Assembly: GCF_022045235.1 (NCBI RefSeq)
Contig: NW_027266275.1
Location: forward strand, 34,410,001-34,474,000
From: Haliotis cracherodii
Lineage: Eukaryota
DNA: 64,000 bases
Reading direction: 5' to 3'
Shown in pieces: positions 1 through 64,000 of this stretch; position 1 is the first letter of the stretch; each line of letters starts with the position of its first letter. The position numbers and the translations under genes were made by a program. The notes below the pieces were generated by a model. The model did not search any database, was not told the origin of the DNA, and saw only the letters and a program-made list of their open reading frames with translations.

Positions 1-40
1 ACGTGAAGGATGAATGAATGGATACCTCTCCTTTTTTCAG

Positions 41-3000
41 TTCCCATCAGTGACCCAGAAACCAGAAATGTGATGAAAGTAAAGAAAGGTCAGTCCAGTG
101 CAGCACAAAGACAAGGTGATGTCAACCATTCAACCATGAGAACACTGGATGATGAGGACATTATAGACAAGTTTATGGTAAGTACAGCTGTTAAAATGGG
201 TATGATAAAATAGCTGATCATTGGGGCTGTATTCAATTATTTGGACCCTGTTGGGATCCGGGGCAGAATAGGTCCACCACACACCATACTTATGTAGAAG
301 CTAGCTGATTTACTGTGAGTTGAGGTAAAATGGGGATACACGTCACATTCAAGATTATTGCACTAATATAGTGATGTGTTTATGTGGCTGCTTGGACTAG
401 CCTGGACTAATGGCGGTTTTAAAGTGCTAGCCTAATTGAGCATGCTCAGATACCTTGCCGCAGTACATAATGGATACCCCATCAGACACAGTATACTGAC
501 TCCAACCAGTCCTTGTTTTATCAAGTGCCAGGACGGGTAACAATAAATACCATCTTTTAACTTCTTTTGGTTGGATATTGTTGGTCATGAGTGATAAGCA
601 CTGGATTGTCTGTGTCCCAGACTGTGAATAAGTGAAAAAGAGTTGACATTGGGAAACAGAATTATGCTGTATACATGGAGCCAATGAAATTCTATAAAAA
701 ATATTATATATTGTAGTTTCACAGAAGCGGAGACATAAATCCTACGACAACCAAAAGAGCAGAAAAAGTGAAAATGTGAGTATGGGGTATATTCAGTAGC
801 TGTCAGAATATGGAAGAATATGTCTCACTGCTTCATATTATCTAGAGCCTCTGCCCAGAGGGCAATCCATGGCCATGTCATACCTAAAGATGTCTGTAAA
901 AATTATTTGACAGTTACCAAAGAAACAGTGCACACATCATCTTTGACCTGTAATGTTACGTATTAGAAACTGAAATTAAACCAAAATATATGACCATATG
1001 ATATGAACTGTTTGCTCTGTCAATCTGTTTGCTTATTACGTAGTGCCTTCACTTTGCAGGAGATCAAAAGAGCATAAGCAGAAACACAAAGAGAAGAAGA
1101 AAGAAAAAGATAGAGAAAAAGAAAGAGACTTCAGCCAGTTCAAAGGTTTGAATCAGTACATCCATGTATAAATCATGACAAGAATGTGGGGTTAACAGGA
1201 ATGACAATCTTGAACCCTTGACATCCTTGAACATTTGTGTCACTGAACCTTTAACATCCCTGTTCCTTTGGCATCCTTGAACCCTTGACATCCTTGAACC
1301 TTTGTGTCACTGAACCTTTAACATCCCTGTTCCTTTGGCATCCTTGAACCCTTGACATCCTTGAACCTTTGTGTCACTGAACCTTTAACATCCCTGTTCC
1401 TTTGGCATCCTTGAACCCTTGACATCCTTGAACCTTTGTGTCATTGAAGCTTTAACCACCCTGCTCCTTTGGCATCCTTGATCCCTTGAACCTTTGACAT
1501 CCTTGGACCCTTGACATCCTTTTATCCAAGACATTCTTGAACCTTTGGCAACCTTGAACCCTTGACATCCTTGAACCATTGACATTCTTGAACCTTTGAC
1601 AGCCTTGGACCCTTGACATCTTTGAACCTTTGACAGCCTTGGACCCTTGACATCCTTGAACCATTGACATTCTTGAACCTTTGACAGCCTTGGACCCTTG
1701 ACATCTTTGAACCTTTGACAGCCTTTGACCCTTGGACATCCTTGAACCATTGACATTCTTGAACCTTTGACAGGCTTGGAGCTTTGACATACTTTTATCC
1801 ATGACATCATGTTTCACACCCTTGTCTCTCAGTAGCACAGGTGGGCCAGTTGTTTTATGGGCCACAATTAGCTGTGCATAGTTACATCCATTAGGTATGC
1901 CAGGATCCTATGATCGTGGGTCCAAATTCCAGTTTTGCCCTGATTATATTTCTAGGTTTGTCAGCTTATGGATTTCATCCAGGTGAAAAACATCCAACAT
2001 TAGGCTGACAAGCCAAGATATATCTGAAATACTCATCAAAGTGGCATTAAACCCAACTCACTCATAGAGCAGAACAGGATGCAAGTGTTGACATGTATTT
2101 TCACTGCTGATGTATAGACAACACGGAATATTAGTCATTGCCAGTGATTGTATCTTGAGTATATTTTAATGACGTAGGACTTTTTCTCACATCCCTTTCC
2201 AAAATTTTGTATCACTTTCTCAAAACTCCCCCAAAATATTATGTTGTTTTGGGTGTTAATGTATTGTGCTCTCATTAAGAATACCTAATCAGGTTTTGTA
2301 AAATAATAATGTCGTTGGAAGATGCATGATATGACTGAACAGATTCTTTATGAATATAATGTTGATGTTCCTCCTTACCTCCTGCTTCAGATGAGGTACA
2401 ATTCGGGGAAGTAGTCCATGCTCCCCCAACTCTGTCTGTCCTCCCACGCAAAGCACACACAGAACAAGGAGTTCCTCGGGTAAGTAAAGCACACCGAAAG
2501 AAGAAATGTTTAAGCAAGCAGTGCACACAGGAAGCTCCGATGGTAAGCAGTGCACACGCAATAAGAGGATACCAGGGTAGGAAATGGACCCAGAAAAATA
2601 CTCTCCCAGGGTAAGCAATGCACACAGTACAAGAGGATACCATGGTGAGCAATGGATGTGAAGTCAGCAGATGCTAAGGTAAGCAATGCGCACAAAACAC
2701 AGAGCCCTACAGGTAAGCAAAGATCATAGCACAATAGGATACCGTGGTAAGCAACGGATATGAAGTAGCACATGCCATGGTCAGCAAAGCACACTGAACA
2801 GAGCTCCCAGGGTAAGCAATGGGTACAAAGTAAGCAGATACTAAGGAAAGCAATGCATACGGAACACAGAGCCATAAGGGTAAGCAATGGGCACAGGACT
2901 AAAGGATACCATGGTAAGCAATGGATATATAGTAAGCAGATACTAAGGAAAGCTATGCACACGGAACACAGAGCATTAAGGGTAAGCAATGGATATAAAG

Positions 3001-3652
3001 AAGCACATATTATGGTAAGCAATGCACACAGAACAGAGGTCCCAGGTTAAGAAATGGGTACAAAGTAAGCAGATACTAAGGAAAGCAATGCACGGAACAC
3101 AGAGCCATAAGGGTAACCAATGGGCACAGGGCACAGTTCTGAGGGTAAGCAATGGGCATAGGACACAGCTCTGAGGGTAAGCAATGGGCACAGGACACAG
3201 CTCTGAGGGTAAGCAATGGGCACAGGACACAGCTCTGAGGGTAAGCAATGGGCAAAGTCACATAGCTCTCAGTGTCCGCAGCCCACACTGAACAAGGACC
3301 TCCAGGATAAGCACAATATGTGGTGTTCCCAGTTTAAATCATGCACTTGGAATAAGGGGATTTGTAATCAGACAGGGCTTCAAAGTGTGTCTGATAATTA
3401 CTATAACATTGCTGGCATTTCCCATTTCAGCCAGGTAAGAAGTCCCTGTTGTTGAAAGACATCATCACAAGCAACTCCAGCCACAGTCAGCAGACGCCCT
3501 CGGGTGGTAAGGGGGGGCGGCGTGAGCTGGGGCAGACGGTCAAGAGGAAAACCCTGTCCATGGCACAGCAACACATCATGGACTTCGAGAGGGAGAAGGC
3601 TGTGCAGCTCTACAGGGAGTTGAAAAATAAAAAGATGAACAGATTTAGCTGA
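41..3652 (+). CDS. CCDC137: Coiled-coil domain-containing protein 137, 3' part (5 exons; 5' end lies outside the window)
   Basis: Exons 41-177, 717-775, 1060-1145, 2391-2479 and 3431-3652 have AG/GT boundaries and join in one frame. Peptide: ...KEKDREKERDFSQFK-DEVQFGEVVHAPPTLSVLPRK...PGKKSLLLKDI...LSMAQQHIMDFEREKAVQLYRELKNKK*. This matches the recalled CCDC137 C-terminal motifs (D.V.FGEV...PP.L and ERE.AV..YR.LK). The exon 2 acceptor (716 vs 724) is the least certain; 716 keeps the frame. Confidence 0.88.
474..575 (-). mobile_element. Decayed Meta-domain SINE fragment in a CCDC137 intron
   Basis: Reverse complement resembles the central domain of the full copy at 54793-55138 (cagacacagtatactgactcc...ccagtc). 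Confidence 0.55.
1205..1800. repeat. Intronic minisatellite of 8-9 bp subunits (ccttgaac/ccttgacat) with a 67-bp higher-order unit
   Basis: tgttcctttgg recurs at 1261, 1328 and 1395 (67-bp period), then the array continues as 17/34-bp subunits. Confidence 0.9.
2450..3270 (+). repeat. Tandem array (~32-34 bp, ~23 units) of the CCDC137 exon-end/5' splice-site junction
   Basis: Unit is aatgcacacag...g|gtaagc; the real junction is aaagcacacacagaacaaggagttcctcgg|gtaagt. Confidence 0.9.
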
Positions 3653-4014
3653 AACTGAAGGCTTTGTCATGTGTTGAGATGGGGACTTGTTTCTGTCCCC
3701 GAGTGGGTATGGTTTTACCCCGCTTCTAGCAATATTCCAGCAATACGGAGGGAGGTGGGGTGGGGCTGGTGCACCCGGAAATAGGTTATACACATTGTAA
3801 CCATGTTGTGAGTCAAACCCAGGTCTTTGGCATCACGAGCAAACACACTGAAGTTGGGGCTGTTAGGTGATCTTGTGAAATCTGAAGTTTCTGATTGACA
3901 ATGTGCAGGGTGTTTGTATGTTGACCTGCACATGAACATTGGCCCATTGTTTTTGAAAGAGCAAACCCATTTTCACTGTTTTCAGGAGGTGACCTGTTAC
4001 TATTGACATTGTGA

Positions 4015-4020
4015 AATAAA
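4015..4020 (+). promoter_or_regulatory. Candidate CCDC137 polyadenylation signal AATAAA (alternative ATTAAA at 4334-4339)
   Basis: First AATAAA after the stop at 3652. Confidence 0.45.
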
Positions 4021-4344
4021 TACAACTGTGATTACAGAATTCTGTTCACTGTTGCAACACAAAATTGTTGAACAGGTGACTGGCACATTGGAAATTACAA
4101 CCAATGGACCTGTTTCCCATCTTTTTCGTCCTGTTCTTTTATCCACGTGTCAGTATATTTTAGGAAGTGACAAATGTTCAGTACTGCTTTTGGCATGAAG
4201 ACTTTCATGGATAATAACTTCTTCCTTGTTTCTAACAATGTTTCAAGACTACTTCTTGACACTATATTCATCCACCTGAAGTTTCATGTATTTATGATCT
4301 ACCAATGTGTCAATGTCCAAAAGTTTATTTATTATTAAAAGTCC

Positions 4345-4710
4345 AGTGAGCTTATGTTGTGGCCTGATTGTCTGTCATCTGTCCTAAACATCAGCTCTTC
4401 AGCAAGCCACTGGACCAATGAAGCTGAAACTTCACATTACTGATTCCAACCAATGATGACATTCCAATTTGTTCAAGAGGTTCAAATTTGGTTTTCAACA
4501 TGGTTGCCACGGCAGCCGTGTAAAACTATTTATGGTCATTACTCAGCCATATTTGGTCAGAATGAACTGAAATTTGATACATGTATAGTTTGTAGTGAGA
4601 CTTAACATATAGTTGCTTTTATTGTGATATTTTAAATTCTGGCTTTTTTATGACCATGCTCTTTGTGAAATTTGGTATACACACCAGGCAAGTACTGAAC
4701 TGGTGCTTTT
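4345..4710 (+). mobile_element. Degenerate non-autonomous element resembling molluscan Helentron-associated (pearl/CvA-like) repeats
   Basis: Recalled family motifs: gtgagctt..tgtctgtc..accactggaccaat..aaacttcac..aatttgttca..caacatggttgcca. Confidence 0.4.
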
Positions 4711-6755
4711 TTCTAACGCTCATTATGCCAAGCATCTGTAATAGTTATACAAGCCAAAAGATTGGCTTTTGCAAACATATCTTTGTATTATACCGATTGC
4801 TGAGTGAGTGAATATTGTTAGTACCTGCAATCAACAATGTGTCCGCTTTATCATAGCCACAGTATCAGGGATATTTCAGCTATTCACAGCCACGGCAACC
4901 AACAATATTTCAGCTATATCACACACCCTGTAAATATCATGAATATCAGGCTGGGCCAGACGAACCACTCTTTATCTCTCACATCATCATACGGAATTCA
5001 AAGAAATCTCTTTTGTATGATTCCTCCTACAAGTATATCACAACATGTGTTTGCGAATCACTCTCAAATGGTGTTTTCGAAAAGGTGAGTGTATCCTGCC
5101 CCACTGGTGGCCCTCCTCACAAACATACAAAGGCAAGTCTCTTGTTCACATGAACAAATACGGTACATGTAAAAATAGGGAATAGCACAAGACAGCAGGG
5201 AAAGGCATTTAGACAATATTGGTCTGGGCCTGGTTCCTCAAAGCGATTTTTGTACTGAAATTAAAGTTACGTAGTCTTTGTGTTAAGATCGCTTTGAGGA
5301 AGGGGCCCCTGGACGTCTGTAAGGGAAGATCCAACATTATTGTGGCAAAACAAAATTCTCTTCGGATTCTTCATTGTGTTTCTTACTTGTTTAACATTGC
5401 ACTCCGCAATATTTCAGCTTTATGACGGCGGTCTGTAAATAATCGAGTCTCGAACAGACAGTCCAGTGACTGACAGCATGAGCATCGAGTTACGCATTTG
5501 CACACGATTACATGCATCAACCAAGTCAGCAAGCCGGACCACCCGGACAGTTAGTCGCCGTGGATCGATGAAATATTGCTGAGTTCGGCGTTCAACAACA
5601 AACAAGCAAAGCATATTCTGACCGACAGACATAATATTGTAGAATTGGGCTGAATGCCTTTGGAAAACCATTTCTGTAGGACATTAATATTTTGTCACTT
5701 TGGTTAAACCCGCGAGCACGAATATGAACTTGATATTGGACCCACAATCAACGAATTTTGACACGCCGAGAGGACGGCGACTTAAAGCGCCTCAAACGAC
5801 TCGGACGACCGGCCACCCGTACCCCCAAGGGTCTCGTTAAGAGTTTAAGAATAAGTTTGTTTTGTTAATTGCAAACATTGAAAACTATTGATAAACAAAG
5901 TGAGAATCCTCTGGCCTATTGTATGGTGCTGACAAACCCAAGAACCAACGTCCAGAGTATCCTAGCTGCATATGCTACGTCAAAGAAGGAAGCATGTCTG
6001 CCCAGCGTCTTACTGGGCGATCTGCTATAATCATGAACTACGAGTCCGTGTGGTCTAAAAAGGTGAACAGAAAAAAACTGTTCCACGTATTTCTTACTAT
6101 AATTGAAGCAAAAGAGGATGTACAACTTTCCATATTTCAGCTACTCAGTGTCGTGCATGTAGGTATGAAGTTAGAAGCGATGCTGAGATTTCATCTTTCC
6201 AAACTTTGGGAATAAACATTTATAGACACGCCGTTATTTAACTGAAATAGTGTTCAGGGTGGCGTTAAAACTATCTCACTCACTCATTTTACCTGTAACA
6301 CAGAATGTTCTTTTCAACACCCAATCATTTATTTCAAACATTTCAATTTGGTGCTGACCAAATTATATCCCTGTTGCTTTCCTGCGCAAGAATAGATTTA
6401 CAGATATATAGACAGTTGTGAAAAGCCCAACCACTGATGACAATATCACATAGCTCAAAATATTAAATAAACCTTTTTCGAAAACGAAATTCATTTGAGA
6501 AAAAAAACATGGAAATATAGACAATACCTTTTGCGGCTTTTGAATTTAGATTGTTAATTATCTTTTTAATATTAGCCCATGATATGATGCTTGTTTTGAA
6601 GACATTATACCAAAGAACAAAAAAACAACCAATGATGGGTACGTCTCGGCTGATGTGTAGCAATCGGAACACACTCAAAACGAAATATATCGACCTGTTC
6701 CGAAGGTACTTCCACCGAACGGACGACAGCGAAATCTACCGACTAGACGTCGCTA

Positions 6756-6784
6756 TGACGTCATTAGGCGATATTGTGACGTCA
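6756..6784 (+). promoter_or_regulatory. Paired CRE palindromes (TGACGTCA x2, 21 bp apart) upstream of orphan gene copy 1
   Basis: ATGACGTCAT and GTGACGTCAC, ~80 bp before the ATG. Conserved at 11465/11486, 16252/16273 and 22406/22427. Confidence 0.65.
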
Positions 6785-6863
6785 CGCCATTGTCTGACAT
6801 TGTCTCAGCAAGCTACAGCAGCACTGCAGTACGCTCTTAATTTATCGAGATTATCGAAGAATA

Positions 6864-7294
6864 ATGCCAGCCACAAGACGTCTGACCATGTCCGAGTGTG
6901 AGGGCTTTGATTCCGAGGTGGCGGAGTGTTTTTCACGTACAGAACCGACAGGTGTGTGCCGTTATATATGATAACAGAGTTCAACTCTACAACTTCTGTT
7001 TCAATTGAAAAGTGTTTCAGAATCAGCCACTGTATTTCTACCACTTCCTTAATTTCATACGTAGGTATTACTTTCACACTTGCCAGTCTAATTGATTCAA
7101 TACTAAATCCGGTTCTTTTTATTTCAGAGTTTCATGATTCGGTTCCCGAACACGTCACAATAAAACCAAGACCAGTAACCAGGCGTCTGACCGTATCCGA
7201 GTGTGAGGGGTTTGATTCCGAGGTGGCGGAGTGTTTTGCACGTACAGAACCGACAGGTGTGTGTGTGTGTCTATATCTGTGTGTGCGTGCGTGC

Positions 7295-7337
<43 letters not shown>

Positions 7338-8115
7338 GTGGGTGATTTCAACTCTCATACCTATGCAACTTCGTTTAAAAAAGGCTGTATTAACTGTCAT
7401 TTCTCTGCCAGTTTATCTATTTAACAGGGTAAATGTATATGTGCTGATGTTTTACACGTACCATAGAGTTGATTATATACTAAATTCGATTATTGCAATT
7501 TCAGAGTTCCACGATTTGGTTCCCAAACACGTCACAATAAAACCAAGACCTATTCGTCCCGAGCCACCATTCCAATGGGACTGTAGTAAAAAGGACAAAC
7601 AACTTGGCAAAGAGCTCGACCTCCACATGCAGCTGACGGCTGTTCTGGTTGAGGTGGACATTCTCCGGGCTGACCTACGAGATGCACGACTCCGTTCCAA
7701 ATGTCTGAAACTGAAGAACCGACATCTTCGGAGACAAGCCAGACAACTCTCGGAGGAGAAAGTCTCCCTCAGTGAGCAGGCGGATCGCTTGATGAAAGAG
7801 GTGGACATGTTGAGAGTTGAGAGACTGTGTGTACATTCAGGAGAGGGAGAGGGTGTTGGATTTGTTCAGAGATCAGGGGCTACACAGACCACGTGCTTTG
7901 ACCACATTGCCCAGTCAAAGAATGACATACCTCGTGAACAAGACAAAAGGTCAACAAGACATCATGAACTCTCTCAAAGTAGTCTGTCATCAAAGAAACA
8001 TATGTCATCAAGCACAACCAATTTGATCGAAACTTGTTATCAGAAACAAAATGTACAGAAGTCAAAATCTTTCTTTCGCCGTTTTACAAAACTGTTCAGC
8101 AGAAACAAATGTTAA
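6864..8115 (+). CDS. Uncharacterised 275-aa coiled-coil protein, copy 1 (3 exons)
   Basis: Exons 6864-6951, 7128-7256 and 7505-8115 with phase-1 GT-AG introns, 828 nt in frame. MPATRRLTMSECEGFDSEVAECFSRTEPT-EFHDSVPEHVTIKPRPVTRRL...-EFHDLVPKHVTIKPRPIRPEPPFQWD...coiled coil...KSKSFFRRFTKLFSRNKC*. Confidence 0.75.
7257..7336. repeat. (GT)n/(GCGT)n microsatellite starting at the intron 2 donor (also 16765-16870 and 22907-22959)
   Basis: ACAG|GTGTGTGT... seen directly. Confidence 0.95.
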
Positions 8116-8774
8116 TGTTATCTAATGTTCATTTTGTTGATCAAATAACAATTGTTATAGTTTAAAAGCAATGTCTTTGTTATTTGTTTTCAACTGCCTG
8201 TGTCCAATAGCTGCAAGTTATGTTTGTTTGTTGTTTAACGCTGCACTAAGCAAAAGTCCAGCTATATGACGACGGCCTGTAAAGTCAGTGATTGATATTG
8301 TAAGCCTTATGATACGATGACACACAATCAACCATGTGACCGAGTCTGACCACCCGATCAGTTTGTCGCCTCTTACGACCATCACAGGTTGCTGGGACCT
8401 TGTCTAACCCGGAATCCCCACGGGGAAACACAGACACAAGATATCTATCAACATTAATATGTAAGGCATCAGTATCATCACACTTCACGAATAAGCCATA
8501 CCGTTCATCCATCCATGCATGGGTTGAGTGTGACATTGCTTCATTTTAGCAATGTTCAAACAATATCGGGGCCATCGAAAATAGACTTCGCGTATTGTAG
8601 TTATTAGGGATCGAACTCTGGGTTTTAGCATCAAGAGCTAACGCTTTAACCAGCTCAGTTAAACCTAATCAATTCATTGCAAGAATACAACATATTTTTC
8701 ATTACATTTTTATTCAACATGATTAGATAATCAAAGAACTGTGTGATTGGTGAGGTACATACCCTTAAGTACTA

Positions 8775-9040
8775 TTTTGTTTGTTTGTTGTTTTACGCCG
8801 CACTCGGCAATATTCCAGCTATATGACGGCGGTGTGTAAATAATCGAGTCTGAACCAGACAATCCTGTGATTGATATCATGAGCATCGATCCACGCAATT
8901 GGGATTCGATGACATGCATCAACCAAGTCAGTAAGCTTGATCACCCGATCCCGTTAGTCGCCTCTTACGACAAACATAGTCGCTTTTTAAGGCAAGCGTG
9001 GGTTGCTGAAGACCTATTCAACCCCGGATCCTCATGGGTC
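8775..9040 (-). mobile_element. Full-length tRNA-less SINE ('family A'), with TSD
   Basis: Flanked by ccttaagtacta/ccttaaatacta. Paralogous at ~13567-13832 and ~18311-18576; empty site in unit 4 near 24376. Confidence 0.88.
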
Positions 9041-9432
9041 CCTTAAATACTAGCCTTGGTAACAGTTGAACTGATTGTTTCACTAAACATCAACACTATC
9101 TATCGTAAATAAAAGAGTTAAAATCCTTTCCATAATCATAAGAAATGTCTGCTGAAAGCCGAGTCCATTGTACGATTCCGACTATATCTTTAACGTGATT
9201 GTGAATTACATGTACTATCAAATAGAGATGACACCAGGTGTTCGCCAAAAGGTGAGCCTATCCTACCCTACCGGTGGCACTCGTCACACACACATGGAAA
9301 GGCAAGTCAAGTATTTGCCTGAAAGACCACAGGAACATATGATACATGCCAGAGTAGGGAATTACGTCGGACATAATAGGGAGAATAGGACAAGGAATCT
9401 AGGGAAAGGCATCGTTTGGAAAATATGGCCTG

Positions 9433-9539
9433 GGCCTCGTCCAACAAAGCAATATTAATGCTACGATTATCGTAAGTCCATGTTAAAGTAAGGGAGTTGC
9501 GGTAGTCCTAGTGCTAAGATCGCTTTGTGAAACGAGGCC
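9433..9539. mobile_element. PIF/Harbinger-type MITE
   Basis: TIR ggcctcgt..acaaagc/gctttgtgaaacgaggcc with a CTG 3-bp TSD. Related copies near 5225-5310, 14220-14326, 18966-19072 and 56968-57055. Confidence 0.6.
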
Positions 9540-11572
9540 CTGGACTTATGTACAGGAGGATCTAACAATATTGTGGAAAAACATAATTCTCATTGGGTGA
9601 ATTGATATCCACATTGTTTAGGTCAATGTACTCGTGTGTCATTCAAGTTAACTCCTCTGACATTCGCAGACAAAAATCTAAAGCACTATAAAAGTTCACT
9701 AATATGTATTCAACAATCTGAGACATTGTGACCGACAGACACATAATACTGTAGAGTTGGGCTCAACACCGCTTCGAACAGCATTTCAGTTATGTCACCC
9801 CCTGCCAGTATTGTGTGGGAGAAACGCCCAAAGTGATGCAGGTCTTAGAAATTTGTCACTTTGGTGAAACCCACGAGCACGGCTATGAACCTGTGATTCG
9901 AACCCACGATTATCGGATTCTATCACGAGTGGATAGCGAATTGCAACGCCTTACACAATCGGCCACCCGTACCCCACAAGCGTCTCTTTAAGAGCTAAAG
10001 ATCCAGGTTGTATTGTTCATTGGAAACATTACAAACTGTGTGATAATATAATTCATTCGAAAAGTAGATAATGGTCAACATATTCCGACAGAAGGATCTA
10101 TATGCACATTATTTATGATGGATAAACGTATTTCCAGTAGCTAGACAATAAATCTTCCAATGTACCAAATACATCAAATGTTCTTAGTATCTTATAATTT
10201 TCAGTCATCATTATCAAGTTATCGGTTATCGGATGTCCGTCTAACGATGTGAATATATAGACAAACAGCTGTTTCACTGCCAACAGTTAAGCTTTGTCGT
10301 AGAATGAATCTATGAATGAAGTGAATGTCTGTTCTTTTTTTCAAAAAGCTTTGACGAATTTGGAACTATTTCAATTACCAAAATAGAAGTATACCTCAAG
10401 ACGAGCTTCGTTGTTCAACGCCATCTTTTATTCAACCCAAGGGAAGTCACTCTTATCGGCAAAGACTAACGGGAGTTTCTCCCCTGGACCGTTCCCTAAT
10501 TTACTAATATATAATTTCAAAATGTTGAAATTACAACTATAACCATCAGAACAAAGTTACATCAATTGAAAGTAAACTTCTTCTCGTGTAGATGCAAAAT
10601 ATGAATTAAAAACAAATATCCTGTGATATATAATTTTTCCTCGCCCCTGTGTGTTCCGAAAGCATATAACCCACCTCTAGTATATTATTTAGGAACAATG
10701 TTTCAATTTTTGTTGCAATTTCTTGGTGGTAATTTGGAACATTATTTACATTTTACATAAGCAGAGTGGAATCCTCCAGACTATTATATGGTGCTGACAA
10801 ACCAAGAACTAACGACCAGAGTAGTCTGTATATGGAACGTCTAAGAAGGACGCATGTCTGCACAGCATCTTGCCGCGCCCTAGACAACTGGTCCATTTCC
10901 TATAATCATGAACTACGAGACAGTGTCGTCAAAAAAGGAAAATTTCCAAACTTTGGGACTATACATTCATAGACATGCCGTTATTTAACTGAAATATTGT
11001 TGAAGGTGGCGTTAAAACTATCTCACTCACTCATTTTACCTGTAACACCGAATGTTCTTTTCAACGGCCAATCATTTATTTGAAACATTTCAATTTGGTG
11101 CTGACCAAATTATATCCCTGTTGCTTTCCAACACTGATGACAGTATCACATAGCTCACAATATAAAAATAAACCTCTTCCGAAAACGAAATTCATTTGAG
11201 AAAAAACATGAAAAAATAGACAATACGTTTTACTGTTTCTGAATTAAGATTGTTAATTATCTTCTTAATATTGGCCCATGATATGATGCTTGTTTTGAAG
11301 AAAGTAACGATTTTATACCAAAGAACAAAGAGCATCTAATGATGATTGTATGTTTCGGCTGATGTGTAGCAATCGGAACACACTCAAAACGAAATAAACC
11401 GACCTCTTCCGAAGGTACTTCCACCGAACGGACGACAGCGAAATCTACCGACTAGACATAGCTATGACGTCATTAGATGATATTGTGACGTCACGCCATT
11501 GTCTGACATTGTCTCAGCAAGCTACAGCAGCACTGCATTACGCTCTTCATTTATCGAGATTATCGAAGCATT

Positions 11573-12907
11573 ATGCCAGTCACAAGACGTCTGACCGAGT
11601 CCGAGTGTGAGGGCTTTGATTCCGAGGTGGCAGAGTGTTTTTCACGTACAGAACCGACAGGTGTGTGCCGTTATATATAATAACAGAGTTCAACCCTACA
11701 ACTTCTGTTTCAATTGAAAAGTGTTTCAGAATCAGCCACTGTATTTCTACCACTTCCTTAATTTTATACGTAGATATATATCCGGCATTACTTTCACACT
11801 TGCTAGTTTAATTGACTCAATACTAAATCCGATTCTTTTTTATTTCAGAGTTTCATGATTCGGTTCCCAAACACGTCACAATAAAACCAAGACCAGTCGC
11901 AAAGCGTCTGACCGTGTCCGAGTGTGAGGGGTTTGATTCCGAGGTGGCGGAGTGTTTTNNNNNNNNNNNNNNNNNNNNNNNNNNNNNNNNNNNNNNNNNN
12001 NNNNNNNNNNNNNNNNNNNNNNNNNNNNNNNNNNNNNNNNNNNNNNNNNNNNNNNNNNNNNNNNNNNNNNNNNNNNNNNNNNNNNNNNNNNCTGTCTGTC
12101 TGTTTGTGTGTGTGTGTGTGTTTGCCGTGGGTGCTTTCAACTATCATATCCCTGCAACTTCTTTTAATAAAGTCTGTATTTACTGTAATTTCTCTGCCAG
12201 TTTATCTATTTAACACGGTAAATGTATACGTGCGGATGTTTAAGACTTACCATAGAGTTGATTATATACTAAATTCGATTATTGCAATTTCAGAGTTCCA
12301 CGATTTGGTTCCCAAACACGTCACAATAAAACCAAAACCTATTCGTCCCGAGCCACCATTCCAATGGGACTGTAGTGAAAAGGACAAACAACTTGGCAAA
12401 GAGCTCGAACTCCACATGCAGCTGACGGCTGTCCTGGTTGAGGTGGACATTCTCCGGGCTGACCTACGAGATGCACGACTCCGTTCCAAATGTCTGAAAC
12501 TGAAGAACCGGCATCTTCGGAGACAAGCCAGACAACTCTCGGAGGAGAAAGTCTCCCTCAGGGAGCAGGTGGATCGCTTGATGAAAGAGGTGGACATGTT
12601 GAGAGATGAAAGACTGTGTGTACATTCAGGAGAGGGAGAGGGTGTTGGACTTGTTCAGAGGTCAGGGGCTACACAGACCACGCGCTTTGACCACATTGTC
12701 CAGTCAAAGAATGACATACCTCGTGAACAGGACAAAAGGTCAACAAGAAGACATCATGAACTCTCTCAAAGTTGTCTGTCATCAAAGGAACATATGTCAT
12801 CAAGCACAACCAATTTGATCGAAACTTGTTATCAGAAACAAAATGTACAAAAGTCAAAATCTTTCTTTCGCCGTTTTACAAAACTGTTCAGCAGAAACAA
12901 ATGTTAA
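11573..12907 (+). CDS. Uncharacterised coiled-coil protein, copy 2 (3 exons; exon 2 end lies in an N gap)
   Basis: Exons 11573-11660, 11849-(gap) and 12294-12907. One extra Arg codon relative to copy 1; frame intact where visible. Confidence 0.7.
11959..12091. other. Assembly gap (N run) at the (GT)n microsatellite of copy 2 intron 2
   Basis: Run of N; paralogous copies carry the exon 2 end plus (GT)n here. Confidence 0.98.
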
Positions 12908-15900
12908 TGTTATTTAATGTTCATTTTGTTGATCAAATAACAATTGTTATAGTTTAAAAGCAATGTCTTTGTTATTTCTTTCCAACTGTCTGTGTCCAAT
13001 AGCTGCAAGTTATGTTTGTTTGTTGTTTAACGCTGCACTAAGCAAACGTCCAGCTATATGACGACGGCCTGTAAAGTCAGTGATTGATATTGTAAGCCTT
13101 ATGATACGATGACACACAATCAACCATGTGACCGAGTCTGACCACCCGATCAGTTTGTCGCCTCTTACGACCATCACAGGTTGCTGGGACCTTGTCTAAC
13201 CCGGAATCCCCACGGGGAAACACAGACACAAGATATCTATCAACATTAATATGTAAGGCATCAGTATCATCACACTTCACGAATAAGCCATACCGTTCAT
13301 CCATCCATGCATGGGTTGAGTGTGACATTGCTTCATTTTAGCAATGTTCAAACAATATCGGGGCCATCGAAAATAGACTTCGCGTATTGTAGTTATTAGG
13401 GATCGAACTCTGGGTTTTAGCATCAAGAGCTAACGCTTTAACCAGCTCAGTTAAACCTAATCAATTCATTGCAAGAATACAACATATTTTTCATTACATT
13501 TTTATTCAACATGATTAGATAATCAAAGAACTGTGTGATTGGTGAGGTACATACCCTTAAGTACTATTTTGTTTGTTTGTTGTTTTACGCCGCACTCGGC
13601 AATATTCCAGCTATATGACGGCGGTGTGTAAATAATCGAGTCTGAACCAGACAATCCTGTGATTGATATCATGAGCATCGATCCACGCAATTGGGATTCG
13701 ATGACATGCATCAACCAAGTCATTGAGCTTGATCACCCGTTCTCGTTAGTCGCCTCTTACGACAAACATAGTCGCTGTTTAAGGCAAGCGTGGGTTGCTG
13801 AAGACCTATTCAACCCCGGATCCTCATGGGTCCCTTAAATACTAGCCTTGGTAACAGTTGAACTGATTGTTTCACTAAACATCAACACTATCTATCGTAA
13901 ATAAAAGAGTTAAAATCCTTTCCATAATCATAAGAAATGTCTGCTGAAAGCCGAGTCCATTGTACGATTCCGACTATATCTTTAACGTGATTGTGAATTA
14001 CATGTACTATCAAATAGAGATGACACCAGGTGTTCGCCAAAAGGTAAGCCTATCCTACCCCACCGGCGGCACTCGTCACAATTGAAAGGCAAGTCCAGTA
14101 TTCGCCTGAAAGACCACAGGAACATATGATACATGCCAGAGTAGGGAATTACGTCGGACATAATAGGGAGAATAGGACAAGGAAACTAGGGAAAGGCATC
14201 GTTTGGAAAATATGGCCTGGGCCTCGTCCCACAAAGCGATATTAATGCTACGATTATCGTAAGTCAATGTTAAAGTAAGGGATTTGCGGTAGTCCTAGTG
14301 CTAAGATCGCTTTGTGAAACGAGGCCCTGGACTTATGTACAGGAGGATCTAACAATATTGTGGAAAAACATAATTCTCATTGGGTGAATTGATATCCACA
14401 TTGTTTAGGTCAATGTACTCGTGTGTCATTCAAGTCTAGTCCTCTGACATTCGCAGACAAAAATCTAAAGCACTATAAAAGTTCACTAATATGTATTCAA
14501 CAATCTGAGACATTGTGACCGACAGACACATAATACTGTAGAGTTGGGCTCAACGCCGCTTCGAACAGCATTTCAGTTATGTCACCCCCTGCCAGTATTG
14601 TGTGGGAGAAACGCCCAAAGTGATGCAGGTCTTAGAAATTTGTCACTTTGGTGAAACCCACGAGCACGGCTATGAACCTGTGATTCGAACCCACGATTAT
14701 CGGATTCTATCACGAGTGGATAGCGAATTGCAACGCCTTACACAATCGGCCACCCGTACCCCACAAGCGTCTCTTTAAGAGCTAAAGATCCAGGTTGTAT
14801 TGTTCATTGGAAACATTACAAACTGTGTGATAATATAATTCATTCGAAAAGTAGATAATGGTCAACATATTCCGACAGAAGGATCTATATGCACATTATT
14901 TATGATGGATAAACGTATTTCCAGTAGCTAGACAATAAATCTTCCAATGTACCAAATACATCAAATGTTCTTAGTATCTTATAATTTTCAGTCATCATTA
15001 TCAAGTTATCGGTTATCGGATGTCCGTCTAACGATGTGAATATATAGACAAACAGCTGTTTCACTGCCAACAGTTAAGCTTTGTCGTAGAATGAATCTAT
15101 GAATGAAGTGAATGTCTGTTCTTTTTTTCAAAAAGCTTTGACGAATTTGGAACTATTTCAATTACCAAAATAGAAGTATACCTCAAGACGAGCTTCGTTG
15201 TTCAACGCCATCTTTTATTCAACCCAAGGGAAGTCACTCTTATCGGCAAAGACTAACGGGAGTTTCTCCCCTGGACCGTTCCCTAATTTACTAATATATA
15301 ATTTCAAAATGTTGAAATTACAACTATAACCATCAGAACAAAGTTACATCAATTGAAAGTAAACTTCTTCTCGTGTAGATGCAAAATATGAATTAAAAAC
15401 AAATATCCTGTGATATATAATTTTTCCTCGCCCCTGTGTGTTCCGAAAGCATATAACCCACCTCTAGTATATTATTTAGGAACAATGTTTCAATTTTTGT
15501 TGCAATTTCTTGGTGGTAATTTGGAACATTATTTACATTTTACATAAGCAGAGTGGAATCCTCCAGACTATTATATGGTGCTGACAAACCAAGAACTAAC
15601 GACCAGAGTAGTCTGTATATGGAACGTCTAAGAAGGACGCATGTCTGCACAGCATCTTGCCGCGCCCTAGACAACTGGTCCATTTCCTATAATCATGAAC
15701 TACGAGACAGTGTCGTCAAAAAAGGAAAATTTCCAAACTTTGGGACTATACATTCATAGACATGCCGTTATTTAACTGAAATATTGTTGAAGGTGGCGTT
15801 AAAACTATCTCACTCACTCATTTTACCTGTAACACCGAATGTTCTTTTCAACGGCCAATCATTTATTTGAAACATTTCAATTTGGTGCTGACCAAATTAT

Positions 15901-16359
15901 ATCCCTGTTGCTTTCCAACACTGATGACAGTATCACATAGCTCACAATATAAAAATAAACCTCTTCCGAAAACGAAATTCATTTGAGAAAAAACATGGAA
16001 AAATAGACAATACGTTTTACTGTTTCTGAATTAAGATTGTTAATTATCTTCTTAATATTGGCCCATGATATGATGCTTGTTTTGAAGAAAGTAACGATTT
16101 TATACCAAAGAACAAAGAGCATCTAATGATGATTGTATGTTTCGGCTGATGTGTAGCAATCGGAACACACTCAAAACGAAATAAACCGACCTCTTCCGAA
16201 GGTACTTCCACCGAACGGACGACAGCGAAATCTACCGACTAGACATAGCTATGACGTCATTAGATGATATTGTGACGTCACGCCATTGTCTGACATTGTC
16301 TCAGCAAGCTACAGCAGCACTGCATTACGCTCTTCATTTATCGAGATTATCGAAGCATT

Positions 16360-16762
16360 ATGCCAGTCACAAGACGTCTGACCGAGTCCGAGTGTGAGGG
16401 CTTTGATTCCGAGGTGGCAGAGTGTTTTTCACGTACAGAACCGACAGGTGTGTGCCGTTATATATAATAACAGAGTTCAACCCTACAACTTCTGTTTCAA
16501 TTGAAAAGTGTTTCAGAATCAGCCACTGTATTTCTACCACTTCCTTAATTTTATACGTAGATATATATCCGGCATTACTTTCACACTTGCTAGTTTAATG
16601 GACTCAATACTAAATCCGATTCTTTTTTATTTCAGAGTTTCATGATTCGGTTCCCAAACACGTCACAATAAAACCAAGACCAGTCGCAAAGCGTCTGACC
16701 GTGTCCGAGTGTGAGGGGTTTGATTCCGAGGTGGCGGAGTGTTTTGCACGTACAGAACCGAC

Positions 16763-16813
<51 letters not shown>

Positions 16814-17651
16814 TGTCTGTCTGTTATTCTATGGCCGTGTGTCTGTCTGTTTGTGTGTGTATGTGTGTTTGCCGTGGGTGCTTTCAACTATCATATCCCT
16901 GCAACTTCTTTTAAAAAAGTCTGTATTTACTGTAATTTCTCTGCCAGTTTATCTATTTAACACGGTAAATGTATACGTGCGGATGTTTAAGACTTACCAT
17001 AGAGTTGATTATATACTAAATTCGATTATTGCAATTTCAGAGTTCCACGATTTGGTTCCCAAACACGTCACAATAAAACCAAAACCTATTCGTCCCGAGC
17101 CACCATTCCAATGGGACTGTAGTGAAAAGGACAAACAACTTGGCAAAGAGCTCGAACTCCACGTGCAGCTGACGGCTGTCCTGGTTGAGGTGGACATTCT
17201 CCGGGCTGACCTACGGGCACGACTCCGTTCCAAATGTCTGAAACTGAAGAACCGACATCTTCAGAGACAAGCCAGACAACTCTCGGAGGAGAAAGTCTCC
17301 CTCAGGGAGCAGGTGGATCGCTTGATGAAAGAGGTGGACATGTTGAGAGATGAAAGACTGTGTGTACATTCAGGAGAGGGAGAGGGTGTTGGACTTGTTC
17401 AGAGGTCAGGGGCTACACAGACCACGCGCTTTGACCACATTGTCCAGTCAAAGAATGACATACCTCGTGAACAGGACAAAAGGTCAACAAGAAGACATCA
17501 TGAACTCTCTCAAAGTTGTCTGTCATCAAAGGAACATATGTCATCAAGCACAACCAATTTGATCGAAACTTGTTATCAGAAACAAAATGTACAAAAGTCA
17601 AAATCTTTCTTTCGCCGTTTTACAAAACTGTTCAGCAGAAACAAATGTTAA
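16360..17651 (+). CDS. Uncharacterised 275-aa coiled-coil protein, copy 3 (3 exons)
   Basis: Exons 16360-16447, 16636-16764 and 17041-17651. In-frame one-codon deletion (LRARLR) and one-codon insertion relative to copy 1. Confidence 0.75.
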
Positions 17652-19766
17652 TGTTATTTAATGTTCATTTTGTTGATCAAATAACAATTGTTATAGTTTA
17701 AAAGCAATGTCTTTGTTCTTTCTTTCCAACTGTCTGTGTCCAATAGCTGCAAGTTATGTTTGTTTGTTGTTTAACGCTGCACTAAGCAAACGTCCAGCTA
17801 TATGACGACGGCCTGTAAAGTCAGTGATTGATATTGTAAGCCTTATGATACGATGACACACAATCAACCATGTGACCGAGTCTGACCACCCGATCAGTTT
17901 GTCGCCTCTTACGACCATCACAGGTTGCTGGGACCATGTCTAACCCGGAATCCCCACGGGGAAACACAGACACAAGATATCTATCAACATTAATATGTAA
18001 GGCATCAGTATCATCACACTTCACGAATAAGCCATACCGTTCATCCATCCATGCATGGGTTGAGTGTGACATTGCTTCATTTTAGCAATGTTCAAACAAT
18101 ATCGGGGCCATCGAAAATAGACTTCGTGTATTATAGTTATTAGGGATCGAACTCTGGGTTTTAGCATCAAGAGCTAACGCTTTAACCAGCTCAGTTAAAC
18201 CTAATCAATTCATTGCAAGAATACAACATATTTTTTATTACATTTTTATTCAACATGATTAGATAATCAAAGAACTGTGTGATTGGTGAGGTACATACCC
18301 TTAAGTACTATTTTGTTTGTTTGTTGTTTTACGCCGCACTCGGCAATATTCCAGCTATATGACGGCGGTGTGTAAATAATCGAGTCTGAACCAGACAATC
18401 CTGTGATTGATATCATGAGCATCGATCCACGCAACTGGGATTCGATGACATGCATCAACCAAGTCAGTGAGCTTGATCACCCGATCCCGTTAGTCGCCTC
18501 TTACGACAAACATAGTCGCTTTTTAAGGCAAGAATGGGTTGCTGAAGACCTATTCTAACCCGGATCTTCATGGGTCCCTTAAGTACTCGCCATGGTTACA
18601 GTTGAACTGGTTGTTTCACAAAACATCAACACTATCTATCGTAAATAAAAGAGTTAAAATCCTTTCCATAATCATAAGAAATGTCTGCTGAAAGCAAAAA
18701 TTGTATGATTCCGACTATATCTTTAACGTTTTTGTGAATTACATGTACTATCATATAGAGATGACACCATATGTTCGCGAAAAGGTGAGCCTATCCTACC
18801 CCACCGGTGGCACTCGTCACACACACATGGAAAGGCAAGTCAAGTATTTGCCTGAAAGACCACAGGAACATATGATACATGCCAGAGTAGGGAATTACAT
18901 CGGACATAATAGGGAGAATAGGACAAGGAAACTAGGGAAAGGCATCGTTTGGAAAATGTGGCCTGGGCCTCGTCCCACAAAGCAATATTAATGCTACGAT
19001 TATCGTTTGTACATGTTAAAGTAAGGGAGTTACGGTAGTCCTAGCGTTAAGATCGCTTCGTGAAACGAGGCCCTGGACTTATGTGCATGAGGATCTGGCA
19101 CTGCTATGGAGAAAACATAATTCTCATGGGGAGAATTGATACCCACATTGTTTAGGTCAATGTACACGTGTGTCATTCAAATTTACTCCTATGCCATTCA
19201 CAGACAAAAATCGTATGCACTATACAAGTTCAATAAAAGTATTCAATAGTCTGACACATTGTGACCACACGTAATATTGTAGAGTTGGTTTCAAGGGCGC
19301 TTCAAACAGCATTTCAGTTATGTCACCGCCTGTCAGTATTTTGTGGGTGAAACGCCCAAAGTGATGCAGGTCTTAGACATTTGTCACTTTGGTGAAACCT
19401 ACGAGCACGACTATGAACCTGTGATTCGAGCCCACGATTATCGGATAATAACACGAGTGGATAGGGAATATTGCAGCGCCTTTGACAATCGCCCACCCGT
19501 ACCCCTAAGGGTCACGTTAAGAGCGAAAGACCTAGTTTGTATTGTTATTGCAAGTATTGCAAACTGTGTGGTAATTAAAAAAATACGAAAAGTAGATAAT
19601 GGTCAACATATTCCAACAAAAGGATATATATGCACATTATCATATTTATTTATGATGAATAAACGTATTTACAGGAACGCTAGACAATGAATCTTCCAAT
19701 GTAAAAAATACTTCAAATGTGCTTACTATCTTATTATACTCAATCATCATTATAAAGATATCGGTT

Positions 19767-21352
19767 TTTATCATATAATGGGTAGGTTTCTCGGCAGGAT
19801 AAAGCCAACGGATAAAAACGATATCCGTTGGGGTCATATGCGGATAAAGATGCAAATATCAAAGGTCAAGTAGGGACTACTTTCACTGTTTATAAACAAA
19901 CATGGCGTCATCTGGCGATCGAGTCAGAATTAACCATCGGGAATCTGGATAAACTACAGGGATAATTGCTATCATTATCAAAAGAACAGTCTAATATACT
20001 GAAAATCAGTGTCTAACTGTGACGTAGCTAAGGCATTTTATAAGTTTTGGCAACTTTGGAGATATAAATTTCGAAACAATTTTGCGAGGGCACAAGGCCT
20101 AGCCAAGCGGGATCAGTAGCCATATCTGTGCTTGTAGACCTCTACGGCTTGAAACCTTCTCTACAAATTAAAATAGTTGGATTTGGGACCAAATATGTTT
20201 GAATTGTTACCTTGTTTCGTTTTGTCGCTGTGTGTACATCTGACTACACTTCTTAACATTATGACAGACCGACTGTCAACAACGTCTGACTGTGGCCGTG
20301 ACGTCTCATAGACTAGGGTTAGAGTAGCTTCCCTTTGACAAAGGGCAGTTACTCTAGCGGACAGACCAATGGATTGCCGCGAAAGGAAAATATAAACCAT
20401 TGTTGTTTTGCGTATATGTTGCTTCGCCACTGTATAAGAAACGGATTTCAGTTGGAACTATATTGGCTACTATCACTGTCCGACTGACACATCACTTACC
20501 CTATGACGTAATATATATTAATGCGCGCATTCCAGGAAAACTCGCAATGTTTCGGTAATGTTTGTGAGAGAGGGAAAGCGATTTTGAAGCACAGAATTAA
20601 AGAATGACATTATATGATAAAGAGGTTATCACGGTTGTGTGTTTGGGGATGGTAAATATCCTGTATTAGGAATAAACACTATGTATTTAGCTCGCCAAGG
20701 CTCGCTAAATACAATGTTTATTCCTAATGCAGGATATTTACCATCCCCAAACACACTCGCGTGATAACCTCTATTTATCATGTAATGGGTGGCTTTCTCG
20801 GCAGGATAAAGCCAACGGATAAAAGGGATATCCGTTGGGGTTATACGCGGATAGAGATGCAAATATCAGAGGTCAAGTTGGGACTACTTTCACTGTTAAT
20901 AAACAAACATGGCGTCGCCCTTGTCATTCGGCGATCATGTCAAAATTAACCATCGGGAATCTGGAGAAACTACTGGGATAATATCTATCATTATTAAAAG
21001 AATAGTCTAATATACTGAAAATCAGTATCTAACTGTGCCGTAGATAAGGCATTTTACAAGGTTTGGCAACTTTGGAGATATAAATTGCGGGCAGTAGCCA
21101 AGCGGGATTACTTTCCATATCAGTGCTTGGAGGCCTCTCCGACTTGGAACCTTTTCCACAAATTAAACAGTTGGATTTGGCCGAAATGTGTTCAAATTGT
21201 TACCTTGTTTCGTTTTGTCGTTGTGTGTACATCTGACTGCACTTCGTAACGTTATGACAGGACAGGCCGATTGTCAACAACGCCTGACTGTGGCCTTGAC
21301 TTTTCATAGACTAGGGTTAGAGTAGCTTCCCTTTGATAAAGGCAGTTACTCT
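19767..21352. mobile_element. Unclassified element present as a head-to-tail dimer joined by a ~180-bp hairpin
   Basis: 19767-20360 matches 20774-21352. 14-bp inverted repeat tttatcatataatg/cattatatgataaa; palindrome 20608-20787. Absent from the other array units. Confidence 0.65.
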
Positions 21353-22277
21353 CAGACCCCCAAGGGTCTCTTTAAGAGTTCAAGAACCAGCTTTTTTGGT
21401 AATTGCAAACATTAAAAACTATTGATAAACAAAGTGAGAATCCTCCGGCCTATTGTATGGTGCTGACAAACCAAGAACCAACGTCCAGAGTATCCTAGCT
21501 GCATATGCTACATATGCTAAGGAAGCATGGTTGCACAGCGTCTTACCGTGCCCATGACAACTGGGCCATCTGCTATAATCATGAACTACGAGTCAGTCTA
21601 AAAAGGTGAACATAGAAACTGTTCCATGTATTTCTCACTTGTATAATTGAATCAAAAGACAGAGTTGGGAGGATGTACAACTTTCCATATTTCAGCTACT
21701 CAGTGTCGTGCATGTAGGTATGAAGTTAGAAGCGATGCTGAGATTTCATCTTTCCAAACTTTGGGAATAAACATTCCTAGACACGCCGTTATTTAACTGA
21801 AATAGTGTTCAGGGTGGCGTTAAACCTATCTCACTCACTCATTTTACCTGTAACACAGAATGTTCTTTATAACACCCAATCATTTATTTGAAACGTTTTA
21901 ATTTGGTGCTGACCAACTTATATCCCTGTTGATTTCCTGCGCAAGAATAGGTGTACAGATATAAAGACAATTGTGAAATGCCCAACCACTGATGACAATA
22001 TCACATAGCTTACAATATTAAAATATACCTCTTCCGGAAACGAAAAACATAGACAATACCTTTTACGGCTTTTGAATTCAAATTGTGAATTAATGATTTA
22101 TTATTAGCCCACAATATGATTCTTGTTTTAAAGAAAGTAACGACATTCAACCAAAGAAAAAAGAGCAACTAATGATGGTGGTATGTTTCGGCTGATGTGT
22201 AGCAATCGGAACACACTCAAAACGAAATATACCGACCTCTTCCAAAGGTACTTCCGCCGAACGGACGACAGCGAAAT

Positions 22278-22375
22278 TAGACTGGTTCCCAGATCCTCCG
22301 CTTGGTGTCGCTGCACTTGTTCCGCTTTCCAATCAAAATCCCTGTCTGTCGCAGGAACGAACGGGAACCAGTCTA
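22278..22375. mobile_element. 98-bp MITE with TAG...CTA termini and 9-bp TSD (AcademH-like non-autonomous element)
   Basis: 13-bp TIR tagactggttccc/gggaaccagtcta; TSD cagcgaaat at 22269-22277 and 22376-22384; empty site in copies 1-3. Confidence 0.85.
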
Positions 22376-22513
22376 CAGCGAAATCTACCGACTAGACGGT
22401 CGCTATGACGTCATTAGATGATATTGTGACGTCACGCCATTGTCTGACATTGTCTCAGCAAGCTACAGCAGCACTGCAGAACACTCTTCATTTATCGAGA
22501 TAATTGAAGCATT

Positions 22514-23753
22514 ATGCCAGTCACCAGACGTCTGACCGTGTCCGAATGTGAGGGCTTTGATTCCGAGGTGGCGGAGTGTTTTTCACGTACAGAACCGACA
22601 GGTTCGTGTCGTTATATATGATAACAGAGTTCAACTCTACAACTTCTGATTCAATTGAAAAAAGTTTCAGAATCAGCCACTGTATTTCTACCACTTCCTT
22701 AATTTCATACGAAGGTATTACTTTCACACTTGCCAGTCTAATTGATTCAATACTAAATCCGGTTATTTTTATTTCAGAGTTTCGTGATTCGGTTCCCAAA
22801 CACGTCACAATAAAACCAAGACCAGTCGCAAAGCGTCCGACCGTGTCCGAGTGTGAGGGGTTTGATTCCGAGGTGGCGGAGAGTTTTGCACATACAGAAC
22901 CGACAGGTGTGTGTATGTGTGTGTTTGTGTGTGTGTGCGTGCGTGCGTGCGTGCGTGTGCCGTTGATGCTTTCAACTCGCATATTCCTGCAATTTTATTT
23001 GAGACAAAAAGGTTTCTGTATCACCTGCTATTTTTCTATTTTCTATTTCTATTTCTATTTAAAACGGTAAATGTATATGTGCTGATGTTTTAGACTTACC
23101 ATAGAGTTGATTATATACTAAATTCGATTATTGCAATTTCAGAGTTCCAGGATTTGGTTCCCAAACACGTCACAATAAAACCAAGACCTATTCGTCCCGA
23201 GCCACCATTCCAATGGGACTGTAGTGAAAAGGACAAACAACTTGGCAAAGAGCTCGACCTCCACGTGCAGCTGACGGCTGTTCTGGTTGAGGTGGACATT
23301 CTCCGGGCTGACCTACGAGATGCACGACTCCGTTCCCAACGTCTGAAACTGAAGAACCAACATCTTCAGAGACAAGCCAGACAACTCTCGGAGGAGAAAG
23401 TCTCCCTCAGGGAGCAAGTGGATCGCTTGATGAAAGAGGTGGACATGTTGAGAGCTGAAAGACTGCGTGTACATTCAGGAGAGGGAGAGGGTGTTGTACT
23501 TGTTCAGTGGTCAGGGGCTACACAGACCACGTGTTTTGACCACATTGTCCAATCAAAGAATGGCATTCCTCGTGAACAAGACAACAGGTCAAGAAGACAT
23601 CACGAACTCTCTCAAAGTTGTCTGTCATTAAAGGAACATGTTTCATCAAGCACAACCAATTTGATAGAAACTTGTAATCAGAAACAAAATGTACAAAAGT
23701 CAAAATCTTTCTTTCGTCGTTTTACGAAACTGTTCAGAAGAAACACATGTTAA
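22514..23753 (+). CDS. Uncharacterised 275-aa coiled-coil protein, copy 4 (most divergent)
   Basis: Exons 22514-22601, 22778-22906 and 23143-23753. Splice sites and ORF are intact despite about two dozen amino-acid differences from copy 1 in exon 3. Confidence 0.75.
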
Positions 23754-25377
23754 TGTAATTCAATGTTTATTTTTTAAATCAAATAACAGTTGTAATAGTT
23801 TAAACGCAATGTCTGTTTTTTGTTAAGAACTGTCTGTGTTGAATGGCTACAGGATATGTTTTTTATCTTGTTGTTTAACGCCGCACTCAGCTATATGACG
23901 GCGGCCTGTAAAGTTAGGGGTTGATATTGGGAGCAAGTATCGACGCCATATAATTAGGCATACGATGAAACGCTAACCAAATCGCCGAGCCTGACAACCC
24001 TATCGTTTAGGTCGCCTCTTCCGACCAGCACAGGTTGCTGGGACCTATTAAAACCCGGAATCCCTGAGGGGAAACATAGCCACAAGATCGATCTACATTA
24101 ATATGTAAGGCATCAGTATCACCACATTTCACGAATTTGCCATACATGGGTTAGTGTGATATTACTCCAGTTTTAGCAGTGTTCAAGGATCTCCATGTCT
24201 TGTACCTATTTGGAATCGAAGTCGGCGTTTTGCCATTAAGAACGAACACTTTAACCACTAGGATATTTTGTTGAACCAAAGTAATTCATCACAAGAGTAC
24301 AACATATTTTTCATCAAGTATTTATTCAAAATGATTAGATAATCAAAGAAGTGTGTGGTCGGTGAGATACATCCCCTTAAGTACTAGCCTTGTAACAGTT
24401 GAATTGATTGCTACATATCAACACTATCTACCGTAAATAAAAAGACAAAATCCTTTCCATAATCATAAGACATCTCTGGTGAAAGCCGAGTCCATTGTAC
24501 GATTCCGACTATATCTTTAACATAAAGCGACTATGCTTGTCGTAAGAGGCGAGTGACGGGATCGGGTGGTCAGGCTCGCTGATTGGTTGATGCATGTCAT
24601 CGATCCCAATCGTGTGGATCGATGCTCATGTCAATCACTGGATTCCCGGTCCAGACTCGATTATTTACAGACCGCCGTCATATAGCTGGAATATTGCTGA
24701 GTGCGGCTTTAAACACTCGCGCACCGTGTGTTCCGTTCCCGAACTGGTCCGCTATGCGTTAGAGCCGACTTCAATGAGAATCGTGGGGTCAGGTTCTGTG
24801 ACTTACTGCATGTCATCAAACACTGGATGGTTGCCAGCTGCTTCCAACCAAGCATCTCGAGCCACGTATGACGTGTGCATAGATAATGTATAGACATGTT
24901 TGGTCAATTAAATAATTTCTTCAACTTCCCCTCCCATGTCCAGTTATAATACCGTTTTCATGTTTAAATATTCATCAACGATTTCAGACTAAAACCCGGG
25001 TCTTGAAGCTGTTCAGTGTCAATTGTAGCGTGATGTGATGGCTAATCTTGACTACCAAAAGCAAATTTTTGAAAGAACTCCATATCGAGGCTGTGGGAGT
25101 CAAACATTCAACACCTTGATTAATTAAACCCCAACTAACTACAAACTCAACCGGGGGGATCGATAGGGACGCGGTTTACCGAGAAATCCAGTATCACCAT
25201 TCCACTGGTGTCCGAGGTGTCATGTAGTACACGGAATACGCCGAGTTGACCCGAATGTACTCCATGTCTTTAGCTCATAATCAAGCCCATGCATTTTCGC
25301 AGCCAGATAGGAACGGAGTGTAACATTACGATGACAAAGAAACGCAAAAAAAGTATATTCAAACTGATTTTAAAATA

Positions 25378-25441
25378 TTTATTCTAAAACAATTACAGCC
25401 TGCAATTAAAAAGTTCACATATAAAACTGTACACTCTAGCT
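25378..25441 (-). promoter_or_regulatory. Linker-histone 3'UTR with two CPEs and AAUAAA
   Basis: On the minus strand: UUUUAU (25426-25421), UUUUUAAU (25412-25405) and AAUAAA (25383-25378). Confidence 0.7.
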
Positions 25442-28400
25442 CTAGGATTTTGTCTTGGCCTTGCTCTTCTTGGGGGTGCCTTTCTTGCTGGCGGGCTTTG
25501 CCTGGAACACGAGAAAACATTCGGCATGCACCTTGGTTAAGACATGTCGGACAGATTGTTAAGATAAATTAAGTGAGTGAGTGAGTGAGTGAGTTGGGTT
25601 TAACGCCGCTTTTAACATTATTTCAGTTATATCACGGCGTGTTTAGATAAATTAAGATGTTCAGCACGTTTTCAATATAAATACATTTGTATTCAATCAG
25701 GTGTGGTTTGATAAAATGGAGATAAACTTGCAAATTGTTACTGAAATTCAAATCCACAAACAAACGTTGAAAGTGGAACTCGCCAGGTTTGGTTTGGTTT
25801 GTTTGTTGTTTAACGCCGCACTCAGCAATATTCCAGCTATATGACGGCGGTCTAAATAATCGAGTCTGGACCAGACAATCCAGTGATTGATATCATGAGC
25901 ATCGATCCACGCAATTGGGACCGATGACATACATTTACCAAGTCGGCGAGCCTGACCACCCGATCCCATTGGTCACCTTTTACGACAAGCATAGTCGCTA
26001 CATCACGGCATGTCAGCTTATTGTGGGAGGAAAGCCCGAAGTGATTGAGGTCTGAGTTTTACCATTTTGGTGAAACCCGCGAACATGGGTATGGTTCTGA
26101 CTTAGAAACATAATCAGGGCCAAAATCACTGGTTCCTGGAGTGTACACGGGACGCAACTTTGCTTTAGATATGGTTAAAAAAAATTTATCTTTCACCGAC
26201 ACTCAAAACCGATTCTCATGTGAGGTTTAGATTTCAAATAGAACGACATTATCCTTAAACGTTGAGTAGCATATGTATTCCCGCATTATATGCGCGTCTC
26301 CTTAAAAGCAAACTTGGCAACAACAAAAAGATCCGAAGCCTATTTTGCAACGTCGGGTGTTTCCCGAAACACTGGCCTAAGGGTGGCACCAGTATAGGAA
26401 GCCAGTTGGGCTAACAATCAACATATAGAAGTATGTAGGGCCCACCATTCAAATACACTGCAAGGCTACATAACTGATGTTACCGTTTGTATGTCAAGTT
26501 GGACTACACTTTTCATAGGGATGCTATTTATACTAAGGTAAGGACGTTAACCGACTGTAAAAGTCCAGTTTCCACCCTTGCCGAAATAGGCTGCATTTTC
26601 AGGGCTCGATCGTAGCTTCACAAGTGGCTATTACGAGTTATGTCCCTTCTACGTCCCTTCTATGTCCCCCATATGGACCAATCAGATTCCACCTATCATA
26701 TTTCTTGCATTTGCTTCAAACAAAATGGCAGCGTCAAATCAGGACAATCTGATCGATAATAATGATCTATATTGTAATAAGAGTCCGACTCAGCGAAGTG
26801 CATAAAAATTACTTGAGCACCTTGAATAAAAACATGAAAATATTTGTAAAATAGCTGACGATGCCCAGCTGACGTTAAATATGGTTTGCAAATCCTGCAA
26901 TCGACCGAAATCTGCACGGCAGCTTACGCATGTCGATTTCGTTACGCGATTTTGTGTTCATCTAGATTCGTTTGTCCAGCCAAAATTCCAGCTTAAAAAG
27001 TTCGAAACTGCACTTTTACAATCAGTTTACTCCCTTGCCTCGGGAAGATAAACGGTTGAACTTAAAATAGTTTTGTTTGTTGTTTAACGCCGCACTCAGC
27101 AATATTCAAGCTATATGACGGCGGTCTGTAAATCGAGTCTGGGCCAGACAATCCAGTGATTGATATAATGAGCATCGATCCACGTCAAGTGACCAAGTCA
27201 GCGAGCCTGACCACCCGATCCCGTTAGTCGCCTCTTACGACAAGCATAGTCACCTTTTACGGCAAGCATGGGTTGCTGAAGACCTATTCTACCCCGGAAT
27301 CTTCACGGGTCTGAGCTTAAAATGAGAGTTTGGTTCCACGCCGTTTTGTACAGTATTTCAGTTATATATCACAGCGAGACCGAAGCGATGCACGCCTTAG
27401 ACGTTTACCACTTCGGTGGGACGGATGTGGCGCTGACAAACCTAGAAACAATCAGGGTGACTCCGGGATTCAAACCGACTGTAGGTTTCTGCAACGTCAA
27501 ATGGAAGTACAGCAGACTTGTGGCACCTTAGACTGGGCCACCCGTTCCCACACTGACCACAGGCCGTTGTGTTGATTAAATTCGAGGTCAATTAATGAGT
27601 GCCAGAAATACACATCATATATATACTCACTGACAAAAGAAACGCAAACCATACAAACAGATGTACGTTAAGAAGATTACTTTCCAATGTGTACCACTTT
27701 ATGACAAAACTAACAATCAGTCAAGTAAAAGGTGACTGCTTGTCGTAAGAGGCGAGGGATCGTGTTGTCAGGCTCGCGGACGTGGTTGATGCATGTCATC
27801 GTATCCCAACTGTGTAGATCGATGCTCATGATATCAATTGTCTGGTCCAGATTCGATTATTTACAGATCGCCGTCATACAGCTGGAATATTGCCGAGTGC
27901 CGAGTTTCACAATGCAAAATAAATGTGGCTTCCTGGCAAACACTCAAGAAGTCAAATGAATGACAATCAATCGCTTGTCAAATAATATCGAACTTTTCCA
28001 GTCCTTTAGATTTGTCAAAAATGTAAAGCGTCTGTGTGGTTTTTGTGAGTAACTAAAAACATGCATGATAGAAAATAGATGAAATTACTACTGATGCATT
28101 ATGTAAAAACGATAATGGTAGCAATTTTCGGGTTTACACTAAGACCGTATGACTGATTCAGACAGTATACCGACTCTAAGACAAGACGACCAGTCCTTTT
28201 TTAGCCCCTTAATGCCGAGCGCCAGGCAGGGTTACAACAAGAACCACCTTTCAATGTCTATCGGTATGACGCGACCGGGGATCAAACCCCGGGCCTTCCG
28301 CTCTCCGGGCGGACGCTCTACCACTAGACCACGAGACCATCTCCTCTTGCGACAAACCTGGGTTGCTGAAGATCAATTCTTATCTTAGGTGTGATCCCGT

Positions 28401-29693
28401 TTGGTTTTCTCCGTGCCAATACTGACTTGTTGCAAACAAAAGATATTAATCCCTGGCTATAAAGCAGAAGCACTAAAAATTATTTATGTAGGGTAAAGTT
28501 GCCCTAACCCCAAAAAAATTTGAATCAGCGCTTACAGAGCGGATATCTTTCTATAGTTCGTAGACCGGCAAACTTGACTATTTGAAAGCATTACATCATT
28601 ACAAATCACAAGAGCGCCACTGAGTAGCTCTCAATTTGGAATCCAGTCACTTTTTGATTTTATTATTGTTAATAATTTGGTTTTACACTTACTGGTGTAA
28701 ATACGAAAACTGAAAGATACAAATCTGATACGTGTCTTTTATGTATACATAAGTGCAATGTAGCTAACCTTTTAATTACAGTTTAGATTAACAACTTTGT
28801 TGAATTTCGAGTTCACAAGACATTTCAATTGACATTCGTTTTGAAAACAGAAGAGATAAACAACTTAACCTGTGTTTTAATTGGGAATATCTTTGTCATT
28901 AAAAGAAATATACATTATTGGAACCACTTGGCCTTATTTAATAAAAATGTTTAACTTGGTCATCATGTCATGGATATTTATCGTACTGGTACTTACCGAT
29001 TTTCTTACAAATAATCAAGAGCTGATCAAGACCTACGGTAGTCACATGAAGTACTAAAGCCACATCACATACGACCTAACAACTCACTTTTTTCTTCTCA
29101 GTAGCTGTGACTTTGGACTTGGCTGTGGCAGATTTCGGTTTCTTTGGAGTCTTCATTTCAGCTTTTTTCGACCTGGGGGCTGTCGGCGTTGTTTCTACAC
29201 CTTTCCTGACCTCCTTCGACGACTTGGCACTTGCCTTTGCTTTTGCACTAGTTTTCTTTGCTTTTTCACTTTTCTCAGACTTTTCAGTTTTTGTTTTACG
29301 TTTCACGGGCGATGTTTTCTTTTTCTTCACGACGTTTTCCTTCTTTTCTTCGGCTTTCTTCAGTTTCTTTGCTTTCGCTTTCGCTTCCGCCGCGACTGTG
29401 ACTTTATCCAACTTAAACCGTCCTGTCAATCCTGTAGCATCTTCGGAAGCTTTCGGTCGCTTTAAAAGTTTAAGTTTGATTCCCTTCTCAAGCGCGCGTT
29501 TGATGTGGTGTCGCATTGAATTCTGGTCAACGGTAGGATACGTCGCGACGATGTAAGTCTTAATAGCCTGAACGGAAGCACCTTTTGAGTCCTTGTTGCT
29601 ACTGACTGCTTCAATGACCATCTCATACCATGATGGGTGTGTGGCGGGCGCTCTCCTAACGCCATTCTTTGACGGTCCTGCCGTGTCAGCCAT
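25442..29693 (-). CDS. H1-8: Oocyte/cleavage-type linker histone H1 (B4/H1foo/H1.8-like), 2 exons, ~221 aa
   Basis: Exon 1 is 29693-29088 (MADTAGPSK...HPSWYEMVIEAV...KGASVQAIKTYIVATYPTVD...KRPKASEDATGLTGRFKL plus a Lys-rich tail), ending at a phase-0 GTGAGT donor. Exon 2 is 25501-25442 after ttttctcgtgttccag (AKPASKKGTPKKSKAKTKS*). SVQAI, PTVD and RP...ATG.TGRFKL match recalled B4/H1oo globular-domain motifs. Confidence 0.88.
27069..27311 (-). mobile_element. Full-length family A SINE in the H1 intron
   Basis: TSD tgaacttaaaat/tgagcttaaaat; GACCCGTGAAGA head and (AAAC)n tail. Confidence 0.88.
28140..28335 (-). mobile_element. Meta-domain SINE, 5' part
   Basis: Reverse complement of the tRNA-like head and central domain of 54793-55138. 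Confidence 0.7.
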
Positions 29694-30547
29694 GTCTTTA
29701 TTTGCAAGAACACGTTCCAACACCAGCTACCGTGGGAAAACACACAGCAAATGGCGATGGGAATTTAAAGCAGACGGCGCGGACCTCGGAGGAAACAACT
29801 TGCACGTGAATTTCGTGCACGGACGTGTTCACTGCAAGCATTAGGGGTTGGAATGCCTCTGCGTGAACAAGCTCGTTGAACATGCGATGAAAACAGATTG
29901 TTTAAAACGTTCATAAAATATGCCCTTGATCTTAACAGTTTGCTTATACTGTAGTTTTAAAACCATCTATCGTACTGTCCCTTGCTGAAATGAAATGAAA
30001 CACAAGTTGTACCAGCTGAAATTTATTTACATATTGTATTGAACAAGATATGAGATATAGTGATCGTTTTTATTTTTCAAAGAAATGTTTCCAGCAAACT
30101 GTGACAAATCATAATACTCTTCAGTAAGTGAGCATATTGTGTTTTATACTGCATCAGGCAGCAATCCCTACATGCCACGGCGGATTGCAAATAATGGAGT
30201 CACAAACCAGTGACTGAAAGTATGAGCAACGGTCAACCCCTTTCAGATCCGTTGATCTAGCCTACTACTTAGTTGAGTCGGTCCAATCCACACCAATTCT
30301 GACCACTCGGTCCTCTGTAGACAAACATGGATACTGGGAACATATTCTCTCCCTGGAAGCAATATTGAAAGAAGGAGTTATTCTTACTGGACATGATGTC
30401 AATCAAAGGATTGTCTGGTCCAGACTTAATTATTTACAGACCGCCGTCATATAGCTGGAATATTGCTGAGTGCGTCGTTTAACAACAAACAAACAAACAA
30501 ATCTTACTCTTACTGGACACAAAGTCCTAAAATTGCTATTTAAGTAA

Positions 30548-30815
30548 GGGGATCGGGTGTCGAGACGTCTACGGCGCCTCAATTCGCTATGGAGAGTCGC
30601 GTCCCTTGTAGACACGCCAGAAATCTATTATCGGGTTCGAATCCCGGGTCGCCCCGATTATGTTTCTGGGTTTGTCGGCACCATACCCGTGCTCGTGGGT
30701 TTCACCAATGTGGTAAATGTCTTAGGCCTGCATCACTTAAGGCTTTCCTCCCACATTAAGCTGATACGCCGTGATATAACTGGAATACTGTTCAAAGCGG
30801 TGTGAAACACTCTCT
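30548..30815 (+). mobile_element. tRNA-Leu-like SINE ('family B'), diverged copy
   Basis: B-box GGTTCGAATCC; body matches 32565-32850. Confidence 0.75.
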
Positions 30816-31922
30816 CACATTGTTTAGTTGGCTAAACCGCCGCTACTACAAGGATAAGAAATGTGCGATGGAAATCTGATGTATATGTAACACCCTGATT
30901 ATGCAAATATTATGTTTGTTTCATAACATGGAAAATTATCTTTCATATTCTTTCTCGGTCACCAAAATCCGATGTTATGTAACCATAAAACAGGGGCGGT
31001 GGGGTAGTCTAGTAGTTAAAGCGTTCGCTCGCCACGCCAAAATCCCGGGTTCGATTCCCAACATGGCTACAATGTGTGAAGCCCATTGTATTTATACGCG
31101 GTTTCTACAGCTCCGTCATTGAATGAAAATACATCTTAAAAGCCACTATTTTAAGAAGTACATCATACGATAAAGAGATTATTACCGTATGTTTCCGAAT
31201 CGTAAAAACAATTTATTAGGAATAAAAAACATGTATTATGCTTGCCTGAAGTTCGCCTTATACAGCTTTTAATCCTGAAATATGATATTTACGGTAAGGA
31301 AACACGCTCGGCTAATAGTCTATATTTCTCTCACCTAAGACAAAAAATGATACACGGTTAAATGACGGTTGTACAGTAAAAACCTCTTTAACCCGGAAAA
31401 CCCCTCTCTCTGGACGATTTGCTTAGAACGCAACATTGTATCTAGATAAAGAGACATTACACTAAACCACGATTCCTTGATACGAAAACTTGAATTTCCG
31501 GACGGGATCACTGGAAACTGTACCGTCCGGTGTAACGAGGTTTCACTGTGACAGTGATTAACCCAATGACCCTGTAACACCCACCAACATGGCGACATAC
31601 ATGTCAGATAGCTATCTACGACCATAACTCAATCAGAATGGTCATAACTGGGTGGACAGGCAAGTCAAGATCAGCTAAGTACTGCTCTGAAGGCCTCATC
31701 CCCGTATTTGCTGGTATGTCAAGTCGATTTATATGTACTCCCGAGGGCGTTGATGCTTCACAGTGCAGAGGTACTGATACTTGAGAGTTATAAGTGCATC
31801 GATTGTGAAATAAATAGAATGTTTTACGTCGCCCAATTAAATATATTAAACTGCCGATCAAAAGAAAGTATACACAAATTGTATTTGACTAAATAATTAC
31901 AAACGTTAACAAAATGTAACTA

Positions 31923-32096
31923 CAGTAAACTACGTTTATAACGAACACGCTTATAACGAACTTACCGATATAACGAACTTATTTTTAGTCCCGGCAATTT
32001 GTTGCATATATGCTGTATATATGCTTATAACGAACTACGGTTATTAAGAACTAAAATTAGTGGTCCCTTTGAGTTCGTTATAACCGTAGTTTACTG
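31923..32096. mobile_element. Tc1/mariner-pogo-type MITE
   Basis: TA TSD; TIR cagtaaactacg.ttataacgaac/gttcgttataaccgtagtttactg; internal tataacgaac repeats. A decayed relative lies at ~31373-31548. Confidence 0.85.
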
Positions 32097-32434
32097 TAGA
32101 CTGAAAACAGTCGCTGAAACACTTCTAACTTAAGATCCAAATCAAGGCTTTGATATCAAATCAAAAACATCACCATTATTTATATTATATATTTAATTAT
32201 AATTCAACCTATAGGATACAAGATACAAGAATAATATTTAACGTTGGTTATTACATGTAACAATATAACATTCTCTCTAGAGATGTTATTCCAACAAAAC
32301 AGGTTAAGAGAAAAAAATAATAAAATATGATAAAATAAAATAAAATAAAAAATGATAAAATGAACATAGGAAGCTAAATTATATTTAAAGTAAAATAGTT
32401 AAAATGACATCACATGGGAGAATCATGTATCATA

Positions 32435-33200
32435 AAATATTTACATACAGAGCATTTGCATATGCCGCCTGACCAGTTCCTAAGAAGCCTCAAGAAATCT
32501 CTGCATGATTCAGCTTTTCGATAATCATTCGGCAGGGTACAACAGATTGGTCTCAAAAGTACATGGGGGCACGGGTGGCCCAGTCGTGTAAGGCGCCGCG
32601 ATTCGCTGTGCAGAGTTGCGTCCCTTGGTCACGCCAGAAACCTATGATTTGTGGGTTCGAATCCCTGTTCGCCCCAATTATGTTTCTAGGTTTGTCAGCA
32701 CCATACCCGTGCTCGTGGGTTTCACCGAAGTGGTAAACGTCTGAGACCTGCATCACTTCGGGCTTTCCTCCCACATTAAGCTGACACGCCGTGATATGAC
32801 TGGAATAATGTTAAAAGCGGCGTTAAACCCAACTAACTCACTCACTCACTCAAAAGTACATGGATTTACACTGTCCCCACTGTACGTTTCTGTCTGAGGG
32901 AATAGATCGGCTGATTTAAACACTTGAAATTGAGTATACGGAAGTGAGATGTTATTAACAATTGTGTAAACTTCCGTGCAAGTCCTCTAAACGATGTACA
33001 AGAAGATAGTTAGTGTCAGGTACAGATAAGAGGCTTGGGGGAGGACTGTTGTAGTCATCATTAACAAATCTAAGGGCTTGTTCCTGATTATGAATATCCA
33101 GTTGTGAAAGCTGAGTTGTGTAGTTCTGTAGTTTCTTTTGTTATGTAGGTTTTCAAAGAGGGGACAATAGCTGAAATGTGAGTGAATGAAATAGTTGTAG
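32435..33200 (-). mobile_element. Decayed 3' end of a CR1/L2-group LINE, interrupted by a SINE
   Basis: Minus strand reads TLPNDYRKAESCRDFLRLLRNWSGGICKCSVCK, the LP...W.G..CxCxxC C-terminus typical of invertebrate CR1/L2-type ORF2. Confidence 0.55.
32565..32850 (+). mobile_element. Full-length family B SINE (tRNA-Leu-like head)
   Basis: A-box TGGCCCAGTCG, B-box GGTTCGAATCC, (ACTC)n tail, TSD caaaagtacat. Confidence 0.9.
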
Positions 33201-33209
33201 ATAACTATT

Positions 33210-33355
33210 TTAGCCTTATGGTTACAGCGTTGGCTCGTCACGCCGAAGTCCCGGGGTTCGATTCCCCACATGGGTACAATGTGTAGAACCCATTTTCCGG
33301 TGATATTGCTTGAATATTGCTGAAAGGGGCGTAAAGCCCTACTCACTCACTCACT
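33210..33355 (+). mobile_element. tRNA-Asp-like SINE ('family C')
   Basis: ctcgtcacgccgaag..ggggttcgattcccc head and (ACTC)n tail. Confidence 0.75.
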
Positions 33356-33699
33356 TTATTTGTACTCTATAATTCTATCTCTATCTTTAAAAAGCGCTTT
33401 TACCAGTTTAAGTAGACATGAGCCCAGTCAAGAGATATCTTTGTCATGTCCACTCATATATATATATACCAAGCAAATAGTTTAGGACCAACCCTCGTTT
33501 ATTTTCATATATCGAGAATTCCCATTGTGTTTCGGAAATATGGCATTGATCTCCGGCAATGCATGTCTAAGAGACCATCGTTACCTGCTTGAGTGGTGGG
33601 CCGGAGGTGTTCAAGAAGTACCGAGTGAGTGAGTGAGGTGGGTGGGTGAGTGAGTGAGTGGTAGGGTGGGTGAGTGTGATTTTAGGCCGCTTTTAGGAT

Positions 33700-33733
33700 A
33701 GTAGTAGTAGCAGTAGTATTGGCAATGGTAGTG

Positions 33734-33783
<50 letters not shown>
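33700..33783. repeat. (GTA)n microsatellite
   Basis: Seen directly. Confidence 0.95.
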
Positions 33784-35787
33784 TGGTTGGTTGGTTGGTT
33801 TGTTGTTTAACGCCGCACTCAGCAATATTCCAGCTATATGACGGCGGTCTGTAAATAATCGAGTCTGGACCAGACTAATAGTGGTAGTTATTCAAAAACA
33901 TTAACTGTAAATAGATGTGATTCTCAGCAAGGGCCGGCTTATCTGGACATTTATATAGAGTGAAAAAAACATTTATCTGTTTTATAGACAGGTTCGGTTA
34001 TTTCAATAATTCGTAATCCTTCGCTCCGGCAATGTTGTTGATGTGTTTAGCCGCCTTCACAAAAGAATATGGCATGAAAACATCCATGAGCTTTATATCC
34101 ACAAAGAACTTGATCGCTGGCTTAACTTCAATATGATTAGATCATACCGTGCCCAATCGAGGCATGGTTGAAACGTGCAGTGTTTCCCCCATTCATATTT
34201 CAGACGCTGTGCTTGAATCCTATGAAATAAATGGTGTGGGGTGGTAAATTGCTTGCTTGGATATGTTTGTTCCACTGGATGGATCTTCTGGAAAGGCTAT
34301 ATATCGTTATCGATGTTGCTAAATAAATGTTAAGGACACCCGATTCTTCATATTATCATACATGTATTTAATCTGTCATGTAATATGAACGAATCGGGTG
34401 GTATGTAACTTTTTATATAGTATATATGAATATGTACTGATCAAGACAATTTAAGTCAACTTTAATTATTCATAAGCGTAGCTGCTATAACGAGGGCAAC
34501 AGTTCATGAGTTATTCATATATGGTATCTTTGAAATAGAGTTCTAGGAAACAGCTAATAGACAACGGAGGAACATTTATTAACCTAACAACTACCATGTT
34601 CGAGACAACGGAAGGTTAATAATAATATCAAGAACAATTATAATGATAATTATGATGAGGATGACGACGATCATCATCATCATCATCATCATAATAATAA
34701 TAATAATTCGTTCTTATAGATTCATATAACCAACAAATTAAACGGACGTACTTGGACGTACGTCGATTCAACATTGCTCTTCGACATTAATTTAAATACG
34801 CGACCCTCCTCCTTGAGAAACAACGACACATAGGCGCACTGAATATGTGGTGGTAAGTATAGCTTATTAAACCCAGCTGAAGTGAATTCAAATCTCTTTG
34901 TCTCCGTGTTTTCTGCAGTGGGATCGTGGTCCCCATCTGTTTTGCACTGCGTGTTGGGAGCGTGCGTGTCAGGCACATACGCCACGACTAAAGGCTTCGT
35001 CGAATGTAAGAACAAGATCCCTGTGTGTATTAGATTCAAATAAACCTTTGCAGCCTGCTTGTAAACTTACACTGTAGAGACGAGGATACGCCCAGAATTC
35101 AATCCTCTCTGCCTAATACCACATTACTACACTCGAGTGATCGGAAATAGGCCTCAGCGTTCGAGGTTACAATCGGCTCGACTCTCTAGATTCCTCACCC
35201 ACTGTTTGTTGTATTTGACGTATGAGCAGGTGCCCCCCCCGTTGAACCACCCTGTACTTGGCCTTACCCTTAACACGGATACCGCTTACTCCAGCTGTTG
35301 ATATATAGGAGGCGTAATCAAACACAAATTTCTCTGTCGAGGTTTGTGTTTGTGTTTGTGTGTGTGTAAATTAAAATCTTTTAAAGTTTTTACAAGGTTT
35401 TGATTTTCAACCGCGTCATTATGCCAGAGTGTCATTTAACTCTGCACAAATATAAATATCATTAAATTTTCATCGGTAATAATATTTTTGGTAGTTATGT
35501 TTAAATATATTTAATAAAATTAATAAAATTATGATGTGGTTACACTTATTTAAGCGCACGTAAAATGACAACATACCATTTAATTGACTCGTTGTGTTGA
35601 TAATCAAAATAGCTTTTTTGGTTTTTTTCAAATTGTACTTTGAGACTAAATGCTATTTACGTTTTTGTTGAGGCCCGACATATTTGCGACTCGCAAACTC
35701 TGCACGAATTAAACATGCGGAATTTGCCCAGAGACACAGTGACCACGACAGTGAACATCACACAAACCCTTACCACAGACCTAAATA

Positions 35788-36058
35788 TGTTGGTTGGTTG
35801 GTTTGTTGTTTAACACCGCACTCAGCAATATTCAAGCTATATGACGGCGGTCTGTAAATAATCGAGTCTGGACCAGACAATCCAGTGATTAATATCATGA
35901 GCATCGATCCACGCAATTGGGATCGATGACATGCATCAACCAAGTCAGCGAGCCTGACCACCCGACCCCGTTAGTCGCCTTTTACGACAAGCATAGTCAC
36001 CTTTTACAGCAAGCATGGGTTGCTGAAGACCTATTCTACCCCGGAATCTTTACGGGTC
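35788..36058 (-). mobile_element. Full-length family A SINE
   Basis: Matches 27069-27311 end to end. Confidence 0.88.
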
Positions 36059-36552
36059 GAATGTAGCCCGTACCCTTAATAATGTCATACAAAGTACTGA
36101 TCACTTTATATTAAACGGTTACTGGGTGAACAGAAAAGGGCAGCTTGTGTCTCCCTTCTGTAGACATATGGAGAGATATTATTAGTTCCGGAATGGGCCA
36201 AGCCTATCCGGGCCATATATTTATATACAAGTGTCACTTGTTAATCTGAGGTCGTTGCTCCGACAAGAACAACGTTCACGGGAGCGGTGGGGAGGCTATG
36301 TGCACATTCACATATCCCTCAACCTGAAACACGGAAACAGGAACATTGATCTGTGTATACAAGCGCCTCTCTCTCCAGGTCTTCTGCATTAGATCGCTAC
36401 AAACTTGACGATAGCGGGTTTGAATCCAGGTTCACCCCGATTATGTTTCTCGGGTTGAACAGCGCTAACCCGTACACGTGGGTTTCACCAAATCGGAAAA
36501 CATCTGAGATATGCATCACGCTGTGATATTACCGGAATGTAGCAGTATTCCG

Positions 36553-36554
<2 letters not shown>

Positions 36555-36628
<74 letters not shown>
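36555..36628. repeat. (CT)n microsatellite
   Basis: Seen directly. Confidence 0.97.
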
Positions 36629-36631
<3 letters not shown>

Positions 36632-37057
36632 CGATAACATAGGGGAAATGATTCCTAACTGCAGATGGTATTGTCCGATTATAATGTAACTAGATCGCCA
36701 CGCACACCATGACATAAACCACTTTGCTGTTTATTTAGGGTCCGGTTGCATGGAAAACAGGAACCCGACCTTAAGAAACAGCATCCTTGTGATGAAAGGT
36801 TTAGAACACGACTTAAACATCAGCTACCCAATGCTGGAGTACGTATCATAAGAGTGATCATGGTTTATTACGGATGTTGAGTGCAGATCCTGTAGCCATA
36901 GCTTTGCTACTTTGTATTTCCTGGACAGACATTACACAATGTAATATTGACGGTTAAAGACGCTATCCCTTTTCTATGAACTACCCATGGAGCGACTCTA
37001 TGAACAGTATCCATACAGTCCCACGTGACCGTTGTGTGAAGCAATTTTGATGCGCTG

Positions 37058-37124
37058 ATCATCATCATACCCATCACACCATACTCATTATCGTCATCAT
37101 CACCATCACCATCATTGTCATCAT

Positions 37125-37162
<38 letters not shown>

Positions 37163-37253
37163 CAGGTACTGCCATCAAAGTCACAATTAAAACACCATCT
37201 TCGTCACCATCACCATCATCATCATTGTCATCATAATCAACAACATCCCCAAC

Positions 37254-37288
<35 letters not shown>

Positions 37289-37665
37289 ACCCCCACCCCA
37301 CCCCCTTATCCCTGTACAAAAGTACATCATCATCATCACCATCCAAAATCCCCTTACACATCTTTAACATCACCGCCACTAAGATCAACAACATTGTCAT
37401 CCACATCGTCGTCACCACAACTACCACCATTAACTTTACAACTACTATCATCAATATCACAATTATAACAGACATCATTGTCATCACCAACATCATTATC
37501 GTTATTGTCATCACCGCAACCATCATCACCATCACAGGTACTGCCATCAAAGTTACAATTAAAACACCGTCTTCATCACCACCACCATCATCATACTGTA
37601 AATGTCTGAGATATTATCACTTCGAAATTCTGAAATACTGTTCAAAGTGACGTAAAACAAAACTC

Positions 37666-37698
<33 letters not shown>

Positions 37699-37830
37699 AG
37701 CCATCACCATAATAATCATCTCCACCACAACTACCGTAATCAACATCAACTCTTAAAACACCACCATCGTGCTCGGAACAATTGTCACCATTATCAATAA
37801 CATCCAATACAATTAAAGATCAACAACATA
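37058..37830. repeat. (CAT)n/(CAC)n-rich low-complexity region with internal duplication
   Basis: catcacaggtactgccatcaaagt.acaattaaaacacc occurs twice (~37158 and ~37530). Confidence 0.9.
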
Positions 37831-38724
37831 GTTATATTCTGAACCCAAACTACATGTATAAATCAAATTATGATGTCATTTCACAATACAACTGTTGCAA
37901 CCCTTACTTGAGGCCATCATAAATTAATTATTAGATTGTCAAAGCTACCAAGCAGCCCGCATCACATCATTGATTGTCCCCAAGTACCTACAGACGAAGA
38001 AAATGTTTGCCCTCTGTGTTTACGTGATGAAATACCCCATATGTGTAGCATGCCCCATGTGAATCTCGTCGACAGTTGATGTATACACAGATGACTTGAA
38101 CAGTTGCTTAAAAATTCAGGAAATATAAAAAATAAAATGAACCCCGCCTACTCAGTACTGTGGCCTGACGATACTCTGCTGTGCCATGTGCAAGACTCGT
38201 GTGAGGAAAAACTCATCATCATCATCATCATCATAATCATCATCCATGTTCAGGGAGCGATATGAGCCCTGTTCTCAGCATAGACTGTATAACAGATATA
38301 TGCACGTGTTCCAACAACAAATTCATAGATTACCATATTTTCTCCGACAAGTTTATGTCACGGACATCCGTGAACATCCGGGTTAGAATTGGTCTTCAGC
38401 AACCCATGCTTGTCGGGAGAGGCGACTAACGGGGTCGGGTGGTCAGGCTCGCTGACTTGGTTGATGCATGTCACCGTTTCCCAAATGATGTAGGCTGATG
38501 TTCAGAGATTAGAGGGGTGATGAATGAAAATGACGTTGGAAATAAACAAATAGAAATATTGAGAGTTTATTATTTAATTGCACTAGTTTAAGTGCCTCGA
38601 GAAAAGTCCATGGGTAAGTGAATGTAAAATAAATGCATTGTCAAATTATGTACTTTTATGTTTTTGTTTCTAGACATATAGTTTTTGTTTTTGTTTCGTG
38701 ATATCACTCCGATAGGCAGAGTGT

Positions 38725-38970
38725 GTGGGTGGCGCAAAGCCCCTTTAAACAGTATCCCAGTTATATCACGGCATGTCAGCTTGATGTGGGAGGAAAGCCC
38801 GGAGTGATGCAGATGGCTTACCACTTTGGTGAAACCCAAGAGCACGGATATGGTGATGATAAACCAAGAAACCCATCAGCGCGACCCGGAGTTCGAACGC
38901 AGTCCTAGGTTTCTGGCCCGCCTAAAGGAAGCAACTCTGCACACCAAATTGCGGCGCCCTAGACGATTGA
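38725..38970 (-). mobile_element. Family B SINE, diverged
   Basis: Reverse complement of the family B body and head. Confidence 0.7.
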
Positions 38971-40920
38971 AAGGGTGATCAACGAGGACGTTTTCAGAAA
39001 GCGGATACTTTCCGAACACACTTAAATGATCCTACATTACAAGAACGATTTGTTGAACCCCTTAGAAACACAAATACAATAATCCATACTTCGAGATAGG
39101 TTGTGAAATCTTCTAATGCCAAGGTCAAGGTCACAGCCAGGCAGCATATTTCTACCCATGCGGAACACGCATACCCAATAAGTGTTCATGCTATTCGTGA
39201 AGAGTTTCCAGGTATATGACAGCGGTCTCTAAATGGTCTAGTCTGGACCAGACAATACAGTGATTGATAGCATGAACATCGATCCACGCAATTGGGATAC
39301 GATGACATGCATCAACCAAGTCTACGCGCCTGACCACCCGATCCCGTCATTCGCCTCATACGACAAGCATATTCCCCTTTTACGGCAAGCATGGGATGCT
39401 GAAGACCTATTCTACGGTTATAAAGCCATATTGACCAGGTTCATGCTATCAACCACTGTTTCCTCCACCGAGACTCTTTAATTACAGGCTAATTACATCT
39501 AGCTGCGGCATAAAACAGCATTCACCCATGTTGGCATTAGTTGTGGGATCAACTTTCACGAATGTTGTCCAAATTCACATATTTGGCACATCTTCGTTTT
39601 TGATTCAAAACAAAACATTGCAGACTGGTGTATTATTAAAAATCAAATTGTATACAATTTCGACGCATTGTCAGAGAAAATTTAAATCCTTTCAAATGTT
39701 GCCGATTTGTGAATTAATTAAATTACTAAATGTATACTTGCATACTTGACTGCTCTTTTTATCAGCCACGTAATGTTTGACGCCTAAATGAAACAATCTT
39801 CTTCGACATAATATATGTCCGATAACTAACGCTAATCATCAGAATGACGCTGCCATTCTCGTCTCCTCATCCCATGCTAATTACGATCTGATGGATATCG
39901 ATAGAAATCCCAGTGTGTGTTGCTTGGGGGACAAGTCACGTCACTTTTAAAGGCGCTTCTACAGCCGTGACGGGACTTGGTCGCTGGGCAACCACAAAGT
40001 GGGTGTACACACATATGTGCCATGTTATGATGAATTGACGCTCTTGACATTAATCTCGTCTTTTCCGACAGCCCACCTCTCAAATATGCTGTTACACCCA
40101 TTATGAATTAGATATTAGCCCCGTGCTTGCCTGGCACATTTGGCTTGCTGTATGGTCGAACTGATGGCTGACTGATGGTTAAACTCAAGCCGTATGAATT
40201 CACATTCGTTGGACAGACTTGCCGCTCAGGCTCCAACTGTTAGCGGACGCGAGGCTGCATATATCGCCTGACTAAACAACCACGCCCCGTGTAAGCAAAC
40301 AAACTTTGCATCATGAATTTGCATGGCGTGTGCCGATCACAGCTTAGTGACATAAGTCGCTAGTCGACGCTGCACATATTAATAACCCAGATACATGGAC
40401 TCAATCGTTCGATGCGTCTCTTTTCAGTAAACACAGCACACGCTCTCGGCCGCGGGAGAACAGCACACGCTGTGAACTGTTCCCTTACTTCGTCACAACA
40501 GAGAGGGAAGTGATCTCAGCTGCGACGTGATTGGTCAGACTCGGAGCGGTATTCCCAACAGTTCGAGTTCACAGTCGGGGTATGGATTGAGGACCGTCTA
40601 CAGTACTTCACAACAGTCATTGGGGGTCAATGTTGACAATTTATGATCGTAATTTGGTGGGGTCCGGCTCTCGGTCGGACCCCCAAATACCTGCCGATCC
40701 ACCCACATGGATTACTGCACCAAGGAGGGAGCATAAACTACTTACAGTTTGACAATTCAAAAATATATATGCCGGCGTTCAAGTGGAATCGGTTCGGATA
40801 TATAGCGGGTAGTACACCCAGTGTTCTTGAATCCAAGACTGTTGGTGACGACCGCATGAACGCCTCCATCTACCGACCCGTGGGTCCACTACTGTAAACT
40901 TATTGTGTCGCCGTCTTGGT

Positions 40921-41007
40921 ATGGCCAAACTCTACCCTAGGGTTAAGACCGCGTCAGCTGTTCTAGAGCTACTCCTCCTTGTGTGTGTGATACTTATCAA
41001 CGCCAAA
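40921..41007 (+). CDS. Probable first coding exon (signal peptide) of an unidentified secreted or membrane protein
   Basis: ggtATGG start, MAKLYPRVKTASAVLELLLLVCVILINAK, then a perfect GTAAGT donor. Preceded by ~1 kb of repeat-free, CpG-rich sequence. No downstream exon identified. Confidence 0.55.
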
Positions 41008-41099
41008 GTAAGTAACGACCGGCCGGAATATGTCATAGCTTCTGAATCTCAAGTACGTGGATATACCTCTAAACATGTTTTGTGCACCAGCATACCGAG

Positions 41100-41375
41100 G
41101 ATTTACTTACAGGTTTGCCTCGACACCGGGTGTCTTTTATGTCAACCCGCTATAATTGCTGGTTTAGCTTGACACCTGGTGTCGCATTGTCTTTCAACCC
41201 CGCGATCATTTACAGGTTTATATTGACCGGGGATTCTTATTGTCTTTTAACCCTACATTTATTACAGGTTTGCATGGACACGGGGTGTCTTCTTGTCTTT
41301 AAACCGTGCTGTAATTACAGGTTATCTTAACACCGGGTGGCACATTGTCTCTCACCCCTGCGATTATTACCTGTA
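41100..41375. repeat. Degenerate ~50-bp tandem repeat
   Basis: tttacaggttt..gacaccgggtgtc..tgtctttcaaccc repeated about 5 times. Confidence 0.75.
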
Positions 41376-44274
41376 TGTGATATAGGAGTTAGTGAATACG
41401 CGATCCCTGATGTGATGCTACCTTCACGAATTTCCTCATAGCGTGCTAATGCTCGTGCTTTTATTGTAGTACAAAGACTCGCTGTAGTAAATGTTCATAT
41501 CGTCTATGGGAATTGAGCAACGCGAGCCGTGTATTTATAACTAAACTGCATGAATGAACTATAACAACTGTGTGGGCCATCATCACGTCTTACGCGGATC
41601 AGATAACATGCATATGACGTACAATCAGCATATTGACATCCTGTTTATTTGTCACTGGTAATAATTCCAAAATGTTATAATTAATTCAGAGTAGAGATTA
41701 TTATTATTATCGTTATTATTATTATAATTATTTCTGCATGTGTTATTAATATTAGCATTATTATTTAGCAATTCTGTTCATTTCAAATTCAAATGTGAAT
41801 TTTGAATTTTCTGAGTGTATTTGGTCCGCATTATGAATCACTAATATAAGGATAGTAATAACACTCCTGATGATGTTGATGATGATGGTAGCGATAACGA
41901 CAAAGGGTCACCGTCACATCTTATACTCAGTCGCTTACATACATGAATTGATCATATCCTCCTCTCTAAAAGTGCGCTGTGAATATGTCCGTCGTGAATA
42001 CCCTACACCTTATTCCCCAAATACTAACCCCTCCCCCCCCCCCCCCCCCCCTTCCCCTCCCCACACAGACACATCAACAGACACTTGATCCCTGTAGCTA
42101 GCAAATCATACCACAGTTCAAGCACAGGAATGATTGTACCTAAACGCCAATGTGTCCCAATGATCACTTTTGTCAGCGTCTGCCCTTGAAGTATGAGCCT
42201 GTTCGTGGACCTCGGACGCCTGGTACCGTTGTCCACCACGTGCTGCTGGGGCGCAGGGTCTAAGATGTCGGATCCCACAGTGAAGAGTACCGACAACTTA
42301 TACACTTATGTATCATAATGCTGCGGAATATAACGATTGTTTATGTGTGTTAATAGGACGCATACGTCCCTCTTCTTTGTTGGTTGGATTCGTCAGAACA
42401 GTTCTATCGCAAGGAACTGGAGACTGGCCTTCATTGATGCGGAGTGCTTACTCGAGGTTTTTTTGTACATTCTACAAGTTTCAACTTACGCAGAGAGGGA
42501 GTGGTGTGCGTACTCGAGTTACACACCAGCTCTCAGCGTTTTTATCCCTGGCTGTGCTAGACAGAATGTTGATGGCTGGTAACAATATAAGCAGTATCGA
42601 CCGAGGAAGTGTGAAGCCCGAACGGCCACGACCTTGTCCGCAATGGCTGAAGCCACGGAGAGAGGGTGTGGTCGCTTCCCAACAAAACATCCTGCGATGA
42701 AAAAGCATTACCGCTAGATCGAGCTGTCATATCCGGCGAAATGGCTTATATCGTCTGCTTCACACAAACATACGTGTAATGCGAGCCGTCTGCCTCTATA
42801 CAAGAAGTCCTGCCTCTCAATCCCCCCCCCCCCCCCCCCCCCTCCGCACCATGTCCAGCTTGTGTTCCGCTAATGACCCAACCCCATGCACCAGTGGGTA
42901 TTTAAACGTCACGCCCCTTTCAACTCCCGAAACCTCTGACCTCCATCCGTTATTTTCTGATTGACCCATATGTATATAAACTTTTAAAAAGTTCTATCAC
43001 GGCACATGTATCCATGTTTATTTTGAAAACAGTCGAGCGCGAGAAAGATTCCCATGCTTGTGAAATGGCAGACACATTTCGTTTCACACAGCATAACGAC
43101 TTTAGCGTGATGCTCGCTCCTCACCGTTCATAACGGTTTATATTCATAGCTACAAAGGCTGCTTTTGCACTGGGAAAGCTTTGAGGCCGCTGTGGCCAAA
43201 TCTGTGGCTACGCGAATATTTTAACGCACGTATCTAGAGTATGTGGGTGTGGCCGTGAAACAATACAGACTGCCACTCGCCGCAACTATTAATAGGAGCT
43301 AGTTATTAATCGGGCTGTGTAACGCTTAACGGAGAAGTATGCGACTAAGCGGAAAGGAGTTATGCCATGTAAATTGCTCGCTACAGTGGCCGAGAGGTCA
43401 CAACACCACTTCTTTTCAACATTTTTAGCATATTTATTAATATTTCCTATTCACATCAATTGATAACCCACACATAAGATAACGTCTTTTCCCATTAGAT
43501 TATCGGGGTGCATATTCAACGTACTTTTAGATAAGGACAACGCAGTAAACTACGGCTCACATCCCTAAAACCGAAATTTCAATTCTCTAGATAACCGTAT
43601 ATTGAATATCTGGATATTGGCGATATTTTGATTTAAGTCATCCGGTGCTATAATGATGTAAGTATCTTTCAAGAATTAATAACAAGATGGAAACCGTCAA
43701 GACTTAATCACAGGCAATATTTATAATGGACCCACGATTGTCTACATGATGATGTTATTTGTATAAAAACACATACCATGTCTTTTCTGAATAGATGTAT
43801 TCATATTACTTTTTGAAGAAGAGAATTCAACATCGTAAAATCTTTTTATTTAAAAACAATTGCTATAAGGCGGACATAATGATTCAGCAGTAATTCAGTA
43901 ATGAAAACACGTATTAAAGCCTGCTGTATATCAATAAAACACCGTGGAGATGTATTGTTAAGCTATTGTTAACTTGTCATTGAAATTGCATGTTTTACCC
44001 CGTTTTTGTATCTGGCCAATAGTCAAATGGTGATCGTTTATTATTATTGCTACAGGTATGTTTGAAAACTAAACAAACTTAGTTTGAAAAACACTGTAAG
44101 ACCAGAATAAATGTATTAGATTTTAACCCCCGCCCGCCTCACAACCAAACATCCCGCTCCATAATTTGTTCGTCCCCCAGTACATACAAGAAATATCGCT
44201 GTGTATTTTCCTTCGTTCTTTACTTGAAGAAATACACGCAGTCCCAACAAACATGAATGTTTCATGTGAATCAC

Positions 44275-44536
44275 GACCGGTAAAGATCCGCGAGGTAGAC
44301 TAGGTCTTCAGCAACCCATGCTTGCCGTAAGAGGCGACTATGCTTGTCGTAAGAGGCGACTAACGGGATCGGGTGGTAAGGCTCACTAACTTGGTTTGAT
44401 GCATCGTATCACAATTGCGTGGATCGATGCTCATGATGTCAATCACTGGATTGTCGGTCCAGACTTGATTATTTACAGACCGCCGTCATATAGCTGGAAT
44501 ATTGCTGAGCGCGGCGTTAAACAACAAACAAACAAC
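44275..44536 (+). mobile_element. Full-length family A SINE
   Basis: GACC head, duplicated 22-bp tgcttg.cgtaagaggcgacta module, AAAC tail, degenerate TSD. Confidence 0.85.
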
Positions 44537-47500
44537 TTATGTAACTCACATCCGTAAGACAGTTAATGTGCCCAAACCCCTTGAACAGTTTGTTCAAAGA
44601 ATATATAACATGCCTCCCGACTGACTTTTTTAAAACAACTGGATGCAAATGTGATAATTAATTTATTAAGCGGCGTAACACCGCACTCACCGAAGTTAAA
44701 CGTCTTTGATCTTACTGATGGCAAACAGTTCTTGTGTAATAATACAATGCTTTAAGTACACGGTACTAATAATATCCCCCACCTGAGACGTTTTTTTAAT
44801 ACGAAAAATGTTAATTCTAAAATCAATTCTCTTTGTTTCAACACTTTGTTTTATTGAATGTGTAAAGTTTACTTTGAGATGAAGGTAACGGTACTTAAGG
44901 TGTGTTCCTTTGGGGTTACTTTTTGTGATGCTTTGAGGCGAAACGTTTTAAAAATATTCAACTCATGTTTTTGGGGTTTTTTTTGTAATAAAGATAACAG
45001 AGTTTAGGTTTACAAGATGAGTAGGGTGAGATTGACATGTGAATATACAACCTTTCTGGTTCCTAACATGCAGCTTGGCGTGTATACTCCCCAGGGATCG
45101 GAGAATACAAATTCACTGATCGTGGACCGGATGAGAATTGTACGCGATATGAGTACGCGGGAACTAAAACTTTACAAACGTAACCGTTTTCTTCTTCTTA
45201 AAAACAACAATAAATAATAATGATGATGATGATCGTGATTATTATTATTATTATTATCATTATTATTATTATTATTATTATTATTTATTATTCGTGACTC
45301 TGGGCTTGTCCACGGTGAAACAAAGTGGGTCGGTTACCCCAGACCCGATGGACTTGATACCCCGGATAATCGTGTCACAATTGAAATCCTTCACCGGATT
45401 TTCATAATTGAAGCCAATAGCATGTCCGCGTATTTATCCATTATTAATTAGCCGGTGTCGTGTTCTAGCGTCGGTGGCACAGGCATGACCATGCCATGCA
45501 CTCAGTTGCCTTACTTGTCAAAATGCATTGTGTTCCCGAAACATACGCCCGTAATTATACTCTCGGCAGACAAAAGTCGATCGTGCGTCCTGTGTTCAAT
45601 GCACACAATCTTTTTGATCGAGTTGTGATTAAATGGGTCTATTTCAGCCAATCGATGATCGATAGGTTAGCGATTAAGGAAATACAAATATGCGTATACA
45701 TAAGATTGTTTTGTTTATGTTTGTTTGTATTTCGAGCAGGATTAAATGTTTGGTGTAGAACAAGGCTTAGGTTAAATGGCGTAGTATCATAAGCACAGAT
45801 TGGACTATATAGTTTATGATAGTAGAAATAGGTTGATTTTTATCAAAAGGTTCGGTGGCACCATGGGGTATGCGTTCGCTCATCGCGCACATGGTCTTGG
45901 TTTGAATCCTTAGATTTATTTGTCAGATGGTTTTTGCGTGACATCTGGTTGCGTCTTGAAACTTGATTCAGTTGATGAACAGGTGACCACTGATACCAAG
46001 TATGAAACCATACACATTGTTACTAATGCACTCCACATAATGACCGCCACTTAAACTGACACCCTTGAATAGCCCTCTTAAACCGACACCCTTGAATAAC
46101 CCTCTTAAACTGACACCCTTGAATAACTCTCTTAATTTGTCACCTTGGAATAACACTCTGACGTCATGTTCATCATACCCAGATGACGAATTAAATCGTT
46201 AATATAATCCCAAAGTCAGAGAAAGATCGTCGTGATGTAGCTGGGATATTGGCTACGGCGTTAATCAACACTCACTCACTCAGAGTATGGAGGGCGAATG
46301 TTTAAAATGGAATCATTGACGGTTTTCAAAAAGATATTTCTTGTTAATTGTTACGCAGTGCTCAATGTTAAGATATCTTTTGTCAGTGTTAATATATTTT
46401 ATTTAAATATGTGGGTTTATCGCCATCTGCTAAGTCTGAGCACAAACGTTATTTTAGCCAACACAATCTTACCAGGCAAGGTAGGTAATTAAGTAGTTAA
46501 AAATAGTAACCTGTTCCTAATTAGAAAATCACGTTTTAAAAAAAGAAAAGAAAAAAAGATGAAGAGATTCCCAAAGAGCTAACTGATTTGTCCTGGTGTT
46601 GCTGAATTCTGTCTGTGAAAGATTATATATGAAATACCGGTACTACTAAATGTAGGTACTACTAAACAACTCAATGTTGCGGCCGGTGTGTAGACGTAGG
46701 TCTTCTACAGATCTGTTCAGGTTCTCGGTGTCTTCTCATTTTATCAGCAGCTCATTTCTCCTTCAGCTCATGTTGACTACGGCTCATTTTCTTAGCGTCT
46801 TATTTTGTCTAAAACTCGTTTTGTCAACGGCTCATTTTGCCTACAGCTCTGTTGCAAACATGTCATTTGGTCTAAAATTCATTTCGTCTACAATTTCGTC
46901 AACAATTTATTTTTAAAAATTCTGTCAACAGCTCAATTTGTCTAAAACTCGTTTTTGTCAAAAAGTGAATCAAATACCAGTGAATCAATAAAACATAAAT
47001 AAAACGAAAATAAAAAGCTGTAGCAGCGGAGAAATCTGGTCAGTTCGTTACTTGAATGTCATCATCTTAATGGCTGTGAACATGTCTTAAAGGGAGGCTA
47101 CACTCCACGGCACCATGCCCCTTCCCAGTCTAGGTTTGTACGTTGTATATGTGTCATGTTACATTGAAACTTGTCCCTCTTCTGTAAGTGATACAGTCAT
47201 TGTAAGACTGCTCTATGTCATTATACTTGAGTAACCAGACTGAGAAGGGCGATCTTTGCGACTTGACTCTAAATTGCCAGATCTGCCAAATGACCAGGGC
47301 AAGGCCCCCTTTAAGATGAGAACAGTCAACTCCGCTGATCAGATGCAGTTTGAACGACGAGCAGGGTGAATCCTAGTCCTGCACCATGACCGTGGAATAT
47401 ATTTATTTTATGAAAAAAAAATAATCTAGAAATGCATACAAAAGCAAGTCTAGCCAGCTCAAGCTAGCTCTATTCCACATGATTCTGAAATCAGCATAGG

Positions 47501-48214
47501 GAATTTTTTTATTTTTAGAGTCAAGAAGGATATTGTGTAATATAAGATTTCAGAGACTAAATGTTAGTCTAGGTGAATCCCTGACTGTGTATATAAAGCC
47601 GCACTATTCTGTGGTATATCAGTGTGACGTACAATCGTTAACTGTTTCAAACTGAATAAAGTATGTGAGAAGACATGAGAAAACATGAGAAGACCCATAT
47701 GGTTATCACAGCTGCTTCGCGGAGGCCTTTAGAGCATTGTACGATGACACATAGTCCACTAGGTCACACTTTCTAACCAGCCGATCCTCATTTTCACTCA
47801 GAGGAATCAAACGTTACAATTCTTAACATGGCCATTCATTTCTTTGACCCGCTTCCATCACTGATTTCAGTGGTCCATTCATATAATATTCACTACTCTT
47901 TTGCTTTTTAAGGCCAATGGAGTTTCTTTCGACCGATTATTCTCTGGTGTTTACGTTTTATTGTTCCACATATTTGAGAAGAGTGTTTGTTTTTTTGTTG
48001 TTTAACGCTGTTTAAATAATCGAGCTTCGACCTACGCATTTGGGATACGATGACATGAAGTCAGTCAAGTCATTAAGCCTGGCCACCTGATCCATTAAGT
48101 CGTCTCGTACGGCAAGAGATTGCGAGGATCTGTATTCTTTCAGTTGTTTTACGCCGCAGTCAGTAATACATCTTAGAAGAGGTTTCTCAGATAATTCTTT
48201 TGTGTCATCTCAGA

Positions 48215-48815
48215 TAGTCCTTCGGTGCCTTCTCTCCATAATCCATCAGTACCTTCTCTTCATAATCCGTCGGTGCCTTCTCTTCATAATCCTTTGGTGC
48301 CTTCTCTCCACAATCCTTCAGTACCTTCTCCCCATAATCCTTTGGTGTTTTCTCTATAATCCTTTGGTACTTTCTCTCCATAGTCCTTCGGTGCCTTCTC
48401 TACATAATCCATCAATACATTCTCTCCACAATCCTTCGGTGCCTTCTCTCCACAATCCTTCGGTGCCTTCTCTCCATAATCCTACGGTGCCTTCTCTCCA
48501 TAATCCTTCGGTGCCTTTTCGCCATAATCATTCAGTGCTTTCTCTCCATAATCCTTCGGTGCCTTCTCTCCACAATCCTTCGGTGCCTTCTCTCCATAAT
48601 CATTCAGTGCTTTCTCTCCATAATCCTTCGGTGCCTTCTCTCCACAATCCTTCGATGCCTTCTCTCCATAATCATTCCATGCCTTCTCTCCATAATCCTT
48701 CGGTGCCTTCTCTCCACAATCCTTCGGTGCCTTCTCTCCATAATCATTCCGTGCCTTCTCTCCATAATCCTTTGGTGCCTTCTGTACATGATCTCTCTGT
48801 GCCTTCTCTCCAAAT
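48215..48815. repeat. 24-bp minisatellite (ccttctctccataatccttcggtg)n
   Basis: About 25 tandem units. Confidence 0.95.
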
Positions 48816-50280
48816 CTCCCTGGGCATTCTCTGCTTTTATAACCCAAATACAATTTGTATTAAATACTGAAAGGTCATAATTCCTTTCCTTCCATCTGGT
48901 ATTTTGAAATTTTTTATTAACTCTACTGTATTGTTTGACATGTAAATATCTGTCATTTTTTAAAAGTCCTTTAGTCAAGCATATAGACAAGAAACACGAG
49001 GCCTCAGCAACCAGTACACTCATCAACTATAGGGCGTGTCTCTGATGGGATGGGGGGTGGGGGGGGGGGGGGGGGGGGGTGGGGGTGGGGTATCGTACCT
49101 CTTGACATCCCTACAGCACTAATGGATAAAGCACATTTGCGTATATTTAAAAAAACGGTATATAATTATCAGCTTAGTTTCAGGTCCATTCGTCCATGTA
49201 TGTGTTTTCAAATTTTCAAAATCGAAAATTCATATGGGATTTACAATTTGTAATTTGATCCAATGATGCTAAAACCAGCCAACAGGCGCCCATGGCTTTG
49301 TTTCTTATGCTATATATCCACCTTTGACAGAACCCGTGTTTTCCTGTAATGTTTCAACCCAGATTCAAATGCAGAACTGTATCTCATTTCAATGTGAACA
49401 TATTTGAGTTATTTTCTTAGCTTTAAATTGCTTTCAACTGCTCCGCCAGCTCAAAACGGTTCATTGGTGTCCGGGGCCTGTTTGCGCTGCCATTTGTGGT
49501 CGGGGTTTCAATGACGTCAAACAACCATCAAACGCAACGGGAGTGCACAAACAATACATACGATTGTTTAGGTGGTTGATGAAGCCCTTCACATTTCTAG
49601 CAAAGGCAAACGTATTTGTAGACGTGCATTCCACTGTTTTTTGTAAAAGAAATTACGTATTTTTATGTAGTGGCTTATGGTTTATCCGTACAATGGTTTA
49701 GCTATTGCGTATATATCACAACTACGTGAAGTATGGTGAAATGGGCTTAAGCGTCGCGTTCAAGATTGTTGCATTTACATACCTACGTCCACACAATTGG
49801 AATCGATGACATGCATTAACCAAGTCAGCGAGCTTGACCACCCGATCGCCTTAGTCGCCTCATACGGCAAGCATAGTCGCCTTTGACGGCAAGCATGGGT
49901 TGCTGAAGACCTATTCTACCCCGGATCTTCATTGTGTGACGTCAGTGCGCCAACTGCGTTATACGAAAAGGTTGTACTTTAATGATTTAACTTCTAACTT
50001 TATATTTTTTTATGCTTATAAGTTATGGAAATATGTATGCACGATGTAAATATGTATTCATAAAAAAGTAGCTGCATGACATTGTGATCCGGCCAACGGA
50101 TCGAACTACCGACCTTCCGCTCTCAACTTTTGGTGCGTCAGCACTATATCCGTGGCTTTCACAATTACTTTCGTCAAGACCCTTGGAGATTAGGGTAGAA
50201 AAGGTCTTTCCCCGATTAAACGCCCGGGCGTATATTTCTTTCAGACACTCTTTACTCCCGACGTTCAATCGCAAAGATAG

Positions 50281-50542
50281 TAGATCCGTGAAGATAGAAT
50301 AGGTCTTCAGCAACCCATGCTTGCCGTAAAGGCGACTATGCTTGTCGTAAGAGGCGACTAACGGCATCGGTTGGTCAGGCTCGCTGACTTGGATGATGCA
50401 TGTCATCGTATCCAATTACGTATATCGATGCACATGGTGTAAATCACTGGATTGTCTATCCCAGACTCGATTATTTACAGAACCCCATCATATAGCTGGA
50501 ATATTGCTGAATGCGTCGTGAAACAACAAACCAATCAACCAA
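50281..50542 (+). mobile_element. Family A SINE preceded by a MITE fragment
   Basis: The same MITE-to-SINE junction appears at 58585-58700. Confidence 0.8.
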
Positions 50543-52000
50543 CTTTCGTCAAGCGTTGACTATGCCTCGTGTCGTCACTGTGGGAAGCGCCATTGTACCC
50601 AAAATAACTTACTGGCTTGGTGTATATAGTGTCCACATTGTTCAATAGTGTGCTCACAAAGATGGACAGTTTACTCTCACGACAAAGTCAAATAGTTACC
50701 GAACGCTGTATCAAGACGCTAATATCGATTTCAGCTTGCAGTTATTTACAAAAGGTTCCTATAATTGATCTGTGTACGGGAAGTATGACGTACTATGAAA
50801 CTTGCCGATACAAAGATTGACACGTTTTAGCGGTCTTTATATCACTGTGACAATGTTCTTGATGGTTAATAGCATAACGCTTCTTTGGTATTGGTCCGGT
50901 TAATGGAGAAAGGTACGTTTTTTTCCGTATAGAAGGATGAGAATGATTATAATGCCAGCACGAACACAACTGAGCAGTTCTTTGACCGAGCTCTACAATT
51001 CCAAGAAGCCAACGGGTTTGTTCCTGTACAATTTCGAAATTATGGTCGATTTCTCTGTAATGTTCCCATGGTCATGTGAGATGTAACATTTACCGACGTG
51101 AGACAGACTGACTGTTTTCTTTAGTCAGTGTTCGGTGTACGTTCTTGGTCGATACTTCCAATCCATGACGTCATAAGATTTCTTTGCCATAAATACTCAG
51201 TTCTTAATCTATCTCTTTTGTTTATAAATCTTTAAATGGCTCTCCCGTATTAGGCGACTATGCTTGTCGTAAGAGGCGACAAACTGGAACTGGTGGTCAG
51301 GCTCGCTGACTTGGTTGATGCATGTCACCGTATCCCAATTGCCTAGTTGGATGCTCATGATGTAAATCACTTGGTTGTCTGGACCAGACTTGATAATTTA
51401 CAGACCGTCGTCATATAGCTGGAATATTGCTGTGTGCGGCGTTAAACGACAAACAACAACAACATTAAATAGCTGAATATATATGAACTATTTGCGTCAT
51501 TGTGAACCCGTGAAGATCCGGGGTAGAATAGTTCTTCAGCAACTCATACTTGCCGTATTTGGCGACTAAGCTTGTCGTAAGAGACGACTAACGGCATCGG
51601 GTGGTCAGGCTCGCTGACTTGGTTGATGCCTGTCATCGATCCCAATTGCGTGGATCGATGCTCATGATATCAATCACTGGACATAGTTGCCGTGGGAATA
51701 TTCTTTGGACATTTGTTGTTTAAGGTTGAATCTCAATACAATATGTCACGTTAAACATAACAACAGCAGGTCTAAGACGCAGCTTTTCGCAGTTACGTCC
51801 CTTTGTCGTGTCAGAATCCGTTGATCGTGGGTTGAAATCCCAAATAAGATCTGGTTATGATTCAGGGTATGACAGATCCTTACCAGTGCTCACCCCCCCC
51901 CCCCCCCCCCCCCCCCCAATAGATAAATAAAATAATTAATTAAAAAATAAATAAATAAAAAAATAAATAAATATAATAAAAAGAATAATAATGATAATTT

Positions 52001-52017
52001 AATAATTTTTAATAATT

Positions 52018-52081
<64 letters not shown>

Positions 52082-52098
52082 AATTATTAAAAATTATT
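52001..52098. repeat. AT-rich palindrome centred on (AT)n
   Basis: aataatttttaataattaaca...(AT)n...tgttaattattaaaaattatt. Confidence 0.9.
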
Positions 52099-52695
52099 AT
52101 CTATCCATCTATATATATATACATAAATATATATATATATATAAACAAAAATCAAACAAAACAAAAACAACAAACAAACGCCCATACTAACACACACAGC
52201 AGACTAGCCGTCATTTGACTTTGGTACTGTTCAAAACAGCAATACACCAATTCGCTTACCCACTTACATGTTGAGAGAAATCGTACAGGGTGTGGTTGCA
52301 CAGCTGTCACTGCCGAAGCCGTTTAACAAAACATACAGATGTTGCCAGTGTGTTTCATCCCCAGGGGATGGTGCGTTGTTACACTGTAACAATAGGGCTG
52401 GATTGCCCCACGTTTGAACGTAAAACATGACAAGATATTCCACAAAGGCTATTTCAGTGTGCGAGTAATTCGTCAAGCATTCCGGGAGATGTGTCACTTT
52501 TAATGACATATTTATGTCAAAAGGTTGACACTGCCTCTGTTTTAAAGATGACAGATGTATGACGTCATTAACGTTATAGATGTTCAGCCCATGTTCGAGG
52601 CGATGTACAGAAGTAGAAAAGTTGGAAGGTATTTCTTAGTAGGATGAAGTTAAACTTTTCAATTAACAAAGTTGACTTTTTTATTACTTCTATGA

Positions 52696-52981
52696 GGGGG
52701 CACGGGTGGCCCAGTCGTCTAAGGCGCCGCGATTCGCTGTGCAGAGTTGCGTCCCTTGGGCACGCCAGAAACCTATGATTGTGGGTTCGAATCCCGGTTC
52801 GCCCCGATTATGTTTCTAGGTTTGTCAGCACCATACCCGTGCTCGTGGGTTTCACCGAAGTGGTAAACGTCTGAGACCTGCATCACTTCGGACTTTCCTC
52901 CCACATTAAGCTGACACGCCGTGATATAACTGGAATACTGTTAAAAGCGGCGTTAAACCAAACTCACTCACTCACTCACTC
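52696..52981 (+). mobile_element. Full-length family B SINE
   Basis: TSD acttctatga at 52686-52695 and 52982-52991; A and B boxes; (ACTC)n tail. Confidence 0.92.
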
Positions 52982-53569
52982 ACTTCTATGAACATTCGCA
53001 TGCGGCCGGTCGCGATACGGTTCCATCTTCTGCGATCTTGACACTACAAGAACCATCATCATTTCCTATATCTACTTAAGGACAGTGCTCCCTTAAGGTC
53101 AACGTGTTGACACTTATTGATAGTCTGGGGATGGGCGTTTCGTTGAACAAAAACTCGTGAATCCTTTTATCTTCTTTATCTTGCTAATCCGTTTAAGAAA
53201 ACATGACCGAGCTTTCACTACATTCTTTTCCTAACAAACGAACAAACAAAGAAATAAATAAACAAATAAATTATTATCATACATTTTTACTGGCACTGTT
53301 TATTTTAGCCAAAACTGGACCAGGAATTGTTTTCAGTTCGGCGTAATATGCAAACTGCCGGGCTACTGGCTTCAATATGCAAGGGGCTAAAGTATACAGA
53401 AGAAGAAAAAAGAAGAAGAAAATTGTTTTATTAGAGTGTCACATGCTGCAGTACAAAATATATGGACATATAAACATTTCATTAAAAAACAGCACCCGGC
53501 CAGTTGGCCTACGAGACACTAATTACATAATGGTACATTTAAAATATAAAAAAGAGAGAAAAAACAAAT

Positions 53570-54030
53570 TCTCGCAGCAATCTCATACAGAACACTCGCA
53601 GCAATCTCATACGAAACACTCACGACAATCTCATACATGTCATACATCTATACACATATGCGTCCATATACACACAACCTATTTCATCAATCGTGTATAC
53701 TAACCTACATGTATAACCAGCATACATACTAACATACCAACCTACATACATACCTAAATCCATCAAACATAAATCAATCCGTATTATACATACACAGGTC
53801 CATCCATACCTATGTCCGTTCAAACACACCTCAATCCAAATATACTAACACACATACAACAACCATACATCCATACCTATATCCATCCATACACATATCG
53901 ATCCATATATACAAACACACATACAACCATACCTATATCCATCCATTCACACATCAGTCCATATATACATACACACATACAACCATACCTATATCCATCC
54001 ATACACACATCAGTCCATATATACATATAT
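53570..54030. repeat. Low-complexity (CATA/CATC)-rich repeat
   Basis: Seen directly. Confidence 0.8.
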
Positions 54031-54792
54031 GAGACAACAGGTCAACTTTGTAACAACTTAGTACTTTTGGGGGCAAATCCAATTGTCAAGTGTATATACT
54101 CTCTTTTGCCCGTCAGTCTTTCTGCATTATGATTATCAATGGAAACTAAACGCATCAGATTGAGGTTTCAAATGCTTCATTTAGAGCTAGAACAACTGCC
54201 CAAGGTAATAATTGAGTGCTCTCACTTTGGAAAAGGGTGTTGCTGCAGCCATCAGATGAAGCTATCAACTTCGCGGATGCAAAACGCCTACTCCGAAACC
54301 TTCAGGAGTATCCCTTTAAGCTTACCGAACCATAAAATTAGATCGTGCCTCGCGCAAGACGAGACTTTTCCAATGCTGGGGGATCTACGCTTGTTTGTCG
54401 AACTCTGTCAGATGCTGATAACGTCAGCACGTCTTGCACGTGCTCCTTTGTCATCCTGTGCGGGCACCAATCTATCAAGTTTACTGCCGTTGCCAATAAC
54501 GTCTGTAGCACCGATATCGTAAAACAGGCGCTTTGTTCGACAGGGTCTTACAAATATATTGCGGTGACGATATTGATAGTATGTATAAGATCACGAGTGA
54601 GTGAGTGAGTTAGGTTTGGTTTTGCGCGATTGAAAAAAGTATTCCAGCCATATCAATGCTAGGGACACCAGAAACGGGATTCACACATTGTACCCATATG
54701 GGGAATCGAACGCTTTAACTACTTGGCTACCCCCTAGAAGATCATGAATTTCTAGATGTAGCAAACTCGAAGTCTCTCATGCACACCTCAAA

Positions 54793-55138
54793 CCGACCGC
54801 CTCCGTGGTCTAGTGGTAGAGCGTCCGCCCGGAGAGCGGAAGGTCCGGGGTTCGATCCCCGACCGCGTCATACCTTAAGACGTTAAGTGATGGTACTTGT
54901 TGTTACCTGTCTGGTGCTCGGCATTAAGGGGCTAAAACAAAGACAGGTCGGGTCGGAGTCAGTATACTGTGTCTGAGTGGGGTATTCATGTTAAACTGCG
55001 GCATGGTATCTCAGTGAGCTAGCACTATAAATCAGTCCGGACTAGTACAAGCAGCCACACAAACACACACACGTACATGCACGTCGCTATATAAGTGCAA
55101 TAATCTTGGACGCGACGTTAAACCCCATTTCACCTCAC
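54793..55138 (+). mobile_element. Full-length Meta-domain-type tRNA SINE
   Basis: tRNA-like head (tggtctagtggtagagcg...ggttcgatccc), central ggcattaagggg..gtcggagtcagtatactgtgtctgagtgggg domain, TSD cacacctcaaa. Confidence 0.8.
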
Positions 55139-55941
55139 CACACCTCAAAACAAGAAATCCCAAGCAAGCGTAAATCACTTCGACAAGTCAATGAAAAGTA
55201 AGAGATTCTGTGGGCTACATTATAATATATATTACAATTTAGCCAAAATAACCTTCAAGAAATCCTTTCATTGCCGAGCCATATTTGTGTAGTCACTGTA
55301 TGTTGATACACTGCTTGATGATGGCTGTTAAGGAGGCCTTTGAGGCCTTTGATGTAGTTGGCACTGTCAAACGTGATGCAGTATTTCGACGTGTTTGAAG
55401 TACTGCACTGTACCAACAGGAAGCCTACTCAGCAAACTTACATAGAACAACCACAGGTGGGGCAAGAGACGCTCACCTTTTCGAAAACACCTGGTTTAAT
55501 CACTATTTAATAGTGATTCATAAATACATGCTTATGATGTAGTCGGATTCGTAGACTGTTTTGTAGTATTATTTTCAAAACAAGTTCACAAAGCATCTTC
55601 ATCCGAAAAAGAATTTCTGAAGTAGTCTGAGAGGCAATAACGGCGACGGACGTTTCCCAGACTCTCACGCCTATAATGGCCACTTAGCTATCTTGGTGAG
55701 TGAGAATCTCTTGATAAGAGTATTGAACCTATAGGCCAACTTGTTGCTTGATCTGGTAGCCCCCAGTGCCCAGAGGAACTGATAGTGAAGGCACTTTACA
55801 GAATGTGTAGTCACTCTGATGTGTATCTCTGGGTGGGAACCCATTGCTCCCTTGTACCTAAAACACTGGGGCCACTTGACCTTGTACGGTGTGTCTGAAG
55901 CCACTGTGGCACACCTTAATGAAGCCATTTCCAACCTTTCG

Positions 55942-56885
55942 GTAGCTATATTGTACGTTGCGTATTGAAGCCAGCGGCTATATTGTACGTTGCATATTGC
56001 AGCCAGTGGCTATATTGTACGTTGCGTATTGAAGCCAGTGGCTATATTGTACGTTGCGTATTGAAGCCAGTAGCTATATTGTACGTTGCATATTGCAGCC
56101 AGTGGCTATATTGTACGTTGCATATTGCAGCCAGTGGCTATATTGTACGTTCCATTAGGAAGCCAGTAGCTATGTTGTACGTTGCATATTGAAGCCAGTG
56201 GCTATATTGTACGTTGCGTATTGAAGCCAGTAGCTATATTGTACGTTGCATATTGCAGCCAGTGGCTATATTGTACGTTCCATATTGAAGCCAGTAGCTA
56301 TGTTGTACGTTGCGTATTGAAGCCAGTGGCTATATTGTACGTTGCATATTGAAGCCAGTAGCTATATTGTACGTTGCGTATTGAAGCCAGTAGCTATTGT
56401 ACGTTGCCTATTGAAGCCAGTAGCTATATTGTACGTTGCGTATTGAAGCCAGTAGCTATATTGTACGTTGCATATTGCAGCCAGTGGCTATATTGTACGT
56501 TGCATTTTGAAGCCAGTGGCTATAGTGCACGTTGCATCTTGCAGCCAGTGGCAATAGTGTACGTTGCATATTGAAGCCAGTGGCTATATTGTACGTTGCA
56601 TATTGAAGCCATTGGCTATAGTGTACGTCGCATATTGCAGCCAGTGGCTATAGTGCACGTTGCATATTGAAGCCAGTAGCTATTGTACGTTGCGTATTGA
56701 AGCCAGTAGCTATATTGTACGTTGCGTATTGAAGCCAGTGGCTATATTGTACGTTGCATATTGAAGCCAGTAGCTATATTGTACGTTGCCTATTGAAGCC
56801 AGTAAATATATAGTACGTTGCATATTGAAGCCAGTAGTTACCTTGTACATTGTATACTAGAGCTAGTAGCCAGCGTGTACGTTGC
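55942..56885. repeat. 32-bp minisatellite (gaagccagtggctatattgtacgttgcgtatt)n
   Basis: About 28 units; period 32 (56041 to 56073). Confidence 0.97.
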
Positions 56886-57858
56886 ATACTGATGGATCGA
56901 ACCCCGGACTTTCCACGGACGCTCTACCTCAAGACCACGGAGGCGGTCCCTTCTGTAAGAGACAAACCAGGTTCCGTTGTACAAAACAACCTATGTTAAG
57001 GTATGGGAGTAACGATCACCTTAGCGCTACGATCGCTTTGCACAACGGCACCCTGGTATTTTAGTCAGAGGCATCATCTAAGGTGCCTCAATCCCTATGC
57101 AGAGTTACATCCCTTAGGCGTGCCAGAAACCTATGACCCTGGACTCGTATAACGGTTCTCTCTGATTAGATTTTTAGGTTTATCAGCATCATACCTGAGC
57201 TTGTGGCGTCACCAAAGTGGTAAACGTCTAAGACCTGCATCACCTCGGCTTCACACATCAAGCTGACACGCCGTGATATAGAGACTGTACAAAGCGACGT
57301 TAAATACATCTCACTCACTCACTCAAGACACACTATTTTTTATGTAAAGGAAGGAACCCAATAATTCTATATTCTTGTCATTTCTTTTAGGACACCCATC
57401 ATGTCCAGCGAACAATTATATTGTTTCGTTTTGTTTGTTTGTTTGTTTGTTTGTTGTTCAACGCCGCACTCAGCAATATTCCAGCTATATGACGGTGGTC
57501 TGTAAATAATAAGAGTCGCTTTTTACGGCAAGCGTGGGTTGCTGAAGACCTATTCTACCCCGGATCTTTACGGGTCTTTTTGGTTTGTTTCTTAATACCT
57601 GAAGCAAGATTTTAAACAAAAAAGAATCCTAACAATTTATTGCTGTCAGCGGTAAAACGATACTCGCTCATATCATTAATGTCGATCGATTAAGATGTCC
57701 TCTTGCGCATGTGCATGTTAACGCAGTGTCATTCATTATATTGAGACACGGGATGACGCTGAAGCCACGTGCTACCCACTATCACAATGTCAGTATTAAA
57801 TTATCCTCCATTATCCAGGGTATAATATATCCTTTTTATCATGATTAAAAAACTAGGT

Positions 57859-58066
57859 CTCGGAAGTGACGTCACCATCTCCATATCCCAAATTTAGCAC
57901 AATATTTCTCTCGTTCGTGAGACTAATTTGATTGGACGGCTATTTTAGCTTCGTAACACATATCTTGGCTCGGAAGTGACGTCACCATGTCCGTATCCCA
58001 AATTTATCACAATATTTCTCTCGTTCGTGAGAGTAATTTAAAGGGACGGCTATTTTTAGCGTCGTA
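57859..58066. repeat. 110-bp tandem duplication
   Basis: cggaagtgacgtcaccat at 57861 and 57971. Confidence 0.9.
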
Positions 58067-58910
58067 CCGCTCATTTAGGCTCAAATAAAAGCCATGATAG
58101 CGAATGAGTCCAAGCTATTGATATGAGTGGAGATATAACACAATGGATACTCGAGGTTGTGATATTTTGTTGTAATGTGTTTTCCACATGTCGACTGACA
58201 TGAATCCGTTGTTGTATCATATTGCCTCTCCCAAAAAGGGAACGCTGCACGTAATGACCTCCACGTCCTACCAATGGGATATAGTTAATGTCATGTGATG
58301 CTGCCGTAAATGTGCCCTGTGTATACCTTCCTGAGTAACAGTACGGGCTTAGCTGATAGCATTAACATGACGTCAAGCGAGTTCACTTCCTCGTTAGTTA
58401 ACAGCCTCTATTGTTCAGCGATCTTCCATTTACGAAATCGAGGAAAATCCGGAAAGAGAACAGTGTTTTGTTATTTTTTTCCATTGACAATTTTAAAACC
58501 TGTATTCTGATTAGTCTGCCAGTGGGATTGATGACGTTGTTAAGGTGAGACAATGCTTAATGTCCTACCCATTTCAGAGTACCGTATTTCCCCGATTAAA
58601 CGCCCGGGCGTATATTTCTTTCAGACGCTCTTTACTCCCGACGTTCAGTCCCGACGATAATAGATCCGTGAAGATCCTGGTTAGAATAGGTTTTCAGCAA
58701 CCTATGCTTGTCGTGAGAGGCGACTAACGGATCGGGTGATCAAATGGGTAGATAGATGCTCATGATGTCAATCATTGGATTGTCTGGCCCAGACTCGATT
58801 ATTTCAGACCGCCGTCATATAGATGGAATATTGCTGAGTCCGGCGTTAAACAACAAACAAACAAACAAACAAAAGAAAATAATGGGTAAAATTCCGAGTA
58901 TAAAAACTAC

Positions 58911-59385
58911 CCAGCGTTTCATCGAGACCCGGTTGTATCTTCTATGTCGTCGTTTAATCGAGGAAATACGGTAGGTCTAGACATTGTACTTCGTGCCCTT
59001 TGTGAAACTGAGTCAGTGTCTGTTTGCTTTCGGGCAAGTTTAATGTGTTAAATTGATATTCATGATTTCAGACAAACAAATTCTGTTTGATTTGGGGCAA
59101 ATTGTAAGTGTTAAATTGATAATACTGATTTCAGACAAACATATGGGGCTTACATCATAAGCAATTGGGATAACATATCAGGTATCAAAGTTTCATACAA
59201 GTCATTAAGCCCAATCTGTTTGTCTGAAATCATGAATATCAATTTAACACTTGAGACTTGCCCAAAATCAAACAGACACTGATTCAGTTTCACAAAGGGA
59301 ACGAAGTACAATGTCCCGACCTACCGTATTTCCTCGATTAAACGACGACATCGAATAAACGCCGGGGTCTCGATGAAACGCCGGG
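58911..59385. repeat. Fold-back inverted duplication
   Basis: 58911-59080 is the reverse complement of ~59215-59385. Confidence 0.85.
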
Positions 59386-60880
59386 GATACGATGATATGC
59401 ATCAACCATGTCAGCAAGCCTGACCGATACCATTAGTCGCCTCTTTTACGACAAGCATTTTGGCCTTTTACGGCAGACATGGGTTGCTGAAGACCTATTC
59501 TGATCTTCACTGGTGTGTTTCCGTCAGAGGAACCTGTGCTAACTTGCGTGTAAGGTATCAAATGAAATTTACAGGTTTCAAATTTGCACGGTGCCAGGTA
59601 GTTTATATCAACAATCCTTATAGGAATATATTTATTGGATCATTTCCATTGAATGATTCGACCAAATTAAAATTAAATTAGATTTTAGCTTGAAAATGCA
59701 ACCATAAATTGTCACAACAGCCACAGAAAACTCAACTGCATCTCTAACAGCGCTGTAATAAGAAAAAAACGCGTTTAACATTTTTTCTCGATTGCGTATT
59801 TATGTTTTTGAAATGTTATACAAACGGATTCATTGTTGATAAGAGAAAGGTTACTGTCACACGATCACAAATGTACAATTTGTTTATGTTAGATAATTTT
59901 TCATTCCTCACAGAGTTATCTAAATACATCCACATGTCAAGTATGCATAATTAATTTTATTTGAATGACGGTTTGGTTTGTTTATTCTCTCGTTTCTTAT
60001 CGTTGTCTCATCGGAAAGGGCCTATCCACGAGAAAGGACTCCGTTATTGAGAAGGGGTGTTTATGTTCGTGTTTTTCCCCCATCATATTAACCCGTCAGG
60101 ATTCTGGATAAGAATATATATTAGTTCCTAAGCAACCCATGCCTGTCGTAAGAGGCGACGAAATGGTCTTATCCCAATTGCTTGGATCGATGCTCATGGT
60201 ATTTGGAGACCCCTGTCGCATAGTTGGAATACTCAATGGGGCGTTAAACAACACACAAACAAACAAAATCCAATCACATTACGTCGGGGACGACATAATG
60301 GGTTCATTGTACACATGCTGGGAATCGAACCAGGGATATCGACGTTATGAGCCATCGCTTTGACCACTTGGCTAACCCACCGCGTCGCTTTATGATGGGA
60401 TAGAGCCGCTAAAACAGTTTTCAAATTATAAATTATCACTTTTTTCATATTGTTTGACACAGTAGCCACAACGCAGTATTCCCTCCATATCGTAGACGGG
60501 GCCTGTAAATGATAGAGTGTGAATTCCACGAACAAGTGGTTGATATGATGATCACCGTCACACGCCCTCTGGGTACGATGACACACAATCAAGTCACAAA
60601 GCCTGCCCACCCGATCCCCATTTTAGTTATATTTTCTCCTTTTCCAGTTGGGTTAGTGAGAGAGTGAGTTGGGTTCAACACCCCTTTTAACAGTATTCCA
60701 GTTTTTTCACGGTGTGTCAGCGTCATGTTGGAGGAAAACCCGAAGTGATGCAGGTCTCACTTTGGTGAAACCCACGAGCACGGGTATGGTGCTGACAAAC
60801 CCAGAAAGATAATCGGGGCCCATTGAAGTCGACTGTTCAAACAAGCATGAATGAATTGTGTACATTGTCGCATAAGAGTA

Positions 60881-61141
60881 CCGTAATTCCTCCAATAGAC
60901 GTCAGTCCTTCAATACACGCCGGATTCTAATTAACGCCGGGTCATACAATCTGGTGTAAAAATATTAGACGCGGGCTGATTAATAATGGCCGTTTCCTGC
61001 AAATGTACCCATTATATGACTAGAATTTGGGAGTACGTAAAGTATTGAGTTGCCACTGTGCAAGCGTTAAACAGAATAGACGCCGGGACAACGGTTTCCG
61101 TGAAATTAATAGACGCGAAGCGTTTAATAGAGGAAATACGG
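60881..61141. mobile_element. Tc1/pogo-type MITE
   Basis: TA TSD; TIR ccgtaattcctc/gaggaaatacgg; internal aatagacgc repeats. Confidence 0.8.
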
Positions 61142-61605
61142 TATGTCCTTTTACGACAAGGGCATAAAACAACATTGTAGTGTACTTGTCATAGTAAATT
61201 GAATTTCATCAGTGATTTCAATTAGATTATTAGAAAGTACGTTTGAAACCTGTAAATTGAAGGTAAAGCGTGAATTTGTCCGAAATGTGTGTCATGTTGT
61301 TTGGGCTGACGTTATGATTATTAGCGTTTAGAGCAGTAGGCAGCAATAGACGAACCGCACCACTGTGAATGTTGATTAGGGCGTTAATTGTGCACGTGTT
61401 GTATAATCATATTAAAAATGTGTTTCTCAGCAGGGAAGAAATCCTACAATTACTCCTGTTATAGGGTGTTTACTTTACTCCACTCAAGGAATGCACACTG
61501 CAGAAAAAATATCAATATATTCAGGCTAAATAAGAAAATATGTTTCAGGAATCGGCGCGTCACTTTAAACCTTGACGGTCAGTCATTTCTACTGCCAATA
61601 CGTAG

Positions 61606-61775
61606 TGAATGAGTGAGTGAGTATGGTTTTTACGCCGCTTTTAGCAATGTTCCAGGAATATCACGGCGGGGGACACCAGAAATGGGCTTCACACATTCTA
61701 CCTATGTCGGGATTCGAACCCTGGTCTTAGGCGTCACGAGCGAACGCTTTAACCACTAGGCTACCCGACCGCCCC
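61606..61775 (-). mobile_element. Full-length family C SINE (tRNA-Asp-like)
   Basis: 12-bp TSD gccaatacgtag at 61594-61605 and 61776-61787. Confidence 0.92.
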
Positions 61776-63161
61776 GCCAATACGTAGACAAAATACATGT
61801 AATGTTCAAATTTCCTGAGTCATATGAAGCATACTCCGTTATCCATAAACTAAAATGCTTCACAACTGGCATTGTATTTAAGGTGCGAGTTCAGTGTGAT
61901 CTCAGTTGTGTTTACTGTAAAAATCAATATCAGCCTGTGACCAAATTCCAAAATGAAATGTGTACCATGATATATATTCAAAGCTTTCTGAGTATATATT
62001 ATTATTGAAAGCCCACTGTAAACCAATTTTGACACTTCTGGAATAAGATCGTCACAAGGTCATCATATACGATCATCCCAGATAAATTTAGAGTTGTTTA
62101 GATGGTTAGGGTTATGAATCCATAACTTTTAAGAATCGGATTAATTTCTGACACCCCTTAGATTGGCATTCTTAATTCTTTAAAATCGGATATATATATT
62201 TATCGGGGCCTCAATTATTCAAAGATAACTTCATTAACACCTTTTAATTTAATTTTGGCAAAGCATGCAAGGTCAAGGTCAAGCCAACTGCCACGTATCC
62301 TTGACACGAATATTGTGCGTAAGACCGCGGCAGATGAAAGTGGTCAGGGTTTGGTGCCAGCGTTGTAACTTGCGCGTTCCCCCTCGCCCACCTGGCTTTT
62401 CTTATCAGCCTGGTATTTTTAGGCAGTACACCTGAGACATCCAAGTCTAATATTAGCCTTCAGTTCGCGCCACGCCCCGCGCCTGACATCACCGCACGCG
62501 AGATTCTCGCGAGAAGAATGTACTGAGGGAGCAACTTTTTGACGTGTATACAAACCACATATTGAAAGTGCAGTTGTAAAAAAACGTATAGCTTAAACCA
62601 TTCAATTCAGTCCTATTGTTTCAATAATCCCAAGAATGTTTAATGTGTAAGCCGAATATTTTAGTTAACACACTTGTAAATACCCAAGCCCCGTTGTGTG
62701 CGAACACGCCAATCTCCATCTTGTCGAGCCTGTAGTTTACGTTGAACAAGAGCTCTTAACACTTGCAATTACTTGTGGTACTGTGGATAGCTTTGCAGAT
62801 CTATCTTACACACAATACCGTGTTTATTTAACGTGGGCCATACAGCTGTCTGACTGGTGCTAAGCATTAAAGTAATATTTGCCAATTCATTCAAGAGGGT
62901 ATAAGTTTGTACTCCGGCTATGCGAGAACGCTGAAGCAATAGTGTTAAGAGCCCGTCTTCAAGTAACTGTACGGAGGGCAACAGAACTGGATTATTTCAA
63001 TAGTGAATTGCCTCATCCTCACTTGTAGTTTCTAATAATACAATAAACATGTTTATCTTTTTTTTTGCAAACGTTATTTTATTTAACAGTTACTGGGACA
63101 GGGTATTTGACTTTAACTTCTGTTGGTGCCCGTGCAGTCTAAAATCGTCGTTTCTCCGTGT

Positions 63162-63421
63162 TTGTTTGTTGTTTTAACGCCGCACTCAGCAATATTCCAG
63201 CTTATATGACGGCGGTCTGTAAATAATCGAGTCTGGACCAGACAATCCAGTGATTGTCATCATGATCATCGATCCACCTAATTGGGATCAATGACATGCT
63301 TCAAACAAATCAGCGAGCCTTACCAACCGATCTCTTTAGTCGCCTCTTACGACCAGCTTAGTCGCCTTTTACGGCAAGCATAGGTTGCTGACGACCTATT
63401 CTACCCCGGATCTTCACGGGC
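63162..63421 (-). mobile_element. Full-length family A SINE
   Basis: TSD cgtttctccgtgt/cgtttctccatgt. Confidence 0.88.
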
Positions 63422-63768
63422 CGTTTCTCCATGTGAAGAGTTGCGTCGCTTAGCTGTGCTAGGATTATCTGTTGGTTCGACTCTCTGTTCCACTCCTGCG
63501 TGTGGGACGTTAAAGAGGTGCAACCTTACGACAGGCCTGACGTTGGGCTTTCCTCCCACGTCGTAATATAAGGGAAATTCAGATCAAAGCGGAGTTAAAC
63601 CCAATTAATTCATACACCGAGATTTCTTTGTTTTGTTTTGATTGATACTTATAAAATTGTTTGTTTGTCTGTTGTTCAATTGCGAGCAACGTTCCACCGT
63701 GGGGAAAAGATAACCGGAAATCAACCAAGTCAACGAGCCTGACCACTCTGGCCGCCTCTTTGGTTGTT

Positions 63769-63930
63769 GGGGCCGTCGGGTAGCCTAGTGGTTAAAGCGT
63801 TCGCTCATCACGCCGAAGACCCGGATTCGATTTCCGACATGGGTACTATGTGTGAAGCCCATTTCTGGTGTCACCCGCCGTGATATTGCTGGAAAATTGC
63901 TAAAAGCGGCGTAAAATCATACTCACTCAC
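63769..63930 (+). mobile_element. Family C SINE
   Basis: ggggccgtcgggtagcctagtggttaaagcg head and actcactcac tail. Confidence 0.85.
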
Positions 63931-64000
63931 AGAATACAGGTTGCTGTTGACCTATATTCATACCCGGATATTCCTCACGGGTGGATTCATAATTTGTTTC

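Follow-up and report, generated by a model that had tools for sequence, protein, structure and literature searches.

The SINE of the window and its 5' end

The analysed window, a 64,000-nucleotide stretch of Haliotis cracherodii DNA, contains an abundant SINE with a length of about 260 nt. An earlier note on this DNA had counted about 20 copies or fragments; 22 heads are recovered there by a covariance model, and extrapolation gives about 140,000 near-full copies in the genome. The full copy at 27072..27311 on the minus strand consists of an LP-type head, a body with a deletion of about 20 nt and a Nimb-type tail. Its 12-nt 5' TSD (27312..27323) adjoins the first base, G1, and its 3' TSD (27057..27068) has one mismatch. 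The tail contains a stem-loop (27088..27123) homologous to the 3' ends of the Nimb/I-type LINEs of this genome and also to those of two tRNA-headed SINEs, and terminal (AAAC)n-type repeats (27072..27087). Further full-length copies lie at 35798..36058 (minus strand, double module), 44275..44532 (plus strand, weak TSD), 63161..63421 (minus strand, with TSD) and 8780..9040 (minus strand, with TSD), the last having paralogues at 13572-13832 and 18316-18576 and an empty paralogous target site at 24375..24394 (minus strand). An old single-module copy with a compensated stem 2 occupies 8223..8429 (minus strand), with paralogues ending at 13221 and 17965 and a relative ending at 24074. Since the copies ending at 9040, 13832 and 18576 and those ending at 8429, 13221 and 17965 are paralogues in a locally duplicated block, they are not independent. 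The plus strand carries a single-module head used as a seed row of the covariance model (38362..38440), a single-module copy with an internal deletion (58660..58861), an old divergent copy with an altered stem 2 (60087..60260) and an isolated divergent head fragment (242..339).

TSDs place the starts of four copies at 9040, 27311, 44275 and 63421, in agreement with the earlier note. The empty site said to fix the boundary is present at about 24375, but the boundary there is uncertain by 1 base because the target continues with G. Genome-wide, 87 full copies were examined, and in the 30 with a perfect TSD of at least 9 nt the TSD stops exactly before G1 in 19 and within 1 nt of it in 25, so that the 5' ends are sharp rather than ragged. 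In an overlapping copy set, 24 of 39 TSDs end exactly before G1. The first base is G in 68 of the 87 full copies.

The element has no tRNA-derived head, is flanked by TSDs and ends in terminal tandem repeats, as LP-SINEs do. The reported lack of a tRNA holds, and that of A/B boxes holds except for one weak B-box-like 9-mer in the body (27180-27172), which is too far downstream to set the SINE 5' end. The SINE and its head sequence are already described as LP-SINEs by Matetovici et al. (2016; PMC4758252), where the LP ("LINE promoter") head is presumed to be a promoter and is assigned to Hdi_LP/Hmi_LP, Lsa_2, Sgl_LP and the scallop MESC SINEs as well as to the 5' ends of the LINEs Nimb-17_LMi, I-3_DR and RTE-9_CPB. 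The common traits are a non-tRNA head of about 70 nt shared with LINE 5' ends, TSDs, a tandem-repeat tail and a length of about 255-261 nt. The "Nimb-17 homology" region of the scallop elements has the same blocks as the SINE head, and the scallop head in supplementary Fig. S2 combines these blocks with a compensated stem 2 (PMC4758252). Hdi_LP/Hmi_LP were compared by their description, in which only the length (255 bp) agrees, and the AATATA hexamer named there is absent from the tail of the present SINE. The parts of PMC4758252 used here differ from our account in proposing a promoter and in giving neither a secondary structure nor a viral occurrence.

Predicted fold of the SINE head

The head of the copy at 27072..27311 is predicted to form an H-type pseudoknot followed by a hairpin domain. 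On the minus strand, G1 and A2 (27311, 27310) precede the 5' strand of stem 1, CCCG (27306..27309), a single U as loop 1 (27305..27305; in 16 of 18 families), the 7-nt 5' strand of stem 2 (27298..27304), the 3' strand of stem 1, CGGG (27293..27296), loop 3 with an invariant AGAAU at its end (27285..27292) and the 3' strand of stem 2 (27278..27284). The hairpin domain is closed by P3 (5' strand, 27267..27272; 3' strand, 27220..27223) and contains a first, degenerate copy of a duplicated 22-nt module (27247..27268) and a second module (27225-27246), inside which lies an invariant GUCG/CGAC hairpin with a 7-nt loop (27227..27241). Among 133 heads, 40 have a single module, 88 a double one and 5 three or more, in agreement with the single and doubled modules seen earlier. 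Long insertions 5' of AGAAU are tolerated in loop 3 of other families.

Across 18 independent families, 106 of the 126 stem-2 positions are paired, as compared with 73.3±4.9 under a cross-family permutation null in a fixed, sequence-anchored register, and none of 20,000 permutations reaches 106. P3 gives 71 paired positions against 55.6±4.0 permuted, with 4 of 20,000 permutations as high. The 18-family set excludes a family with a long insertion, for which the anchor failed, and one family duplicating a stem 2, and anchors were picked by hand where several fitted. In alignment A2, two-sided changes occur in 7 of 7 stem-2 pairs and 4 of 5 P3 pairs, and the covariation score is 0.456, as against 0.165 when shuffled and at most 0.14 when slid. 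The helix that follows CCCG covaries as the earlier note had it, but with 7 bp instead of 8, the conserved U after CCCG being the 1-nt loop 1. P3, the stem proposed to enclose the GUCG/CGAC hairpin, covaries as well, but the pairing of the hairpin itself is without covariation support because its sequence never varies. Single-sequence MFE folding, a method that cannot show a pseudoknot, yields mixed structures.

The covariation is strong between families rather than within the genome. The divergent copies named earlier as changing both strands of stem 2 are present, but changes in the dominant subfamily mostly break pairs (42 copies; 20 changes breaking pairs, 6 keeping them, none double). Within the genome, only a few old single-module copies show compensation of stem 2; one pair is compensated (Fisher p=0.002) and its neighbour is not (p=1; 107 of 111 copies).

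An invariant 19-mer is found in the motif, although part of this invariance is produced by the search patterns used, and 76 of 208 matches begin within the first 10 model positions, a high share of copies reaching position 1. Both would fit another role at the RNA level, such as a signal for packaging or for protein binding, or a fold that does no more than help the reverse transcriptase to finish at the 5' end; such a role gives no shared reason for a presence in viral 3' UTRs and at LINE 5' ends, and we regard it as highly improbable.

The sharp 5' end, together with a compact pseudoknot and invariant nucleotides, would also suit a new class of self-cleaving ribozyme cutting just 5' of stem 1. 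At gathering scores Rfam matches nothing in the window, and up to E=10 it matches nothing in the SINE element. In agreement with the earlier note, the head does not thread onto the HDV-like or pistol fold, and its covarying helices stand in another order. The pistol ribozyme has a short P1 with a loop pseudoknot, an A-rich linker, a GCG/GU core, and P2/P3. The SINE head likewise has a short P1, a loop pseudoknot and an A-rich linker, but neither a P2 strand between the linker and the pseudoknot strand nor a GCG/GU core. Like the HDV-like ribozymes of non-LTR retroelements (L1Tc/NARTc Pr77, R2), it is a short module common to LINE and SINE 5' ends, whereas the nested double pseudoknot of these ribozymes (P1, P1.1, P2, P3, L3, J4/2 C) is wholly absent from it. 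Twister, hatchet, hairpin and hammerhead ribozymes do not fit either when threaded by eye onto their consensus structures.

The motif in LINEs, host genes and RNA viruses

The motif also heads Nimb/I-type LINEs (L398-L427, L229). In all 28 motif-bearing loci among 30 fetched from this genome, the motif directly follows the first 58 nt of the LINE, which, judged from its pairing, is a complete predicted HDV-like ribozyme of minimal size, comprising P1 with a G1-U wobble, P2, P3, L3, P1.1 and the J4/2 C, with all pairs present; it scores 27.5-29 bits against RF02682, below the gathering score of 44. The SINE motif hence begins where the LINE ribozyme ends. The TSD adjoins the ribozyme G1 in 9 of 10 LINEs, and in none of the 28 loci does the LINE begin with the motif itself. 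As the LINE 5' end is that of the putative ribozyme and the motif stays uncut behind it in all 28, the edge of the motif is neither a cleavage site nor a transcription start in these LINEs. These LINEs share the SINE head and have a homologous tail, which goes part of the way towards the autonomous partner sought earlier, but a tail identical to that of the SINE is absent from ten LINEs. No long LINE ORF lies downstream of the motif in 120 metagenome loci.

A cut at the motif would strip the HDV-like part from the LINE RNA, yet 28 of 28 loci keep this part, which argues against the new 5'-end ribozyme proposed in the earlier note. Retroelements do use HDV-like, twister and hammerhead ribozymes (PMC6765202), UTR ribozymes occur in some linear RNA viruses (PMC13725137), and one LINE (L525), whose 5' end is provisional, carries the motif without an HDV-like part upstream. 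In 60 genic 10-kb stretches, 56 intact heads are in sense and 14 in antisense orientation, and the sense genic heads show no depletion when set against the control elements (Fisher p=0.70 and 0.55), again unlike what is expected of a self-cleaving RNA. Furthermore, viral genomes cut in this way would lose their 3' end downstream of the last ORF. Therefore, we consider a ribozyme in the head very unlikely. The sense excess of 56:14 places many copies in Pol II transcripts in the orientation needed for processing from host RNA, with no visible cost, but it singles out no mechanism because it is common to all SINEs tested (headless copies, 52:15; two tRNA SINEs, 64:20 and 54:18). Three small-RNA runs gave 8, 113 and 13 sparse, short reads, none of them at the SINE 5' end. 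Contigs of possibly-RNA runs extend past G1 into unrelated flanks, and such contigs do not reveal RNA status, strand or ends.

Like the window SINE, three SINE families from metagenomes have their first base 1-2 nt upstream of stem 1; this base is A or G in 33 of 39, 24 of 28 and 5 of 10 copies. A purine first base is also expected of an internal Pol II promoter with a start at +1/+2, for which, in the manner of Pr77, the RNA fold would serve a second purpose, and G followed by A would fit a cap copied onto an A start. A promoter is proposed for LP-SINEs in section 10 of PMC4758252, and a dual promoter-RNA element has precedent (PMC3383444). Indirect evidence from the viral copies and the LINE arrangement speaks against a promoter as the conserved function; RNA viruses keep the motif with compensatory changes, so that the internal promoter suggested earlier, taken as a plain DNA promoter, is not supported, and the dual element seems quite unlikely.

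The complete motif lies in the sense strand of the 3' UTR, after the last long ORF, in six RNA-virus-like contigs: three with an RdRP_3 (tombus-like) match (L220, L222, L527), one with RdRP_4/1 (L368), one with a Peptidase_A21 capsid (L213=L221) and one with only an S-domain coat and no RdRP match (L526). The motif is present in tandem copies in L526 and L527, and one large DNA virus carries an intergenic copy. Tighter viral scans returned the full motif in 5 of 16, 7 of 40, 7 of 14, 8 of 23 and 8 of 11 matches, largely on the same contigs, the rest being mostly chance; no copy was seen in which the invariant hairpin had changed in a compensatory way. A loose viral scan, which serves only as a negative control, gave the full motif in none of the 120 stretches listed and a covariance-model match in none of the 80 of these searched, and no match was found in a phage collection. 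A readthrough or frameshift signal was rejected, as the motif stands ahead of ORF1 in the LINEs and has no ORF behind it in the viruses.

The main competing explanation is that the motif acts, in the manner of a 3' CITE, by recruiting ribosomes or by promoting cap-independent translation of uncapped LINE and tombus-like viral RNA; the SINE would keep it to reach ribosomes making the LINE reverse transcriptase. The invariant hairpin sequence is reminiscent of the BTE 17-mer. The motif of the three tombus-like contigs lies in the 3' UTR, where CITEs are located, ribozyme-cut LINE RNA is capless (PMC3383444), and such an element would account for the need of a motif after the LINE ribozyme. On the other hand, it leaves unexplained why non-coding SINEs of several unrelated families begin so precisely at the base of stem 1, needs neither tandem copies nor an intergenic DNA-virus copy, and finds no Rfam match of the BTE/PTE types to the motif in the window or in the five virus loci searched, where Rfam gave no match at all. 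We consider it unlikely.

Exoribonuclease resistance as a candidate function

The reading that we favour, with about an even chance of being right, is that the SINE head belongs to the RNAs resistant to 5'-3' exoribonucleases (xrRNAs), with a new fold, and would define the SINE 5' end by stalling Xrn1/2. The head pseudoknot and the capped hairpin may block Xrn1/Xrn2 in the way viral xrRNAs do, AGAAU possibly docking in the minor groove of stem 1 and the 7-nt hairpin loop possibly playing a T-loop-like role. Decay of a host transcript running through a copy would then stop at the first bases of the SINE, releasing from introns or UTRs an SINE RNA with a precise 5' end and without a promoter, on whose shared tail a Nimb-type reverse transcriptase could prime. 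A wider version, to which we give somewhat less than an even chance, is that this is a new xrRNA class common to animal retrotransposons and RNA viruses, in which tens of thousands of sense genic copies of a promoter-less SINE would be cut from host transcripts by Xrn stalling, and the partner LINEs would carry the same fold behind an HDV-like ribozyme.

The covariation of stem 2 and P3 indicates that the motif works as RNA. A pseudoknot at the 5' edge and a position in viral UTRs are traits of xrRNAs, which mostly lie in viral 3' UTRs (PMC10520033). Published halt sites, at the base of P1 in class 3 xrRNA (PMC12397905) and one nucleotide before hp1 in coremin (PMC10520033), compare with SINE starts 1-2 nt before stem 1 and are counted in favour of an xrRNA; the scallop element starts at the C run itself (PMC4758252, supplementary Fig. 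S2). Class 3 xrRNAs (Tombusviridae/Solemoviridae; ST9a, PMC12397905) resemble the motif in lying in viral 3' UTRs, possibly in a T-loop, and in opening the protected RNA with a small pseudoknot whose first helix has the 5' end at its base. However, they are described as consisting of P1, J1/2 and P2 with a T-loop (L2B) in the apical loop, whereas the SINE motif has a single stem 1 of 3-5 bp, a 1-nt loop 1, a 7-bp stem 2 and, further downstream, a hairpin domain of its own. Coremin (PMC10520033, PMC10321173) likewise has a 4-bp first hairpin, an A-rich spacer, a second hairpin, a halt one base upstream and sometimes several copies, but its YGAD/YGNNAD loop and its second hairpin, conserved only in structure (PMC10520033), differ from the variable 8-9 nt loop pairing downstream and the sequence-invariant second hairpin of the SINE motif.

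The fold fits no known xrRNA class, and topology alone proves nothing because ordinary frameshift-type H-pseudoknots do not stall Xrn1 (PMC10321173). Other points also weigh against an xrRNA. In four families the first base of most copies is a purine, which would suit transcription starts or a copied cap as well. An Xrn1 block behind a ribozyme leaving a 5'-OH looks partly redundant, and no LINE among the 28 loci begins at the motif. xrRNAs stall scanning ribosomes (PMC10520033), a property that sits uneasily with a place in a LINE 5' UTR except where ribosomes enter internally. The invariance of the 19-mer points to a conserved host factor that binds it, and a pure roadblock would need none.

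xrRNAs are known from viruses, and if the xrRNA reading is true, a chromosomal xrRNA would be present here in more than 100,000 copies, as a motif exchanged between LINE clades, SINEs and RNA viruses. Retroelements would then have, in addition to promoters and ribozymes, a third means of fixing their 5' ends, and the question left by Matetovici et al. on the role of the shared 70-nt head would be answered. Even if the role is in translation or elsewhere, the head is a compact, deeply conserved RNA motif without an Rfam family.

A SINE with a sharp 5' end and a conserved pseudoknot head

The SINE copy at 27311-27072 on the minus strand carries the motif as its head, and its 12-nt target-site duplication (TSD) ends directly before its first base, G1. 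No tRNA was found in this SINE, in keeping with the earlier note's description of a tRNA-less element with TSDs. A 9-mer of its body (27172-27180, minus strand) fits the minimal B-box consensus, and no clear A box was seen alongside it. A covariance model search finds 22 SINE heads in the window. SINE profile matches number 208 in 58 random 10-kb genome stretches, 68 of them near full length, and extrapolation to 1.18 Gb gives about 1.4 × 10^5 near-full copies genome-wide. The 5' end is sharp, as the earlier note held: perfect TSDs of at least 9 nt flank 30 of 87 full copies, ending exactly before G1 in 19 of the 30 and at most one base away in 25, and an empty site near 24375 agrees with the boundary at a resolution of one base. 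Position 1 is G in 68 and position 2 is A in 74 of the 87 copies, and the base preceding G1 shows no bias. The empty-site comparison comes from 5691-24521, where a unit of about 4.7 kb with SINE copies is repeated about four times and a stretch of N lies at 11959-12091. A tRNA-headed SINE with the same tail type (27326-27552, minus strand) ends just upstream of the 27311-27072 copy, and a head fragment near 28340 is split by another tRNA-type SINE. Two runs under a related organism label contain small RNAs with a common start at 35855-35897; these are about 30 nt long, run for the most part antisense to the body of the SINE, and may be piRNA-like. The SINEs present suggest a gastropod, for instance an abalone.

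An exact metagenome scan for a conserved 19-mer gave at least 120 loci, mostly three large SINE groups plus several singletons of similar layout. One SINE family (L074, L075 and related metagenome loci) has about 50 nt of short repeats in tandem inserted into loop 3 and keeps both pseudoknot ends. When 18 families with distinct stem-2 sequences from metagenome SINEs, LINEs and viruses were compared in a fixed register, with some anchors picked by hand and one long-insertion family left out, stem 2 paired in 106 of 126 cells, compared with 73.3±4.9 when 5' and 3' strands were permuted between families (0 of 20,000 permutations as high); Watson-Crick pairs alone gave 93 against 52. The helix P3 paired in 71 cells against 55.6 permuted (4 of 20,000). 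When 12 sequences were aligned by MAFFT without guidance, two-sided changes occur in 7/7 stem-2 pairs and 4/5 P3 pairs, stem 1 is 94% paired with little variation, and the GUCG/CGAC hairpin is invariant and, because its sequence never varies, yields no covariation verdict. In the resulting model, stem 1 has 3-5 bp, loop 1 a single nucleotide (U in 16/18 families), stem 2 7 bp and loop 2 0-1 nt; loop 3 varies in length and ends in AGAAU. Downstream come P3, an internal loop and then the invariant hairpin, whose loop reads U-A-W-R-A-R-G. Of 133 SINE heads, 40 have one 22-nt module, 88 have two and 5 have more. The covarying pseudoknot proposed in the earlier note is thus well supported across families by comparative sequence evidence. 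The compensated stem-2 copies that it described are present in older single-module copies, but among 42 copies of the dominant subfamily in the H. cracherodii genome 20 stem-pair changes break, 6 keep and none doubly alter a pair, a subfamily that is decaying neutrally.

The SINE type has been described already. In the 'LINE-promoter'-headed LP-SINEs of Matetovici et al. 2016, the head of about 70 nt recurs at the 5' termini of Nimb-17_LMi, I-3_DR and RTE-9_CPB, and the available part of that account proposes the head as a promoter and cites the Pr77 promoter-ribozyme as a parallel (PMC4758252). The scallop head in its Fig. S2 is built from the blocks also present in the H. cracherodii SINE, with a different yet still complementary stem 2. 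No other LP-SINE account was found in the openly accessible literature searched; within the same scope, the entries listed for xrRNAs, pseudoknots, ribozymes, retrotransposons and viruses gave no description of the motif, and variant spellings of its conserved 15-mer were absent from the published text searched. The Rfam comparison returned no matching family. The RNA fold is apparently new, and the SINE head appears to be a previously undescribed conserved RNA motif.

The motif in LINEs and viruses

In two loci from bacterial assemblies, the motif stands ahead of an I/Nimb-type ORF1 and endonuclease. With that ORF1 as query, the motif precedes the matching section of ORF1 by about 600 nt in 28 of 30 fetched H. 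cracherodii loci, its stem 2 again different and compensated. These LINEs are about 6.2 kb long, with ORF1 and an ORF2 containing EN, RT and RNase H. Of the autonomous LINE sharing both SINE ends that had been anticipated, the head is thus found, but the tail is homologous and not identical. Directly upstream of the motif, all 28 motif-bearing loci share a 58-nt segment (one with an internal deletion), which can form the full set of HDV-like ribozyme helices (P1, including a G1-U wobble, P2, P3, L3, P1.1 and the J4/2 C). The TSD adjoins G1 of this segment in 9 of 10 full-length LINEs, so that the LINE 5' end is probably made by the predicted ribozyme. It scores 27.5-29 bits against RF02682, below the gathering threshold of 44, so that such a minimal ribozyme is easily missed; this 58-nt form, which has almost no P4, starts the Nimb/I-type LINEs of this genome at L398:792-849 and L510-L519.

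The complete motif also occurs on the sense strand 3' of the last long ORF in six distinct virus contigs, each with a different stem 2. Three encode RdRP_3 (L220, L222, L527), one RdRP_4/1 (L368) and one a Peptidase_A21 capsid (L213=L221); the sixth, L526 (6138 nt), has an S-domain coat ORF, a 1217-aa ORF without a Pfam match and two tandem motifs at its end, and gave no RdRP match. The motif, also tandem in L527, lies 14-119 nt from the contig end, and a SINE body follows it in none of the six. Among the listed partial-pattern chance matches of a loose viral scan, 0 of 120 had the full motif. In a 212-kb DNA virus contig (L364:2480-2552), the motif occupies an interval between two ORFs and follows a DNA-ligase-like gene, without a SINE or LINE body and with a stem 2 near that of the H. 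cracherodii SINE.

Candidate functions of the motif

The motif is probably not the new ribozyme envisaged in the earlier note, a reading that we regard as improbable. In favour of a ribozyme, linear RNA viruses can have such elements in their UTRs (PMC13725137, available part). One LINE (L525) has the motif without the HDV-like part, which points the same way. This complete animal-type LINE (L229/L525, G001:C4:518905-; ORF1 521 aa, ORF2 1238 aa) lies within a bacterial assembly scaffold and may be host contamination or an insertion. However, a cut past the last ORF would take the 3' end off a viral genome, and the HDV-like segment is retained upstream in 28/28 LINE loci; since that ribozyme would otherwise be lost, the motif would neither cut nor start transcription at its own edge in LINEs. 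A self-cutter in pre-mRNAs should, moreover, be depleted in sense. The 60 genic stretches compared (L428-L487) are centred on kinase/myosin exons or fall within myosin genes; protein motifs confirm the gene strand in 42 and contradict it in none, and an intronic location is not established for every base. Among intact heads in these stretches, 56 are in sense and 14 in antisense, a ratio similar to that of headless copies (52:15) and of two tRNA SINEs (64:20, 54:18; Fisher p=0.70, 0.55). This argues moderately against a cutter, although intronic ribozymes are tolerated in other systems. Random stretches give 80:81, and the three SINE families are each 3-4 times commoner in sense, with 39 loci sense-major and 7 antisense-major; the available part of PMC11481361 reports no such sense excess in host genes.

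Retention of the upstream ribozyme also counts against a promoter as the end-defining function of the head, which is only marginally less doubtful than a ribozyme, the mostly purine first bases being compatible with transcription starts. A cap-independent translation element, the main rival, is a possible but unlikely reading that accounts well for the LINEs and tombus-like viruses and leaves the SINE 5' end unexplained. Some other function is the least probable.

There is about an even chance that the motif is an xrRNA-like structure resistant to 5'-3' exoribonucleases. Resistance fits its positions best: known xrRNAs are mostly located in 3' UTRs (PMC10520033, available part), and the stopping point of Xrn1 is the foot of P1 (PMC12397905, available part) or a position one nucleotide upstream of the first hairpin (PMC10520033), which matches the start of the SINE and of three further families. 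A host transcript or excised intron with a sense SINE copy would be trimmed 5' to 3', the fold would stop the trimming enzyme at the SINE head, and the tail would then be primed by a Nimb-type RT; tails are common to mollusc SINEs and Nimb in the accessible text of PMC4824008 and PMC11481361. The xrRNA reading is weakened because Xrn1 is not stalled by ordinary frameshift pseudoknots of the H type (PMC10321173, available part), and the fold is neither a class 3 xrRNA nor coremin. The purine starts, which also fit transcription, and the seemingly partial redundancy of an Xrn block behind a ribozyme count against it as well. The common ground of LINE 5' ends, SINEs without a promoter and the 3' UTRs of viruses can be a role at the RNA level, at the 5' boundary of an uncapped molecule.
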